Below, one piece after another: positions 1 to 64,000 of a stretch of 64,000 bases of DNA. The DNA lies in the IMG/VR virus record IMGVR_UViG_3300032220_001356, positions 1-64,000 of that record; one strand, written 5' to 3'. Every line of letters starts with the position of its first letter. Position 1 is the first letter of the stretch. The translations under genes were made by a program, and so were the position numbers. This DNA is from a virus. The notes under the pieces are model-generated. The model was not told the origin of the DNA and did not search any database. It saw nothing but the letters and a program-made list of their open reading frames with translations.

Positions 1-1
1 G

Positions 2-41
2 TTAGAAGCCTCCTCTGACGAAAAGTTAGGGGAGGCTCTAA
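2..41 (+). other. Stem-loop upstream of first early promoter (possible terminator of upstream gene)
   Basis: AGCCTCCTCTGAC pairs with GTTAGGGGAGGCT using G-U pairs around a GAAAA loop; there is no clear U-tract. Confidence 0.45.
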
Positions 42-44
42 TTA

Positions 45-87
45 TGTAGTCCTTCTTACAGACTTCCTCTAACCTCTCTGCTATACT
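45..87 (+). promoter_or_regulatory. Early promoter copy 1 (TGTA-N8-TACA, N22, TATACT)
   Basis: TGTA 45-48, TACA 57-60 followed by GACTTC, extended -10 TGcTATACT ending at 87. Confidence 0.8.
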
Positions 88-110
88 CTTGAAGTATGGA
101 GAAAGTAAGT

Positions 111-608
111 ATGTTCAGTATCGGTGATATGGTTGAGTACCTTAACGTCAGCGGGCCGGGCTGTGGCTCTATCGGCGTTGTAAGCGGACCTTCTGCATAC
201 GAAGGGTTCCCGCTTATCACGTTCATTAGCGGTCCCGATGCCGGTAAGACCTATGCCGTTAATACTGCTGCTCTAAAGAGCCTTGTTGACAAGGAAGAAG
301 AAAAGCCTGCTATCAAGGAGGAAATTGCTGTGGTTGAGGAAAAGCCTGCTTCTACCAGCAAGAAGAAGTGGTCTAAGGTTGAAGTGGTTGCAATGATTAA
401 GGAAAAGGAGGTAGCCGTCGAACGTGGCATCCTTTGCCTTAACAAGCACCATCAGCGTATCCCCGAAAAGTCCCGTCCCTACGTGTCTTATTGGGCAGAA
501 TACATCGCAAGCGGAAAGCGTCTTTCTGGACGGCATCTGTTTAATGCCCGTCGTACCTGCTATTTCAACGCAAAGGTGCTTGTGGACGCAGCAAACGGAG
601 TGCTGTAA
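111..608 (+). CDS. Hypothetical protein with N-terminal SH3/KOW-like domain (MFSIGDMVEY)
   Basis: ORF 96..608; ATG at 111 follows a GGAG RBS and starts the family motif. Confidence 0.7.
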   Translation: MFSIGDMVEYLNVSGPGCGSIGVVSGPSAYEGFPLITFISGPDAGKTYAVNTAALKSLVDKEEEKPAIKEEIAVVEEKPASTSKKKWSKVEVVAMIKEKEVAVERGILCLNKHHQRIPEKSRPYVSYWAEYIASGKRLSGRHLFNARRTCYFNAKVLVDAANGVL

Positions 609-612
609 ATTC

Positions 613-655
613 TGTAGTCCCGCTTACAGACTTCTTCCGAGAAAGGGTATATACT
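613..655 (+). promoter_or_regulatory. Early promoter copy 2
   Basis: TGTA 613-616, TACA 625-628, TATACT 650-655. Confidence 0.8.
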
Positions 656-712
656 CTTAAAACATCGTCGCTCTGCTGGTTCTACCCCGGCTTAGAAAGG
701 AGGACGAGATTC

Positions 713-755
713 TGTAGCCTACCTTACAGACTTCTTCCGACAGATAGGCTATACT
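713..755 (+). promoter_or_regulatory. Early promoter copy 3
   Basis: TGTA 713-716, TACA 725-728, TATACT 750-755; exactly 100 bp after copy 2. Confidence 0.8.
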
Positions 756-817
756 TCATATGTAGCGTGAAACCTACATCGTCAATCAACATCAACGTTC
801 AATCAAGGTAATTACAA

Positions 818-1891
818 ATGGCTATTGATTTCGCTACCTTCCTCTCCATCGTCCCCTTCGTGACCGACGTTCGCAAGCCTGTTCTTATTCGCGGTCGTCA
901 CGGCATCGGTAAGTCCGAGGTCGTTTATTCCTACGCTGCTAAGGCCGGTCTGCCCGTTGTTGAGCGTCGTGCCTCGCAGATGACCGAGGGTGATCTGCTT
1001 GGTCTGCCCGATAATCGCGATTGTGAGATCGCTGGTAAGAAGGCTACTACGTGGAACGCTCCCGATTGGCTTGTGCTTGCTTGTAGCCAGCCTGTCGTCC
1101 TCTTTCTGGACGAGGTGGATCGCGCTACGACTGAGGTTCGACAGGGCATTTTTGAGTTGACCGATAGCCGCAAGATCAACGGCTGGACTCTTCACCCGGA
1201 TACGCTTATCTTCGCTGCCGTCAATGGTGGCGAGCATGGTAGTCAGTATCAGGTTGGCGAAATGGATCCGGCGGAACTTGATCGTTGGACGACGTTTGAC
1301 CTTGCTCCTACCGTAGAGGATTGGCTTGCGTGGGCGAAGGATGCCGTGGACGGCGTTATCTTCGATTTCATCAACGGCAACCGCACGCACCTTGAGCATA
1401 GCGGTGATTACGAGCCTAACAAGGTTTATCCGTCTCGTCGTTCTTGGAAGCGTCTTAACGATTGTCTCGTCAAGGGTCGTCTGCTGGATGGTGGTGCTTC
1501 GCCCGTCATTTTCAACCTCGCTGCTGCTTTCGTTGGCTTTGAGGCTGCGGTTGCGTTCAACGACTTCGTTGCCAACTATCAGCGACAGGTGACGACGGAG
1601 GATATCCTTGATAGCGGCAAGGTTTCTGCTACGAAGGACTTCGCTATCACGGACCACAACGCTCTTGCGGATAAGCTGATTCTTTCCGGTCGTTTCGCGG
1701 ACCTTTCTGTCGATGCTACGAAGAACCTCGCTGAGTATTGGATTACTCTCCCGTCTGAGGTTGCGATGAAGCTCTTCACGGAGATCGGTAAGCAGAACGT
1801 CCAGCTTTCCATTGCCTTTCACAAGACTATCACCAGCAGCGGTACTAAGGTTGGTGACCACCTTGTGAAGCTCCTTACCGGAAAAAACTGA
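818..1891 (+). CDS. MoxR-like AAA+ ATPase (AAA_5 type)
   Basis: Walker A GRHGIGKS, Walker B VLFLDEVDR, sensor-1 FAAVN, arginine finger in MDPAELDRW, and PSRRSW; AAGG RBS. Confidence 0.9.
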   Translation: MAIDFATFLSIVPFVTDVRKPVLIRGRHGIGKSEVVYSYAAKAGLPVVERRASQMTEGDLLGLPDNRDCEIAGKKATTWNAPDWLVLACSQPVVLFLDEVDRATTEVRQGIFELTDSRKINGWTLHPDTLIFAAVNGGEHGSQYQVGEMDPAELDRWTTFDLAPTVEDWLAWAKDAVDGVIFDFINGNRTHLEHSGDYEPNKVYPSRRSWKRLNDCLVKGRLLDGGASPVIFNLAAAFVGFEAAVAFNDFVANYQRQVTTEDILDSGKVSATKDFAITDHNALADKLILSGRFADLSVDATKNLAEYWITLPSEVAMKLFTEIGKQNVQLSIAFHKTITSSGTKVGDHLVKLLTGKN

Positions 1892-1942
1892 AAGCGTTGT
1901 CCTTTGTGGACAATAATAAATAAGTAAAAAAACTGACTAACT

Positions 1943-1995
1943 AATCTCCCTTTCAACGAGTAGGAAACTACTTACTTGAAAGGGAGATTTTTTTT
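1943..1995 (+). terminator. Long hairpin with U-tract; late motif inside and GIY-YIG RBS in the 3' arm
   Basis: Perfect 14-bp arms AATCTCCCTTTCAA (1943-1956) and TTGAAAGGGAGATT (1976-1989), inner GAAA-capped stem, then a T run. Confidence 0.8.
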
Positions 1996-2733
1996 ATGGC
2001 TTCTGAAAAAGGCGGTATTTACTTCATCATTTCGCTTATAGATAGCAAAAGATATGTTGGAAGGAGCGTAGATATAAAAAGACGTTTAAGAGAGCATAAA
2101 ACCTCGCTTATTGCCCAAAGACATAGAAATAAACACTTACAAAATGCGTGGAACAAATACGGAGCATCTAACTTTGTTTTTGCTCCATTTCTTTATTGCA
2201 ACGAGGAAGCAGCGATAATTGAGGAACAAAAGCAGTTAGATATTTTGTTTTTAGAGCCAGATAAAACATTTAACATTTCTAAAGATGCTACTATGGCTCC
2301 GTCAAATGTGCAGCATCGAAGAGCCATAAGCGAAGCAGGTAAGAAAAGAGCACCTATAACCGAAGAAACAAGAGCGAAGCTAAGAGCAGCAAGAGCGCGC
2401 AAAGTATTTACGGAGGAAGAAAGAGCTAAAATATCAGCAGCCAGCAAAGGACGTACTCATACGGAAGAAACAAGGAAGAAACTAAGCGAAAAGGCAAAAG
2501 GAAGGAAACTATCAGAAGAACACAAGAAGAAGATAAGCGAAGGTGGAAAAGGCAGGGTTGTATCTGACGAAACGAAGAGAAAGATAGCACAAAAGGCTAC
2601 CGGAAGAAAAGCATCGGAAGAAACAAGAAAAAAGCTTTCCGAGTCTCATAAAGGAAAGCCAATTTCAGAGAACGCGAAAAAACATTGGTTCAAGAAGAAG
2701 AATAAAGACGCTGAAGAAAAGGCAGTTAGTTAA
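1996..2733 (+). CDS. Free-standing GIY-YIG homing endonuclease with NUMOD3 repeats
   Basis: GIYFI...RYVGRS...R...H catalytic domain; repeated (H/L/V)(T/S)EE(T/H)(R/K)KK(L/I)S motifs; A-rich composition unlike the upstream gene. Confidence 0.92.
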   Translation: MASEKGGIYFIISLIDSKRYVGRSVDIKRRLREHKTSLIAQRHRNKHLQNAWNKYGASNFVFAPFLYCNEEAAIIEEQKQLDILFLEPDKTFNISKDATMAPSNVQHRRAISEAGKKRAPITEETRAKLRAARARKVFTEEERAKISAASKGRTHTEETRKKLSEKAKGRKLSEEHKKKISEGGKGRVVSDETKRKIAQKATGRKASEETRKKLSESHKGKPISENAKKHWFKKKNKDAEEKAVS

Positions 2734-2885
2734 GCCTATTTTGTTCGCTTCAGTTTGTCCATAAGATATCCCTAACACGAAGTCAAAAGTGTTTGTCAAG
2801 CTAAACATAAAAACTATTACAACTTTTTTCTTCTGCCGTCCTTCTGCCGTTCCATCACCGACTCCAGCAACCTCCGCAGGATGCC

Positions 2886-3349
2886 CGCTAAGGCCACTCA
2901 GAAGCCCGTGGAGGCACGCGGAGGGTAAGGGCACGGGTAAGGCAGGTGTCCGAGGTCGAACGGCTCATAAGCGTTCCTAGAGGGGGTAGAAGCGATGCGA
3001 GGATTCGTTTAACTATTTTATACACTTAGCTACCCCCTTGATCATCGTAGAGGTGTCCGTGCCGCTATGATGTAGTGCTGGTGCCTGTCAAGGACTTAAA
3101 GGAAGAAAATGTAAACCAAACTACACTTTCTATGCCGACGCTAACCCGTCCTTCATCGAAGGGTAGAGCAGGCTATCCCATATACTTCAACGCTAAGGCT
3201 ACTCAGAAGCGTTATGAGCCACGAGGAGGGTAAGGGTAAGGGTCCGATAGGGTTACGAGGTCCGTCGAGCCTATAAACGACGGGGCGAAGGCTGGTCATA
3301 AATGCAGGTTATAACTGGCAAATTATGCCCCCTTTTTCATCGTAGAGGT
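2886..3349. repeat. Diverged non-coding direct repeat (about 160-170 bp units starting at 2886 and 3191)
   Basis: Both units begin CGCTAAGGC(C/T)ACTCAGAAGC, contain GGAGGGTAAGGG and CGAGGTC, and end CCCCCTT..TCATCGTAGAGGT. Confidence 0.7.
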
Positions 3350-3428
3350 TCCTCAATAGTTACGACAGCTTATACCATAACCTCTTGAATCACGCATGGT
3401 AGGCCCATCGTAGAAGGAAGTGAAGAAG

Positions 3429-3471
3429 TGTAGTCCAGCTTACAGACTTCTCTACGCTGGTCGTGTATACT
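3429..3471 (+). promoter_or_regulatory. Early promoter copy 4
   Basis: TGTA 3429-3432, TACA 3441-3444, TATACT 3466-3471. Confidence 0.8.
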
Positions 3472-3509
3472 TCTTAAACATCGTCGTTAACCCTTAATAA
3501 AGGTCAAAC

Positions 3510-4184
3510 ATGGCTTATTTTCGTCCTCGTTACTATCAGACCCGTGGCGGTCCTACTACGCTAAATTATGAGCGTTCAACCTCTCGTCCTGTTGATGTTG
3601 CGGAAACGGCTCGTATTGAGGCTGTTATCAATAGTCCGCATTACAGCAGCCTTCCTCAGAATAAGCAGGATTTCATCAAGTCTATTAAGGAGCAAGCAGG
3701 TTCTAAGGGACTTTCTGATGCTCAGTTGAATTATCTTGCTTCTATCGAGAAGTCTCTTGCCCCTGTCGATAATTCTTGGTTTAACGCCACGGATTCTGAA
3801 ATGGTCCGCAAGCGTGAATTCACTAAGAATTATTATGGTGCAACGGGCTATTATTCGACCATCGTGGCGAAAATGGCGGCTGATTCTGCTTTTGTCCCCG
3901 ATAAGGCTCTTTGGGACAAGATGTGGGAAAACAAGTTCATTAATGCACGTTATAAGCGTTTTATTGACGGACATACACTTAACATCGGTGATATCGCTAT
4001 CGGCAAGTTTTCGTATGGCGGGCCTCACAACGGCATTATTCAAGATGTTACCTACAATTACTTTGATGGTCGTTGGCAATATACGTTTCTTACTTTTGAG
4101 GGTCATACCATGACTTTTAAGGACTCCGAGGTCAAGCCTGCCGAAAAGAAGGCTCGCAAGCCTCGTTCTAAGAAGGTGAAGTAA
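3510..4184 (+). CDS. Hypothetical protein with C-terminal SH3/KOW-like domain
   Basis: 224-aa ORF with AAGG RBS; LNIGDIA near the C-terminus; codon usage like the other early genes. Confidence 0.8.
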   Translation: MAYFRPRYYQTRGGPTTLNYERSTSRPVDVAETARIEAVINSPHYSSLPQNKQDFIKSIKEQAGSKGLSDAQLNYLASIEKSLAPVDNSWFNATDSEMVRKREFTKNYYGATGYYSTIVAKMAADSAFVPDKALWDKMWENKFINARYKRFIDGHTLNIGDIAIGKFSYGGPHNGIIQDVTYNYFDGRWQYTFLTFEGHTMTFKDSEVKPAEKKARKPRSKKVK

Positions 4185-4360
4185 TGCAGTTTAATGTTGG
4201 TGAAATCGTCAAGGTTTATAGCACCTTTGACTTCTCCGAGGTCGCTGCTGTAATTGTGGAGGTTAAAGGCAAGAATTTGCGCGTTAAATACCTTGATAGG
4301 ATGGACGAAGCAGCACTATGGTACATGGACGACGAAGTTATCGAGGAAGAAACTGGATAA
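4184..4360 (+). CDS. Small SH3/KOW-like family protein, 58 aa (not in ORF track)
   Basis: Hand translation MQFNVGEIVKVYSTFDFSEVAAVIVEV...; TAATG overlap with the previous gene. Confidence 0.8.
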   Translation: MQFNVGEIVKVYSTFDFSEVAAVIVEVKGKNLRVKYLDRMDEAALWYMDDEVIEEETG

Positions 4361-4388
4361 CTCAGCATTTTCAGCCTAAGCAGGAAGT

Positions 4389-4431
4389 CGTAAGGAAGCT
4401 TACAGACTTCTATACGTGTTTGCTCTATACT
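4389..4431 (+). promoter_or_regulatory. Early promoter copy 5
   Basis: CGTA 4389-4392, TACA 4401-4404, TATACT 4426-4431. Confidence 0.78.
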
Positions 4432-4456
4432 TATTCTTCAACGTGGAGAGTGTTTA

Positions 4457-4816
4457 GTGTTTAACAAGACTTGTATTCATTGTGAAGTTTCCTTCGATGC
4501 TTCCTCCCGTCGAAAGCGGGATATTGGCGGCAAGATTAACGAGTGTCCCGATTGCGTTGAAGAGTTCGGCCTTGAAACTGCTGTTCCCTATGCTGGTGTG
4601 CAGGCTGGCGATGGAAAGGGAGTTGGATGCACGATTGTTGCTTTCAATACCGAAAAGGATAGGGAGCAGTACGTCAAGGCTTGGAGGGCCAATAGCGGTC
4701 AAAACGTAGGTAAGTCCTGTCAGATTGGTCGTGGCACCATTGCAATGACGGGTATGAAGTTCAAGAAGGTTGGTGAGAGTGGTTCTATCGGCACTAATCA
4801 TAAGGGACGGATGTAA
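4457..4816 (+). CDS. Zinc-finger hypothetical protein
   Basis: CIHC...CPDC; GGAG RBS before a GTG start. Confidence 0.75.
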   Translation: MFNKTCIHCEVSFDASSRRKRDIGGKINECPDCVEEFGLETAVPYAGVQAGDGKGVGCTIVAFNTEKDREQYVKAWRANSGQNVGKSCQIGRGTIAMTGMKFKKVGESGSIGTNHKGRM

Positions 4817-4819
4817 TGC

Positions 4820-5017
4820 ATGAAAAACACTTTCAAGGTTGGCGATCTTGTGCAAATCCAAGGCTATGGCAACACTATCTTCGTTGTTACCAACACATAC
4901 ACCAATCTTGGTGGGTGGGGGCCAAATTCCTCTCAATTTTGTAATATTCAAGATATGAACTTTATTGTTTATTTGCCAAACAATAGAAAGGTTCGGGAAG
5001 TAAGGAAGGTGTCGTAA
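4820..5017 (+). CDS. Small SH3/KOW-like family protein
   Basis: FKVGDLVQ motif. Confidence 0.75.
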   Translation: MKNTFKVGDLVQIQGYGNTIFVVTNTYTNLGGWGPNSSQFCNIQDMNFIVYLPNNRKVREVRKVS

Positions 5018-5310
5018 TGACAAAAACCAAATTTGATATTGGAAGTCTCGTTAAAGCTTCAAGTCGTCTTAATATCTGTCCTGCTACCTCTTTTCATGTG
5101 TGGCCTAAGCAAGATAAAATCGAATACTTTCCTACAAGATATCGAAGAATCACTCCACAACAGCGTAATACTTTGCTTCGCAAGGATGTAGGCGTAGTAA
5201 CACGTATTGAAAAGCTTGGAAGCAACGACACTTTTCTATATCAAGTTAGGTTCTTGCAAACAGGACTTGACCTTGTTTTGCATGAAAGGCAATTGAAATG
5301 GGCAAAGTAG
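5017..5310 (+). CDS. Small SH3/KOW-like family protein
   Basis: FDIGSLVK...VGVV...YQVRF; coupled start and stop. Confidence 0.75.
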   Translation: MTKTKFDIGSLVKASSRLNICPATSFHVWPKQDKIEYFPTRYRRITPQQRNTLLRKDVGVVTRIEKLGSNDTFLYQVRFLQTGLDLVLHERQLKWAK

Positions 5311-5588
5311 AAATAGGAGATATGGTAGAATTAACCGACTTTAGCAAAGAATATCACATTAAATATGCTTTTTCTGCTTGGAAAAGTATAAACGAGAATA
5401 AGTTAGGTTTCAATGGCAATGTTCCCGAAGATTCCTCAGAATACAAGGAGTGGTTTAGCAAGCTTTGCAATTCCATTGGTTATGTTGTAGATACAAAGCA
5501 GATTAATGTAAAGTGGGCAAAAGTTAGGTTTATGTGTTGCGAGGAGCCTTTTTGGCTTCAAGCAAAACACTTGAAGAAATGCAGGTAG
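5298..5588 (+). CDS. Small SH3/KOW-like family protein
   Basis: VEIGDMVEL...IGYVV...KVRF. Confidence 0.75.
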   Translation: MGKVEIGDMVELTDFSKEYHIKYAFSAWKSINENKLGFNGNVPEDSSEYKEWFSKLCNSIGYVVDTKQINVKWAKVRFMCCEEPFWLQAKHLKKCR

Positions 5589-5616
5589 AACGTGTCTTAT
5601 CAAGATAATTATTATA

Positions 5617-5928
5617 ATGGCTATGGAGGCAAAATGGTTAATTTCTTTGCTGGTTTTTTCGTCCTTTTCTTTGCTGTTTTTTATAACCTTGGTCTTGCGT
5701 ACAAAACGCGATAAACAAGTCAACATGGACATTGGCATAGGCGATATTGTAAGATGGAAGCACAGCTATCGCGAAAACGAGTGGCTTGGTGGATTAGTCG
5801 TTGGCTTTGATGAACAAAGAATAAGCTACACAATTCAACCTTTCCATAGTGCAAATAGCAGAATAACATTACTTGCTGAAACATACGGCGAATATTGGTT
5901 CAAGATTGATAAGAGTTTTCTAAAATAA
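5617..5928 (+). CDS. SH3/KOW-like family protein with putative N-terminal membrane anchor
   Basis: Hydrophobic N-terminal stretch, then IGIGDIVRW; start position uncertain. Confidence 0.65.
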   Translation: MAMEAKWLISLLVFSSFSLLFFITLVLRTKRDKQVNMDIGIGDIVRWKHSYRENEWLGGLVVGFDEQRISYTIQPFHSANSRITLLAETYGEYWFKIDKSFLK

Positions 5929-5946
5929 ACCAAATTGAGATAATTG

Positions 5947-6150
5947 ATGATACAAGTTGGAGATTTAGTCAAATATACAAAATACCTTGGCGACCTAACC
6001 GAATTTGGGATGGTCATAGAGAAAAACAAAACAAAGAAAACATCAGAGCAACCAACGGAATACATATGTGTTATGATGTTTTCAAGAACGTACACAAACG
6101 TCAGTCTTTCAGTCGAGGATGAAGGAAAGACTTGGTTCAAGATAGAATAG
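5947..6150 (+). CDS. Small SH3/KOW-like family protein
   Basis: MIQVGDLVKY. Confidence 0.75.
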   Translation: MIQVGDLVKYTKYLGDLTEFGMVIEKNKTKKTSEQPTEYICVMMFSRTYTNVSLSVEDEGKTWFKIE

Positions 6151-6168
6151 CAACTTTATAGGTGATTT

Positions 6169-6369
6169 ATGATTAAGGTTGGAGACATTGTTTGTTTTAT
6201 GAATATGCATTATGGAGTTATTAGCTCCATTGATGACGAGGAATACCTTTACTATGTGGATTGGATTAGCGACCCGACGCACGAAGAAGTGAGCAAAAGG
6301 AAGTTTCTACGGGAAGAATACTACGGCACAACGTGGACAAGGGCAGTCAAAGTTCAAGATTCGCCCTAA
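6169..6369 (+). CDS. Small SH3/KOW-like family protein
   Basis: MIKVGDIVCF...YGVI...YVDW; AGGTG RBS. Confidence 0.75.
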   Translation: MIKVGDIVCFMNMHYGVISSIDDEEYLYYVDWISDPTHEEVSKRKFLREEYYGTTWTRAVKVQDSP

Positions 6370-6391
6370 TTTTTTTTCCTTCCATCCACTT

Positions 6392-6434
6392 TGTAAGACT
6401 TATTACAGACTTTCTATAGCCTCCATGCTATAAT
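6392..6434 (+). promoter_or_regulatory. Early promoter copy 6
   Basis: TGTA 6392-6395, TACA 6404-6407, TGcTATAAT ending at 6434; ATG only 6 nt later (possibly leaderless). Confidence 0.8.
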
Positions 6435-6440
6435 GCTTAC

Positions 6441-6632
6441 ATGCTTGAGATAAAGATAGGTACAATCGTTAAACCACATAACACTAACACAAACAAACTT
6501 GGTATTGTTGTGGATGTTCAATATGACGATAGAAAGTGTGTAAAGCAAGTGCTTATCCATTGGTACGATAAAGAAAAGCCCGATGGATACAAAATGTGGG
6601 AATTCTACAACTATTTCGCAAAGGTATCATAA
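6441..6632 (+). CDS. Small SH3/KOW-like family protein
   Basis: IKIGTIVK...LGIVV...IHWYD. Confidence 0.75.
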   Translation: MLEIKIGTIVKPHNTNTNKLGIVVDVQYDDRKCVKQVLIHWYDKEKPDGYKMWEFYNYFAKVS

Positions 6633-6808
6633 TGTTCAAGGTTGGCGATATCGTCACCTTTAAGCTATTCAGCAATAACTATGCAGGATATGTGTTGGCA
6701 ATTGATGTTCGCTATAACACAAACGATACATGGTGCAATGTGTTATGGTTTGATAATGGTACATCGAATTGGACACCTCAACATGCTTTGCGAAAGATGG
6801 AGGATTAA
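6632..6808 (+). CDS. Small SH3/KOW-like family protein
   Basis: MFKVGDIV...VLWFD; start moved to the ATG of the TAATG overlap. Confidence 0.8.
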   Translation: MFKVGDIVTFKLFSNNYAGYVLAIDVRYNTNDTWCNVLWFDNGTSNWTPQHALRKMED

Positions 6809-6810
6809 AC

Positions 6811-7005
6811 ATGGACAAGTTTAATGTTGGAGACATTGTTAAACTCAAAAAGGTTAAAAACGCTATCTTTCAATATGACGAGGATACGTATGGTGTTATC
6901 TTGAACACAATTGCAATGCCACTTGAAGTTGAATATGTGGTGAAGTGGTTTGATAATGGTGCTGTTGGTCGTTTTAATGAATACCTTTTGGTGAAGGCAC
7001 AATAG
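6811..7005 (+). CDS. Small SH3/KOW-like family protein
   Basis: MDKFNVGDIVK...VKWFD; GGAGG RBS. Confidence 0.8.
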   Translation: MDKFNVGDIVKLKKVKNAIFQYDEDTYGVILNTIAMPLEVEYVVKWFDNGAVGRFNEYLLVKAQ

Positions 7006-7007
7006 AC

Positions 7008-7190
7008 ATGGGCAAGTTTAATGTTGGTGATATTGTCAAGTCAGCAAAGAAATTGCCACCTGTTTATGGTGTGATTATTCATTGTTATTTTGGTTGGTAC
7101 AAAGTGCTTTGGTTTGACGAAGAAATAGAAAAAGAAAACTATAATCATGAATACCCTGCTCATTTCTTAGAAAGGGTATCCGATGTTTAA
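7008..7190 (+). CDS. Small SH3/KOW-like family protein
   Basis: MGKFNVGDIVK...KVLWFD. Confidence 0.8.
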   Translation: MGKFNVGDIVKSAKKLPPVYGVIIHCYFGWYKVLWFDEEIEKENYNHEYPAHFLERVSDV

Positions 7191-7377
7191 GGTTGGAGAT
7201 ATCGTCAAACATAAACTCAGCAATGTTCATGGTGTTATTATTAAATGTGACAACATTGTTGGTGAAAACTATAAAGTGCTTTGGTTTGACGAGAATATCC
7301 AAAAGGAAAACTATGACATATCATATCCTGCTTCTTTTATGATTTATTATATAGAAAAGGTGTCCGACGATGTTTAA
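7183..7377 (+). CDS. Small SH3/KOW-like family protein, close paralog of 7008-7190
   Basis: MFKVGDIVK...KVLWFD; shares a 20-nt identical stretch with the previous gene. Confidence 0.8.
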   Translation: MFKVGDIVKHKLSNVHGVIIKCDNIVGENYKVLWFDENIQKENYDISYPASFMIYYIEKVSDDV

Positions 7378-7588
7378 GATTGGAGATATGATAAGGCATG
7401 TAAATGAACACGTTTATGGTTTTATCATTGATACAGGATATGCCCAAACAAACATCAATGGATGGAAACCAAAAGGTGATGATGGTTTGCGTTATAAAGT
7501 CCAATGGTTTGAGAGCGAAGATAAATATTGGTCAAACCACAGATGGGTCACGCATAGGGAAATTGAGAGAGCAGAATATAATGTTTGA
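7370..7588 (+). CDS. Small SH3/KOW-like family protein
   Basis: MFKIGDMIR...KVQWF. Confidence 0.8.
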   Translation: MFKIGDMIRHVNEHVYGFIIDTGYAQTNINGWKPKGDDGLRYKVQWFESEDKYWSNHRWVTHREIERAEYNV

Positions 7589-7775
7589 GATAGGAGATAT
7601 TGTAAGACAGAAGCAAATGATGGAAAAGGTTTATTATGCTCTTATCATTGATATCAAACACAACCAACATGATATGTCCTTATCTCGCATTACTGCTCAA
7701 TGGATTAATTGGCATGGAGAGATAGTAATACTTACTCAAAGAGAAGCCAAAATATGGTGGGAGAAAGTAAGTTAA
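7581..7775 (+). CDS. Small SH3/KOW-like family protein
   Basis: MFEIGDIVR; start moved from 7404 to the motif Met. Confidence 0.78.
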   Translation: MFEIGDIVRQKQMMEKVYYALIIDIKHNQHDMSLSRITAQWINWHGEIVILTQREAKIWWEKVS

Positions 7776-7942
7776 TGTTTAATGTAGGAGATATTGTAAA
7801 GTATAGGTATGAGAGGTATTATATCAGATATGGATATGTTATTGATGTAAACCAACAAGAGCAAGAGTTTAAGGTGCAATGGTTTGATGGAGAAACATTG
7901 TGGTATCTACCGGGCTCGTTAATGAAAGTGAGATTAAAGTAA
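7775..7942 (+). CDS. Small SH3/KOW-like family protein
   Basis: MFNVGDIVK...KVQWFD; TAATG overlap. Confidence 0.8.
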   Translation: MFNVGDIVKYRYERYYIRYGYVIDVNQQEQEFKVQWFDGETLWYLPGSLMKVRLK

Positions 7943-7954
7943 AGTGGAGAGATA

Positions 7955-8101
7955 ATGTTTAACATTGGAGATATTGTAATGCATAGGTTTCATCATAGTT
8001 ATGGTTATGTTATTTGCACAACCTATAAAGGAAATAAGATTCAATGGTTCAATGGGAATATGAATTGGCATTTGCCATATGTTCTAAATAAGGTGGATTA
8101 A
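7955..8101 (+). CDS. Small SH3/KOW-like family protein, 48 aa (not in ORF track)
   Basis: Hand translation MFNIGDIVMHRFHHSYGYVI...KIQWFNG; GGAG RBS. Confidence 0.75.
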   Translation: MFNIGDIVMHRFHHSYGYVICTTYKGNKIQWFNGNMNWHLPYVLNKVD

Positions 8102-8112
8102 AGTGGAGTCTG

Positions 8113-8319
8113 ATGATGTTTAAAGCAGGAGACATTGTAAGGTTAAAGAGCAAGACAGCATCGGGAAAGACTGACCTATATGCTTTTGTTACTTATATAC
8201 AGCATAATCCTCCACAACCTCTTTCTTATGTCAAGATTCAAGGACTTAATTTTAATTGGCATGGAGGTTCAATGCTTACTTATCGTGAGGCTCAATTGTG
8301 GTGGGATAAAGTGGAGTAA
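8113..8319 (+). CDS. Small SH3/KOW-like family protein
   Basis: MFKAGDIVR; C-terminus LTYREAQLWWDKVE resembles that of 7581-7775. Confidence 0.78.
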   Translation: MMFKAGDIVRLKSKTASGKTDLYAFVTYIQHNPPQPLSYVKIQGLNFNWHGGSMLTYREAQLWWDKVE

Positions 8320-8538
8320 TGTGGAGTATTGTGGCGAGTGGTTGTTATTGCTTGTATGATATGCAAATGCATAACAACTTCGTTAGCTGTAATGCTTGTT
8401 TTGTTAAGGGGTTTTGTTTTGCGAGTGTTGGGTGGGTGTATTTAGCACCAACTCACAAGTATCATATAATTAGTATCAAGTATCGATAAATTCCATGTAT
8501 CAACGCAAAAAAATGAAACTTTTTTGTATTGCGAGTTT

Positions 8539-8581
8539 TGTAGTTTCGCTTACAGACTTAAACGAGAACCTATGCTATTCT
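8539..8581 (+). promoter_or_regulatory. Early promoter copy 7
   Basis: TGTA 8539-8542, TACA 8551-8554, TGcTATTCT ending at 8581. Confidence 0.78.
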
Positions 8582-8627
8582 ACTAAAACGATGATGCCTC
8601 CTATGCTTTATAGAGTCCTGTCAGTTC

Positions 8628-8670
8628 TGTAGTCCTCTTTACAGACTTCTCCAGACCCTTATGGTATGAT
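8628..8670 (+). promoter_or_regulatory. Early promoter copy 8
   Basis: TGTA 8628-8631, TACA 8640-8643, TGgTATGAT ending at 8670. Confidence 0.8.
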
Positions 8671-8726
8671 GCTCTCGTAGCGTAGAACCTTGATCGATAA
8701 ACCCTCAAGCAAAAGGTAACTATCAA

Positions 8727-9938
8727 ATGGCTTTCGATCTCAACCTTCACGTTTATCGTCTCCTTCAGGCTGAGCCTTTCTATGCGGCTATCTCGCGTCG
8801 TGTGAATAAGGCTCCTTCTTCCGCTATTCCTACGGCGGGTGTTCGCATTGATAAGGAAACCAAGCAGTTTGAGATGCTCTATAATCCGACGTTCTTTGAG
8901 GGTCTTTCCGATCCCGAAAAGACTGCCGTTCTTCGTCATGAGTTTGACCATCTTTGCTTTGACCATGTTACGGGTCGTTTGCCTGCCGAGGGTATGACCA
9001 AGACTTGGAACATTGCAACGGACCTTGCTATCAATTCGCATATCCCGAATATCCCTAAGATTGCTTGTATTCCCGGCGAAGGTCCGTTTGCCCACTTGGA
9101 GAAGGGCAAGGCTGCTGAATTCTACTTCGATGAATTGCGTAAGATGCAGGAGCAGAAGCAGCAAGAGCAGGACAAGAAGAAGGGTGACAAGAGTGGGAAG
9201 GGCGAAGGCCAGCCGTCTGATGGTGATGGTTTGCCCGACACTTTCGATGACCACAGCGGTTGGTCTGAGCAGGATGGTGATGTAGACAATACTACCAATG
9301 AGATTGCAAAGGAGCGTCTTAAGGAAGCAATCAAGCAAGCTGCCGAGGAGTGCTCCAAGTCTAACAATTGGGGTTCTGTGTCTGCCGAGCAGCGCAAGCG
9401 AATCATGGAGTCCCTCCAGACTTCTGTTGATTGGCGGAAGATGCTGCGTTATTTCGTGAAGGTTTCTCAGCGTTGTGACAAGTCCTCTACGGTACGTCGC
9501 ATTAACAAGCGTTTCCCTCGCATCCATGCTGGCAAGAAGGTTAATCGAATTGCCAAGATTGCAATTAGCATTGATCAGTCTGGTTCTGTTTCCGATTCTA
9601 TGCTTGCTTTGTTCTTCTCTGAGCTTAACAACCTTGCTGGCATTGCAACCTTTACCGTAGTTCCTTTCGACACCGAGGTCAAGGACAAGCTTGTGTATGA
9701 GTGGAAGAAGGGCACCAAGAAGGATTGGGAGCGTGTGATGTGTGGTGGTACGGACTTCAATGCTCCTACCAAGTGGGTTAACAAGCATGGTGAATTCGAT
9801 GCTCACATTATCCTTACCGATATGTGTGCTCCTAAGCCTGTTCCTTCCAACGTTCCTCGTATGTGGATGACCGATAAGGAGAACGCTCGCAACCCTTACT
9901 TCAAGACCAATGAGATTATTGTTGCGGTTGGTAAGTGA
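8727..9938 (+). CDS. DUF2201-type putative metallopeptidase with C-terminal VWA-like domain
   Basis: HEFDH zincin motif followed by WNIATDLAIN; MIDAS DQSGSV, GGTDF and ILTD. Confidence 0.88.
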   Translation: MAFDLNLHVYRLLQAEPFYAAISRRVNKAPSSAIPTAGVRIDKETKQFEMLYNPTFFEGLSDPEKTAVLRHEFDHLCFDHVTGRLPAEGMTKTWNIATDLAINSHIPNIPKIACIPGEGPFAHLEKGKAAEFYFDELRKMQEQKQQEQDKKKGDKSGKGEGQPSDGDGLPDTFDDHSGWSEQDGDVDNTTNEIAKERLKEAIKQAAEECSKSNNWGSVSAEQRKRIMESLQTSVDWRKMLRYFVKVSQRCDKSSTVRRINKRFPRIHAGKKVNRIAKIAISIDQSGSVSDSMLALFFSELNNLAGIATFTVVPFDTEVKDKLVYEWKKGTKKDWERVMCGGTDFNAPTKWVNKHGEFDAHIILTDMCAPKPVPSNVPRMWMTDKENARNPYFKTNEIIVAVGK

Positions 9939-10252
9939 TTAATATGAATAGCCAAAAGAATTGGGCAGTTGGAGCTAACATGACAAGCGCATACAAGAAG
10001 AAGTTGGTTAGCGATGGTCCTCTAATTCAAGTGGGAGATATTGTAGCTCCTTATAAGTATTACAGAAATGGTCGTCCTGTTCCAGCACACAAGTTCAATT
10101 ACATTGCTGGTTCTGTTGGCGTTGTAATTGATGAACATCAGAACAAGGTTTATGATGAAGCAACATTGGTAGTTATGTGGAACGGAGATAGTAATCATAC
10201 CACAAACTACATCAAGTCTCAAGCTGCTGGTTTTCTCGTAAAGCTTTCTTAA
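9935..10252 (+). CDS. SH3/KOW-like family protein
   Basis: IQVGDIV...VGVVI...VVMW. Confidence 0.7.
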   Translation: MINMNSQKNWAVGANMTSAYKKKLVSDGPLIQVGDIVAPYKYYRNGRPVPAHKFNYIAGSVGVVIDEHQNKVYDEATLVVMWNGDSNHTTNYIKSQAAGFLVKLS

Positions 10253-10269
10253 TTAACAAAGGAGATAAC

Positions 10270-10452
10270 ATGACTTTCAAGATTGGTGATATGGTTCGTG
10301 AGTCTAAGTATCGTGATATTGGTCGAGTTCTTTCTGTGCCTAGCGATAATCAAGATTACTACATCGTTTCTTTCGATGGTACAAAGATGCGTTATAGTGA
10401 AGAGCAAGTTGTTAGCGGTGCTTTGCGTCGTCTTTATCCTGTTACACCTTGA
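10270..10452 (+). CDS. Small SH3/KOW-like family protein
   Basis: MTFKIGDMVR...IGRV...IVSFD; GGAG RBS. Confidence 0.78.
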   Translation: MTFKIGDMVRESKYRDIGRVLSVPSDNQDYYIVSFDGTKMRYSEEQVVSGALRRLYPVTP

Positions 10453-10501
10453 TATGTGTTAGATACAAACATAATACATATTAAAGTTATTTAGGTAGCA
10501 A

Positions 10502-10600
10502 GGGGGGTACTCCCCCCTCCCCCCTCCCTCCCCCCACGGAATGTATGTCCCATATGGCTTGGGTGTGTTATATTGCGCTTAGCGCTTAAACGACACACAC
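10502..10600. other. G/C-run palindrome with C-tracts and an adjacent hairpin at the early/late boundary
   Basis: G6-TACT-C6-T-C6-T-C3-T-C6, then a GTGTGT...ACACAC inverted repeat. Confidence 0.6.
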
Positions 10601-10687
10601 AGAAAATTTCCAAAACTTTTTAAAGGGCTATAAAAAACTCCCAATTCAAAAAAATCCTATAGAAAATTGCAGGACTTTTTAACCAAA

Positions 10688-10694
10688 CTACTTA
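10688..10694 (+). promoter_or_regulatory. Putative late promoter CTACTTA
   Basis: CTA(C/T)TTA recurs upstream of genes at 1968, 11152, 12939, 14328, 15981, 16460, 23928, 24644, 25946, 29153, 48933 and 57379. Confidence 0.65.
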
Positions 10695-10698
10695 TATC

Positions 10699-11142
10699 AT
10701 GATGAAACTAATAATGGAAAGTTGGAGGTCTTATTTAAAAGAAGCAGTTTCTTTTAATGAAGCAACCAATAATTGGTTCTATACAACACTTGATAACTCT
10801 GACGTTCCTCAACACATCCTTGGCGTATTGGAAGAAAGGGCAATTGAGGTTTATTCTTCATGTTCTTATAAAGGGGATTGTGGAGAGAACTCTCATAGAT
10901 GGATAAAAATTTTTGAAGACGCTGGAATTAACGTTCAACAAGTTGTTGGAAACTATGTTTCTCCAAATGACAAATGGTATGATAGCATTGTAAAAGGAGA
11001 GGTTGATGCTCCAATGTCGTCTGACCATGTTTGGTTATTGATTGATAATAATGTTTTGTTTGACCCAACGGCAGGACAATTTCAAACTAACATTTCTATT
11101 GAAGGCTATCTTGCAGAAGATGGAAAACCGTTGTATATTTAA
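10699..11142 (+). CDS. Leader-bearing protein with possible transglutaminase/papain-like Cys-His-Asp triad
   Basis: MKLIMESWRSYLKE leader; GDC...HVW...FDPTAGQF. Confidence 0.65.
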   Translation: MMKLIMESWRSYLKEAVSFNEATNNWFYTTLDNSDVPQHILGVLEERAIEVYSSCSYKGDCGENSHRWIKIFEDAGINVQQVVGNYVSPNDKWYDSIVKGEVDAPMSSDHVWLLIDNNVLFDPTAGQFQTNISIEGYLAEDGKPLYI

Positions 11143-11151
11143 TTAAATAAA

Positions 11152-11158
11152 CTACTTA
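11152..11158 (+). promoter_or_regulatory. Putative late promoter CTACTTA
   Basis: 7 nt before ATG 11166; no SD sequence. Confidence 0.62.
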
Positions 11159-11165
11159 TAACATA

Positions 11166-12257
11166 ATGAAACTGATATTAGAAAACTGGAAAAGATACAC
11201 TCATGCAATTCTCAACGAGGATTTGCTTATTGAATCATATGAAGACGCTTATGAAACAATAAAGAAAAGAAGTGCCAAACTATTAAAAGGTTGGGCTTAC
11301 GATAAATCGCCAGATAGATATAATCAAATTGAAAAAAATATTCAAGATGCAATACTTGATAAGTTGGGAAGCAATCCCTCACAAGAAGAAATAAATAAAT
11401 ATACAAATGCTTGGGAGTTGGGCGGAATCGTTATTGCAAACATGATAAACGATAAGATTATTCCAAACGACATTACAGATAAACAAAAAAGTATTGCGTT
11501 ATTGTGGAATTATAAGCAACTTGTAAAAAATTCAATCGTAGATTTAGATTCTTTCTTAAACATGATTGTTGAGTACCTTGCGGCACATGGTTATGACATT
11601 TTCTTAAATTTCTCTGGTAGGCATCTTGATATTCCAGAGCTAAGAGCAAATTTCAATTTGAGCTTTGCTTATGCTTACTTGGCAGATGATCCACAATCTT
11701 CTGAGTCTGATATAAGAAGAGCAAAATTGATTGAAAACTTTTTTCATTGGAATAGATTTGTTGAGGAAGGAAAAAAGGATTTAAATTCCGTTTCTAGTTA
11801 CAATGAACTTATTGAACTTGTAAAAGAAGCAAAACCTTTATTTCAAGCTTGGCAAGAAAGACAAGAACAAGCAGATGCAGATAAGGGCAAAGAAGTTTTA
11901 TTGGATGATAAGAACTGGCAAATAATCGTTATTCATAATAAGGGTGCTGCTTGTCAATTGGGCAAAGGAACCGATTGGTGTACCGCTGCTCCCGGTCTTG
12001 ATTATTTCAAGCAATATTATAAACCCGATGACCCATTGTTTTATATTCTTGATAAAAGCGATGGAGAACGTTATCAATTCCACTTTGGAACTCAACAATT
12101 CATGGACAAAGATGATTATAATCTTTATCCTTCTCGTTATCATGTTGGGGATGAAATAATGTCTGTTCTTGCAAAAGTTGTTCCTGCAAAATATGATATT
12201 GCAAGAAGTTACCTAAACAACGTCTTTTATAATGGGCATATCCGAAGGTTCATGTGA
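11166..12257 (+). CDS. Leader-bearing protein with C-terminal PcfJ-like domain
   Basis: MKLILENWKRY leader; AACQLGKGTDWCTA...YFKQY...YQFHF. Confidence 0.65.
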   Translation: MKLILENWKRYTHAILNEDLLIESYEDAYETIKKRSAKLLKGWAYDKSPDRYNQIEKNIQDAILDKLGSNPSQEEINKYTNAWELGGIVIANMINDKIIPNDITDKQKSIALLWNYKQLVKNSIVDLDSFLNMIVEYLAAHGYDIFLNFSGRHLDIPELRANFNLSFAYAYLADDPQSSESDIRRAKLIENFFHWNRFVEEGKKDLNSVSSYNELIELVKEAKPLFQAWQERQEQADADKGKEVLLDDKNWQIIVIHNKGAACQLGKGTDWCTAAPGLDYFKQYYKPDDPLFYILDKSDGERYQFHFGTQQFMDKDDYNLYPSRYHVGDEIMSVLAKVVPAKYDIARSYLNNVFYNGHIRRFM

Positions 12258-12886
12258 TGAAAATTTTATTGGAAAATTGGCGAGGCTTTCTTAATGAAAG
12301 TCTTTTATTGAAACCGGGACCAGATGGTTGGGAAAAATATTCGCAATTGGTTGGCAAGGCTTATTTGGCTGCTCCCAAGTTTGAGGCAAGAGCCGTTCCT
12401 CACTTTCAAGCAATGATACCATTTATTGAAAAAATGTTCAAGCGCATTTCATCAAAAGTTGATATTCAGTTTGTCGATTATCATGCATATGAAAATGCTC
12501 AACAATTAAAGAACGATGTTAAGCAAAATGGCATTATGAAGATTGCAACCATTGATGCTCAACATGATGTATTTGATGAATTGACAAATGCAAAGTTTCG
12601 TGCAATCCATGATTATATGTCTCATATTCAAGCAATTGGTTCAAGAGGAACAGAATTCTCATTGATTGGAGAACTTCAATCTTATAATGTTCACTTGAAA
12701 ACTCTTCCTCCAAAAGCAGTCCCTGCCCTATTCACAGAGATAGTTGGACAAGTATCTGCTTATTATGTAGGTGGTGGAAAATTTGCAGAACAAAAAATTT
12801 GCTTATTGGATGGTTTTGATTATTACAATATTGGAAAGGTCGAAGGCTACGATATTGTGAATAAAACATTGGTTGAAAAGGTTTAA
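12257..12886 (+). CDS. Leader-bearing conserved phage protein (FRAIHD..H motif, possibly metal-binding)
   Basis: MKILLENWRGFLNE leader; NAKFRAIHDYMSH...GE...ALFTEIVGQ. Confidence 0.7.
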   Translation: MKILLENWRGFLNESLLLKPGPDGWEKYSQLVGKAYLAAPKFEARAVPHFQAMIPFIEKMFKRISSKVDIQFVDYHAYENAQQLKNDVKQNGIMKIATIDAQHDVFDELTNAKFRAIHDYMSHIQAIGSRGTEFSLIGELQSYNVHLKTLPPKAVPALFTEIVGQVSAYYVGGGKFAEQKICLLDGFDYYNIGKVEGYDIVNKTLVEKV

Positions 12887-12904
12887 TATTATTTTATTTG
12901 CTCA

Positions 12905-12937
12905 AAAAAAACCCCGGAAGAAATTCTGGGGTTTTTT
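12905..12937 (+). terminator. Intrinsic terminator
   Basis: AAAAAACCCCGGAA-GAAA-TTCTGGGGTTTTTT. Confidence 0.8.
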
Positions 12938-12938
12938 A

Positions 12939-12945
12939 CTATTTA
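12939..12945 (+). promoter_or_regulatory. Putative late promoter CTATTTA
   Basis: Directly after a terminator and 4 nt before ATG 12950. Confidence 0.68.
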
Positions 12946-12949
12946 TAAT

Positions 12950-13834
12950 ATGAAACTTTTATTAGAAAACTTCCGCAATTACATTAATGAACAAGCAATG
13001 TTTGGCGGAGAAGGTATGTCCGAAGGTGGATATTCTGAAGAAGAAACAAAATTCTTTAAGGACTTACCACAGATAGGCGAACAAATCTCAAGTGCTTTTG
13101 ATAAGTTTCTTAAAGAACTTAATGAACAATATAAACAACCTGTTGGGATTGTTGAAATACAAAAAAATATTCTAAAGTTTGTTCGCTATGTTGGCGAATC
13201 AACTGGCAATAAAACAAAATATATTGGTCATGGAAAGTTTCGTTGCGTATTTGATATTGGCGATGAATACATAATCAAGTTTGATATTACTCCAAATAAT
13301 GCAGCAGCAGAACAAAATAAAACTGATGCAGAACTTGGAAGATTATCTCATAAGTATTATAATTTGTTTCCTTTATCGGCAATCTCTGAAAAAGATTATC
13401 GTTGGGTTGCTCTTGAAAAAGCTCAACCATTTGAGTCTTTTGATATTAAAACTTATAATGAATTTTTTCCAAATCCCCTTCTTGATGAAATAAAAAGCCC
13501 AGTTGTTAAAAACAAATTAATTCAAATATCTTTTGTATATAACTCTGGAAACAAATTGAGAGCTTTGGAAATATATAAAGACTTATGGACAAAACTTCCA
13601 ATTGTTGAAGTGCAAAAACTTAAAAAGATCCCTTTCAAAAAAATGTGTAATGCTTTTGGACAAAATAAGTTGTACGACAATGTAATGAGTGCTATAATGA
13701 GATTGGGTATTCGACCAGAAGAAATAAGATTGGCTAACACAGGAACTGGTGCAGATGGAAGATTTGTTATTCTTGATTCTTCTATTGAAAGTCAAATTGT
13801 TTCTGGTTTTGCAAAATCAAAAATTCAACCATAG
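12950..13834 (+). CDS. Leader-bearing protein kinase-like fold protein
   Basis: MKLLLENFRNYINE leader; IGHGKFRCV Gly loop, IIKF lysine, EIRLANTG, VILDS. Confidence 0.6.
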   Translation: MKLLLENFRNYINEQAMFGGEGMSEGGYSEEETKFFKDLPQIGEQISSAFDKFLKELNEQYKQPVGIVEIQKNILKFVRYVGESTGNKTKYIGHGKFRCVFDIGDEYIIKFDITPNNAAAEQNKTDAELGRLSHKYYNLFPLSAISEKDYRWVALEKAQPFESFDIKTYNEFFPNPLLDEIKSPVVKNKLIQISFVYNSGNKLRALEIYKDLWTKLPIVEVQKLKKIPFKKMCNAFGQNKLYDNVMSAIMRLGIRPEEIRLANTGTGADGRFVILDSSIESQIVSGFAKSKIQP

Positions 13835-13842
13835 AGGCATAA

Positions 13843-14325
13843 ATGGGAGTTGAAGTAGGTAATTATTGTACAACATCTTTTATCTTGAAGGATGCAGAAT
13901 CTGTTAAGTATATTAAAAAACTTTGTGACCTTCTTACAGATGAAACCAACCTTTCTTGTGGTTATTTGTCTGATGACGCTTATTGCCAGTTTGATGCCTA
14001 TAGTAAGGAAGAAAATTCTTTCATTATTAAGGCTGGCGGTTTTATGGACTCTGGCGTTGATATTCGTTATTCTGCTTTACACGATAGACAGGGAACAGAG
14101 GAAGATGAAGTAGATGAAGATTATGAAGAAGAGCATGACCCAATTAATCTATGGGAAGAAGTACAAAAGCATCTAAAAGAAGGTGCTTGGTTCTTTGTCG
14201 ATGAATACTCTTATGGTCGTTCCTATGCAACAACTTCTGTTTCGTTTTATCATCAAAACGGAAAAACAGAATATGAATCAAGTTTTAATATCAAAAAACA
14301 TATTTTGAAGAAAATGGGTATTTAA
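13843..14325 (+). CDS. Hypothetical protein
   Basis: 160-aa ORF with GAGG RBS. Confidence 0.7.
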   Translation: MGVEVGNYCTTSFILKDAESVKYIKKLCDLLTDETNLSCGYLSDDAYCQFDAYSKEENSFIIKAGGFMDSGVDIRYSALHDRQGTEEDEVDEDYEEEHDPINLWEEVQKHLKEGAWFFVDEYSYGRSYATTSVSFYHQNGKTEYESSFNIKKHILKKMGI

Positions 14326-14352
14326 TACTATTTATTGAAAAGGAATCCAACC

Positions 14353-14607
14353 ATGAAACTCACCGAATCCAAATTACGTTCTCTTGTCCGTGAAGAATTA
14401 AGCAATGTTCTTGAAATGTATAGACAACCAAAAGAAGAACCTGTTGTTACTCCTAAAGCTGCTGCTGCCGGTACTGCTATGGCTGGTTTAGCTGCTGCAC
14501 CATTTGCAATTGCACAATACTTACAAACAAATCCAGAAATGATGAAAAAAGTTATAGCTATGCTTAACGCTACTGGCGATTTTATGCAAAATTTAGAACA
14601 AGAGTAA
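14353..14607 (+). CDS. Leader-bearing small protein (MKLTESKLRSLVREEL)
   Basis: ATG 14353 follows AGGA RBS and CTATTTA at 14328. Confidence 0.72.
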   Translation: MKLTESKLRSLVREELSNVLEMYRQPKEEPVVTPKAAAAGTAMAGLAAAPFAIAQYLQTNPEMMKKVIAMLNATGDFMQNLEQE

Positions 14608-14616
14608 AATTTGTAA

Positions 14617-14949
14617 ATGCGTATTATCATAAAGGAACAAGCATTTGAGCAAAAAGTTTATGAATTCAAGTTTTCTGTAAAAATTTCAAGACAAGAAGAA
14701 GAATTCATAAACTTTACAAAGATTAAAGACACTCTTCGTGGTATCGAAAATGTTACAATTGTTCGTACTGAAGCTTCTCCAGAATCAACTAGCAAATACG
14801 ATATTAAATACTTAATTGTCAAAGCAGAATTTCAACGTGGTGAAGATATTGAATTCTTCTTGAATAACACTCTTATTCCTCAAATTAAAGAGATCCCAGA
14901 GTTCTATTATGACAAGTTGGTATCTGTTAAAAAAGTAGCAGAAAGATAA
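14617..14949 (+). CDS. Hypothetical protein
   Basis: 110-aa ORF starting MRIIIKE. Confidence 0.7.
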   Translation: MRIIIKEQAFEQKVYEFKFSVKISRQEEEFINFTKIKDTLRGIENVTIVRTEASPESTSKYDIKYLIVKAEFQRGEDIEFFLNNTLIPQIKEIPEFYYDKLVSVKKVAER

Positions 14950-14970
14950 AAACAAAGTTATAATAGTTTA

Positions 14971-15378
14971 ATGAATAGACTATCTTGGGACCAAGTATGG
15001 TCCAACTTTGCTTTAACAATTTCTCAACGTTCAACCGATCCTAAATTTAGGGTTGGTTGTGTTATTGTTCCTTTTGATAATACTGGCGTATTGTCTCTCG
15101 GTTACAATGGTGACCAGAAAGGTGGAACAAACGAAAGAGAATCAAATGATTCTGGTGGCTCTGGGTTTATCCACGCAGAGATAAATGCCTTAATTAAAAT
15201 GGATTTTAATAATCCAAAACAAAAGAAAATGTATGTTACTCACTCTCCTTGCAAAATGTGTGCAAAAGCGATCATCAATGCAGACATAAAGGAAGTTAAT
15301 TATTCCGAAGTATATCTTAATGACACAACCGGAATTGATTTATTGATAAAGCATGGTATTAAGGTAAATAAAATATAA
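14971..15378 (+). CDS. dCMP deaminase family protein
   Basis: HAEINA and SPCKMC zinc motifs; GYNG. Confidence 0.9.
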   Translation: MNRLSWDQVWSNFALTISQRSTDPKFRVGCVIVPFDNTGVLSLGYNGDQKGGTNERESNDSGGSGFIHAEINALIKMDFNNPKQKKMYVTHSPCKMCAKAIINADIKEVNYSEVYLNDTTGIDLLIKHGIKVNKI

Positions 15379-15404
15379 TTACTATAAGCAACGAGGTTTT
15401 TGCT

Positions 15405-15686
15405 ATGACAACCAAAACACATGAAGTCTATACACAACTTACTGCAAAAGCATTAACTGAAACACAAAAGAAAATCAAAGTTCTTTATGATTACGAATTG
15501 ATTTCTGGTTCTGGAATTAAATTTTATGTCAATATTGAAACAAGACAAGTTGTACCAATCGTAGCTGGTAAGGTAATCACAAGAATTACAGAATTCCCAG
15601 ATGAAAAAGGTTGTCATATTGTATATGCACAAAACCAAAAAATACTTGTTCCAGAAAGTGATATTATTGGTATTGGTCTGAACTGA
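15405..15686 (+). CDS. Hypothetical protein
   Basis: 93-aa ORF with GAGG RBS. Confidence 0.68.
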   Translation: MTTKTHEVYTQLTAKALTETQKKIKVLYDYELISGSGIKFYVNIETRQVVPIVAGKVITRITEFPDEKGCHIVYAQNQKILVPESDIIGIGLN

Positions 15687-15952
15687 TGGAACATATATTC
15701 GGACAATATACGTTAAAAAAAATAAAAATAGGAGATATTGTTTCTTGGTCGGAATTGGCAGACGATTCCAAAGGTATAGTAAAACCAGAAATGAAAAAAA
15801 GTTTTGGTTTTGTATCAAAAATAGAAATAGTAAATCGTGGAAGTAGAAAAGTTGGAATTGTAAAAGTTATTCCTATGGGTTCTACAATTGAAAAAGAAGT
15901 TCTTGCTGTATGTATTTCGTTAGTAAGTAACCAACAAATTCACGATATTTAA
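15686..15952 (+). CDS. SH3/KOW-like hypothetical protein
   Basis: IKIGDIVSW; TGATG coupling. Confidence 0.68.
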   Translation: MEHIFGQYTLKKIKIGDIVSWSELADDSKGIVKPEMKKSFGFVSKIEIVNRGSRKVGIVKVIPMGSTIEKEVLAVCISLVSNQQIHDI

Positions 15953-16006
15953 TTTTTTTTGCCAGTTTCTAAACATATTTCTATTTATATAACAAGGAGT
16001 TTAACA

Positions 16007-16357
16007 ATGAAACTTACAGAATCTGCTCTTCGCAAAATAATTAAAGAAGAATTAAATAAAGTATTAAATGAAGGAAAGGGTCATCCACTTGATGATATTA
16101 CAAAAAAAATGGTTGCTATTCACGATAAGGCATACCATGCTGGTGGTACTCCCTCTGCAATGTTTCAGATGTTATTAGATATAGAAGAACTTAAATCTGA
16201 GATTAAAAATCTCTTCGATACGGGCCAAGTAAGCGATGAAGATTTTGAAAAATATGTTAAAAATAAGAAAAATTTTGAACCAACAAAATTCCGTAGTGCA
16301 GAACAAAATAAAGAAATGACAGATTTTGAAGATTATTTAAATAAGAATAATTTTTAA
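16007..16357 (+). CDS. Leader-bearing protein (MKLTESALRKIIKEEL)
   Basis: ATG 16007 follows AGGAG RBS and CTATTTA at 15981. Confidence 0.75.
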   Translation: MKLTESALRKIIKEELNKVLNEGKGHPLDDITKKMVAIHDKAYHAGGTPSAMFQMLLDIEELKSEIKNLFDTGQVSDEDFEKYVKNKKNFEPTKFRSAEQNKEMTDFEDYLNKNNF

Positions 16358-16410
16358 TTAAAAAAAATCATTGCGTGGTTCTAAACAATAAAACTTAAAT
16401 TTAAAAGATC

Positions 16411-16446
16411 AAATGCCTTTTAGATAATCTCTAAAAGGCATTTTTA
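16411..16446 (+). terminator. Intrinsic terminator
   Basis: AAATGCCTTTTAGA pairs with TCTAAAAGGCATTT, followed by a T-run. Confidence 0.72.
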
Positions 16447-16470
16447 TTTATATATACAACTATTTAGTAT

Positions 16471-17418
16471 ATGCTATTAAAAGAACAATACCAAGTATTG
16501 GTCAAATCTTTATTACCATATGCTCAAAAGCAACTTGGGTTTAATAAACCACCTGTTATTAATTTTCTGGATGATACAGAAAATTCATCAAACCCATTAG
16601 GTAAAACCGGATTTTATAAACCAGACGATAAATCTATCTCTGTTTTTATAACCAATCGCCACCCAAAAGACATATTACGTTCTGTTGCTCATGAATTAGT
16701 TCATTATCAACAGGATTGTGATGGTCGTTTAACTCAACATCTTGAAAAAGAGTTATACGACAAAAGGTATGCACAAAATAATCCAGATTTAAGAAAATTT
16801 GAAGAAGAAGCATATCTTAAAGGAAATATGATTTTTAGAGATTGGGAAGATAATTATAAAAACCAACCATTAACTATAAGGATTAACAACAAAATGAACG
16901 AATCTAAATTAAGAGCATACATCAAAAAAGCTTTAGCTGAAGTTCTCGCTGAAGCAAAGACAGAAAAAGAAGAAGAACAAAGACCAGAACCAAAGGTACG
17001 TGATAGTGCTAAAAAGTCTGAATTAAGCAAATACAAGATCGCAGAGGACACCGACACAGATAGTGTACCATTTAACGAGTGGAAGAATCAAGAGTTGTTT
17101 GGTCTTTTGTCAAACAAGTTTTTTGGACGTAATCTTACCGAAGCTGCAAAACCAGATTTTCTTGACTTAGATAAAGATGGTAACAAAAAAGAATCAATGA
17201 AACAAGCAGCAAAACAAGCCAAAGAAGAAAATGGCGAAGAAGACGAAGAAGAACAAGAGCTTGACGAAGCAAAACTTACTAAGCCAGAAACAAAAGAAAA
17301 AGAAAAAATTGTTAAAGGTATGAAAAAATCAAAAAAAGAATTTGATAAAAGATATCCCGGTAGAGGCGAAGAAGTTATGTATGCTACCGCAACCAAAATG
17401 GCACAAGAGAAAAAATAA
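16471..17418 (+). CDS. Zincin-like (HELVH) protein with internal leader repeat, EF-hand-like motif and acidic C-terminal modules
   Basis: RSVAHELVHYQQ...EEEAY; MNESKLRAYIKKALAEVLAE; DLDKDGN; VMYATATKMA. Confidence 0.72.
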   Translation: MLLKEQYQVLVKSLLPYAQKQLGFNKPPVINFLDDTENSSNPLGKTGFYKPDDKSISVFITNRHPKDILRSVAHELVHYQQDCDGRLTQHLEKELYDKRYAQNNPDLRKFEEEAYLKGNMIFRDWEDNYKNQPLTIRINNKMNESKLRAYIKKALAEVLAEAKTEKEEEQRPEPKVRDSAKKSELSKYKIAEDTDTDSVPFNEWKNQELFGLLSNKFFGRNLTEAAKPDFLDLDKDGNKKESMKQAAKQAKEENGEEDEEEQELDEAKLTKPETKEKEKIVKGMKKSKKEFDKRYPGRGEEVMYATATKMAQEKK

Positions 17419-17618
17419 TGAAATATAGTAAATTTTTAACACTTAAAGAACTTTGGGAAAACAAAAAACAACAATCTATCGAACTTCCTAAACAAGAACC
17501 AAAAGTCGAAACTGAAGAACCAGTAATTGAAACTATAACTCCTGTTGTTGAAGAAGTAAAGGATGAACCAGTTGTTGTTGTTCCAAAACCAAGCAAGAAG
17601 AAAACAACAAATGCCTAA
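17418..17618 (+). CDS. Hypothetical protein
   Basis: 66-aa Glu/Pro-rich ORF coupled to its neighbours. Confidence 0.6.
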   Translation: MKYSKFLTLKELWENKKQQSIELPKQEPKVETEEPVIETITPVVEEVKDEPVVVVPKPSKKKTTNA

Positions 17619-17901
17619 AAATACTTTTTTAAACAACATAACTTGGAATTTTTTTAAACTTGAAGAAAATGTTTCTCCAAGTGTTATGTCTTATCTTCAA
17701 TCGTTAACTGAAACTTTAAATTCATTACGTCCAAGTTCTACTTCTGACAAAAGAAGAATAGAGATTGCAAAAAGTCACTTGAAAGAAGTTAGACGACACG
17801 TTAATAAGTTAGAAGAACAAGTTTTTACATTAGAAGAAAAAGTAAAATTATTAGAAGAAACAAAAGAAAAAGAATCTGATATAATAGAAGAAAAGGAATA
17901 A
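17611..17901 (+). CDS. Hypothetical coiled-coil protein
   Basis: Heptad-like C-terminus; start moved to 17611 to reduce overlap. Confidence 0.62.
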   Translation: MPKNTFLNNITWNFFKLEENVSPSVMSYLQSLTETLNSLRPSSTSDKRRIEIAKSHLKEVRRHVNKLEEQVFTLEEKVKLLEETKEKESDIIEEKE

Positions 17902-17907
17902 TAATTT

Positions 17908-20900
17908 ATGTTGTTATTAGAGGGTGGTAATGTTTTTAAGTCTAAAGATGGAAAACCACTAACACAAAGAATCAATCAAGCCGATGTTACTCCAACCATA
18001 AGATGGTTAGAAAACATTTTAGGTATTGATTTATTAGACAACACCCTTGGAACAACTGGTAAAAATCCTACATCTGGTGATTTAGATATTGCTGTTAATC
18101 AAGAAGAAAATTCAAAAGAAGAAGTTTATAATGAATTAGTTTTATGGGTTTCTAAAAATATTCCAGATGCAAACATAAGAGAATACGTTGCTAAAACTGG
18201 TATAGAAGTACATTTTAGAACACCTATCAATGGAAATCCAGCAAATGGATATGTACAAACAGATTTGATGTTTGGAGATCCAGAATTTATGAAATGGGCT
18301 GCACAAGGCGAACCACCCGGAGAGTTTAAGGGACAACATAGACAAACTCTTCTTGCTTCTATTGCCAAATTTAGAGGCTATAAATGGTCTGGTTTTAATG
18401 GTTTAACTAATCGTCAAACAAATAAAAAAACAACAAATCCACAAGAAATAACTGATATTCTTCTTGGAACAGGACACAATCCAAGTGATTTAACTTCAAT
18501 TAATAAGATTTTAGATATTATTAAAAATGATCCAAACTACAACGAAATGGTTGCAGATGCTGTTGAAGCATTTCCAAAATATGGTGTTCAATTTCCTTTG
18601 TTAAACACAAAAAATAGAAAAGAAGTTCCAGTTGTATCATTACAAGAAGCAAACGTAAGTGATGGTCCAAGAATTCAACACGCAGAAGATTTGGTATTTT
18701 GGGAAGGTAGCAAGGGTGCTATCCGTGCTCTTGATGCACTTGCAAGTTTAGCAACAGAACAAGGACAGAAAGCAACATCATTGAAATGGGATGGTTCTCC
18801 CGCAGTAATATTTGGTCGTGATGAAAACGGACAATTTATATTTACAGATAAGAGTGGTTTTACTGCAAAAGGGTATGACGGAAAAGCAAAGACACCAGAA
18901 GAACTTGAAAACATTTTTGTTAATGTAAGAAAATTAAATAAAGGCAAAGAAGTAACACCAGATTACACAAATTTTGTTGGTAATCTAAAAAATGCATTTT
19001 TAGTTTTTGAGGCAGCAACTCCAAAAGATGTTCGTGGATACTTTTTTGGCGATTTACTTTATACTGAAACACCAAAGGTTGTTGATGGAAAGTTTATATT
19101 TAAGCCAAACATTGTTGAATACAAGATTGATGCAAGTAGCGATATTGGAAAAAGAATTGCACAAAGCAAGGTTGGTGTAGTAGTACATGGACAAGTAGAT
19201 TTTGAGGGCAACAAATTAAGTGTTAAAGATTACAATATTTTCCAAGGAACAGATTTATTAGTTGTTCCTCCTGTTCTTCCAAAAGAACCAGTAAAGATTG
19301 ATACAAAACAAATAAATTCAGCAAAAAGTAAAATTAGTTCTAATGCTTCTATGATTGATGATTTATTGAATAAAGAAACATTACGTTCATTAAAAATTTC
19401 TAATTTAGCAGAATTATTCTATACATACACAAACTCAAAAGTCGATACTGGACTTGATAATTTAGGACAAGACTTTATTGCTTGGTTGGATAATTCAAAA
19501 GCAACTGAAAATGCTAAACAAAGTATAAAAAACTATATTCAACAAAACAAACAAGGTTTTGATGCTCTATGGGATTGTGTCAAAACCATTATGAGTGTCA
19601 AAAACAATATTATTAGACAATTAGATTCACAAGATGCACCTGTCAAATCTTCTATTGGAACAATGGAAGGTGGCGAAGGATATGTAATTGCAAGTCCTGC
19701 TGGTTATATCAAATTGGTTGATAGAGAAGGTTTTACAAAAGCAAACAGAGCAGTTCAGAGAGAATCTTTAATTAGAGAACAAATGATGGAACAAAATACA
19801 ATTGCTTTATTCCCCGGCTCATTTAAGCCACCACACAAAGGCCATATGGCAGTTGTTTCTTATTTGGCGTCTATATACGACGAAGTAATAGTTTTGGTTT
19901 CTCAGCCCGTTGCAGCGCAATCAATTAGAAGTGATATAACAGGTCAACAAGCAGCAGATATTTTTAATATGTATATAGGCGATGCTAATTATGAAAATGC
20001 TGTTGCAATAAAATCAAATGTACCATCTCCAATAGGAGCAGTATACGATATTATTGAAAAGAAACAATTTGCTCCAAATACTAAAGTAGTTGTTGCTACA
20101 TCAACTAAAGATGCTGATAGATATCCACAAGCTAGTTTGGACAAAGCAGCAAACAAAAACCCATCTAAACCAATTGTTGCTAGCGTTACTATTCCTGCAA
20201 TTACAAGTGATACTGGTAAGCCATTTTCTGCAACTGATTTTAGAAATACTATTAATTCAGTTAGAAATGGTGAAGCAGACATTTCAGCATTATTTGAGTT
20301 TATGCCAGAGTTTGTCACAGACCAACAAAAACAAAAAATTGCAAATATTTTAGTTGGTACTTCCAAACAAATTGAATTAAATGAATTGCTTAACATAATT
20401 AATGAAATGGCTACAATGGCTGCTGGAGCAGTAGAAGGTGCTGCTGGCGGAATTGGACAACCCGTTAAAAGAAAAAAGAAAAAAGGAATTACACAAATGA
20501 ACGAAGAAGAAGCACAACTTAGACAAGTTATTAGAAACGCTATTCGTTTGCACAAAACTAATAAACTTCAAGAATTCAAGAAGTCCAAACTTGAAGAACA
20601 GCAATTAAGATATATTGTTAGAAAGCTTATTATGGAAGCTGGTGAAGACCAACCAATCCACGATAATACTGGTATTAACGTTCTTGAAGATTTGTTAAAG
20701 AAAATAATTCCTGTTATTCAAACTGATTATAAAATTATGACAACCTCTGAAACACAAAGACTTTCTTTCAGAGCACATATTCTTAACGCAATTCAAAATT
20801 CATTGAAACCAGAGTTGTACAGAAAGGAAGAAACTCCTCCCGGTGCTCCACAACTTCAAGAACAAAACAAGATAAAAATTGATCTTGAAGATAATGAATT

Positions 20901-21267
20901 AGATAAATCAAAATTTATTGATGTTTTTAATACGAAAGCAAAAGAGCAAGAAGAAGCAGATAAGTTTAATACACCAGAATCTAGATTATCAACCGGTTTA
21001 GAAAAAGAAAAACTTGATTCTACTGGAAGAAACATGGCTCTTCAAACTTTCAAGAAAATTGACAATTCAGTTATGGATGCGTATACTATTCTTGATGATT
21101 CAAAAGACAAAGACTTATTTTATGATTATTTGATTACAAATTTGAAATTATATTTTGATAAGTTTGAAGAAGAAATGATGGATATGCCAGAGACAGAACC
21201 ATCAACACCGGAATATGACGCAGAAAAACAAAAGAAAGAAGAAGAAGACGTACCAGTAGAGGTTTAA
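17908..21267 (+). CDS. Multidomain protein: Pol-beta-like nucleotidyltransferase, KxDG ligase-like (DUF6267-like) domain, HxGH cytidylyltransferase-like domain and helical C-terminus
   Basis: LGTTGKNPTSGDLDIAV; HAEDL...KWDGSPA...GDLLY...GEGYV...KLVDR; FPGSFKPPHKGH...SATDFR. Confidence 0.75.
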   Translation: MLLLEGGNVFKSKDGKPLTQRINQADVTPTIRWLENILGIDLLDNTLGTTGKNPTSGDLDIAVNQEENSKEEVYNELVLWVSKNIPDANIREYVAKTGIEVHFRTPINGNPANGYVQTDLMFGDPEFMKWAAQGEPPGEFKGQHRQTLLASIAKFRGYKWSGFNGLTNRQTNKKTTNPQEITDILLGTGHNPSDLTSINKILDIIKNDPNYNEMVADAVEAFPKYGVQFPLLNTKNRKEVPVVSLQEANVSDGPRIQHAEDLVFWEGSKGAIRALDALASLATEQGQKATSLKWDGSPAVIFGRDENGQFIFTDKSGFTAKGYDGKAKTPEELENIFVNVRKLNKGKEVTPDYTNFVGNLKNAFLVFEAATPKDVRGYFFGDLLYTETPKVVDGKFIFKPNIVEYKIDASSDIGKRIAQSKVGVVVHGQVDFEGNKLSVKDYNIFQGTDLLVVPPVLPKEPVKIDTKQINSAKSKISSNASMIDDLLNKETLRSLKISNLAELFYTYTNSKVDTGLDNLGQDFIAWLDNSKATENAKQSIKNYIQQNKQGFDALWDCVKTIMSVKNNIIRQLDSQDAPVKSSIGTMEGGEGYVIASPAGYIKLVDREGFTKANRAVQRESLIREQMMEQNTIALFPGSFKPPHKGHMAVVSYLASIYDEVIVLVSQPVAAQSIRSDITGQQAADIFNMYIGDANYENAVAIKSNVPSPIGAVYDIIEKKQFAPNTKVVVATSTKDADRYPQASLDKAANKNPSKPIVASVTIPAITSDTGKPFSATDFRNTINSVRNGEADISALFEFMPEFVTDQQKQKIANILVGTSKQIELNELLNIINEMATMAAGAVEGAAGGIGQPVKRKKKKGITQMNEEEAQLRQVIRNAIRLHKTNKLQEFKKSKLEEQQLRYIVRKLIMEAGEDQPIHDNTGINVLEDLLKKIIPVIQTDYKIMTTSETQRLSFRAHILNAIQNSLKPELYRKEETPPGAPQLQEQNKIKIDLEDNELDKSKFIDVFNTKAKEQEEADKFNTPESRLSTGLEKEKLDSTGRNMALQTFKKIDNSVMDAYTILDDSKDKDLFYDYLITNLKLYFDKFEEEMMDMPETEPSTPEYDAEKQKKEEEDVPVEV

Positions 21268-21645
21268 TTGATTCGTAATAGATTTTCTGAATATTCGTTT
21301 TCTAAATATTTAAGAAGTACAAATAAATCCTCTGACGAATTTGAGTTCATGTTGAATCAATTAACGTTGGAGGAAATTATTGCTCTTAAATTAGAAATCA
21401 GTTCAAGAGCAGTAAACGGAAAATTATATGGTTTTAATTTATGGAGACAAATACCAAAAATAGCAAAAGAAGGATTATTGCTTTTTGCTGTTTCTGCAAC
21501 AACCAATATTGTAGAAGCACAAACTTTGCTAGGTGTAACAGATATTGTGCAATTTAGACATATTCTTTATAGATACAAAGATGTATTAAAGTATTATAAT
21601 GTTACTGATTTAAAAGGTAGAAAGTACTTAAAAAATATTCTTTAA
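21268..21645 (+). CDS. Hypothetical protein
   Basis: 125-aa ORF, TTG start after GAGG. Confidence 0.65.
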   Translation: MIRNRFSEYSFSKYLRSTNKSSDEFEFMLNQLTLEEIIALKLEISSRAVNGKLYGFNLWRQIPKIAKEGLLLFAVSATTNIVEAQTLLGVTDIVQFRHILYRYKDVLKYYNVTDLKGRKYLKNIL

Positions 21646-21669
21646 TATATATATTTTAGGAGCTTAAAT

Positions 21670-22239
21670 ATGACAAAACCAATATTGCTACAAAAATTAG
21701 AATCTAAAGGTTACAAGGTATTTGATGGAAAATGGGATTTAAACATAATTGGTGTTCGTAAAAAAGAAGGTACACCAAATAAGTTTGATGATCGTATTTA
21801 TGTAATTTGTAAAAATGATAACAATGAGTGGCAAGAGTGGTCATGGTCTGCTACAACAGATCCCGGTACATATTGGCTTAAAGAATTAATGAACAAGCTT
21901 GGAACAGCAATCTTAAAAGAAGGACAATGGAGAGGGTGCTGGAAACTAGGTCTTCACAAAGGCGAAAAGCCAGCATTAGTTCAGATAAAGCCAGTTACCG
22001 TATATCGTGATAACGACAAAGATGCACAACACGATTTTAATCTGGGAGAAAGTACCGGATTATATGGTATAAATATTCACAGAGCAGGTAAGAATTCTAC
22101 AAATGTAGATAAGTGGTCTGCTGGTTGCCAAGTTTTTGCAAATGATGCAGATTTTGAAGAATTTTTGTCATTATGTAGAAAACAAGTATCTGCTGGTATT
22201 GGCGACGTATTTTCTTACACACTTTTGAAGGAAGAATAA
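21670..22239 (+). CDS. L,D-transpeptidase (YkuD)-like peptidoglycan enzyme
   Basis: GINIHRAG...WSAGCQV His/Cys motif. Confidence 0.7.
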   Translation: MTKPILLQKLESKGYKVFDGKWDLNIIGVRKKEGTPNKFDDRIYVICKNDNNEWQEWSWSATTDPGTYWLKELMNKLGTAILKEGQWRGCWKLGLHKGEKPALVQIKPVTVYRDNDKDAQHDFNLGESTGLYGINIHRAGKNSTNVDKWSAGCQVFANDADFEEFLSLCRKQVSAGIGDVFSYTLLKEE

Positions 22240-22243
22240 GTTA

Positions 22244-22951
22244 ATGTCTATTTCAGAACAACAAAGATATGTTATTGATTGCGTTGTCTCTATTTTTGAA
22301 ACTGGCAGAATACCAACTGCTGCTTCTTATGGAACTTGCTCCGTATTAAATGATGGTGCTGGTATTTCTTATGGAAAACATCAATGCACAGACAAAGCAG
22401 GTTCTTTGGATTTGGTTTGCAAACGATATATTGAGCTTGGTGGACAACAAGCAGAGCCATTAAAACAATATATGAATTATCTTGCTACAAACGCAAGTAC
22501 AAAATTCAATTCCGATACAGGTAAATATCCTGCTTGGCTTAATTCATTAATTAGCTTATTGAAGTCTGCTGGTTCAGATAAATTGATGCAACAAGCACAA
22601 GATGAAATATTCAATAAAAATTACTGGAATCCAGCAGTAGAACATTGCAAAAATATCGGTCTTACTACTGCTCTTGGACATTTGGTAATTTATGATACCT
22701 GTATTCACTCTGGACCCGGTAGAGTTTCTTCATTAAGAGCAAAGTTTCCAGAAAAATCACCAGCAAATGGTGGAGATGAAAAAGCTTGGGTTATTGCTTT
22801 CTTAAATACAAGAAGAGCTTGGCTTGCTTCCAGCTCAAATTCATTGGTACAAAAAACTACTTATAGAATTGATGCAATGCTTGAAATAGCAAAAGCAAAT
22901 AATTGGGACTTAAATACTCCAATGATTGTCAGAAAGGTAAAAATTGGATAA
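22244..22951 (+). CDS. Chitosanase (GH46)-like lysozyme-fold endolysin candidate
   Basis: SIFETG...YG...LNDGAGISYGKHQCT...AQD...YWNPA...YDTCIHSG. Confidence 0.72.
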   Translation: MSISEQQRYVIDCVVSIFETGRIPTAASYGTCSVLNDGAGISYGKHQCTDKAGSLDLVCKRYIELGGQQAEPLKQYMNYLATNASTKFNSDTGKYPAWLNSLISLLKSAGSDKLMQQAQDEIFNKNYWNPAVEHCKNIGLTTALGHLVIYDTCIHSGPGRVSSLRAKFPEKSPANGGDEKAWVIAFLNTRRAWLASSSNSLVQKTTYRIDAMLEIAKANNWDLNTPMIVRKVKIG

Positions 22952-23631
22952 TGAAAATTAGAATTTTATTAAATGAAGAACACAAGACTTATGGATATGG
23001 AAAAAATTATATTCCAAATGAAAGATTGGAAGAATTATTTAGATTTTTTCATTTAAGCTCAACACAACTTCATCAAAATTCTAAAACTTTTACTTTTAAT
23101 CCAAGAGTGCCAAAAAGTCCATACGAAGATGAAGAATTTCGTGTAATTGAAGATGATTTTACACCAAGAATATCATTAGCTACAAAAATTATGGATGCTG
23201 CTGATGCATTGGGTGCAAAAGAAAGCGATAAATATTATGTTTACGCTTGTGATATTGAATCTAGATTAGATGACGATATTGATGCAATACCATTGAATTT
23301 ACAATTCAAACAATGTCAACAAGATAACAAAGTAGATCCAGATTATGGAGAAGAATATAAATTTTCTAAATTTGTTAAAAAGTATAGAAACGAACTTGGT
23401 GTTCTAAATCCAGAAGATACTTATTTTTCTCCTAGGATGCTTCCAAATAAACTCAAAAAGAAATGGACCGCATGTGTACCAGACGCAGGTAGAACAAACG
23501 AATATTGGTCCATTAAAGATACAAAGATGTATTATATTGGAAGATATCAAGCTAATAATTCTTTTGTTCAATTGTCGTGGCAAGGAAAACAAATTATCAA
23601 TGCAATTGAAAAACAAGAATCATCTTCTTGA
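22951..23631 (+). CDS. Hypothetical protein starting MKIRILLNE
   Basis: Start moved to the TAATG overlap; PRVP...ED...PRISLA...VPDA...EYW. Confidence 0.7.
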   Translation: MKIRILLNEEHKTYGYGKNYIPNERLEELFRFFHLSSTQLHQNSKTFTFNPRVPKSPYEDEEFRVIEDDFTPRISLATKIMDAADALGAKESDKYYVYACDIESRLDDDIDAIPLNLQFKQCQQDNKVDPDYGEEYKFSKFVKKYRNELGVLNPEDTYFSPRMLPNKLKKKWTACVPDAGRTNEYWSIKDTKMYYIGRYQANNSFVQLSWQGKQIINAIEKQESSS

Positions 23632-23656
23632 CATTAAAGCGATATGTTGATATGAT
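23628..23656 (+). promoter_or_regulatory. Sigma70-like promoter
   Basis: TTGACA-N17-TATGAT. Confidence 0.7.
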
Positions 23657-23678
23657 TTGTATGTTCGCGGGAGAACAT

Positions 23679-23831
23679 ATGAGTGCTAAAGGATTTGATA
23701 AAACAAAATTCAAAGAAAAAGTAGCAAATCAAGTTCAAGAAGAACAAATCGAAGATTTAGTTCATCTTCAAGAAAAAAAGAAAAGACTAAATCGAACAGA
23801 ACTTTTTAAGAGAGTAGAAAATGAGTCGTAA
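23679..23831 (+). CDS. Hypothetical small protein
   Basis: ATG 23679 follows a GGGAG RBS downstream of the promoter. Confidence 0.6.
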   Translation: MSAKGFDKTKFKEKVANQVQEEQIEDLVHLQEKKKRLNRTELFKRVENES

Positions 23832-23913
23832 AGCCGCACATAGTCACGGAAGACGTAGACGCAAGCTTGGTTCTAAAAAACGTCGTGCTCGTCGTATGCG
23901 TAGCAAGAAATAA
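23821..23913 (+). CDS. 30-aa highly basic peptide (not in ORF track)
   Basis: Hand translation MSRKAAHSHGRRRRKLGSKKRRARRMRSKK; rich in CGT codons. Confidence 0.65.
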   Translation: MSRKAAHSHGRRRRKLGSKKRRARRMRSKK

Positions 23914-23952
23914 ATAAAATTATCCCTCTATTTATTATAGAGGGATAATAAT

Positions 23953-24165
23953 TTGATATACGTAATTGAAATTTTATCTGTTTCTGGCAAAGAAGTTATA
24001 AATGCATATAGAAAAGATTGTTTAGGTGTTGAATATAATGCTCTTTACAATTTTAATTCTACAGAAGAGGCTGTAAGAGCTATTAGAGATAAATGGAAAT
24101 TTCAAGGTATAATCAAAGTTCTAAAAGATGGTAATATAATAGGAGTTGTTGATGGTAGCGTATGA
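23953..24165 (+). CDS. Hypothetical protein
   Basis: TTG start after hairpin 23919-23949, which contains CTATTTA and the RBS. Confidence 0.55.
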   Translation: MIYVIEILSVSGKEVINAYRKDCLGVEYNALYNFNSTEEAVRAIRDKWKFQGIIKVLKDGNIIGVVDGSV

Positions 24166-24565
24166 TATCGTAGCTATATCTGGTGGCATGGACCCTGTTC
24201 ATAAAGGTCATGTTAGGATGATTCAAGAAGCAGCACAATTTGGCGAAGTTATAATTATTCTAAATTCTGACGAATGGCTTATGCGTAAAAAAGGTTTTAT
24301 TTTTATGTCATGGGAAGAAAGAGCAGAAATTCTTGAATCAATTAGGGGTGTAAAAAAAGTTGTTCGTGTTGATGATACAGATGGTTCTGTATGCGAAGCA
24401 CTTCGTAGAGAAAAGCCAACATATTTTGCAAATGGTGGTGATAGAACCGATAAGAATACTCCAGAAATGGATGTTTGTTCTGAATTAGGAATTACAATGT
24501 TGTGGGGCGTTGGTGGAGGTAAAATCCAATCTTCGTCTGAATTAGTCGCAAATATTCGTAAATAA
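24152..24565 (+). CDS. Cytidylyltransferase-like (HxGH) family protein (TagD/RibL/RfaE-II like)
   Basis: SGGMDPVHKGH, NSDEWL, ER, FANGGDR, KIQSSS; AGGAG RBS. Confidence 0.88.
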   Translation: MVAYDIVAISGGMDPVHKGHVRMIQEAAQFGEVIIILNSDEWLMRKKGFIFMSWEERAEILESIRGVKKVVRVDDTDGSVCEALRREKPTYFANGGDRTDKNTPEMDVCSELGITMLWGVGGGKIQSSSELVANIRK

Positions 24566-24694
24566 ATAACAAATTAATTTGTAAATTACCAATTTTACAT
24601 TGGTTTATGTGTTTTACACAAATAAAGTTTTTATATGTATTGACTATTTATACAGCCATGAATATAATTATATGGCTTTTACATGGAGAAAAAT

Positions 24695-24787
24695 ATGCTT
24701 AATTTAGTTTTTATGTTTCTTCTTGCTTGCTCTGGCAGCCAAGACGATAGTGCAGCTACCTCTGATAGCGCATCAGTAGCAGAATAA
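24695..24787 (+). CDS. 30-aa putative lipoprotein (not in ORF track)
   Basis: Hand translation MLNLVFMFLLACSGSQDDSAATSDSASVAE; lipobox LLAC; GGAG RBS. Confidence 0.62.
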   Translation: MLNLVFMFLLACSGSQDDSAATSDSASVAE

Positions 24788-24806
24788 TTTAGGAGTTTAA
24801 TATAAA

Positions 24807-25019
24807 ATGGTTTTCTTTATTTTGTCTTTTTTTGCTTGTTCTGGCGGTGAAGAACAAGAAGTTGTTGAAACGCCAACAGAGCAAACAACAGAAGTACAAG
24901 AAGTTGAAACAGAAACTCAAACTTCTTCTACCACCGAAGCACCAGCTACGGAAACCACCGAAGCTTCCGTAACCACAGCTACCGAAACACAAACCACTAC
25001 TACCACAACTCAACAATAG
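24807..25019 (+). CDS. Putative Thr/Glu-rich lipoprotein
   Basis: Lipobox-like FFAC-SG followed by a low-complexity Thr/Glu tail. Confidence 0.68.
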   Translation: MVFFILSFFACSGGEEQEVVETPTEQTTEVQEVETETQTSSTTEAPATETTEASVTTATETQTTTTTTQQ

Positions 25020-25104
25020 TAGTTATATTAAAAGTGTTGCCACCCGCGAACCCCAAGGGTGCTGTCTGGTGTGAGTCAGACCAACTTTTTAATATGAGGA
25101 TAAT

Positions 25105-25644
25105 TTGAGGACCGAAACCCGTCGTCAGCGTTATAACAACAAGATTAATACTGCACAAAAGTATCCAATTTCAATCGCAACTATTAATTTTATGTGTGAT
25201 GAAAATCTTGCTTATGTTGTTAGAACAGCAGGATGTTTTGGTCTAACAGATGTTCATGTAATTGGCTCTATTCCAGAATACAGAGAAATGCGAAAGTATT
25301 CTGGCACATTGAACAATTATGTACAAATGCATCAATATAAGAATCCACATGAGTTTCTTGTTGCGATGAAGAACAAGGGAATCAAGCTTGTTTCACTTGA
25401 ACTTTGTGATGGTGCATCAAATATTGAAGATTATAATTTTGATTTCAATGAACACATTTGTATTATAACAGGACACGAAACCACGGGAGTACCAGCAGAA
25501 ATTCTTGCGAATTCTGATAAGGTTTATATTCCTATGGATGGTATTGGCTATTCGTTGAACACAAGTCAAGCCGCGAATATTGCTGCCTATGAAGCAGTTA
25601 AGCAATATAAGCGTATGTCTTTTGGTATTCGTCAAGCTATTTAA
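25105..25644 (+). CDS. SpoU/TrmH-family SPOUT RNA 2'-O-methyltransferase
   Basis: NLAYVVRTAGCFG (motif 1), IITGHETTGVP (motif 2), VYIPMDGIGYSLNTSQA (motif 3). Confidence 0.9.
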   Translation: MRTETRRQRYNNKINTAQKYPISIATINFMCDENLAYVVRTAGCFGLTDVHVIGSIPEYREMRKYSGTLNNYVQMHQYKNPHEFLVAMKNKGIKLVSLELCDGASNIEDYNFDFNEHICIITGHETTGVPAEILANSDKVYIPMDGIGYSLNTSQAANIAAYEAVKQYKRMSFGIRQAI

Positions 25645-25649
25645 GCAAC

Positions 25650-25889
25650 ATGACGCTTGACGTTTACAAAGGGACAAAATGTGTTTTAACTAATTTAGGA
25701 CATTATAATTTTTATTATATGTCAAATTATATTACTGAATTTAATAGAGATTGCATTGTTAGAACAAAACCTTTTGTTGATTCTCAAAATAAAAACTTTT
25801 TAGCTGTTGAAACAGAAATGAAAAATATAGGTTTGTATGAAAACGAATCAACAAACAATGAATCAATAATAGTTTGGATCGAGAAGTAA
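25650..25889 (+). CDS. Hypothetical protein
   Basis: 79-aa ORF ending at a terminator; start uncertain. Confidence 0.5.
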   Translation: MTLDVYKGTKCVLTNLGHYNFYYMSNYITEFNRDCIVRTKPFVDSQNKNFLAVETEMKNIGLYENESTNNESIIVWIEK

Positions 25890-25891
25890 AT

Positions 25892-25915
25892 AAAACCCCC
25901 GAAAGGGGGTTTTTT
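25892..25915 (+). terminator. Intrinsic terminator
   Basis: AAAACCCCC-GAAA-GGGGGTTTTTT. Confidence 0.85.
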
Positions 25916-25971
25916 ATTTGACATATCAAAAAAGATGTTATATTGCTATTTATAGTATCAACGGATTTTAA

Positions 25972-27288
25972 ATGGCAAAAAAGACATACGTTTTGGATAC
26001 GAGTGCTTTATTAACCGATAGTGATTGTATAAATAATGGATTTGCAAACAACGATATATTAATTCCATTAAAAGTATTAGAAGAATTAGATAAACATAAG
26101 AAGAGACAAGATTTAGTTGGCGCTAATTCAAGAAAAGTTATTAGAACTCTTGATTCGTTGCGTGCTAAAGGCTCTTTGTATGAGGGCGTGAGATTAGGAA
26201 AAGGCAAGGGAATATTGGTTGTAAAAAGTTACAATCACTCAATGAATTTTCCACCAGACTTAGATTTATCTGTTCCAGACCATCAAATACTTGCTGTTGC
26301 TTTGAGCGAAAAAGAAGCAGGAGCAAAAGTAATTGTTGTTTCTAACGATATCAACATGAGAGTTATCTGTGATTCTATTGGTATGGAATCAGAAGATATG
26401 AATCCAGAAAAAGTAGTTGAAAGCTCTTCAAGTCTTTATACTGGTTTTGTTGATGTTATTGTTGATGATGAATTTATTGATAGATTTTATGAAAATGAAA
26501 ATCTTGTTCTTCCAGAGCAAAAAGAAAAATTATTTGCCAATCAATATCTAATGCTTACCTCTTCGTTAAATAACAAGAAGACAGCATTGGCAAAGTTTGT
26601 TGCTCCAAATCTTCCATTAGCAAGATTAGTACCATTTGGAAAGAAAGGTATCAATGGAATCAAACCAAGAAATAAAGAACAATCTTTTGCTCTTGATTTA
26701 CTGATGAATCCAGAAGTTCCATTAGTTTCTATTGTTGGTAAGGCTGGTTGTGGAAAGACGATGCTTGCAATAGCAGCGGGTCTGGAGCAAACGATTGGAT
26801 TAGACAACAAATACTCACGTTTAATTGTTTCGCGTCCTGTACAGCCAATGGGTAAGGATATTGGCTTCCTTCCCGGCACATTAGAAGAGAAAATGTCTCC
26901 TTGGCTTCGTCCAATTCAAGACAACTTACAATTCTTGATGGGTAACGACAAAATAACTCTTGATATGTATATGCAAAAAGGAGTTATTGAGATTGAAGCT
27001 ATCACATATATCCGTGGTCGTTCAATTTCTAATGCGTACATCATAATCGATGAAGCACAAAATCTTTCAATGCACGAAATTAAGACCATTATTACCAGAG
27101 TTGGTGAAAATTCAAAAGTTGTTTTAACTGGTGACATTGAACAAATTGATAATGTCTATGTTGACGAAACCACAAACGGACTTACATATGTAGCTGAAAA
27201 GTTTAAACCATATGATTTGGCAGGACACGTAACGTTAATGAACGGCGAACGCTCAAAAGTTGCCACACTTGCTTCTCGTATTCTCTAG
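25972..27288 (+). CDS. phoH: PIN-PhoH family protein
   Basis: PIN motifs VLDTS, ELD and SNDINMR; Walker A GKAGCGKT, IGFLPG, IRGRS, IIDEAQN, GDIEQID. Confidence 0.92.
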   Translation: MAKKTYVLDTSALLTDSDCINNGFANNDILIPLKVLEELDKHKKRQDLVGANSRKVIRTLDSLRAKGSLYEGVRLGKGKGILVVKSYNHSMNFPPDLDLSVPDHQILAVALSEKEAGAKVIVVSNDINMRVICDSIGMESEDMNPEKVVESSSSLYTGFVDVIVDDEFIDRFYENENLVLPEQKEKLFANQYLMLTSSLNNKKTALAKFVAPNLPLARLVPFGKKGINGIKPRNKEQSFALDLLMNPEVPLVSIVGKAGCGKTMLAIAAGLEQTIGLDNKYSRLIVSRPVQPMGKDIGFLPGTLEEKMSPWLRPIQDNLQFLMGNDKITLDMYMQKGVIEIEAITYIRGRSISNAYIIIDEAQNLSMHEIKTIITRVGENSKVVLTGDIEQIDNVYVDETTNGLTYVAEKFKPYDLAGHVTLMNGERSKVATLASRIL

Positions 27289-27370
27289 AGTAAAAAATAA
27301 GTTAATTTTATTTAAAGATGGGCATTATTTTTTTGATGAAAAAATTAATAATTTGTTAAAGATACTATAA

Positions 27371-28054
27371 ATGAAAACAATAATTGAATCAATGAAAGAC
27401 AAAAATGATAAAATAATTAAAAAGCTAAAAGACAGAAGACTTTTTAACAGAATCTATGTTTGGGAAAAAGATCCTGTTTCTCCAGAAGTAGACATAGATT
27501 TGGGATTACAAAAAATAATCAAGCTTTTACCTAAAAATTATTTTAACAATATTGATAGTATTTTTATTGGTCAATTCCCAGAATTAAACAAAAGAAATTT
27601 AAATGCACTTTATCAAGATAATGCAATTTATATTTCTAATAATATTTTTAGTACACAAGAACTTATGAAAAATTTAGTTCATGAATTAGCACATGCTGTT
27701 CATGATGAATATTGTGATGCAATAGATGAAAACGATGCAGTCATAGATGAATTTTTCATTAAAAGAAGACAATTGAAAAAAATATTACACTTAAATGGCT
27801 ACAAGACAGAACAACAAAATTTTGAAAACGTTGAATATGACCCAAATTTTGATACTTATTTGTATCAAGAAATTGGTTATCCTATTATGCATACGCTAAC
27901 AACAAATTTGTTTGTCTCTCCATATGCCGCAACATCATATAAAGAATATTTTGCTAATGGTTTTGAGCATTATTATTTAAACGATTTTACATCCGTTAAA
28001 CAAATAAGTCCAAAACTTTACAAATTAATAAATGTTTTAGAAAGTTTAGAATAA
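27371..28054 (+). CDS. Zincin-like (HELAH) hypothetical protein
   Basis: VHELAHAV...YAATSYKEYFANGFE. Confidence 0.72.
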   Translation: MKTIIESMKDKNDKIIKKLKDRRLFNRIYVWEKDPVSPEVDIDLGLQKIIKLLPKNYFNNIDSIFIGQFPELNKRNLNALYQDNAIYISNNIFSTQELMKNLVHELAHAVHDEYCDAIDENDAVIDEFFIKRRQLKKILHLNGYKTEQQNFENVEYDPNFDTYLYQEIGYPIMHTLTTNLFVSPYAATSYKEYFANGFEHYYLNDFTSVKQISPKLYKLINVLESLE

Positions 28055-28063
28055 GGAAATAAA

Positions 28064-28324
28064 ATGGAAAAAAGCGAATCTTTAATGCAAGAAGTAAAAG
28101 CCGAAAACCCAATGAAAGAGTGGTTAGTTAATTATGTCGGCAATAAACTAAAACCAGAAGATGGAAGAGTTTCAGTAGAAATGATAATTACTGCAATGGC
28201 AGACGAATTTCCAGATTTTGTGCTTGCTTTAGCAGAAGAAAACTTTATTCGTGGCTATCAGCAGGCATTGTATGACGTAGATTACAATCCACCACAAGAA
28301 AAACAAGAAAACGTTGAATCTTAA
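28064..28324 (+). CDS. Hypothetical protein
   Basis: 86-aa ORF with AAGGA RBS. Confidence 0.7.
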   Translation: MEKSESLMQEVKAENPMKEWLVNYVGNKLKPEDGRVSVEMIITAMADEFPDFVLALAEENFIRGYQQALYDVDYNPPQEKQENVES

Positions 28325-28361
28325 ACACCTGTATGTTATAATTTAAAAACATACAGGTGTT
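28314..28361 (+). promoter_or_regulatory. Sigma70-like promoter embedded in an RBS-sequestering hairpin
   Basis: TTGAAT-N17-TATAAT (28314-28342); perfect 14-bp arms at 28324-28337 and 28348-28361 that include AGGTG. Confidence 0.68.
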
Positions 28362-28364
28362 GTT

Positions 28365-29129
28365 TTGCCACACATTTCCTTTTCGGAATTAAAAACTTGG
28401 TCTGAGTGTCCTTATAAACGTAAACTTGTTTATGAAGATAAAATAAAAGTATTTACTGCAAATGAATACACAATTTTTGGAACATCTGTTCACGAAACTT
28501 GTGAAAAGTCTCTACTTAAGGAAATAAGGGAGGAAGATTGTGGCAATTATTTTGAAACCAACTTTAAAAATGCGGTGGAAGAGGCAAAAGTACAAGCTTC
28601 ATTTGACGAAAACCTTGTCGCAGATATGGTTTTGCAAGGTAAAGCAATCTTCAACGATCTTTTTCCAGCAATTGTGGAATATCTGGGTGAATACGAAGTC
28701 GTTTCATCAGAAGAAGACCTATTAGAGCTTATTAAAGAAGATTACAACTTTAAGGGTTTTATCGATTTGGTACTCAAAACACCAGATGGTAAGTATCATA
28801 TTGTCGATTTTAAGACTTGTTCATGGGGTTGGGATATGAAAAAGAAATCCGACCCTATGGTTACATACCAATTGACATATTACAAGGAATTCTTTGCTAA
28901 AAAGCATAATATTCCACTTGATAACATTGAAACTCATTTTTGTCTTTTGAAGCGAACTACAAAAAAGAGTAGAGTTGAGTTTTTCCGTGTTTCAAGTGGA
29001 AAAAAGAAGATGGAAAATGCAAATAATCTATTGACAAAAGCAATTTCTAGTATTATTAGTAAAAAACATATTAAAAATCGTCTTTCTTGTAATGGATGCG
29101 AGTTTTATAAAACAGAATTTTGTAAGTAA
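28365..29129 (+). CDS. PD-(D/E)XK nuclease, Cas4/RecB-like
   Basis: HISFS...ECP, GTSVH, GFIDLV...IVDFKT, QLTYY, and C-terminal CNGC...C. Confidence 0.88.
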   Translation: MPHISFSELKTWSECPYKRKLVYEDKIKVFTANEYTIFGTSVHETCEKSLLKEIREEDCGNYFETNFKNAVEEAKVQASFDENLVADMVLQGKAIFNDLFPAIVEYLGEYEVVSSEEDLLELIKEDYNFKGFIDLVLKTPDGKYHIVDFKTCSWGWDMKKKSDPMVTYQLTYYKEFFAKKHNIPLDNIETHFCLLKRTTKKSRVEFFRVSSGKKKMENANNLLTKAISSIISKKHIKNRLSCNGCEFYKTEFCK

Positions 29130-29134
29130 TAGTA

Positions 29135-29178
29135 GTTTGAGTTCCAACACTACTATTTACTAGTGTAGGAACTCAAAC
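29135..29178 (+). promoter_or_regulatory. Hairpin with late motif CTATTTA in its loop, upstream of the HNH gene
   Basis: 17/18-bp arms at 29135-29152 and 29161-29178; loop CTATTTAC; AGGA in the 3' arm. Confidence 0.72.
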
Positions 29179-29186
29179 GTAAACGA

Positions 29187-29807
29187 ATGAATAAAGTTTG
29201 TATTATATGTAACAAGGAGTATGAAGCCAAGAATTGGGCTTCAAAAACTTGTTCTAATGAATGTAGGTTACAGCATAATAATAATAGAAAAAAGAAAACT
29301 ATTCAAAATCATTTAGAAACATTTAATTGTAAGTTTTGTAATAAAGAAGTTATTCGTTATAGAATAAGAAATGGTTTTTGTTCCCGTTCTTGTGCATCAA
29401 AAATGTATATACAAAATGGTACATATAAAAATTGGATAAAATTTATACCAAAAAAAAGAACAGAAGAACAAAAAATAAATCACAAACTAAGAAAAAATGT
29501 TTCTAAAATAATTAGATTTTATTTATTTAAGCAATTGATTCCAAAAAGTTCTTCTACATGGAAAAAGTTACCATACACACCAGAAGAACTTAGAAAACAT
29601 CTTGAAAAACAATTTGATGAAAATATGAATTGGGAAAATTATGGAATTTATTGGCATATTGACCATATTTATCCACAATCAAAATTGTTGTTTCAAAGTT
29701 TTGATGATGAAAATTTTATAAAATGTTGGTCATTAGATAATTTAAGGCCATTAGAAAAGATTGAAAATATAAAAAAAAGTAACAGGATAATAGATGAAAA
29801 AAATTAA
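29187..29807 (+). CDS. HNH homing endonuclease with N-terminal zinc fingers
   Basis: CxxC...CS..C twice; MNWENYG..WHIDHIYP...NLRPL...N..K. Confidence 0.85.
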   Translation: MNKVCIICNKEYEAKNWASKTCSNECRLQHNNNRKKKTIQNHLETFNCKFCNKEVIRYRIRNGFCSRSCASKMYIQNGTYKNWIKFIPKKRTEEQKINHKLRKNVSKIIRFYLFKQLIPKSSSTWKKLPYTPEELRKHLEKQFDENMNWENYGIYWHIDHIYPQSKLLFQSFDDENFIKCWSLDNLRPLEKIENIKKSNRIIDEKN

Positions 29808-31041
29808 AATTCTTACTCTGAGCGACCACCCTTTCTCTCCTTCTGGCGTTGCTCATATGTCCAAAAATATTATTGAAGGTATGTTGGCTACCGGAAAGTA
29901 TCAATTTATATCTTTTGGTGGTGCTATCAAACATCAAGACTATCGACCACAAAAAACCGAACAATGGAAAGATGATTGGGTTATTTTTCCAGTTGATGGA
30001 TATGGTTCGCAAGAGATGATTCGTTCTGTTCTGAGAACAGAACGTCCAGATATTATATGGTTTATGACTGACCCTCGTTTTTGGGGATGGTTATGGCAAA
30101 TGGAAAACGAAATTAGACCAAATGTACCTATGGTGTACTACCATGTTTGGGATAATTATCCATATCCAACATTTAATAGAAAGTTTTATCTTTCAAATGA
30201 CCATATTGCAACCATTTCAAAACTTTCAGATGATATTGTTGCAAATGTAGCACCAGAAGTTGAAAGAACTTATGTTCCACACGCTGTTGACACAAATATC
30301 TTCAAAAGACTTTCGGAACAAGAAATAGAAAAGTTTAAAAAAGAAACTCTCAATATTCAAGACGATAGATTTATTTTCTTCTGGAACAATAGAAACGCAA
30401 GACGCAAACAATCTGGTTCTGTTATGTGGTGGTTTGCTGAATTTTTGAAGAAAACAAATAAAAAAGCAACTCTTATTATGCATACCGAAGTTAAAGATCA
30501 AAACGGACAAGATTTGGTTGCTATTATGAACGAATTAGGGCTTACAAATAGAGAAATTCTTTTTTCTCAACAAAAGATGCCACCACAAAATCTAGCTTAC
30601 TTTTATAATTTAGCAGATGCAACAATTAACATCTCAGACGCAGAAGGCTTTGGACTTGCAACTCTTGAATCTCTTGCTTGTGAAACACCAATCATTGTTA
30701 CAAAAACTGGTGGACTACAAGACCAAATTAGAAATGAAAAAGGAATTTTTGGAATTGAAATAGAACCATCATCAAGAGCAGTAATTGGTTCACAAGATGT
30801 ACCATTTATTTATGAAGACAGAATCAGCCAAGAACAATTTGTTAGTGCTTTAGATACTTTTACAAATATTCCTAAAGAACAAAGAAAAACAATTGGACAA
30901 CTTGGTAGAGAACACGTTATGAGTAATTTTAACTTCGCTGATTTTATTAAGCGTTGGGATAATATATTTACTGACATTTATACCAATAAGGGCTCTTGGC
31001 CCAACAAATCATACAAAGCTTGGGAATTGAAGGAAATCTAA
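29794..31041 (+). CDS. Glycosyltransferase, GT4 (GT-B)
   Basis: PSGV N-terminus; RKQ; EGFGLATLESLAC. Confidence 0.9.
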   Translation: MKKIKILTLSDHPFSPSGVAHMSKNIIEGMLATGKYQFISFGGAIKHQDYRPQKTEQWKDDWVIFPVDGYGSQEMIRSVLRTERPDIIWFMTDPRFWGWLWQMENEIRPNVPMVYYHVWDNYPYPTFNRKFYLSNDHIATISKLSDDIVANVAPEVERTYVPHAVDTNIFKRLSEQEIEKFKKETLNIQDDRFIFFWNNRNARRKQSGSVMWWFAEFLKKTNKKATLIMHTEVKDQNGQDLVAIMNELGLTNREILFSQQKMPPQNLAYFYNLADATINISDAEGFGLATLESLACETPIIVTKTGGLQDQIRNEKGIFGIEIEPSSRAVIGSQDVPFIYEDRISQEQFVSALDTFTNIPKEQRKTIGQLGREHVMSNFNFADFIKRWDNIFTDIYTNKGSWPNKSYKAWELKEI

Positions 31042-33005
31042 TGAAAAAGAAAATATTAGTAACAGGTCCAGCACTTACTGCCTCTGGATATGGCGAACAA
31101 TCTAGATTTGCATTGAGAGCACTACGTTCAAGAGAAGATTTATTCGATATTTATCTTGCTGCTACTCCTTGGGGACAATGTGGCTGGATTCATGAAGATA
31201 ACGAAGAAAGAGCATGGTTAGATAGTTTAATTATTAAAAATGCTCAGTACAATCAAGCTTCTAATGGACAACCACAATATGATATGTCGTTGCAAATTTC
31301 AATTCCCAACGAATGGAAAAAGCTAGCACCAATTAATATTGGATATACAGCAGGTATTGAAACTAATAAGATTTCTCCTCATTGGATTCAACCATCCAAT
31401 CAAATGGATAAAATTATTGTTGTATCTAACTTTGCAAAGAAAGGATTTGAAAACGGAGTCTATACTGCCACAGATCAAAGAACAGGTCAACAAATCCAAA
31501 ACTTTAGATGCAATGCACCAATAGAGGTAGTTAATTACCCTGTTCGTCGCTTTGAATCAAGTGAGTTAGAACTAAATCTAACAACAGATTTTAATTTCCT
31601 TGTCGTCGCTCAAGGAGGACCAAGAAAGAATCTAGCAAATACACTCAAATGGTTTGTGGAAGAATTTAAAAACGATGAAAACGTTGGTTTAATTTGCAAG
31701 ACTCATACTGCTGGTTCTTCTCAAATTGATCGAGAAATGACAACGAATGCAATCAAGAATATCCTTGCAGAGCACACAGATAAGAAATGCAAAGTATACG
31801 TCCTCCACGGCGATATGAGCGAAGCAGAAATGGCAGGGCTCTATACCCATCCAAAAGTAAAAGCGTTGCTCTCGTTGTCTCACGGAGAGGGTTTTGGGCT
31901 TCCAATATTTGAGGCAGCATACTACGGACTTCCAGTTATCACGACTGAGTGGTCTGGTCCTATGGACTTTATGTATTGTCCAAATAAAGAAGGTAAAGTT
32001 AAACCACACTTTGCAAGAGTTGATTTTACGCTTGGACCAATCCAACAAGAAGCAGTTTGGCAAGGTGTATTAGAAAAAGATACAATGTGGGCTTTCCCAA
32101 ATCATCTTTCTGCCAAAGAAGCAATGAGAGAAGTTTATAAGAATCACGATAGATTCCGTGGTCAAGCAAAACGTCTTGCTGCTCATGTTGAAAAACAATT
32201 TTCAAATGACAAAATGAACGAATTATTTGTTCAACAAGTATATGGTAAAAAAGTAGAAAAATTTGATATCAATAGTCTACCAAAAATTTCATTAATTTCT
32301 TCTGTTTATAATTCAGATGAATATATCGAACAGTTTATGGAAGATATTACAAGACAATCAATCTTTAAAGATAAATGTGAGTGGATTATTATCAATGCAA
32401 ATTCTCCCGGCAATGAAGAAGAAGTTATTATGCGTTATGTTAACAAATATCCAAACATAATATACAAGCGTCTTGATTCGGACCCCGGTATTTATGCTAC
32501 TTGGAATATGGCAATTAAAATGTCTACAGGAGAGTTTATAACAAACGCAAATACTGACGATAGAAAATCACCAAACTCTTTGCTAGAACATGCAAAAACG
32601 CTTTTCCTAAATAAAGAAATCGACTTGGCATATTCCGATAGTTATATCACTCACGAAGCCAACAAAAGATGGGAAGATATAGATAAAAATAACTGTCAAC
32701 GCTATAACTTTGAACAATTTTCACCCAAAGCAATGTTGAGAGGAAATTTGCCACATAACAATCCAATGTGGAGAAGAAGTTTGCACGAAAAATTTGGTTT
32801 TTTCAATGAAAACTATCGTTCTGCATCAGATTGGGAATTTTGGCTAACTTGTGCTGCTGGTGGCTCCAAATTTATAAAGTGTGATATTCCATTAGGTATT
32901 TATTACTTCAATCCAAAAGGAATTTCAACAAATTTTGAAAACTTTTCTTGGAAACAAAAAGAAGAAGAGGAAATTTATACAAAATTTAGTAAGTTGATTA
33001 AATAA
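31041..33005 (+). CDS. GT4 + GT2 glycosyltransferase fusion
   Basis: RKN and EGFGLPIFEA (GT4); ISLISSVYNS, GIYATWN, NTDD and SDWEFW (GT2); start at TAATG overlap. Confidence 0.88.
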   Translation: MKKKILVTGPALTASGYGEQSRFALRALRSREDLFDIYLAATPWGQCGWIHEDNEERAWLDSLIIKNAQYNQASNGQPQYDMSLQISIPNEWKKLAPINIGYTAGIETNKISPHWIQPSNQMDKIIVVSNFAKKGFENGVYTATDQRTGQQIQNFRCNAPIEVVNYPVRRFESSELELNLTTDFNFLVVAQGGPRKNLANTLKWFVEEFKNDENVGLICKTHTAGSSQIDREMTTNAIKNILAEHTDKKCKVYVLHGDMSEAEMAGLYTHPKVKALLSLSHGEGFGLPIFEAAYYGLPVITTEWSGPMDFMYCPNKEGKVKPHFARVDFTLGPIQQEAVWQGVLEKDTMWAFPNHLSAKEAMREVYKNHDRFRGQAKRLAAHVEKQFSNDKMNELFVQQVYGKKVEKFDINSLPKISLISSVYNSDEYIEQFMEDITRQSIFKDKCEWIIINANSPGNEEEVIMRYVNKYPNIIYKRLDSDPGIYATWNMAIKMSTGEFITNANTDDRKSPNSLLEHAKTLFLNKEIDLAYSDSYITHEANKRWEDIDKNNCQRYNFEQFSPKAMLRGNLPHNNPMWRRSLHEKFGFFNENYRSASDWEFWLTCAAGGSKFIKCDIPLGIYYFNPKGISTNFENFSWKQKEEEEIYTKFSKLIK

Positions 33006-33853
33006 TGAAAGTTATTTCGTATTCTTTATTTGAACCAAAACAACTACCTTTACATAGAGAGTGGGACAAGTGGAAAACAGAAAATCAAAGATATTGGTTT
33101 AATATACCAACAGTTATTTTATTAAATAAAATTATATATCCAGATTATGTTTCAAAATTTTATTTGTCTCCAAATGTTTTTGAAAATCCTTTAAGTGAAA
33201 TTTTTAATATTTTTGAAGTTGAATATGAAGTAATCCAAAGAGAGTACAATTTTACCGAACCTGCTATCTGGAGAATGATGCCTCTTTGGGAAAGAGGCGT
33301 TGAAATATTCCATTCTAGAGATATTGATTCGTTAACCTCAGAAAATGAATATAGATATATAAAATCATTTGAAAATTCTGAATGTTGCGTTGGTACAATA
33401 AGAAGTCACGAAAATCATTATAATTTACCTTGTCGTATGCTTGCTGGTCTTTCTAGTTTTAAGCCAAACAAAATTCCTTTTTCTATAAAAGGTATTAATT
33501 TTGATATGTATTATTCTATGAAAGACAGCAATTATGGTTCCGACCAAAACTTGTTAATTAAAACATTTACGTTCAACGAGGAATTTACAAAATCTAATTT
33601 TTTAGATTGTAAAATAGATAGACAATTTAATAAGCAAGATTTTAATTGCTTAGAGGCAAACTTAAACAGCATAGAAATTAATAAAAAAATTGATACTATT
33701 TTCAAAAAAATAAAACAAACTACCAACACTACTTGGCTTGGAGAACCCTGCGATTCTAGAGGAGAATTGTTAAATTATTTGCTTAATGAAAGAAATGATA
33801 TTAGATTAAAAATTGCAAATAATAAAAATTTGTCACTATTTTACAAGGTTTAA
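33005..33853 (+). CDS. Glycosylation-cluster protein, possible GT-A-like enzyme
   Basis: ISYSLF...WRMMPL...SRDIDS...YGSDQ. Confidence 0.6.
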   Translation: MKVISYSLFEPKQLPLHREWDKWKTENQRYWFNIPTVILLNKIIYPDYVSKFYLSPNVFENPLSEIFNIFEVEYEVIQREYNFTEPAIWRMMPLWERGVEIFHSRDIDSLTSENEYRYIKSFENSECCVGTIRSHENHYNLPCRMLAGLSSFKPNKIPFSIKGINFDMYYSMKDSNYGSDQNLLIKTFTFNEEFTKSNFLDCKIDRQFNKQDFNCLEANLNSIEINKKIDTIFKKIKQTTNTTWLGEPCDSRGELLNYLLNERNDIRLKIANNKNLSLFYKV

Positions 33854-33855
33854 CA

Positions 33856-34641
33856 ATGAGAATTTTTGTCGGCAAACAAACACCAGAACACAAGAGAGAC
33901 ACATCCAGAGAATTAATGGATATCTGGAAAGAAATGGGATTGTGTGAAATTATCGAAGGTGAAGTCGAGGATTATTTTATTTGGGCCAATGAGCCAAATG
34001 GAACTTTACTATACGAATATGACCGATGGGATGTATTTCCTTTATTGCCACCTATATGGAAAAAAGGTTTATTTGCAGGTATGCAACATCCAAATGGAAT
34101 GCCTTGGATATATTGGGGAAGAAGACCAAAAATGTTGCATTCTAAAATAGAAAGCGGTTTAAAGTCATACGACACCAGACAAATTGAATCCATTTTTCTT
34201 GGAAAAGTAGAAAACGGCATTCAATTAAACAATAGAACCACCCATGATTGGTCTAAATCAATAGAATTGTTTAGTATGCCAATTAAGATGGGAGATAGTT
34301 TTAATTGGCCTTTTACACAAGAAGAATATTTAAACAAAGTCGCTGACTCTAAGTTTGGTCTTTGTCTTGCTGGATATGGTCCAAAATGCAATAGAGAAAT
34401 AGAGTATTTAGGTCTTGGTGTTGTTCCAATTATTACTGAAAATGTATGTGTAAAATACCACGACCCACTTATTGAAGGTATGCATTACTTCAAAGTTTCA
34501 AACTCAGACCAAATAGATAAAACAATCAAAGAATGTTCGAAAGATAGATGGGAATATATGTCTTATAATTGTAAAAAATGGTACAATAAAAACTGTTCCC
34601 CTCTTGGGTCTTTTGAAACAACATACAATATATTAAAATAA
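33856..34641 (+). CDS. Exostosin/GT47-like glycosyltransferase
   Basis: YL...SKFGLCLAGYG...REIEYLGLGVVPI. Confidence 0.68.
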   Translation: MRIFVGKQTPEHKRDTSRELMDIWKEMGLCEIIEGEVEDYFIWANEPNGTLLYEYDRWDVFPLLPPIWKKGLFAGMQHPNGMPWIYWGRRPKMLHSKIESGLKSYDTRQIESIFLGKVENGIQLNNRTTHDWSKSIELFSMPIKMGDSFNWPFTQEEYLNKVADSKFGLCLAGYGPKCNREIEYLGLGVVPIITENVCVKYHDPLIEGMHYFKVSNSDQIDKTIKECSKDRWEYMSYNCKKWYNKNCSPLGSFETTYNILK

Positions 34642-35567
34642 TGAAAAATTTAAAAGTTAATTTTGTTGATTTTTGGGATAATTTTGATAAAGTTGATAAC
34701 TATTTTTTTCATTTGTTATCAAACAACTATAATGTAGAAATTTCCGAAAATCCAGATGTTTTGTTCTTTTCAGTCGATTATGCAAAAAGAAAAGAAAGAG
34801 ACAAATATGTTAATCATAATTGTAAAAAAGTCTTTTTTACTGGAGAGAACATAAGACCCAACTTTTTTGTTCCCGGTTCTGTAGAATATCCCAGATATAG
34901 CATAGGTAAATGCGATTTTTCTTTTTCTTTTGATAATATGAATTTTTATAAAAACTATAGATTACCATTATGGATTTTGTACATAAATTGGTTTAATGTT
35001 CCGCACAACGATAACAGGGACCAATCTTATTTAATACCATTAGATAATATATTAAATAAACAATTTTTTAATCCAAATAAGTTTTGTAATTTTGTTTTTT
35101 CTAATAATCAAGGTAAAAGATTAGACATTCTTAATCATCTTAAAAAATACAAAAACATTGATTGTGCTGGAAGATTAGAAAATAATGTAAACTTTTCTAT
35201 TCTTGGTAGAGGTGACCAAAAATATAAAATTGATTTTATAAAAAACTATAAGTTTACAATTGCAGCAGAAAACTCTAAAACCGATGGTTACACAACTGAA
35301 AAAATAATTCATCCTTTATCGGTTGGTAGTATACCAATTTACTGGGGTTCATCAACAGTAAATAATGATTTTAATAAACAATGCTTTATTAACGTTGATA
35401 GTTTTTCAAACCTTGATGAATTGGTAGAGTATGTTATATATGTTGATAATTCAAAACAAGAATATGAAAAAATAATCAATGCTCCAATTTTTCCAAATAA
35501 TAAAATACCAGAACAATTCATGCCCGATTCAATATTAAAATACTTTGAGGATTACATACTATGCTAA
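34641..35567 (+). CDS. Alpha-1,3-fucosyltransferase-like (GT10)
   Basis: FFTGEN, FCNFVFSN, YKFTIAAENSKTDGYTTEKI...IPIYWG. Confidence 0.9.
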   Translation: MKNLKVNFVDFWDNFDKVDNYFFHLLSNNYNVEISENPDVLFFSVDYAKRKERDKYVNHNCKKVFFTGENIRPNFFVPGSVEYPRYSIGKCDFSFSFDNMNFYKNYRLPLWILYINWFNVPHNDNRDQSYLIPLDNILNKQFFNPNKFCNFVFSNNQGKRLDILNHLKKYKNIDCAGRLENNVNFSILGRGDQKYKIDFIKNYKFTIAAENSKTDGYTTEKIIHPLSVGSIPIYWGSSTVNNDFNKQCFINVDSFSNLDELVEYVIYVDNSKQEYEKIINAPIFPNNKIPEQFMPDSILKYFEDYILC

Positions 35568-36241
35568 ATGTAGAAAAAGTTTATATTGCTCATTACACAA
35601 AACTTATTGAAAGAAAACAAAGATTAGATGGTATCTTAAGAGAAAATGGAATAAAAGCAGAATATGTTTTTGATTTTGATAAAGACGTATTGACTGATGA
35701 CATAATAAAAGAATATTATGTTTGTGATGAACAAAGTTATAATAATACTATTTCAAAAATTTATAAAAATGGCTCATTTAGAAAACTTAACTTGGCAGAA
35801 ATTTCACTAACTATTAAGCATTGTTATATAATGAAAAAAATAAGTAATGAATGTAAGGATTATGCTTTGGTCTTAGAAGATGATGTAGTTTTTGAAGATA
35901 GTTTTGTTGATAAATTCAACGATTATCTTTCTAAAACTCCAAACGATTGGGATGTTATTTTTTTGGGCAATTGCTGTGGTCTAAGAATTCCAAAAGAACA
36001 GATTGTCGAAGGAAAAGTTGCTTATGTAAAACAACATCCAGCGTCTAAATGTACTGACTCATTTTTAATTAAGAAGGAATTGGCAGAAAAGTTATCAAAA
36101 ACAATGAAGCCATTTAATACTATTTGCGATTGGGAATATTCGTATCAATTTTATTTACACAACGCAAAAGTTTATTGGTGGGAGCCTACATTGGTTACAC
36201 AAGGTTCTGAAAATGGTCTTTATAAATCGGTATTGCGATGA
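35561..36241 (+). CDS. Glycosyltransferase family 25-like
   Basis: ER; EISLTIKH; LVLEDD; WDVIFLG. Confidence 0.82.
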   Translation: MLNVEKVYIAHYTKLIERKQRLDGILRENGIKAEYVFDFDKDVLTDDIIKEYYVCDEQSYNNTISKIYKNGSFRKLNLAEISLTIKHCYIMKKISNECKDYALVLEDDVVFEDSFVDKFNDYLSKTPNDWDVIFLGNCCGLRIPKEQIVEGKVAYVKQHPASKCTDSFLIKKELAEKLSKTMKPFNTICDWEYSYQFYLHNAKVYWWEPTLVTQGSENGLYKSVLR

Positions 36242-37359
36242 AAAAAATAAAAATTGCCTTTATTAAATTCGGCGGTTTATCTGCTGGTGGAACTGAAAAA
36301 TACCTACAAACACTTGCTGCTAATTTACCAAAACAACAATTTGAGGTTGACTATTATTATACTGACGGCGTACCATTAGTTGGTAATAATTGGAAGCACC
36401 CAAATACTGACAAAGATAGAGTTGAATATATGCTCTCTAATAACATAAATATTATTCATGTTAATTGTGAAGCAAGGGATGATAGATTTGGCCCACCATA
36501 TGTTTGGATAAATTCAAATTTTTTTGAATTATTTAACTCAAAAAAATACGACATAATCCAAACAGGTCGTTCTGGGTATCAAGAATATCCTTTTTGTTCC
36601 ATGAATAATGAAATATTCGTTGATAGTATACATGGCTATGGAGCACAGGGTATTGAAAAAAGAGATAACATTATTAAGACTGTTTTGCTTTCAAACACGC
36701 AAATAAAAAATTGGATTAGTAATGGTGGTGAAGAAAATAAAATTGTTTGTATTCCCCCTTTAATAGAGTTTCCAAAAAAACCTTTTATTTCACTAAGAAA
36801 GCAACTTAATATTAATGAAGATGTGTTTATTTATGGAATGCATCAAGGCAATAGAGAAGATATTTTCTCTGACATTCCACTTCAAGCATACAAACAAATA
36901 GAAAATGAAAAAACTTTGTTTTTAATGTTAGGTGGAGCACAAAAATATAGAAATCAAGCGCAACAATTGAATATAAAAAATATAAAATTTTTAGATTTCA
37001 ATGGTGATTCAAAATACATTAATGATTTTGTTTATACACTAGATGTTTTTTCACACGGTAGGTTTGATGGTGAAGTATGCTCTGCGGCAATTATTGAAGC
37101 GTTATATCATGGCAAGCCAATTATTAGCCACCCAGCAATTAATAATGGTCATTTTGAGCAAATTGATGGTTGTGGTTTTATAGCACATTCTATTGATGAA
37201 TATTCTAAAAAAATGCAACTTCTTTTTGACAACAAACAGATATATGATATATTGACAATGAACTGTTTATTAAAATATAATAATGTTTATAGTTTTGAAA
37301 AAAGTATAGACAAATACATCTCTTTATACAAGGAAATTGTTTATGAAAGAAACATATAG
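36238..37359 (+). CDS. Glycosyltransferase, GT4-like
   Basis: GGTEK; DVFSHGRFDGEVCSAAIIEALYHGKPII. Confidence 0.82.
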   Translation: MKKIKIAFIKFGGLSAGGTEKYLQTLAANLPKQQFEVDYYYTDGVPLVGNNWKHPNTDKDRVEYMLSNNINIIHVNCEARDDRFGPPYVWINSNFFELFNSKKYDIIQTGRSGYQEYPFCSMNNEIFVDSIHGYGAQGIEKRDNIIKTVLLSNTQIKNWISNGGEENKIVCIPPLIEFPKKPFISLRKQLNINEDVFIYGMHQGNREDIFSDIPLQAYKQIENEKTLFLMLGGAQKYRNQAQQLNIKNIKFLDFNGDSKYINDFVYTLDVFSHGRFDGEVCSAAIIEALYHGKPIISHPAINNGHFEQIDGCGFIAHSIDEYSKKMQLLFDNKQIYDILTMNCLLKYNNVYSFEKSIDKYISLYKEIVYERNI

Positions 37360-37924
37360 TCAATATATCTCAAATTATTTGGAAGAAGTTGTTCTAATTG
37401 CTAACAAAATTTCAAAAGATAATCTTTTGGGTTTTGTAAATGAAATAAAAAATCTTAAAAATTCACAAGGAAGATTGTTTATTTTTGGTGTTGGTGGTAG
37501 TGCTGCCAATGCTTCACACGCTGTTAATGATTTTAGAAAAATTTTAAATATTGAAACTTATTCTCCATTAGATAATGTTTCTGAATTAACAGCAAGAATA
37601 AACGACGAAAGTTGGGATGTAAGTCTGGTAAATTGGCTAAAAGTATCAAAACTCAATAAATCAGATGCAATTTTAATTTTTTCTGTTGGTGGTGGCTCTG
37701 ATACTACATCTAAAAACTTAGTTAAAGTTATGGAATATGCAAAACTTAATAATTGCAAAATTCTTTCCGTTGTTAGTAGAGATGGTGGATATGCCAAACA
37801 ATTATCTGATGTATGTGTTATGATACCTGTGTTTGCTGACAACAGAATCACGCCACACGCTGAAGAATGGCAAGCAGTAGTGTGGCATATGATAGTTAGT
37901 TGCATTTCTAATGTTGAAGGATAA
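37343..37924 (+). CDS. gmhA: SIS-domain phosphoheptose isomerase-like protein
   Basis: GVGGSAANASHAVNDF, TARIND, SVGG, HAE..Q...H. Confidence 0.8.
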   Translation: MKETYSQYISNYLEEVVLIANKISKDNLLGFVNEIKNLKNSQGRLFIFGVGGSAANASHAVNDFRKILNIETYSPLDNVSELTARINDESWDVSLVNWLKVSKLNKSDAILIFSVGGGSDTTSKNLVKVMEYAKLNNCKILSVVSRDGGYAKQLSDVCVMIPVFADNRITPHAEEWQAVVWHMIVSCISNVEG

Positions 37925-37928
37925 TAAA

Positions 37929-38630
37929 ATGAAAATCAAGATTTACTCAGATGGTGCCAATATCAACGAAATGATTGAGGCATATAACAACAAAACAGTT
38001 CAAGGATTTACAACTAACCCAACTCTCATGAGTAAGGCTGGTATTAAGGATTATAAAGGGTTTGCTATAGATGTTTTAAATAATATTAAAGATATGCCAA
38101 TTTCATTTGAAGTATTTTCTGATACTTTTGATGAAATGTATAAACAAGCAAAAATTTTAAATTCTCTTGGCGATAATGTATACGTTAAAATTCCAATTAT
38201 GAACACAAAAGGGAAGCCTTCATATAAACTCATAAATAAACTAGATTCTGAAAAAGTAAAATTAAATATTACTGCTGTTTTCACAACGAATCAAGTTTCT
38301 CGTATTCTAAAAAACGTCGATGGAACTACTGCTCATATTATATCCATTTTTGCAGGTAGAATAGCAGATACAGGTATCGACCCAACTCCCATTATGAAAA
38401 AGAGTCTAAAGAAAATAAAATCACATAGTCAATTATTACAACTTTTATGGGCTAGTCCAAGAGAGGTGCTAAATATTTATCAAGCCGATAAAATTGGATG
38501 CGATATTATTACAGTAACTCCTTCTACATTAGACAAACTTTCGTTATCTAATAAAGACTTGAATGAATTTTCTAGAGAAACAGTTGAAATGTTTTACAAT
38601 GACGCTTTAAAGTCGGGATTTTCTCTATGA
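37929..38630 (+). CDS. tal: Transaldolase
   Basis: GFTTNPTL, SFEV, VYVKIP, NITAVFT, SIFAGRIAD, LWASPR. Confidence 0.88.
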   Translation: MKIKIYSDGANINEMIEAYNNKTVQGFTTNPTLMSKAGIKDYKGFAIDVLNNIKDMPISFEVFSDTFDEMYKQAKILNSLGDNVYVKIPIMNTKGKPSYKLINKLDSEKVKLNITAVFTTNQVSRILKNVDGTTAHIISIFAGRIADTGIDPTPIMKKSLKKIKSHSQLLQLLWASPREVLNIYQADKIGCDIITVTPSTLDKLSLSNKDLNEFSRETVEMFYNDALKSGFSL

Positions 38631-39604
38631 TTATTGCTAAAGCACCACTTAGAATAACTCTTGCCGGAGGAGGTACTGATTTACCAGATTTTTATACAAA
38701 GTTTGGCGGCTCCGTTACAAGTATGGCAATTGACAAACATATTTTTGTTAGTTTTAAGAGAAATATATTAGATAATTTGGTTAGGCTTCGTTATTTAAAA
38801 ACTGAAGAAGTAGAAACTATTAACAAACTAAGCAATGAAAGAGCGAGAGAATCATTGAAACATTTTAAAATTTTTGACCAATGTGAAATTACTAGTATTG
38901 GAGATTTACCTGCAAGCACAGGCTTGGGTTCATCTGGTAGTTATATTGTTTCATTAATTACTGCTATTCAACAATATAAAAAACTAAATATGTCCAAACA
39001 TGACATTGCTGAATTGGCTTGTAAAATTGAAATGGAAGAATTAAATGAACCAGTTGGTAAACAAGACCAGTTTATTGCTTCTTATGGTGGTATAAAAACA
39101 TTTAATATCGATACCAACGGTAATGTAGAAGTTGAAAATTTTGATTTTAGTTCTGATGATTTAAAACATTTCATACAAAATAATAGAATTTACTATACTG
39201 GAATTCAAAGAAGTGCTTCTGAAGTTTTAAAATCTCAAAAAACAAATCAAACAAACTTTGAAGATAAAATGAAAAAAATAAGTGATTTAAGTTTAAAGTT
39301 TGTTACTGCATTAAAACAAAAAAATTATGATTATTATGGTCAATTGTTAAATGAACATTGGATGCAAAAAAAAGCACTTTCTCCTTGTATGACAACCAAT
39401 AATGTTGAACAAATTTATTATGATTTGATGAATAATAATAAAATATTTGGTGGCAAAATTATTGGTGCAGGCGGTGGAGGATTTTTGTTGGTATATTGTA
39501 ATAAAGACCATTCATATGTAGATAATTATATGCAATCAAAGGGTATGCTTAGATTGGACTATAATGTTGATTTTGATGGTGCAAATATTGTTTATGAGTC
39601 ATAA
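38627..39604 (+). CDS. hddA: GHMP sugar kinase, HddA-like (heptose-7-phosphate kinase)
   Basis: APLRITLAGGGTD, PASTGLGSSGS, GKQDQ, KIIGAGGGGF. Confidence 0.82.
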   Translation: MIIAKAPLRITLAGGGTDLPDFYTKFGGSVTSMAIDKHIFVSFKRNILDNLVRLRYLKTEEVETINKLSNERARESLKHFKIFDQCEITSIGDLPASTGLGSSGSYIVSLITAIQQYKKLNMSKHDIAELACKIEMEELNEPVGKQDQFIASYGGIKTFNIDTNGNVEVENFDFSSDDLKHFIQNNRIYYTGIQRSASEVLKSQKTNQTNFEDKMKKISDLSLKFVTALKQKNYDYYGQLLNEHWMQKKALSPCMTTNNVEQIYYDLMNNNKIFGGKIIGAGGGGFLLVYCNKDHSYVDNYMQSKGMLRLDYNVDFDGANIVYES

Positions 39605-40307
39605 CATGGTTTATTGCTTCGATATAGATAACACCATTTGTATTACCAATGGAAATGATTATAAAAATGCTGTTCCAATCAAAAAGGCAGTAGACGAAAT
39701 CAACAAGTTATATCAAGATAATAATATAATCAAACTCTTTACAGCCAGAGGTACAACATCTAAAATTGATTGGACAGAGTTTACTATAAATCAACTTTCA
39801 CAATGGGGTTTAAAATATCATGAACTAATCATGAATATTAAGCCTAGTTTTGATTTGTTAATTGATGATAGAGCAATTAATGCAAATGATTGGCTAAAAA
39901 CAATTGATAAAAAAGTAGGTTTTTTGGCTGGTTCCTTTGACTTAATACATCCGGGCTATATTTTAATGTTTCAAGATGCCAAAAAGTATTGTAATCATCT
40001 AATAGTCGGATTACAGACTGACCCAACTATGGATAGACCAACTAAAAATAAACCAGTTCAAACAATAGAAGAGAGAAAAATCATTCTTTCTTCAATTAAA
40101 TATATTGATGAAATTATTATATATGAAACTGAAAAAGATTTATATAATTTGTTGAAAAATAACAAAATTGATATTAGAATATTAGGTAGCGATTATGAAG
40201 ATAAGATATACAATGGTTATGATTTAAATATACCTGTTTATTTTCATAAAAGAAATCACGATTGGTCTACAACTAATTTAAAAAATAAAATAAGGAATTC
40301 ATTATGA
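39594..40307 (+). CDS. HAD phosphatase + TagD-like cytidylyltransferase fusion
   Basis: FDIDNT, FTARG, KP..IDD (HAD); GSFDLIHPGY, LQTDP, ER, LGSDY, STT (HIGH-family). Confidence 0.82.
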   Translation: MSHNMVYCFDIDNTICITNGNDYKNAVPIKKAVDEINKLYQDNNIIKLFTARGTTSKIDWTEFTINQLSQWGLKYHELIMNIKPSFDLLIDDRAINANDWLKTIDKKVGFLAGSFDLIHPGYILMFQDAKKYCNHLIVGLQTDPTMDRPTKNKPVQTIEERKIILSSIKYIDEIIIYETEKDLYNLLKNNKIDIRILGSDYEDKIYNGYDLNIPVYFHKRNHDWSTTNLKNKIRNSL

Positions 40308-41209
40308 AAAAAGCAATTGTTACAGGCGGTAATGGTTTTATTGGTAGTAACTTAGTTGATAATTTGGTAGATTTAGGAATCGAAACTATTGTTATCGATA
40401 ATAATTCTGCTGAATGTAACGAAAGATTCTATTTCAATGAAAAAGCAAAAAATTACAAATATGACATTTGTGATTATGATAAAATTCTTCCCTTATTTAA
40501 GGGCGTTGATGTTGTATTTCATTTAGCAGCAGAATCCAGAATTCAACCATCAATTCTTAATCCAACATATGCAACAAAAGTAAATGTTTTAGGAACTTGT
40601 AATATTTTACAAGCCGCAAGAGAAAATAACGTAGACAGAGTTATTTATTCTTCAACGTCTGCTGGTTATGGCTTGAAAAATTCGCCCCCTCTCAGAGAAG
40701 ATATGCCAAAAGATTGTCTAAATCCATATTCTGTTACCAAGTGTGCTGGCGAAGAACTTTGTGTTATGTACAATAACTTGTTTGGTCTTAAAACTATCTC
40801 ACTCAGATATTTTAACGTATATGGTAATAGAGAACCAGTTAAGGGGCAATATGCGCCAGTAGTTGGTTTGTTTTTGAGACAATTTAGAAACAACGAAGCA
40901 ATGACCGTTGTTGGTGATGGACTACAAAGAAGAGATTTTACAAATGTGCAAGATGTAGTTCAAGCAAATATTCTTGCCGGTACTACTACAAATTTACAAG
41001 CATTTGGAGAAGTTTATAATGTAGGTACTGGTATTAACCATTCTGTACTGGAATTGGCACAATTTATTGGTGGTAAATACGAATTTATTGATTCACGAAT
41101 TGGTGAAGCACGAAACACATTAGCAGATAATAGTAAAATTAAAAATTATCTAAATTGGCAACCAAAAGTTGATTTTCTTGATTATCTTAAAAAGGAACTT
41201 AATAAATGA
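40304..41209 (+). CDS. NAD-dependent NDP-sugar epimerase/dehydratase
   Basis: TGGNGFIG, HLAA, YSVTK, RYFNVYG, RDF. Confidence 0.9.
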   Translation: MKKAIVTGGNGFIGSNLVDNLVDLGIETIVIDNNSAECNERFYFNEKAKNYKYDICDYDKILPLFKGVDVVFHLAAESRIQPSILNPTYATKVNVLGTCNILQAARENNVDRVIYSSTSAGYGLKNSPPLREDMPKDCLNPYSVTKCAGEELCVMYNNLFGLKTISLRYFNVYGNREPVKGQYAPVVGLFLRQFRNNEAMTVVGDGLQRRDFTNVQDVVQANILAGTTTNLQAFGEVYNVGTGINHSVLELAQFIGGKYEFIDSRIGEARNTLADNSKIKNYLNWQPKVDFLDYLKKELNK

Positions 41210-41970
41210 TTTCAGATGATAATATAGTTTTTAATGAAAATTATAAATGTAATTTTTGTACTGATGGTCGTGCATATCAAACGGTTGAAAATTATGCAAG
41301 ATATAGTTTTCCATATTTTTCAAATAAAAAAGATGATGAAGTAAAAACTATTTTAGTTATTGGAGCGTATGAAGGGCAAGAAATAACTTATTATTTGCAT
41401 AAATACAAAAATGCAACAATTTACGCTTTTGAACCAATTGAGAGCGTGTTCAATAGATTAGTTAATACTTTTGGAAGCATTGAGAGAGTTAAACTTTACA
41501 ATTTTGCAGTTGCAGATTTTACAGGAGAAAGTAATTTTTATATTTTATCTAGTAATTTAAATAATACTGCCGATGGTAGCAGTAGTTTGCTGGAATTCCA
41601 CGCAGATAAATTGGGGCACAACTATAAAATTGGCAATATTGTAAAAGTAAAAACAATTAAATTAGATGATATTGAAGAGTTGAGCAACAAAGACATAGAT
41701 TATATGCAAGTTGATGTTCAAGGTGCCGAACTTTTAGTGCTAAAAGGTTCAACTAAAATTTTAAAAAATGTAAAAACATTAATGTTAGAAGTTAAAACCG
41801 AAGAATACACCGAAGCATGGGACGCACCAGACTTTCAAATGTACAAAGGTATGTGTTATCTACAAGATTTAATTGACTTTCTTAAATATTTTAATATTAA
41901 ACCATATTTAGTTGGCGTAGATAACGAAAGTAAAAACGGACAAGGAAATTCATTTTGGATTAGGAGTTAA
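41206..41970 (+). CDS. FkbM-family methyltransferase
   Basis: IGAYEG, AFEP, SSSLL, VDVQGAELLVLKG. Confidence 0.85.
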   Translation: MISDDNIVFNENYKCNFCTDGRAYQTVENYARYSFPYFSNKKDDEVKTILVIGAYEGQEITYYLHKYKNATIYAFEPIESVFNRLVNTFGSIERVKLYNFAVADFTGESNFYILSSNLNNTADGSSSLLEFHADKLGHNYKIGNIVKVKTIKLDDIEELSNKDIDYMQVDVQGAELLVLKGSTKILKNVKTLMLEVKTEEYTEAWDAPDFQMYKGMCYLQDLIDFLKYFNIKPYLVGVDNESKNGQGNSFWIRS

Positions 41971-41971
41971 A

Positions 41972-42658
41972 ATGAACGTAGAAGAAATGATAGACAAAAT
42001 TTTGTTTGATACAAAAAATAAAGCAAAAAGAATTGCTAAATGGGATTATCATCGTGAATATCTTACTGCTTGTTGTAGTGAAGTAACTATTGACGGTTTG
42101 TGGATGGAGTTTGGTGTATATAGAGGTAGAACAATTTCAACTATTGCCGAACAAACAACTAGCGATGTTTATGGGTTTGATTGTTTTGAGGGATTGCCAG
42201 AATTTTGGGATAATGAAAATCCAAAAGGTGTATATAGCGTTGGAGGAGAAATCCCATTAGGCGCTATCGATGGGCCAGCAGATATAAATCCCGGCATGTA
42301 CGAACCAGTACCAACAAGAGTTATGAAGCCTTGGGCTAAAAATATTAAACTTGTAAAAGGTCTTTTTGAAGATAGTTTACCAATATTTTTACAACAGCAT
42401 ACCGAACAAGCAGCATTTATCAATATTGATAGTGACTTGTATAGTTCTGCTAAAACTGTTCTTACACATTTAAAAGATAGAATTAAGCATGGCACTATTA
42501 TAACGTTTGACGAACTTGTAGATTATCCTACTTTCAGAGAGCATGAAATAAAAGCATTTGCAGAATTTTTGATTGATACTGGATTTTCTTATGAAGCATT
42601 ATACCATCAATCGTTGGCTAATTATAGTCAAGCTTGTTTTAGAATAATTAAGGAGTAA
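41972..42658 (+). CDS. TylF/MycF-like O-methyltransferase
   Basis: EFGVYRG, GFDCFEGLPE, KGLFEDSL, IDSDLYSS, FDE. Confidence 0.82.
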   Translation: MNVEEMIDKILFDTKNKAKRIAKWDYHREYLTACCSEVTIDGLWMEFGVYRGRTISTIAEQTTSDVYGFDCFEGLPEFWDNENPKGVYSVGGEIPLGAIDGPADINPGMYEPVPTRVMKPWAKNIKLVKGLFEDSLPIFLQQHTEQAAFINIDSDLYSSAKTVLTHLKDRIKHGTIITFDELVDYPTFREHEIKAFAEFLIDTGFSYEALYHQSLANYSQACFRIIKE

Positions 42659-42661
42659 TTT

Positions 42662-43309
42662 ATGTTTGAAAGACAACAAGGTTCAAAAACAAAAACCAAA
42701 AACCAAGAAACACATATTTTAGTTTACGATAGACATTTGGGTGGTTGTTCACTTACTGGCGATGGTGCTACATATTATCCAAGAATGTGGACATATATGG
42801 TTAATAAATTTAGCTTTAAATCTGCTATTGATATTGGATGTGGTGCAGGACATTCTACAGAATATTTTCAACATTTAGGATTAGAAATACATGGTGTAGA
42901 AGGCTGTAAGGAAGCAGCAGAAAATTGTCTAATTGATAAAAAATTTATTAAAATACATGATTACGAAAATGATGGTGCTTATGTACCGCATAAAGATTAT
43001 GATTTAGGGTGGTCATGTGAATTTGTTGAACACGTTGAAAAAAATTGTATGCAAAACTTTTTTGAAACATTTAAAAAATGTAAATATTTAGCTATTACTT
43101 ATGCTTATCCCGGTCAAGGTGGGCACCATCACGTTAATGAACAGCCAGAACAATTTTGGTTAAATGAAATATCAAAAATTGGATTTACATATGATGCCGA
43201 AACAACCGCAGAATTAAGAGAAATAGCTAGACAAGATTGCGAAGTTCACTCTCCTTTTTACACTTCACATTTTATTAATAGAGGCTTGTTTTTTAAAAGA
43301 AATTATTAG
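42662..43309 (+). CDS. Class I SAM-dependent methyltransferase
   Basis: IDIGCGAG, EFVEHV, PGQGGHHHVNEQ. Confidence 0.82.
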   Translation: MFERQQGSKTKTKNQETHILVYDRHLGGCSLTGDGATYYPRMWTYMVNKFSFKSAIDIGCGAGHSTEYFQHLGLEIHGVEGCKEAAENCLIDKKFIKIHDYENDGAYVPHKDYDLGWSCEFVEHVEKNCMQNFFETFKKCKYLAITYAYPGQGGHHHVNEQPEQFWLNEISKIGFTYDAETTAELREIARQDCEVHSPFYTSHFINRGLFFKRNY

Positions 43310-43365
43310 AAATTTTTTTCATAATAATATATGATATTATAAAAAAAATAACAAAGAGAAAATAA

Positions 43366-44286
43366 ATGATTTTAGTTACTGGTGGCTCTGGAATGGTTGG
43401 AAAAGCTTTAATGCAATCTATTCCAGATGCTTTTTATATATCTTCTGACAATTGTAATTTAACAAGCGAAAACGACACCAAATATATGTTTAAGCACTTA
43501 AAGCCAACGAAGGTAATCCATCTTGCTGCAAAAGTCGGTGGTGTAAAAGCAAACATGGAACAACTTGGTGAATTTTATACAGATAACATAAGAATTAATA
43601 CAAACGTTTTACACTATTCTATGGTTTATAAAGTTGAAAAAGTTCTTTCCCTATTAAGTACCTGTATATACCCAGATAATGTCACATATCCTCTTACAGA
43701 AGAACAAATACATAATGGGCCACCACACGAATCTAATTTTGCTTATGCATATGCAAAAAGAATGATTGATATTCAATCAAGAGCATATAGAAAGCAATAT
43801 GGCTGCAATTTTATTACTGCTGTGCCAAACAATTTATTTGGAGAGGATGATAATTTTGATTTAAATAACTCTCATGTTATTCCTGCAATTATTAGAAAAA
43901 TGTATGAAGCAAAACAAAAAAATGAAGATGTTGTTTTGTGGGGGGATGGAACTCCGTTGCGTGAATTTACATATTCAAAAGATTTGGCACAAACATTGAT
44001 GTTTCTTCTTGATAACTATGATGGTGAAAATCCAATTAATGTTGGAAACACTAACAATTACTCAATTAAGCAAATTGCAGAATTAATAGCATTAAAATTA
44101 AAATATAAAGGAAATATTATTTGGGACACTTCCAAGCCAAGTGGGCAGTTTAAAAAACCTTCTGATAATTCAAAATTAATTGAACTTGGATTTGATAAAA
44201 ATGGTTATACTAATATAGATATTGCCTTGACAAATACTTGTAATTGGTTTACATTAAATTATCCAAATATTAGAGGAATTAAATGA
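43366..44286 (+). CDS. fcl: GDP-L-fucose synthase
   Basis: TGGSGMVG, HLAAKVGG, STCIYP, YAYAK, SHVIPA, WGDGTPLREF. Confidence 0.92.
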   Translation: MILVTGGSGMVGKALMQSIPDAFYISSDNCNLTSENDTKYMFKHLKPTKVIHLAAKVGGVKANMEQLGEFYTDNIRINTNVLHYSMVYKVEKVLSLLSTCIYPDNVTYPLTEEQIHNGPPHESNFAYAYAKRMIDIQSRAYRKQYGCNFITAVPNNLFGEDDNFDLNNSHVIPAIIRKMYEAKQKNEDVVLWGDGTPLREFTYSKDLAQTLMFLLDNYDGENPINVGNTNNYSIKQIAELIALKLKYKGNIIWDTSKPSGQFKKPSDNSKLIELGFDKNGYTNIDIALTNTCNWFTLNYPNIRGIK

Positions 44287-45263
44287 AAACTGCGCTAATA
44301 ACAGGCGTAACGGGACAAGATGGTTCCTATTTAGCAGAATTATTATTATCTAAAAACTACAAAGTTATTGGTCTTAAAAGAAGAACATCTTTGTTGTGTA
44401 CAGATAGAATTGATAAATTTTACAATCATCCAAATTTTGTACTTGAATATTTTGAATTAGATGACCCATCTTGCATGTATAGAATTTTAAGCAAATATAA
44501 ACCCGATGAAGTTTATAATCTTGCTGCTCAATCGCACGTTAGAGTATCGTTTGATATTCCACAAAGTACGATTAATACAATTGTGATGGGCACTTTAAAT
44601 CTTGTTGAAGCAGTACGAAATGTATGTCCACATGCAAAATTTTATCAAGCATCTTCATCTGAAATGTTTGGAGACAATCCAAATTTTCCCTATACTGAAG
44701 AAAGTAAGTTAACGCCAGCATCACCATATGCAAATGCAAAAGTATTTGCTCATAATTTAATGCGTAATTATAGAATGTCTTACAATATGTTCGCTTGTTC
44801 TGGTATTTTATTTAATCACGAATCTCCAAGGAGAGGCGAAACATTTGTAACAAGAAAAATTACTTTAGCAGCAGCAAAAATTAAATTTGGGCTACAAGAT
44901 AAATTGTATTTAGGAAACTTAGATGCTGTAAGAGATTGGGGATTTGCTGGCGATTATGTCGAAGCAATGTGGCTTATGTTACAACAAGAAAAAGCCGACG
45001 ACTACGTAATCGCAACTGGCAAAGCATATTCGGTTAGAGAGTTTTTAAACTTAGTTTTTGAGCACGCCGAATTGACAGTACAAAAATATGTCGAAACTGA
45101 TACAAGGTTGTTTAGACCACATGAAGTTCCATTTCTTTTGGGTGATTCTACAAAAGCACAAAATTTACTAAACTGGAAACCAAAAACAGATTTAAAAACA
45201 TTAGCTACCATGATGTATGAAGAAGACTTTAATAATATAAAAAAACAAATGGATAAAAAATGA
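44283..45263 (+). CDS. gmd: GDP-mannose 4,6-dehydratase
   Basis: ITGVTGQDGSYL, NLAAQSHV, QASSSE, FNHESPRRGETFVTRKI, RDWG. Confidence 0.95.
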   Translation: MKTALITGVTGQDGSYLAELLLSKNYKVIGLKRRTSLLCTDRIDKFYNHPNFVLEYFELDDPSCMYRILSKYKPDEVYNLAAQSHVRVSFDIPQSTINTIVMGTLNLVEAVRNVCPHAKFYQASSSEMFGDNPNFPYTEESKLTPASPYANAKVFAHNLMRNYRMSYNMFACSGILFNHESPRRGETFVTRKITLAAAKIKFGLQDKLYLGNLDAVRDWGFAGDYVEAMWLMLQQEKADDYVIATGKAYSVREFLNLVFEHAELTVQKYVETDTRLFRPHEVPFLLGDSTKAQNLLNWKPKTDLKTLATMMYEEDFNNIKKQMDKK

Positions 45264-46093
45264 AAAAAATTGGTATAGTTGGTAATGGTTTTGTGGGTAA
45301 TGCAATATATCAAAATTTAAAAAATTCTTGTAATGTTAAAGTATACGATATTGATAAAAATAGATGCTTTAATCAATTAGATGAAATTTATAAATGTGAA
45401 ATCATATTTGTATGCTTACCAACGCCTATGATTAGTAGCGAAGGTGGAAAATGTAATTTAAGTATAATAAACAATTTCTTTCAAAATGTACCTAAATTTT
45501 GTAAATCTTTATTTGTTATAAAATCAACCGTACCTATTGGCACTACTAAACAAATAAAAGAAACAAGAAAAGATTTGATTATTTGCCATAATCCAGAGTT
45601 TTTAACCGCAATAAATGCAGTAGAAGATTTTAAAAATTCAGATAGGAATATAATAGGCGGTGACGAAAACGAAGTTAAACCACTTTATGATTTGTTTATT
45701 GATATGTTTCCAAATTCAAAAATTTTAGTCGTTAGTTCAAATGAATCAGAAACTATAAAATATTTTTCTAACACATTTTTAGCAACAAAAGTTGCATTTT
45801 TTAACATTATGCACGATATTAGTGTAAAATATGATATGAATTATCTTTCTCTAGTTGAAGGTGTTTGTAGCGATAATAGGATAGGGCACTCACATTCAAG
45901 AGTCCCCGGACCAGATGGAGATAAGGGTTTTGGTGGTTCTTGTTTTCCAAAAGATATAAACTCATTAATATATATTTTGAAAGAAAATAATGTTAATTAT
46001 CAAATATTTAATGATATTTGGAATTATAATAAAAGTATAAGAAAAAATTGGGATTGGTCAAACAATCCTTCTGCCGTTAATAATAAGGAGTAA
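45260..46093 (+). CDS. UDP-glucose/GDP-mannose dehydrogenase family protein (short, lacks C-terminal domain)
   Basis: GNGFVG, CLPTP, KSTVP, NPEFL, GFGGSCFPKD. Confidence 0.88.
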   Translation: MKKIGIVGNGFVGNAIYQNLKNSCNVKVYDIDKNRCFNQLDEIYKCEIIFVCLPTPMISSEGGKCNLSIINNFFQNVPKFCKSLFVIKSTVPIGTTKQIKETRKDLIICHNPEFLTAINAVEDFKNSDRNIIGGDENEVKPLYDLFIDMFPNSKILVVSSNESETIKYFSNTFLATKVAFFNIMHDISVKYDMNYLSLVEGVCSDNRIGHSHSRVPGPDGDKGFGGSCFPKDINSLIYILKENNVNYQIFNDIWNYNKSIRKNWDWSNNPSAVNNKE

Positions 46094-46095
46094 AA

Positions 46096-46272
46096 ATGCA
46101 ACTTTCAAATCAAGCAGTAGGTGCCCTCATGTTGGCACTTCAAAAGTCACTTATGGAACAAGCAGATATCGTTCCAATGTTAAAAGATTTTGTGTTCATA
46201 ACATCAGAAGATGGTCTTGTCGTTACCAACCCACCAGTTGTACAATTTGAACAACCATCAGTAGATGAATAA
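46096..46272 (+). CDS. Hypothetical protein, 58 aa (not in ORF track)
   Basis: Hand translation MQLSNQAVGALMLALQKSLMEQ...NPP...; AGGAG RBS; coupled to the next gene. Confidence 0.7.
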   Translation: MQLSNQAVGALMLALQKSLMEQADIVPMLKDFVFITSEDGLVVTNPPVVQFEQPSVDE

Positions 46273-46532
46273 TGCCAAGATATTCTTACATTTGTCAGCA
46301 ATGTGAGAATCAAGTAGAAGCCTTTCATCCAAGCGATGAAAGGCTTTCTTTTTGTGACAAATGCGAAACCGATTCTCTTAAAAAAGTTCTCTCAATCCCA
46401 ACAATTATTAAAAATAATAGTGTTAATCCCTCGACAAATCGCAAAACAGGGGATATAGTAAAAGAGAAAATAGAAGAATTTAGACAAAATCTAAAAGAAC
46501 AAAAACAGGAATTGTTGGATAAGAAGATATGA
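46272..46532 (+). CDS. FmdB-family zinc ribbon protein
   Basis: MPRYSYICQQC...CDKC...LKKVLS. Confidence 0.82.
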   Translation: MPRYSYICQQCENQVEAFHPSDERLSFCDKCETDSLKKVLSIPTIIKNNSVNPSTNRKTGDIVKEKIEEFRQNLKEQKQELLDKKI

Positions 46533-46852
46533 CATTAGTAGCAATATTTTTTATAACGTTATTTGTAACATCCAATGCAATTTTAGTTTGGTATATTAAG
46601 AGATTATTAAACATCATTAACGATACTACTGAAGGTATAGAAGATATGAAGTTAGCTATTGCTAATTTCTCAGAACACTTGCAAAGCATTTATAAGCAAG
46701 AAACTTATTATGGTGAACCAACAATAGAAAGATTGATTGCTCACTCAAAGATGCTAGTTAAAGAAATGGACCAGTTCGTTAAGGTATTTTTAGTCTCTGA
46801 TCCAAAAGTAGAACAAATGGAAACAGAGAATAATGAAGAAGAAACAAAATAA
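46529..46852 (+). CDS. Membrane-anchored hypothetical protein
   Basis: N-terminal hydrophobic helix; ATGA overlap. Confidence 0.68.
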   Translation: MTLVAIFFITLFVTSNAILVWYIKRLLNIINDTTEGIEDMKLAIANFSEHLQSIYKQETYYGEPTIERLIAHSKMLVKEMDQFVKVFLVSDPKVEQMETENNEEETK

Positions 46853-47516
46853 TAGTAACTATTTTACTAAAGAACACGAACAAGCAATGATTGATTATGT
46901 CAACAATAGTGACAAAAAGATCAGAACACAATTATACATAGATTTTATCGAACCAGCATTTAACGAAATGGTTGATAAAATTGTCTTCACATACAAGTTT
47001 ACTACTCTACCTAATATTGATAATTTAAGACAAGAGTGCAAAATTTGGTTAATTACAATATTAGATAAGTATGATCCAACTTCTGGATCTAAAGCATTTT
47101 CTTATTTTTCCGTTATCACAAAAAATTGGTTTATTCACAAAGTTAAAAAGACCACAGAGCAAACCAAGAGAGAAGTTGATTTTGAAGAAATAATAAAGTC
47201 TTGCAATCACGACTCATTAGTTGTTGAAAATCCCTATCTTTCAAACAGAGAAAATGAAGAATTTTGGCTTCATTTGTGGGACGAGATAGAAAGATGGGAT
47301 GAACTAGAACTTAAACCAAACGAAAAGAAAGTAATTGAAGCAATAAAAATACTTCTTAAAGAACCAGATATTATTGAAATATTTAATAAAAAAGCAATCT
47401 ATTTATATTTAAGAGAAATAACTGGTTTAAATACCAAACAAATAGTCAACAATCTTAATCGTATCAGAATAAGATATAAAGACTTTAAAAACGATTGGGA
47501 TAAAGGTGTCTATTAA
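46833..47516 (+). CDS. Phage late sigma factor (gp55-like)
   Basis: Region-2-like LRQEC...LDKYDP..GSKAFSYFSVITKNWFI; C-terminal HTH-like LREITGLNTKQI. Confidence 0.72.
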   Translation: MKKKQNNSNYFTKEHEQAMIDYVNNSDKKIRTQLYIDFIEPAFNEMVDKIVFTYKFTTLPNIDNLRQECKIWLITILDKYDPTSGSKAFSYFSVITKNWFIHKVKKTTEQTKREVDFEEIIKSCNHDSLVVENPYLSNRENEEFWLHLWDEIERWDELELKPNEKKVIEAIKILLKEPDIIEIFNKKAIYLYLREITGLNTKQIVNNLNRIRIRYKDFKNDWDKGVY

Positions 47517-47518
47517 TA

Positions 47519-48928
47519 ATGCCGCAAGATAAAACTATTATTAAAGTTCCTTCTATTGCTTACACACAAGTTGTTCCAAATATCGCAAACAATGTAAGCG
47601 AACTTTTGTACAACGAAGGAATCTATATTAATAGACAATCTTTGTCTGCTTTATATCCCAAGTCTGTTGTAAGAATATATAAAAATGTAAATAATCCAAA
47701 AAAGATTTATCTTTTATCAAAAGACACTTCATTAATGGATGCAATTTCAAATGCCACAAAGTCTGGAACTAGATCCACAGAAAATGAAATCATAGCCAAT
47801 CCTTCATATCAGCAATATGTTTCTACTGATGAAGAACAATTGGTAAAATATTCTAAGTTTACTCAACCATCAAATATTACAACATTAGATTTTACTAATT
47901 CTTCACTAAATGGAAAGCAAGTAAACTTTTATGTGTTGTCCGCAGAATCTTACGTTTCGCTATATCAAACGTTGTCTGGAGAAGTTGTAAGACAAGTTCT
48001 TGAAGATTCTGGAGAGTATAGAACATTAAATGGTCTTTTAAGAAATTCAGATGTTCCATTGAATCAATTGGTGAACTATGATGAAACAACATACAGCTAT
48101 TTGCTTAAATCAAAATCGATTGTAACTGATTTTAGTGAAAACAGCAGTAGCGCACAAAGTAAGCTTGCATCTGTATTTAATGCATCATTGTATGCATACT
48201 GGCAAGAGTCTGGTTCATTTAGCAAACTTAAGCCATTAACAGAATATGAAATTTCACTTTACAAAACTAAAAATATCACTTCTGCAAGGGCAATTGATTT
48301 TTCTCAATATGTAGATAAAAAGTATGATAGCATATGGACACAGAAAGTAGATAATGAAATAGCCTATGCAGGACCAAATTCCGTAAATGATTCGTATGTA
48401 ATATCTGCATACGATACGTATGCTGAGTCTTGGTTCACATTTAGATATAATCCAACGTTTGTGACTTTCCCAGATTCTAACTCAATTGAATACTTGTATG
48501 GTAAAAATTTGTTTTTCTTAAAACAAGATTCTATTATTGGAGAAAGCTCTAATAATAGACAACTATTCAAGATGTTTGGCGATGAAAGCACAATTAGTTT
48601 TGATAGATATTATCGTTCCGGTGATACAACTGAAGTGTATGGTGCATTTAGACAGAACACATATGAAATTTTTGATTCTTCCTATATACTAGACTTAACT
48701 TCTTCCTCTACTACAGACATTTACAAATACGCAAATAGCATAAGAAATACACAAATTTCTAATTTAAGAAACAGCGATTTATCTACAATATATGTTTTGA
48801 AAAATACGTATGATTATACCCAATTTGGGTTTGTTCCAGACAATCCAGAACAAGTTGTTTACGAAATAGAACTTGATGAAGAATTGGAAATACAAAATGG
48901 TGCTTTTGCTGTTGTAGAAATATTATAA
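47519..48928 (+). CDS. Hypothetical protein, possibly virion-associated
   Basis: 469-aa Ser/Tyr/Asn-rich ORF at the start of the structural region. Confidence 0.65.
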   Translation: MPQDKTIIKVPSIAYTQVVPNIANNVSELLYNEGIYINRQSLSALYPKSVVRIYKNVNNPKKIYLLSKDTSLMDAISNATKSGTRSTENEIIANPSYQQYVSTDEEQLVKYSKFTQPSNITTLDFTNSSLNGKQVNFYVLSAESYVSLYQTLSGEVVRQVLEDSGEYRTLNGLLRNSDVPLNQLVNYDETTYSYLLKSKSIVTDFSENSSSAQSKLASVFNASLYAYWQESGSFSKLKPLTEYEISLYKTKNITSARAIDFSQYVDKKYDSIWTQKVDNEIAYAGPNSVNDSYVISAYDTYAESWFTFRYNPTFVTFPDSNSIEYLYGKNLFFLKQDSIIGESSNNRQLFKMFGDESTISFDRYYRSGDTTEVYGAFRQNTYEIFDSSYILDLTSSSTTDIYKYANSIRNTQISNLRNSDLSTIYVLKNTYDYTQFGFVPDNPEQVVYEIELDEELEIQNGAFAVVEIL

Positions 48929-48944
48929 ATATCTATTTACTTAT

Positions 48945-49238
48945 ATGAACAAGACAGAAAAATATATTTCAAAAGCAATTTCAAATATTGAAAAAGACAG
49001 AGAAGTTACAACAGAATTGTTGAACGATGTTATGTCTTATATTGGCTCTGATCGTTCAAAACATGCAGAAGTTGGACACGTAACTGCCAAATATATTGAA
49101 TCTTTGCAACGCTCAAACGAACAACTAGTAAAGTTAGTTACTATTATGGCAAAAAAAGAAGATTCAATATATGGTGATTTAAGCGATGACGATAAAACAA
49201 GCATTTATGATAAGTTGAATAACAAAGAGGAATACTAA
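48945..49238 (+). CDS. Hypothetical protein
   Basis: 97-aa ORF; CTATTTA at 48933 lies 5 nt upstream. Confidence 0.7.
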   Translation: MNKTEKYISKAISNIEKDREVTTELLNDVMSYIGSDRSKHAEVGHVTAKYIESLQRSNEQLVKLVTIMAKKEDSIYGDLSDDDKTSIYDKLNNKEEY

Positions 49239-50560
49239 TGGCTAATATTCCTCTTACGCTTAATTATGTTGTGGATCAGACCGCACCAGAATTAGAAGAT
49301 CCGTTATTAAGAACGGAAACTAGAAAACAATTATCTAAAGCTGCAATTAGAGTTAATAATCAAAGAAACTTTTTAGATAAAAAAACATATAATGCAGTTG
49401 TAGTGCAAGTCTTCGACGCAGGCTTACCAGCAGAACAAGGCACTACATTAAGAAACATATTTGAAAAAGTGGCCGCTTTTTTCCCACCAAATGGAAATAT
49501 ATCAGACAATCCTATTCAATGTAGAGCAATTGTACCAGACTTACATGATTCCGTAGTACCAATTCCAGATATAATTGACCTTCCCAGTATATCAGTTTCT
49601 GGTCCATATCAAAAGTTTTTGAATTTAGTTCCTATTTTTTATGCTCCTGCCAATTCTTTTAATATTGTCGATTTAAACGTTGGTAGTATAATTGAAGTTG
49701 AGTTTAATGATAACAATTATAATGAAGGAAGAATAATAAAAGTTTTAAAATCGGCAGTTGTTAATCCCCCAACTCCTATTCCTTCTACACCTCCATCTCC
49801 TGTACCGGGTTCTGGTGGTTCGACCGGCGGCGGACCATCTTTACCCGGAACCCCAGCGCCATATAGCGGTACTCCACAAGCAACCAACTGCAATGAAGCT
49901 ATACAAGAATTGTTTGATTTAATCGCTTCTCATGAATCTGGCGGTAGTTATGATGCGATGAATAGAGGTGCTTGTAAAGATTGTTCTGGTACTGGCGGTG
50001 CTCCTAGATGGTTAGTTAAAGGTGGTTCAAATAATGCAGGATCGGGACCGGGAAATCAAACAGGGCCACTTTCTACAAGAACAATACAAAATATAAGATA
50101 TTGGCAAAGTCTTCCTCTCCCTTCTGAAACAATATTACATGCAACTACGCATAGACTTTTTGCTGCCGGTAAATATCAAATCATTATAGGTACAATGGGC
50201 CAATTTTTAAAATATTTGAAAGTTCCAGAAGACAGCCAACAAATATTTGATCCTACTTTTCAAGAGCAATTTAAAGATTTTATTTTAAAATCTGCTAGAC
50301 CATCCGTTGGCAATTATGTGTTTAGTAGAAATAACGATTTAATAAAAGCAGCTTTAGAATTAGCTAAAGAGTTTGCTTCGATTGGCGTTCCAACAAACAC
50401 ACAAAGAAAAGCAAAAATTAATGGAAAATCTGTTATAATAAATCTTACAAAAGGCGATTCTTACTACAAAGGAGTAGGAAATAATAAAGCAGCTACGTCA
50501 CCAGACGAAATAATGGCACTTTTACAAAACGCCAGAAATCGATGCGCCCCTAATCCATAA
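49238..50560 (+). CDS. Putative baseplate hub protein with C-terminal lysozyme-like domain
   Basis: N-terminal OB-like beta region, Pro/Gly linker, IASHESGGSYDAMN...AAGKYQI...EFAS. Confidence 0.65.
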   Translation: MANIPLTLNYVVDQTAPELEDPLLRTETRKQLSKAAIRVNNQRNFLDKKTYNAVVVQVFDAGLPAEQGTTLRNIFEKVAAFFPPNGNISDNPIQCRAIVPDLHDSVVPIPDIIDLPSISVSGPYQKFLNLVPIFYAPANSFNIVDLNVGSIIEVEFNDNNYNEGRIIKVLKSAVVNPPTPIPSTPPSPVPGSGGSTGGGPSLPGTPAPYSGTPQATNCNEAIQELFDLIASHESGGSYDAMNRGACKDCSGTGGAPRWLVKGGSNNAGSGPGNQTGPLSTRTIQNIRYWQSLPLPSETILHATTHRLFAAGKYQIIIGTMGQFLKYLKVPEDSQQIFDPTFQEQFKDFILKSARPSVGNYVFSRNNDLIKAALELAKEFASIGVPTNTQRKAKINGKSVIINLTKGDSYYKGVGNNKAATSPDEIMALLQNARNRCAPNP

Positions 50561-50576
50561 CCTTAATAATTAAATC

Positions 50577-51512
50577 ATGAGTACAAACGACAGCAACAAT
50601 CCATTTAAGCCAAGTATCATAAAAAGCAAACTATATGGTCAATTAGAACCAAATATAAAAGCTTCTGATTCTGGTGTTGGAAATAAACCACAGCAAGAAT
50701 CAAAGTTTATTTACTCTCGCGCAGGTAATGAATCTGTATTGGGTGGTGGAGATAGAAACGCTTATATAGTTTTTGGTTCCGATAGACCAGATAGTACAAT
50801 AAGTGGTTATGGTGGCGAAGGTGGGACACAATGCAACACGATAGATATTGTTGTTGGTAGAGGTTCGGCAGTAGCGCCAGCACTAGACCCAGCAGATAAT
50901 ATACCTCCATTATATATCTCAAATAACTTTGTTTTAGATGCAGCAAGAGTGTATATAAGTCAAAAAACAGACGTAGATACAAATTTTGGTTTGGTTGATG
51001 GTAAAGTTGGAAATTCAAAAGCTAAATCTGCAATCGCACTAAAAGCAGATGGTTTAAGATTTATTGCAAGAGATGGTATCAAGTTTGTTACAAAAACAGA
51101 CCTTAAAAATTCAGCAGGAAAAGATGTTGATAATCATTATGGAATTGATTTAATCGCAAACAACGACGATTCGAACTTGCAACAAATGGTTCTTGGAAAT
51201 AGTCTCGCTTCTTGTTTAGAAGAATTGATTACAGAAATCGATAAGCTTCAAAATAGAGTTGGTGAATTTATTGATCAACAACAAATATTTAATGACAAAA
51301 TTGCAAATCACACACATTATAGTCTAGGACTTGTCGAAGAAACTACAATAAGCCCTCAATTAGCTGTTCAAAATGGCCTGTTAAAAGTAAAGAAGTTTTT
51401 AAGTTTTGATGTTGGATACTATCTTCAAAAAACAAACTTTATTTATTTAATCAACAAATATTTGCAAAACGGCAAATCTTCCATTTTAAGCAAATACAAC
51501 AGAGTTAACTAA
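50577..51512 (+). CDS. Putative baseplate spike (gp5-like) protein
   Basis: Beta-rich repeats, MVLGN...L, and NHTH (HxH) near the C-terminus; baseplate context. Confidence 0.55.
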   Translation: MSTNDSNNPFKPSIIKSKLYGQLEPNIKASDSGVGNKPQQESKFIYSRAGNESVLGGGDRNAYIVFGSDRPDSTISGYGGEGGTQCNTIDIVVGRGSAVAPALDPADNIPPLYISNNFVLDAARVYISQKTDVDTNFGLVDGKVGNSKAKSAIALKADGLRFIARDGIKFVTKTDLKNSAGKDVDNHYGIDLIANNDDSNLQQMVLGNSLASCLEELITEIDKLQNRVGEFIDQQQIFNDKIANHTHYSLGLVEETTISPQLAVQNGLLKVKKFLSFDVGYYLQKTNFIYLINKYLQNGKSSILSKYNRVN

Positions 51513-51519
51513 TTAAAAT

Positions 51520-53580
51520 ATGGCTTCCCATTATGTTTCATCGTCTATATCGCCAACAATTGCGTTATATGGCAATAAATCAACAACTTCTAGAATTATT
51601 GAAACATTAACATCTAGTGCGGAAATTGTTGTTTTAAAAGAAAACGAAGGGCAAAATTGCGAATTTCATTTTGTTTCAAGTTCAACAAATCAAGGATATA
51701 TATTAAAAGAATTCATCTATAGATTACCAGACACACCAGAGTCTGCTCCGTTTGTTTGTTATGTTGGAACCGAAAACACTTCTTATGTACCCCCAGAGTG
51801 GTACCTGTTGGCAGAAGATCGACCATATATTGATCAAGCTACATTAGAATATTGCACTTGTGTTACCTACAACTCTTTAAGTTTAAGAGGAATAAGTGAA
51901 CAAGAAATAATTAAGCAGGGTATAAAACAATTATGTAAATTTTATAACAAAGCTTATAGTGACGATGCAATTGAAACTTATATGAGCTATTATCTTTTTG
52001 CTAGAATTGCTGACACTTATATTCCTTTTAGGAAGTTTATGAGAGTCAAGTATCTTGTTTCAATTCCTAGAAAATACTTTGATGCTTTACCAGATGCTCT
52101 TGAAAATCAATTAATTGCTCCATTGCAAAGAGACTTAACAAAAGCAAACTTTATTTTAAAAATTAACTTAAAAGAGAAAACAAATTTATTTAAAAATTTA
52201 ATTAATTTGCTTAGTTTATATCAAACAGATATATTTTTTAGCAATTCTACACTTGTGTTTAACCAAGAAACAATCATTGGTGAAGATGAATTATTACAAA
52301 ACTCAATTGTAAAAAAAGTTGATTTTAAACAAAAAAGACAAAATGTAATTAATTTTGAACAAAGATTGGACGAATTGTTAAGCTTAAATGGTTTTCCAAT
52401 AAGTTTGGATAACAATGATCTGGCAAATATAGAGATTCACTTATTGTTAAACGAAGATTGTAATATTCTTTATGATGTTGCTGTTTCTAGAAACGGAAGT
52501 TGTTTAAAACTAAGAAAGGGTATAGAATTCTTTTTAAAAACAGAACCTGTTTCCGATCCAACAACAATCAATTTTGTTAGAAATATTTATGCAATAAATT
52601 CAATACAAAAATGCAAAGTTCCTTGGTATGAATTTACAGAAATTTATTTCTATCCTTCTATATCAGTTCTACAACCAGTTGAAGATTCAAACTTGACTTC
52701 AAAAGAAGTGTTTGACAATCTTTATTCTTTTTTCCAATCTCAAAGAGAATTGGCAAAAAACAGACCAATTTTAACACTTGAAGAAACAATAGAGTTGACC
52801 AAAACTATTAATGAATTTAGGAATCCAAAAAACTTTTTAAACACAACAATTCCATTTTATACATTGATAGATCAAGGAAGCACAACATCCCCCAGAGATT
52901 TAGAAAAAACTCTAGAAGATTTAGATAAATCAATTGACGAATCACCACTTGCAAAAGAAGACATTTATTTAGTAAATATGGTTGGGCCAATAGTAAGTGA
53001 TATAAACGGCTATTATTATGTTAGCAAAATTGGAAACATTTGGAGACTAGGTAAACAATATCTTGGAAATACAGAGATAATTAAATTAGATACTGAAAAT
53101 ACAAGAGTTGAAATTATTGTTGAAGGTTATCCAAAAGAAATACATACTCTTTTTAAAGTTAACAAAGCAGATTATGCTAAAAGTCAAATAGATAAAGGAA
53201 TATTGTTTAAAGTTTATGAATTTTTGAATAAAATTGGATTCTGTAAACTAACAAATGTCGGTCTTGGATGTTTAATGTCGTTAGCTAGAACAATTTTGTC
53301 TCCAATTGAAATAAAGACAATTTTAGAAATTACAGAACTTACAAATTTTGATTATGAAAAAATGATAAATGATATTATTCCATATTTACCAAAAGAACAA
53401 CAACAACTTGTATATGAACAGCTTTTAATTGAAATTGGTTGCTTAAACGAAGATGCACTAAGATATATACTTAAAATGAATTTAACATTAGACGAATATC
53501 GTTCTTTGGAGTTGCAATCAGCAAGTTACGATCAAATAGTTAAAGAAGTAGCAAAAAAAATGTCAATGAGTGTAAATTAA
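51520..53580 (+). CDS. Hypothetical structural-region protein
   Basis: 686-aa ORF. Confidence 0.7.
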   Translation: MASHYVSSSISPTIALYGNKSTTSRIIETLTSSAEIVVLKENEGQNCEFHFVSSSTNQGYILKEFIYRLPDTPESAPFVCYVGTENTSYVPPEWYLLAEDRPYIDQATLEYCTCVTYNSLSLRGISEQEIIKQGIKQLCKFYNKAYSDDAIETYMSYYLFARIADTYIPFRKFMRVKYLVSIPRKYFDALPDALENQLIAPLQRDLTKANFILKINLKEKTNLFKNLINLLSLYQTDIFFSNSTLVFNQETIIGEDELLQNSIVKKVDFKQKRQNVINFEQRLDELLSLNGFPISLDNNDLANIEIHLLLNEDCNILYDVAVSRNGSCLKLRKGIEFFLKTEPVSDPTTINFVRNIYAINSIQKCKVPWYEFTEIYFYPSISVLQPVEDSNLTSKEVFDNLYSFFQSQRELAKNRPILTLEETIELTKTINEFRNPKNFLNTTIPFYTLIDQGSTTSPRDLEKTLEDLDKSIDESPLAKEDIYLVNMVGPIVSDINGYYYVSKIGNIWRLGKQYLGNTEIIKLDTENTRVEIIVEGYPKEIHTLFKVNKADYAKSQIDKGILFKVYEFLNKIGFCKLTNVGLGCLMSLARTILSPIEIKTILEITELTNFDYEKMINDIIPYLPKEQQQLVYEQLLIEIGCLNEDALRYILKMNLTLDEYRSLELQSASYDQIVKEVAKKMSMSVN

Positions 53581-53581
53581 A

Positions 53582-55450
53582 ATGGCAGAAACAAACGAAT
53601 ATTGCTTTGATTTAGAACAATTTTCTAACAACGCATTAGCAATTAAGATAAAAAACGATCTAATTGATAAATTACTTGCTTGTTCATCAAAACAAGAAGT
53701 TGAAGACACATTAAATAAAGTAATTAGCGAAAATTATGACAATTTAGATATTGAAAAAGTAAGACAAGGTAATGCCGTTGTTAATGCTGCGCTTGATAAT
53801 TTTGTTGCTTGCTCGTTAGAAGAAACTGCAAATGGTTTGTCAAATATACAAATTGAAATTGGACAATTATTAAAAAATGCTGTTGATTTAGTTTGTAATC
53901 CTCCTAATTTTGAAATTCCTGCACCATATCCAATATTCGATATTAGCTCTGACTTTTTAAAAAGATTGCTTAATTCATTATTAAAATTAATTATTAAATT
54001 TATAATTTCAATTCTTAAAAAATTATTACAGATAATAGCTGAATTTTGTTCTAGTGGTTTGAGTTTACAAAACCTATATGGTGGACAAGATATAGTCTCG
54101 GCAATACAAGGTTCATTTACGGAAGTAGCACAAAATGCAATAGAAGATGCACAACAAATTACAGAAAAATTTGTTAATGGTGCATTTTTGTTGTTTGGAA
54201 TTGATCAATATGGTGTTCCATCTACAGAATTGATGATGGGCGAAAGTTGTGAAGAAAAAGTACCATTTGATAATTCTAATGTAAAATCTGGTATGGATTT
54301 TCTTGACGATTTATCTTCAATCTTAACACCACTTGAAATTTGTGATTTATTTGAAGGTTCTCCAAGCGAACAAACGCTACAAATCATTGAAGAGCTTATA
54401 AAATTTGAATACTCAAATAACATGGGTCTTGCGTTAAATACCAGAACAAGAATAAAAGATTTATTTGTTCTTTTGGGCTCAAAAGTAGATCCAGTTTTTT
54501 GTTCCACTATTAGAGATAGTGCCGAAGAACTTTATACAAGACCAGACCTATGCTTTACCGAAGATGGTTCTTCTGTTAGAAGAAGGTTTTTGGGTGATAA
54601 AGGTTTACCAGACGAAGAAATAGAAGAAGCAATTAGAAGAGAAAGAGAAAGAACAAGAGAAAGTCTTGAAAGATTGACGGAACTTGCTGCAACACTAAGA
54701 AATAATCCAGACAGAATATTTGGACAAAATCAAGAAGTATTTTGTAGAAACGGACAACAAGGAATAGTAACAGCAGATGATATGCCACATTTGGCTGACA
54801 ATCTTTCTTCTACTCTTGATTATACGTATAATATTTTTTATAACACATACGTAAAAGAAGTAGATACTTTTGCCTCTACTTTACTCACACAAGATAAAAA
54901 ACTAAACGAAGAAGAACCTGTAATTCCAAAGTTTACAACTCTTTCATTTGTGGATAGCGAGGGAAATACTCAAACTATTAATAATGGATTAAACCCAACA
55001 TTTTTACAAAAGACTTCATTTGGTTCTTTCACAATATGTGACGAAAATGCTAACACCGATATTGTGTCATTAGATAGACAATATCCAAAAGCTGTTGATG
55101 ATGATGGTAATATAGATACACAAAAGATTATATCTGTAACTTCTAAAAAAGAAGCAAGAGAACTTTTAGGTTCAAATAATGTTTATATCTTAAATTATAT
55201 AAATACTGAAAAAATAGCTTCTGATCTTTATGACAACAAGTATGGCTTTTATTCTTCAAGTTCTTTTTATATTGGCGGTACAAGAGTAAAAAGAATTAAA
55301 GACTTTATTTCTTATGATATAAGTAATATGTCTGTAACTATCAACATACCAAACAAGTTCGTTCCATTTGGACAGGAACAAACAATTCCAGATTTCGACT
55401 CAATACCTTCGCTTGACAATATAGTAGTTAACATTACAGGAGCGGTATAA
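53582..55450 (+). CDS. Hypothetical structural-region protein
   Basis: 622-aa helical ORF. Confidence 0.7.
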   Translation: MAETNEYCFDLEQFSNNALAIKIKNDLIDKLLACSSKQEVEDTLNKVISENYDNLDIEKVRQGNAVVNAALDNFVACSLEETANGLSNIQIEIGQLLKNAVDLVCNPPNFEIPAPYPIFDISSDFLKRLLNSLLKLIIKFIISILKKLLQIIAEFCSSGLSLQNLYGGQDIVSAIQGSFTEVAQNAIEDAQQITEKFVNGAFLLFGIDQYGVPSTELMMGESCEEKVPFDNSNVKSGMDFLDDLSSILTPLEICDLFEGSPSEQTLQIIEELIKFEYSNNMGLALNTRTRIKDLFVLLGSKVDPVFCSTIRDSAEELYTRPDLCFTEDGSSVRRRFLGDKGLPDEEIEEAIRRERERTRESLERLTELAATLRNNPDRIFGQNQEVFCRNGQQGIVTADDMPHLADNLSSTLDYTYNIFYNTYVKEVDTFASTLLTQDKKLNEEEPVIPKFTTLSFVDSEGNTQTINNGLNPTFLQKTSFGSFTICDENANTDIVSLDRQYPKAVDDDGNIDTQKIISVTSKKEARELLGSNNVYILNYINTEKIASDLYDNKYGFYSSSSFYIGGTRVKRIKDFISYDISNMSVTINIPNKFVPFGQEQTIPDFDSIPSLDNIVVNITGAV

Positions 55451-55451
55451 A

Positions 55452-57377
55452 ATGCCAAGCCCCATAGAAATACAAAATTTTAGTTATTATGTACAAAATA
55501 ATAGTTTATTTGATGAAATAATACTAGAAAATACATACGAAATTTCTTCTTCATTACCAGAACCTTATCCAAACGTTACTGAAGATCCGTTCTCTGTATT
55601 TGCTAACGATTTTATTAAAAGACAATTAATAAATGACTTTTCCTCTCGTTTATTTACCGAAGTTGAATATAATACTATCTCTTCTCAATTAACTGACAAT
55701 AAAATAAAAGACCTATATTTATCCACATATTCACAACTAATAGATATTTTTAGTTATTCTGGAAATAAAAGTGCATTTTTTAGAGAAACATTACTTACTG
55801 GAAGTAGTACGGGATTAGGTGAATTTACTGGATTAGATTTTTATAAAAATGCAAATTATGTTGAAATTTTAGATTTACAACAAATCAAATCATCAACAAT
55901 AGCGGAAGTTATATCCAATCCTTGTTTCCTTATAAATGCAAGCCAAGATGAAGTTATTGAACCATTAAAACTTGTAATGTTAAAAGTGAATTTTAAAATT
56001 TTATGTAGATTATTAATAATGTATGTAAAATTACAAAATTTATTTATTTCATCTGTTTTTGACAATAACGAATTTTATAAATCTGAAAACTACAAAGATA
56101 GTACATTTGTTGATTATTGTTACAACATCTTTGTTCAAAGAATTAACACAAAAATACCAACATACAAAAATAGTATTTATGTGTTTTTAAACGAAGAGTT
56201 AAAGAAAAAGCTTTCTGATGGTGAAGAATTTTATGATCCAATAAGCAATCAAAAGATAGAATTTGACATACCATTAACGGATGAAAATTTAGATTCAAAT
56301 GTAGACAAGTATGTCAAATATTTGTTTTTACAAGAATTTTTATTTATAAGTGATAAATTTAATCAATTCTTTACTCAAGAAGGATTCGATAATGGATATA
56401 GTTTTTCAGTTGCACCATTAACAAGCTTCGGTACAAAGCTTTATTCAGCAAAAGAATATTTGCTTGATTCTATTCCAGTAACTGGATTGGATGGTCGTGC
56501 GGCTCCAGTAGGTTCTGGTATTTCGTTAGATGAATATAACAATATTGTTAACTCTATAGATTCAGATTTGCCAAATTCGTCCAGATTGTATTTGGAAATG
56601 TTATCGCAAGAAACTTCTACTGGCTATGATTTGACATTAAAATTGAATATTATTGTCTTAACAGATTTTTACAAAGTTTCTCTACAATTATCTAGCGTTT
56701 CTGCTTCTTATAATCGTGCTCCATTAACAAACGAGCAATTATTGAGATTTATGACAAACAGATTACCAGAATTAAAGACAGCAATGCTGGATGAAAGTAA
56801 TTTCACTTTATTTTCAAACTATGTTTTTCCATTAAACAAAATTTTAAATATTGCAAGTATTGCACACATAAATATGTTATTAAAAACTTATGAAAATGCC
56901 AACTCTGCCGTTGATGGTTCAACAAATTCTGTTACAAGCATACATGATATTATATTAGGTAATCAAGAAAAACTTGATTGTGAAAGACCTACTAACTTAT
57001 TTGAAGACGTATCACTTGGAATAAACTTACAAATAGCAAAAGCTTTAATTACTGCACCCGTTCAAGTATTGAAAGGTTTGGAAGAAACATACGATCCAAA
57101 TATTGCTATTGCTACAAAGATTAGAAAAGTTGCAGAATCTTTGGGTGCTCCAAAGTTGCCAATTGTTCCATATTCTCTTGGTCTATTACCAGTATTTACA
57201 ATTCCACCACCAGTTGGTGTTGGACCACCACTTATTCCACCTTGGGGTTACATATATTGGGGTGTGGATGCGGCAGAAGTAATAACTCAATATGCCAAAA
57301 ATGGATTTAAAACAAATACTAAATTTGATTTTGGCTTCAAGGGTACTTCTGAAGATCCAACAAAATCTAATTGTTGA
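55452..57377 (+). CDS. Hypothetical structural-region protein
   Basis: 641-aa ORF with a Pro-rich hydrophobic C-terminal segment. Confidence 0.7.
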   Translation: MPSPIEIQNFSYYVQNNSLFDEIILENTYEISSSLPEPYPNVTEDPFSVFANDFIKRQLINDFSSRLFTEVEYNTISSQLTDNKIKDLYLSTYSQLIDIFSYSGNKSAFFRETLLTGSSTGLGEFTGLDFYKNANYVEILDLQQIKSSTIAEVISNPCFLINASQDEVIEPLKLVMLKVNFKILCRLLIMYVKLQNLFISSVFDNNEFYKSENYKDSTFVDYCYNIFVQRINTKIPTYKNSIYVFLNEELKKKLSDGEEFYDPISNQKIEFDIPLTDENLDSNVDKYVKYLFLQEFLFISDKFNQFFTQEGFDNGYSFSVAPLTSFGTKLYSAKEYLLDSIPVTGLDGRAAPVGSGISLDEYNNIVNSIDSDLPNSSRLYLEMLSQETSTGYDLTLKLNIIVLTDFYKVSLQLSSVSASYNRAPLTNEQLLRFMTNRLPELKTAMLDESNFTLFSNYVFPLNKILNIASIAHINMLLKTYENANSAVDGSTNSVTSIHDIILGNQEKLDCERPTNLFEDVSLGINLQIAKALITAPVQVLKGLEETYDPNIAIATKIRKVAESLGAPKLPIVPYSLGLLPVFTIPPPVGVGPPLIPPWGYIYWGVDAAEVITQYAKNGFKTNTKFDFGFKGTSEDPTKSNC

Positions 57378-57390
57378 TCTATTTATAACA

Positions 57391-57786
57391 ATGGCTGGTT
57401 ATTCTCCTAAATATCCATTGATGTTAGATCCAAATGATGGATATGCATTGCTACAAACTCTTCAAGATGTAGCTGTACAAAATGTTAGGATGGTTTTGTA
57501 TACCGAACCCGGTGAAAGAGTGTGGGATATTAACTTTGGGGTTGGTATAAAAAAATATTTATTTGAACCAAACCTTTCTTTTACAAGAGATCAGATAAGA
57601 TCAAGAATAGTAAATCAATTAAGAACATATTTACCTTATGTGAACATAATAAATTTAGAAATTTATGCTGTTAATGAAAATAACGAAATATCAAATGATG
57701 GAGATACGAACTTTTTAAAGATCATTTTACGCTTTAGTGTAACTGGCGTTGGTGAAATAACATTGCAAGAAACTATTAGTAGATAA
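57391..57786 (+). CDS. Baseplate wedge gp25-like protein
   Basis: QNVRMVLYTEPGERV...FGVGI..YLFE...YLPYV; ATG 57391 follows CTATTTA. Confidence 0.85.
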   Translation: MAGYSPKYPLMLDPNDGYALLQTLQDVAVQNVRMVLYTEPGERVWDINFGVGIKKYLFEPNLSFTRDQIRSRIVNQLRTYLPYVNIINLEIYAVNENNEISNDGDTNFLKIILRFSVTGVGEITLQETISR

Positions 57787-57797
57787 GGGATTAATAA

Positions 57798-59594
57798 ATG
57801 ACCAACAAAAGAATACCAATTATAAAATATACATCAAGAGATTTTAATTCTATTAAAAGTGACCTTGTTGAGTATGCTAAAAGATATTATCCAAATACCT
57901 ATAGCGACTTTAACGAGGCATCATTTGGCTCCTTAACCCTTGATTCTGTTAGTTATATTGGTGACGTTTTATCATTTTATCTTGATTATCAGTTTAATGA
58001 AAGTTTTTTAAATACTGCGACAGAATTTGACAATGTTTTAAAAATTGCAAATCAACTTGGTTATAAATATACCACACGAAGCACAGCATTTGGAGAAGTA
58101 ACTTTTTATATATCAGTTCCAGCAAGTACAGACGGACTTTCGCCAGATCCAGCTTATATACCAATACTCAAAAAAGATTCAACAATTTCTTCAACTGGTG
58201 GTCAATATTTTACATTAATGCAAGATATAAATTTTGCTGACACAAGCAATGAAGTGGTTGTCGCAAACGTAAATACCACCACAGGTGTTCCAACAAAATA
58301 TGCCATTAAAGCTTCTGGTCTAGCGCAATCTGGATTTTTTACACAAGTACAAATAGATGTTGGAGAATTTGAAAGATTTAGAAAAGTAGACCTAAACGAT
58401 CCAGATGTTTTGGAGATTGTTTCAGTAGTAGATTCTGATGGAAATCAATATTATGAAGTAGACCATTTATCTCAAGACGTAATATTCAGAGAAATTCCAA
58501 ACTTTAATTTCCAAAGTGACGGAGTACCTTCTATATTAAAACCATTTCCGGTTCCAAGAAGATTTGTTGTCAATAAATCTAGAATTACAACAATCTTACA
58601 ATTTGGCTATGGTTCAGAAAATGAACTAAACACAAGCTCCGTTGTAGACCCAGCACAAGTAGTAATTCAAATGCACGCTAAAGACTACTTTACCGAAAGC
58701 GCATTTGACCCAACAAACTTAATAAAATCCGACAAATTTGGTGTTGCCCCAGCAAGTACAACTTTGACGATTACTTATAGAAAAGCAAATGCAGCATTTT
58801 CCAACGTTGCAGCTAATACAATAAATAAAATTGTAACACCAAACTTTGTATTTCCATTTCTTACTGAAACTTTGGGAGACATAAGACAACAAGTTATTGC
58901 AAGTGTTGAAGTTACAAATAATGTTCCATTTATTGGCGAAGTAAGATTAGATCAAACTGAAGAATTAAGAGTTAACACTCTTGATTATTATGCAGCACAA
59001 AAAAGAGCAGTTTCTGCAATTGATTATCAAACATTAGCTTATTCTATGCCTTCAAATTATGGTAAAATTAAAAGATGTACGTTGTCGCAAGACAATGATT
59101 CTTTTAAGAGAAATATTAATTTTTATGTTGTTTCTGAAAACAATAATAATAATTTAATTCTTGCCAATAGAGTATTAAAAGAAAACTTAAAAACTTGGCT
59201 TGTTCAACACAAAATGATCAATGATACAATTGACATTTTAGATGCAGTAATTGTAAACGTTGCAATTGATTTTGATGTAATTTCAAACGTAAACTACGAC
59301 AAAGTAGAAACATTAAATGTTGCATTGACAAGTCTGCAAACAGCATTTATAGACAAAATGGATATTGGCGAATCATTTTCAATTGCAAAAATCTATAATA
59401 TCTTAAATAAGTTGCCACAAGTTCTAGACACAACAAGTGTAAGAGTGACACCAAAAATTGGTGGTGTTTATTCTAATTCTTATTTAAATTTAGATAAACT
59501 ATTGACATATGACGGAAAGTATATTAAAGCACCAAAGAACGTCATATATGAAGTGAAATTTCCATTTCTTGATATCAAAGGAGTCGTTTCCTAA
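57798..59594 (+). CDS. Baseplate wedge gp6-like protein
   Basis: RDFNSIKSDL, DFNEAS, YIGDVLSFYLD, ESFL.TA, QLGY, LQFG, QKRAVS..DY. Confidence 0.85.
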   Translation: MTNKRIPIIKYTSRDFNSIKSDLVEYAKRYYPNTYSDFNEASFGSLTLDSVSYIGDVLSFYLDYQFNESFLNTATEFDNVLKIANQLGYKYTTRSTAFGEVTFYISVPASTDGLSPDPAYIPILKKDSTISSTGGQYFTLMQDINFADTSNEVVVANVNTTTGVPTKYAIKASGLAQSGFFTQVQIDVGEFERFRKVDLNDPDVLEIVSVVDSDGNQYYEVDHLSQDVIFREIPNFNFQSDGVPSILKPFPVPRRFVVNKSRITTILQFGYGSENELNTSSVVDPAQVVIQMHAKDYFTESAFDPTNLIKSDKFGVAPASTTLTITYRKANAAFSNVAANTINKIVTPNFVFPFLTETLGDIRQQVIASVEVTNNVPFIGEVRLDQTEELRVNTLDYYAAQKRAVSAIDYQTLAYSMPSNYGKIKRCTLSQDNDSFKRNINFYVVSENNNNNLILANRVLKENLKTWLVQHKMINDTIDILDAVIVNVAIDFDVISNVNYDKVETLNVALTSLQTAFIDKMDIGESFSIAKIYNILNKLPQVLDTTSVRVTPKIGGVYSNSYLNLDKLLTYDGKYIKAPKNVIYEVKFPFLDIKGVVS

Positions 59595-61030
59595 TGGCAA
59601 TAAAAAGATATTTTGCTAATGCCGATACAACAATTACAAACGCATTTAAGGCCAATCTTGTATCAAGAGGTGTAAGTGGCAACATGGGTTTGTCCGACAT
59701 ACTTGAAGTTTTTAGTATTTATGGGCAATCAAACCCATCTTCTTCAGAACTATCCAGAGTTCTCGTACAATTTCCAACAAGTGATATTTCCTTAGATAGA
59801 GCCGCAGGATTAATACCAGCTTCCGGTTCTGTAAGTTGGTATTTAAAATTATATAATGCTAAACACTCTTCTACAACACCAAAAGATTTTACATTAGTTG
59901 TCAATCAAGTCTCCTCCTCTTGGGACGAAGGTGAGGGATTGGATATGGAAGAATATTCAGATATTGGAACTGCAAATTGGATAAATGCCGCATCCTCTAG
60001 TTCTGGAACATCTAGTTGGGCTTCACAGGGTGGTGATTATCACACAAGTCCAACAGCTACACAAGCATTTGATACTGGTGTTGAAAACTTGGTAGTAGAT
60101 GTTTCTTCAATGGTTGAACAATGGTTGGCAGGAACAAAGCAAAATTATGGATTTGGAGTTAGATTATCTTCAAGTTTGGAACAACAAGCGAAATCTTTTT
60201 ATACGAAGAAGTTTTTTGCTAGAGGATCGGAGTTCTTCTTTTATCGTCCCGTTTTGGAAGCAAGATGGAATTCTATACGTCGTGACAATAGAGGAACCTT
60301 TTACGCCAGCAGTTCTTTGGCATCAGCAGCAGATAACTTAAATACTATATATCTTTATAATGTCGTTAGAGGCCAATTGAAAAATATCCCCTCTATTGGA
60401 ACTGGACAAATTTATGTAAAGATTTATACTGATTCTTCTGGAAGCGAAAGCATAGCAGCAACTCCAAATAATCCTGTAACTGGTGGTTGGTATTCTACTG
60501 GTATTTACACAGCTTCTTTTGCTTTGAATACAACAGCATCACAAGTGTTTGATAGATGGTTTAATTCAAGTTTAACTACTTGTTTTTATACAGGTTCTAT
60601 CGATATAATAGATTTAGAAGCACAAGATTATAATCCAACAAACAATTATGTTGTTTCTTTATTAAATGGAAAACCAATTTATGACTCTACAGAACAAGCA
60701 AGATTCCGTTTCTTTATTCGTAGAAAAGATTGGAACCCTACTATTTACAATGTAGCAACAAGTGAAATTCAATCGGAGATTATCGAAAGCGCATCATACA
60801 AAATTGTAAGAGTGTCGGATAATTTAGAAGTTATACCATACGACACAGGAAGCATACAATCAACAGGTTTATCATATGATATTTCTGGTAGTTACTTTGA
60901 CCTAGATATGAATATGTTAGAACCAGATTATATGTATCAAATAAAGCTTATGTTTTATGATGCAGCAACGACCCGTTGGAAAGAACAAGTTCAAACATTT
61001 AAATTTAGAGTAGAAAGTAATGAGTCTTAA
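59594..61030 (+). CDS. Baseplate-associated structural protein (DNRLRE-like beta domain)
   Basis: ADTTI...SRVLVQF...SWDEG...GGD...WL.G..NYG...P.LEARW. Confidence 0.65.
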   Translation: MAIKRYFANADTTITNAFKANLVSRGVSGNMGLSDILEVFSIYGQSNPSSSELSRVLVQFPTSDISLDRAAGLIPASGSVSWYLKLYNAKHSSTTPKDFTLVVNQVSSSWDEGEGLDMEEYSDIGTANWINAASSSSGTSSWASQGGDYHTSPTATQAFDTGVENLVVDVSSMVEQWLAGTKQNYGFGVRLSSSLEQQAKSFYTKKFFARGSEFFFYRPVLEARWNSIRRDNRGTFYASSSLASAADNLNTIYLYNVVRGQLKNIPSIGTGQIYVKIYTDSSGSESIAATPNNPVTGGWYSTGIYTASFALNTTASQVFDRWFNSSLTTCFYTGSIDIIDLEAQDYNPTNNYVVSLLNGKPIYDSTEQARFRFFIRRKDWNPTIYNVATSEIQSEIIESASYKIVRVSDNLEVIPYDTGSIQSTGLSYDISGSYFDLDMNMLEPDYMYQIKLMFYDAATTRWKEQVQTFKFRVESNES

Positions 61031-64000
61031 AGATTTATTTAATGTTACGAAAGTATTACCACCTATAAGCAACGAACAAATAGCAGAAGATGTTGAATCT
61101 GTACAACTTTTAGACTCATATACTTATGAAAAGAATAGAATTGAATTTGCTGTTGATTATTCAACAGCATCTAATTTTGCTATTTATGGTTCTGCAAAAC
61201 AATATTACCAAGACGCATTTGCCAGAATATACGAACAATTCCCATACGATGGTTCAAAGAAAGAAAAGATTGATTGGGAAAATTCATCTTCTTTATTAGA
61301 TATTTGGATTTATGAAAACGTTTATCCAAGAACTACTGGTTATGCTACGTTTTCTCCAAATGGTTGGAGTGCTAGAATTGGAAGTCTTGTAAGTGGTTAT
61401 GGTGAACCAACAACCAAAGAATATATTTCAATTAAAGGTGGACCAAACACAAATTCTGGTAATACTTTAATTGAAAAGTTCAAAGACGCAAGCAATCAAT
61501 CTCCAAAATCTAACGTTCTTAATTTAGCCGTCCAAAGAGGAAACAATCTAGAATTTAATTTATCTGGCGGTGTTTCAACTGAATTTTGGCTTAAAAAACA
61601 ATCCTTCATAAACTCCAGCACATCAAAAGAAGTTATTTTTGACTTATGGAATAATGAAACATCATCAAGTGCAACTTATGGTCGTTTAACACTTGAACTA
61701 TCTGGAACTACTACTGGTTCACCATTTTACCTTACAATTTTGTCTGGTACTACCGGATTTTCTTCTCTTAATATTGGAAGTAATATCACAACTGCTTCTG
61801 TGGCTAATAACGCTTGGAATCATTATGCAGTAGTCGCTCAAAACTCTGGTAGCACAATAAATGTTAAGTTTTATGTTAATGGCGAATTAAATCAAACTAT
61901 TGCTAGTGGAATAAACATTGGCGAAGTTACTGGTTCAATGTTGGCTAACATTGGCGCATTAAGAACAGCAGTATCTGGCACAGCAACTGATATTGGTTGG
62001 GGTAAACTATCTGGCTCTATTGATGAATTTAGATATTGGAAAACCGCAAGAACTTCTAAAGATATTGGAAGATATTGGTGGACAAATATTCATGGTGGCG
62101 CAAATACAGACGAAGCAAATACAGACTTGGGTGTATACTACAAGTTTAACGAAGGCATTACATTAACAAGTTCTGTAGATTCCATCGTTTTAGATTATTC
62201 TGGAAGAATTACAAATGGTGCTTGGACAGGATATACAACCAATTCAAGAAATACTGGTTCTGCTATTGACTCGTATGCAGTTGAATTAAGTCCAGAAGAG
62301 CGTGACCCAATCATCTACTCAACTCACCCAGATGTTGTTTCTGCGCTAACTCTCTACACAACACTTGGCGAAGATCATGATTATATAAATCCAAACTCTC
62401 TTTATCGTTCTTTCCCAGATTGGATGGTCAATACCGATACTGGAGAGTTGCTAAAACTTACACAAATTGTGTCAAGTTATTTAGATTCTTTATATTTACA
62501 AATTAAAAACTTTACCAACATTAAAGAACATTATTCTAATGTTCAAATTGATGAAAAACCATTTCCATTTTCTAAAATGTTGGGTGAATCACTCGGACTT
62601 ATAACACCAGATATTTTCATTGATGCTACTTTGTTTGAGCAAGTAATGTCAAGAGATGAAGACAGAACATATGAAGATAAACTTAACGAAGTTAAAAATA
62701 TAATTTATGAAAACATCTACAGCAATCTTCAAGGAATTTACAAGTCTAAAGGTACAGAAAAGTCGTTCCGTAATTTATTAAGATGTTTTGGCATTGATGA
62801 ATCAATCGTCAAAATGAACATTTATGCAAATAATGATTCTAAAATCGTAAGAGACGACTTAACAAACATATCATTAAAGAAAAAGTCACTCAACTTTAAC
62901 GATCCAGACAGATTTGGTTCAACTATATATCAATTCTCTACATCTTCTTATGGTGCATCAAATTCATACATTTTAGGTTCTTCATCATACGATTATTTAC
63001 CACTTACTTTTGAAATTGATACTATATTCCCAAAGAAGATTAAAAAGACACAAAATAACTTTTTCCCAACTACATTTTTAACATCTTCAATATTTGGTGT
63101 ACACTCTGCTGTTTCAACCAGCACAGATTTAACTTGGGCAGCAAATGATTATTTTAATTTCCAAGTATTTGCTGTAAGACCAGAATACGAGTCTGAGCAC
63201 GCAACCTTTTATTTATCTTCTTCAAATCCATCAATTCCCGTTCTTTCATCATCTTATAATCTTTATGTTTACGATAATGAAAAATGGAATTTTGCTGTTA
63301 GATTCTTACCAACTGCACTTGGTAATGCAGATTTGGTTGGCGGAACAACCTCTGGAAGTTATACATTAGAGTTTTATGGCGTTAGCACTATTGGCGATAC
63401 CATAATACGTGAATTTAGTTCTAGTGCGGTTATTCCTTATGCATCTGGCTCAAATATGGCTAGAGCCAATAAGAGAGTTTATGTTGGTGCAGAAAGAACA
63501 AACTTTACTGGCTCTTTGGTAAAAGAAAGCGACATTAAAGTTTTAGATTTAAAAGTTTGGTCTTCTTATCTCGACAATGAAGAGATTAAGTCACACGCAA
63601 GAGATTCAGATAATTATGGTTCTAAACTAGCAGGTAGATCATATTATTTAACCGATGGTAACTTAAACAACTTTTGGATTCCAAAACTAGACACTCTTTT
63701 ACTTCATTGGGACTTTAATTTAGTTACAGGTTCAGATGGTGGTTCTGGAGTTCTCAATGTATCTGACGGCAAATTCATTGTTAACGATCTAACATCCGGC
63801 TCACTAACATACGATAGATATGGAAGTGTTTTCAACAACATCAAAAAGTATGATTATATTGGTCGTGGTGATTATTTCTTGCAAAACGATAACACCATAA
63901 CTGATACTCAATATTTGTTTTCTTCCAGAATAAATGAATTTGAAAATATCCAAAATTCAAATCTTGTCTATGTTTTGACAACTGACGAACAAAATCAAAC
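61020..64000 (+). CDS. Large baseplate wedge gp7-like protein with LamG-like domains (3' end outside window)
   Basis: Starts MSLKDLF overlapping the previous gene; spot translation gives EFWLKK, WNHYAV, GSIDEFRYWK and YKSKGTEKSFRNLLRCFG; full open frame not checked codon by codon. Confidence 0.72.
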   Translation, partial: MSLKDLFNVTKVLPPISNEQIAEDVESVQLLDSYTYEKNRIEFAVDYSTASNFAIYGSAKQYYQDAFARIYEQFPYDGSKKEKIDWENSSSLLDIWIYENVYPRTTGYATFSPNGWSARIGSLVSGYGEPTTKEYISIKGGPNTNSGNTLIEKFKDASNQSPKSNVLNLAVQRGNNLEFNLSGGVSTEFWLKKQSFINSSTSKEVIFDLWNNETSSSATYGRLTLELSGTTTGSPFYLTILSGTTGFSSLNIGSNITTASVANNAWNHYAVVAQNSGSTINVKFYVNGELNQTIASGINIGEVTGSMLANIGALRTAVSGTATDIGWGKLSGSIDEFRYWKTARTSKDIGRYWWTNIHGGANTDEANTDLGVYYKFNEGITLTSSVDSIVLDYSGRITNGAWTGYTTNSRNTGSAIDSYAVELSPEERDPIIYSTHPDVVSALTLYTTLGEDHDYINPNSLYRSFPDWMVNTDTGELLKLTQIVSSYLDSLYLQIKNFTNIKEHYSNVQIDEKPFPFSKMLGESLGLITPDIFIDATLFEQVMSRDEDRTYEDKLNEVKNIIYENIYSNLQGIYKSKGTEKSFRNLLRCFGIDESIVKMNIYANNDSKIVRDDLTNISLKKKSLNFNDPDRFGSTIYQFSTSSYGASNSYILGSSSYDYLPLTFEIDTIFPKKIKKTQNNFFPTTFLTSSIFGVHSAVSTSTDLTWAANDYFNFQVFAVRPEYESEHATFYLSSSNPSIPVLSSSYNLYVYDNEKWNFAVRFLPTALGNADLVGGTTSGSYTLEFYGVSTIGDTIIREFSSSAVIPYASGSNMARANKRVYVGAERTNFTGSLVKESDIKVLDLKVWSSYLDNEEIKSHARDSDNYGSKLAGRSYYLTDGNLNNFWIPKLDTLLLHWDFNLVTGSDGGSGVLNVSDGKFIVNDLTSGSLTYDRYGSVFNNIKKYDYIGRGDYFLQNDNTITDTQYLFSSRINEFENIQNSNLVYVLTTDEQNQ

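Follow-up and report, generated by a model that had tools for sequence, protein, structure and literature searches.

In phage T4, a capsid-targeting sequence (CTS) of 10 residues, with residues 4 and 7 serving in targeting and residues 8 and 10 in processing, directs proteins to the head, where the protease gp21 cuts after L/I-x-E (PMC9026906). The CTS is the sole conserved part of the diverse T4 internal proteins (PMC3012670, PMC9026906). According to one of these accounts, head and ejection proteins of the giant phages phiKZ, 201phi2-1 and SPN3US carry propeptides, which may hold several sites, and their diverged gp21-like proteases cut behind a short motif whose last residue is Glu (PMC9026906). 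In the hyperplastic regions of T4-like phages, gene shuffling has been linked to mobile promoter-terminator cassettes (PeSL; PMC4122927, PMC2839356).

The leaders described here come from a record of an uncultured aquatic T4-like phage that represents a fragment of ~50% of its genome. Regular expressions were run over the 90,725-bp record in all six frames; the window is its first 64,000 nucleotides. A first-pass annotation had claimed that unrelated proteins share one of two N-terminal leaders, and at least eight genes on the record do carry a full leader. The leader genes and related ORFs of the window are as follows.

10702..11142, + strand: gene A1, 146 aa; type A leader MKLIMESWRSYLKE encoded at 10702-10743
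11166..12257, + strand: gene A2, 363 aa; 18-residue type A leader encoded at 11166-11219, with a 4-residue insertion and LNE at its end
12257..12886, + strand: gene A3, 209 aa; type A leader MKILLENWRGFLNE encoded at 12257-12298; start codon overlapping the A2 stop codon
12950..13834, + strand: gene A4, 294 aa; type A leader MKLLLENFRNYINE encoded at 12950-12991
14353..14607, + strand: gene B1, 84 aa; type B leader MKLTESKLRSLVREELSNVLE encoded at 14353-14415
14617..14949, + strand: 110-aa ORF with short form MRIIIKE at its start, indistinguishable from chance
16007..16357, + strand: gene B2, 116 aa; type B leader MKLTESALRKIIKEELNKVLNE encoded at 16007-16072
16471..17418, + strand: 315-aa ORF with MLLKE start and HExxH motif
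17908..21267, + strand: 1119-aa multi-domain ORF with the truncated leader MLLLE at its start, then directly GGNVF
22951..23631, + strand: 226-aa ORF with short form MKIRILLNE at its start, indistinguishable from chance

The type A leader, MKLxLENW..(L/I)xE, is 14-18 residues long and sits on four neighbouring genes. Across the six frames of the record it matches exactly four times, at the gene starts 10702, 11166, 12257 and 12950 where it had first been noticed. The type B leader, MK(L/I)(T/S)xSxL(R/K)xxIxxEL.., has ~22 residues and is also found on four genes; the strict pattern matches four gene starts: 14353 and 16007, as expected, and two past the window at 81627 and 87529. With a looser B core there are eight matches on the record, comprising three N-termini of the strict set, two non-gene frames (1017 and 7356) and three internal copies (16903 in the 16471 ORF, 20512 and 20599 in the 17908 ORF), which bears out the earlier report of internal copies in these two ORFs. 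The copy in the 16471 ORF belongs to a B-like helix at about 16894-16953, with Met as its first residue and two LAE sites at its end, and those in the 17908 ORF to two such helices at about 20497-20560 and 20590-20650.

IMG/VR was searched with a degenerate DNA pattern for MKLxLENW, and at least 120 loci were found, so the type A motif is not a product of chance. The listed loci hold at least 175 ORFs, at least 149 of them unique and of at least 30 aa. Beyond the eight residues fixed by the pattern, the 149 ORFs among the matches listed show R9 in 78%, Y/F11 in 94%, L/I/V12 in 91% and E14 in 81%, and at position 15 no residue exceeds 27%. [LIVMF]xE occupies positions 12-14 in 117/149 ORFs among these matches, and many of the remainder have it displaced by one residue. 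Among the matches listed, the leader always lies at the true N-terminus, the median upstream in-frame stop being five codons back, and 143 complete ORFs fall into 72 unrelated cargo clusters. The type B pattern likewise recovered at least 120 loci with at least 146 unique ORFs, and gave 70 matches in 31 protease-bearing records as against none for a reversed-pattern control. Among its listed matches, 102/145 ORFs have [LIVM]xE with the E at 19-24, in 40 of these 102 directly followed by G or A, and 134 unique ORFs form 121 unrelated cargo clusters. Both leaders are thus common across IMG/VR. They show an amphipathic, heptad-like spacing of hydrophobic residues, and in the IMG/VR ORFs among the matches listed conservation drops sharply right after (L/I/V)-x-E.

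The most likely reading of these sequences is that the leaders are an address tag that would load swappable enzymes into the capsid, and we give a probability of roughly 0.6 that both act as T4-type capsid-targeting propeptides. Each leader would form a short amphipathic N-terminal helix that docks its protein on the scaffold core of the prohead during assembly. A gp21-type (S77) protease would then cut after the conserved (L/I/V)-x-E and free the cargo within the head; the predicted cut lies at E14 for type A and near E21-22 for type B, perhaps with a further one at the invariant IxE at 12-14. Like T4 IPI-III and Alt, the cargo would enter the next host along with the DNA; the 'effector' roles that the first-pass annotation proposed for it are putative.

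The first-pass annotation had named the lack of a Glu-specific prohead protease as grounds for giving up this reading. PF03420, the gp21-type S77 prohead protease family, is present in 9/9 leader-bearing records of 90% completeness or more (5/5 with type A, 4/4 with type B). The present record ends 675 bp past the terminase gene. In relatives with a 92-94% identical terminase, a PF03420 protease (E=1.7e-29) is encoded 3.7 kb downstream, and the portal, this protease and two or three type B ORFs lie just beyond the point matching the end of our contig, with type B genes flanking the protease. Neither leader was found in four cultured relatives (Flavobacterium phage immuto, HTVC008M, Syn9 and Mel-JY01), no cultured phage was found with either leader, and neither leader was found on the capsid and scaffold proteins of the relatives. 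In 15 head modules picked by terminase homology regardless of leaders, only four hold a leader ORF between the portal and capsid genes, and leader ORFs are not enriched there (7/124 vs 39/654 elsewhere; Fisher p=1.0). This result, the lack of cultured phages with a leader and the leaderless capsid and scaffold proteins all speak against capsid targeting.

Among the matches listed, the observed/expected ratio (O/E) of [LI]xE is 0.93 in type A cargo and 0.87 in type B cargo, while the 1960 non-leader ORFs of these loci give 1.23, and no depletion in leader cargo was seen for [LI]xD, [LI]xK, [LI]xQ, [LI]xN or Ex[LI]. With all cargo among these matches pooled, the contrast of [LI]xE against [LI]x[DKQN] is 0.75 (null 1.09±0.05), a value reached by 0/1000 size-matched control subsets, and the depletion persists in a bootstrap over cargo clusters. 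The head-core proteins of the relatives are enriched in the motif (scaffold 1.75, p270 2.04, p140 2.91, protease 2.42). T4 behaves in the same manner: its cargo IPI/II/III and Alt has an O/E of 0.79 and a contrast of 0.60, its core proteins gp67/68/21/22 have an O/E of 2.41, and 26 other T4 proteins have 1.19. It should be noted that the eight leader cargos of the window itself show no depletion (20 sites observed vs 14.0 expected; contrast 1.04 vs 1.06 in the other 87 genes), and the avoidance of [LI]xE is thus a clade-level statistic that is not seen in this phage. The B1 cargo has no [LI]xE site, and that of the 22951 ORF has one where 2.0 are expected.

These figures bear on the idea that the leader is a tag for degradation or timing, by which a host or phage protease removes the protein at a set stage of infection and nothing is delivered. 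The leader does end in a protease motif, and those T4 core proteins that are destroyed also begin with short L/I-x-E stretches. Proteins fated for destruction are, however, enriched in [LI]xE and leader cargo is depleted, a pattern suggesting that the cargo outlives a single cut; we consider such a tag the least probable of the explanations discussed here.

The cargo itself is mostly acidic among the matches listed (median pI 4.8 for type A and 5.2 for type B). T4 IPII and IPIII are basic proteins, and the acidity counts against T4-like capsid loading. So do the ordinary-looking cytoplasmic enzymes among the cargo (including NUDIX, P-loop kinases and RNase T) and its proteins of 800-1100 aa. 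In one complete relative, about nine genes have the type A leader and 4-6 have type B, which makes about 13-15 tagged genes, a large load for one head that also counts against capsid loading.

Alternatively, the leaders could be helices that dock on some other shared partner, for example a hub protein of phage or host, a membrane, or a factory for replication or assembly, and gather enzymes at one place in the infected cell, with neither capsid loading nor cleavage. The amphipathic, heptad-like pattern, the normally cytoplasmic nature of the cargo enzymes, the lack of enrichment of leader genes in the head module and the B-like helices inside two long proteins would all suit such a role. It leaves the sharp stop of conservation at (L/I/V)-x-E without account, as it does the avoidance of [LI]xE in cargo, which is common to the proven head cargo of T4, and the restriction to genomes with an S77 protease. 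We therefore regard docking elsewhere as unlikely, although it is the strongest competitor of capsid targeting.

Individual cargos in the window were given functions by the first-pass annotation, with mixed outcome. The A1 cargo, proposed as a candidate Cys-His-Asp enzyme, has no match in Pfam, PHROG or PDB sequences. For A2, full-length leader-bearing homologues are present in IMG/VR, and the proposed PcfJ-like domain is a weak lead: the clusters reached at Atlas scores of 0.90-0.91 have PcfJ in 26-33% of their members. The A3 cargo belongs to phrog_3170; homologues with a leader are 63% and 50% identical, and those of mycobacteriophages match residues 32-184 only, so the leader is missing from them. 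The leader is present on 21/22 aligned homologues of A4, whose kinase-like fold likewise stays a lead: Atlas scores of 0.94-0.96 connect it to clusters carrying in part Phage_T7_kinase, Pkinase or Kinase-PolyVal, and its cargo has no significant Pfam or PDB match. The zincin assignment of the 16471 ORF has HExxH in the translation and no family match. The predicted nucleotidyltransferases were recovered in the 17908 ORF, where Pfam gives DUF6267 at 256-617 and a cytidylyltransferase-like domain (CTP_transf_like) from 634, with [LI]xE sites at the domain borders (E245, E622, E824/E831). With their several domains, the 16471 and 17908 ORFs resemble in-frame fusions of formerly separate leader genes, whose products the protease would re-separate.

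The shorter leader forms fared unevenly. [LI]xE falls within the first 10 residues of 9/91 genes without a full leader, no excess over the 10.0% given by chance, and five of these nine are among the 13 leader-less genes at 13.8-23.6 kb (Fisher p=0.0025, post hoc). MLLLE of the 17908 ORF is upheld by homology, its E5 aligning with E14 of the full leader on homologous cargo; MRIIIKE, MLLKE and MKIRILLNE are indistinguishable from chance.

The DNA around the leaders was also considered, and the following elements lie upstream of leader genes.

10687..10695, + strand: late-promoter-like motif ACTACTTAT, 15 nt before the A1 start
11151-11159: same late motif ACTACTTAT, before A2
12906..12937, + strand: terminator-like hairpin, then directly the late motif and the A4 start
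12938-12946: same late motif ACTACTTAT, before A4
14327-14335: same late motif ACTACTTAT, before B1
15981-15988: late-motif variant CTATTTAT, before B2
16411-16443: second hairpin and late-motif unit, before the 16471 ORF

Most leaders had been said to follow a late motif. The exact motif stands 12-26 nt ahead of A1, A2, A4 and B1, four of the window's eight leader genes, and a variant precedes B2; the excess is only modest, with six matches in the window, all on the + strand, vs 2.66±1.64 expected, a count reached by 6/100 shuffles. In the relatives, ACTAYTTAT precedes the scaffold gene in 10/13. The region holds 66 sigma-70-like sites, a number in line with chance (61±8.5).

Such elements raise the question of whether the shared start is a nucleic-acid element, either a translation initiation signal or a PeSL-like homology for cassette shuffling, with a peptide that has no role. 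Consistent with this, some synonymous positions are strikingly uniform among the matches listed (third base A in 85% at codon 4 and T in 86% at codon 5, GAA in 96%), the complete relative G029 has an identical 24-nt start in 5/8 type A leaders, and hairpin-plus-promoter units stand ahead of A4 and the 16471 ORF. The four type A leaders of the window, however, keep the peptide while varying at most synonymous sites, and are therefore not recent DNA copies. Moreover, at positions 9-14, which the pattern did not constrain, it is the amino acids that are conserved and the codons are mixed, upstream DNA shows no conservation in the 149 type A and 145 type B instances listed save for a Shine-Dalgarno-like G run, and a translation signal would not cause avoidance of [LI]xE downstream. 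Selection on the leaders acts on the protein, and a purely nucleic-acid role is very improbable. A role in recombination is nevertheless compatible with capsid targeting as a means of spread, and leader DNA may double as short homology for the swapping of cargo genes.

Tag anatomy, portability, restriction to protease-encoding T4-like genomes, a late-type promoter motif ahead of four of the eight leader genes and clade-wide site avoidance were each seen directly, and those sequence-level predictions of a T4-type targeting and protease-release tag that were tested all held at clade level. The portable capsid-targeting tag of the first-pass annotation is supported in part; no depletion of [LI]xE was seen in the window's own cargos and no enrichment in the head module, the short forms taken together occur as often as chance gives, and packaging, cleavage and injection are predicted.

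Compared with PeSL as described, the conserved unit here is coding and kept as amino acids, with no clade-wide conservation of the upstream DNA; the likeness lies in a short conserved sequence at gene borders of a variable region, in the hairpin-plus-promoter units and in the identical 24-nt leader starts of one relative. With the giant phages, this system would share the loading of many different proteins into the head and processing after Glu by a gp21 relative, as predicted here. Their propeptides, as far as the account cited describes them, are seemingly not one shared portable leader, whereas here a single peptide of 14 or 22 residues is found on hundreds of unrelated cargos, and no inner body is implied. 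The CTS of T4 IPI, IPII, IPIII and Alt, removed by gp21, differs in length (10 residues vs 14 and about 22), and the leaders have no demonstrable sequence homology to it. Here, two leader types occur together in one genome, more genes are tagged (at least eight on half a genome, about 13-15 in a complete relative), and the cargo consists mostly of acidic enzymes and uncharacterized proteins of up to about 900 aa, whose packaging and cleavage are predicted from sequence. In both systems, short N-terminal tags on unrelated proteins begin with MK, carry an acidic residue at position 6 and then an aromatic one, and end in (L/I)-x-E (IPII and IPIII begin MKTYQEFIAE), a gp21-family protease accompanies the tags, and cargo is poor and core proteins are rich in [LI]xE, here at clade level. 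The leaders may thus represent a new and greatly expanded version of capsid targeting as known from T4.

Two short N-terminal leaders are shared by otherwise unrelated proteins of this uncultured T4-like phage, each ending in (L/I)-x-E as the first-pass annotation had described, and both a six-frame scan of the whole record and the spread of the leaders in IMG/VR bear this out. The type A leader (MKLxLENW..(L/I)xE, 14-18 residues), scanned as MK[LIV]xxE[NSD][WFY][RK], gave exactly four matches, and the strict pattern for the type B leader (about 22 residues) also gave four, every one at the start of a gene:

10702, start of gene A1, type A leader
11166, start of gene A2, type A leader
12257, start of gene A3, type A leader
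12950, start of gene A4, type A leader
14353, start of gene B1, type B leader
16007, start of gene B2, type B leader
81627, gene start with a strict type B match
87529, gene start with a strict type B match

All eight leaders of the record contain an L/I-x-E-type motif. A looser type B core gave eight matches, comprising three known type B N-termini, two in non-gene frames and three internal copies, one in the 315-aa ORF at 16471 and two in the 1119-aa ORF at 17908-21267. Because each internal copy starts with Met, these two ORFs seem to have arisen by in-frame fusion of leader genes that were once separate. Codons differ at most synonymous sites among the four type A leaders, indicating that the peptide has been kept and not the DNA.

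A degenerate DNA pattern for MKLxLENW located type A leaders at no fewer than 120 IMG/VR loci, with 175 ORFs among the matches listed, 149 of them unique and at least 30 aa long. In these 149 listed ORFs, conservation extends past the eight positions that the pattern prescribes (R9 78%, Y/F11 94%, L/I/V12 91%, E14 81%) and no residue exceeds 27% from position 15 onwards. The [LIVMF]xE motif occupies positions 12-14 in 117 of the 149 and lies one residue later in most others, and the distance from the in-frame stop to the ATG has a median of five codons. The type B pattern search likewise gave at least 120 loci, with 146 unique ORFs among the matches listed, mostly of 70-230 aa. Position 16, right after the 15 fixed residues, is L/I/V in 77% of the matches listed, and a second [LIVM]xE with its E at 19-24 is present in 102 of 145 type B ORFs listed; in 40 of these 102 the next residue is G or A. 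Across 31 protease-bearing records there were 70 matches to the strict type B pattern, all of them on the coding strand, while a reversed-pattern control gave 0. Type A is the narrower of the two, since its loose pattern occurs in two of five complete genomes and is absent from the three largest, in which type B variants are plentiful. In one complete leader-bearing relative (G029, loci L128-L130, 113-148 kb), five of eight type A leader starts found with the loose pattern share an identical 24-nt sequence; given this identity, leader DNA may also act as recombination homology.

Sec and Tat signal peptides have an uninterrupted hydrophobic core of about 7-15 residues behind a basic N-region. 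The leaders do not have such a core, as the position tables place a charged or polar residue every 3-4 positions in both leaders (E6, N7, R9 and K10 in type A; K5, K9, K13, E14 and E15 in type B).

The proteins behind the leaders (cargo) fall into many clusters: 143 complete type A ORFs form 72 (BLASTP, 1e-5) and 134 unique type B ORFs form 121, both among the matches listed. Few of the 72 type A representatives were named by Pfam (two Pkinase; one each of PGDYG, NUDIX, Zeta_toxin, AAA_33 and RNase_T; some DUFs). Some cargo resembles ordinary metabolic enzymes and most is acidic. For the leader proteins of the window itself, Pfam and PHROGs were almost blank. A3 belongs to phrog_3170, and its mycobacteriophage homologues match residues 32-184 only and hence lack the leader; in the A4 family the leader is kept in 21 of 22 aligned homologues. 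The first-pass annotation had also suggested folds for several cargos, and of these the nucleotidyltransferases are matched by DUF6267 and a cytidylyltransferase-like domain in the 1119-aa ORF. A kinase-like fold for A4 survives as a lead only: Atlas scores of 0.94-0.96 connect it with clusters that in part bear the labels phage T7 kinase, Pkinase or Kinase-PolyVal, but Pfam returned nothing meaningful for 22 A4-family members, and PDB sequence searches with A1, A2, A4 and the A4 family profile found nothing significant (the best match being a secreted effector kinase, E=0.21). The PcfJ-like assignment of A2 is likewise a weak lead, and a related-locus search with the A2 gene product found no relative. 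The protein database lists an identical A4 protein (P0001; window 12950-13834) from another contig, which at 109,796 bp is longer and may hold more of this genome.

Within the 1119-aa ORF, [LI]xE sites stand at the borders of the Pfam domains (E245 before DUF6267, E622 before and E824/E831 after the cytidylyltransferase-like domain), a placement that would fit a polyprotein cut apart. In its start, MLLLE/GGNVF, E5 aligns with E14 of the full type A leader on homologous cargo, and MLLLE is therefore read as a truncated leader. The idea that short starts in general (MRIIIKE, MLLKE, MLLLE, MKIRILLNE) are leaders thus holds by homology for this ORF but not for the class as a whole, which is at chance frequency, with [LI]xE in the first ten residues of 9 of 91 genes against 10.0% expected. 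Five of these nine genes cluster in the leader region (Fisher p=0.0025, post hoc). Directly upstream of the 1119-aa ORF, a 112-aa coiled-coil ORF (window 17563-17901) of scaffold-like composition contains nine [LI]xE where 2.7 are expected.

The linear record of 90,725 bp has a CheckV completeness of about 50%, with the window as its first 64 kb, and carries almost all genes on the plus strand. Its affiliation was read from one gene near the end:

88464-90050, large terminase, gp17-like

Among cultured phages this terminase is best matched by those of Flavobacterium phage vB_FspM_immuto, at 42% identity, and Microcystis phage Mel-JY01, at 43%, with T4-like cyanophages next, which makes the phage a distant, uncultured T4-like myovirus. 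Megablast of 10600-23700 against phage records gave no match, nor did tblastn of B1 and a widespread leader-bearing cargo (L039:2596-3201). Neither leader type was found in four cultured relatives (immuto, HTVC008M, Syn9, Mel-JY01), and one B-like match turned up in an uncultured record of 484 kb.

If cargo is released in the prohead, the genome should encode a Glu-specific prohead protease, the point on which the first-pass annotation had made its proposal depend. Such a protease is present in the clade and in close relatives, but not on the 90.7-kb fragment, where neither a gp21-type protease (S77, PF03420) nor a gp23 capsid protein (PF07068) was found and which ends 675 bp past the terminase gene. 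Among the leader-bearing IMG/VR records listed, PF03420 occurs in 11 of 33 for type A and 20 of 33 for type B; among matches listed in records at least 90% complete, it occurs in 5/5 and 4/4, respectively, and all shorter leader-bearing records are classed as pieces of large genomes. Searching from the terminase led, among others, to loci of relatives with 92-94% identity, whose upstream gene order is that of the record. Downstream of the terminase, these relatives carry genes for a portal (Portal_T4, E=1.8e-78), for two core-like proteins and one small membrane-like protein, and for an S77 protease (PF03420 E=1.7e-29 in locus L263, ORF at 6654-7259; protease-like ORFs in L264 and L266). Because relatives with so similar a terminase carry a protease there, that of the present phage very probably lies just beyond the contig end.

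In the relatives the protease is followed, in order, by a type B ORF of 70 aa, a B-like ORF of 258 aa, a conserved protein of about 140 aa and another B-like ORF, of 299 aa. A concentration of leader genes beside the protease is not supported: when 15 head modules were picked by way of the terminase, leader ORFs made up 7/124 between the portal and capsid genes versus 39/654 elsewhere (p=1.0), and the portal-to-capsid stretch holds one in only four of the 15. As modules sampled in this way show no enrichment, the impression gained from leader-selected loci was biased. The ~140-aa protein (L263:8332-8751 and homologues in 20 loci; MKKxELKKxLKPLIKECI...) has 2.9 times the expected density of [LI]xE, and in a ~270-aa protein behind the portal (HNKKRNTAF motif) the density is 2.0 times that expected. 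No Pfam or PHROG match was found for either of them; both probably belong to the prohead core and are degraded. Descent of the type B leader from the ~140-aa protein (MKKxxLKxxLKPxVKECI...) is not supported by profile-profile comparison (hhalign probability 16.8%).

Cargo in a prohead faces a protease that cuts after L/I-x-E, and cargo that needs to survive should therefore avoid this motif. Among the matches listed, the ratio of observed to composition-expected [LI]xE is 0.93 in type A cargo (366/394) and 0.87 in type B cargo (147/168), versus 1.23 (5584/4525) in 1960 non-leader ORFs of the same loci, and the bootstrap intervals of cargo and non-leader ORFs do not overlap. The depletion is specific to [LI]xE, as none of [LI]xD, [LI]xK, [LI]xQ, [LI]xN and Ex[LI] falls below its control level in cargo, and it persists when each cargo cluster is counted once. 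The pooled contrast of [LI]xE with [LI]x[DKQN] is 0.75; size-matched control subsets give a null of 1.09±0.05, and 0 of 1000 are as low. Proteins of the kind degraded in T4 behave in the opposite way in the relatives, being enriched at ratios of 1.75 (scaffold), 2.04 (~270-aa protein), 2.91 (~140-aa protein) and 2.42 (protease), with 1.18 for the terminase. The capsid propeptide of 59 residues has ELLRE at its end and is rich in [LI]xE-type sites. T4, with control sequences from its GenBank record, reproduces three tiers, in which cargo is low, core is high and other proteins lie between. IPI, IPII, IPIII and Alt, minus the first ten residues, have 8 sites against 10.1 expected (0.79; contrast 0.60), with zero beyond the capsid targeting sequence (CTS) in IPII and IPIII; gp67, gp68, gp21 and gp22 have 31 against 12.8 (2.41); and 26 other proteins have 88 against 74.2 (1.19). 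Avoidance versus enrichment of [LI]xE offers a simple sequence test for proteins that survive the prohead protease or are destroyed by it. The signal is present at the level of the clade; in the window's own eight leader cargos no depletion was found (20 versus 14.0 expected, contrast 1.04; other 87 genes 1.06). In A4, four of the seven sites fall within the first 67 residues.

A candidate clade-wide late promoter, ACTAYTTAT, precedes the scaffold gene exactly in 10 of 13 distinct relatives (L123-L342), and the other three have the variant ACTAATTA. The record holds eight matches, all on the plus strand, including four that lie 12-26 nt before leader genes, and terminator-like hairpins precede the motif at two gene starts:

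10687, plus strand, ACTAYTTAT before A1
11151, plus strand, ACTAYTTAT before A2
12938, plus strand, ACTAYTTAT before A4
14327, plus strand, ACTAYTTAT before B1
12906-12937, terminator-like hairpin, then late motif, then start of A4
16411-16443, terminator-like hairpin, then late motif, then start of the 16471 ORF

B2 has a one-base variant upstream. The window has six matches against 2.66±1.64 expected, and since 6 of 100 shuffles reach this count, the promoter evidence is modest. Sigma-70-like sites are at chance level. The pattern would fit late expression, short of proof. Among the sequencing runs listed for 10600-17500 none is of RNA, and the DNA runs carry labels that are mainly freshwater or riverine, which concerns the labels and not the habitat of the phage. 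Before A4 and the 16471 ORF, hairpin and motif together form compact terminator-promoter units. A mobile regulatory cassette of the PeSL type, which would have conserved non-coding promoter and stem-loop DNA beside the shuffled genes, does not account for the leaders: no conserved upstream DNA element was found among 149 instances of type A and 145 of type B, except a Shine-Dalgarno-like G run. Two local hairpin-plus-motif units, those just named, are present in the window.

We regard capsid-targeting propeptides as the best explanation of the leaders, with a probability of roughly 0.6 on the sequence comparisons presented here, and a greatly expanded variant of the known T4 system is a rather likely description of them. 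Against this reading stand the undepleted cargos of the window itself, the even spread of leader ORFs over the sampled head modules, the unsupported link between the ~140-aa protein and type B, and a cargo that is mostly acidic and in part looks metabolic; nor did the searches turn up a cultured carrier. The wider proposal is more tentative: an uncultured aquatic T4-like clade may load a large, fast-changing enzyme set (kinases, NUDIX hydrolases, nucleotidyltransferases, exonucleases and cut-apart polyproteins) into its capsid by means of two interchangeable, recombination-portable leaders. If so, each particle would inject a toolkit far more diverse than the three or four internal proteins of T4, and a large, unexplored pool of candidate host-takeover and counter-defence enzymes would open. 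The cargo list of any such genome could be read from the leader alone, and if these are true head-loading tags, the injected proteins of thousands of uncultured phages could be listed from sequence. The leaders could also act as packaging tags for engineering such phages. Capsid targeting of the T4 kind, known from a handful of coliphage proteins, would then be a general, greatly expanded strategy in aquatic T4-like phages.

Full-text searches found no published work on such leaders in aquatic T4-like phages, beyond coliphages and giant phages, and the leader letters retrieved nothing relevant from the searchable full-text literature. According to two reviews on T4 (PMC3012670, PMC9026906), ten N-terminal residues are enough to direct IPIII to the head, CTS processing is blocked by an Asp at position 10, and the CTS is the sole part common to the T-even internal proteins. 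The latter (PMC9026906) adds that targeting depends on residues 4 and 7 and processing on residues 8 and 10, and that gp21 cleaves after L/I-x-E. Here, too, proteins that have nothing else in common carry a short tag at their very N-terminus. By eye, the CTS and the leaders have in common only MK, E6, an adjoining aromatic residue and a terminal (I/L)xE, in tags too short for statistics, and sequence homology between them cannot be shown. By every sequence test available, the leaders behave like the T4 CTS; they differ from it in being longer, in forming two types and in standing on hundreds of cargo families.
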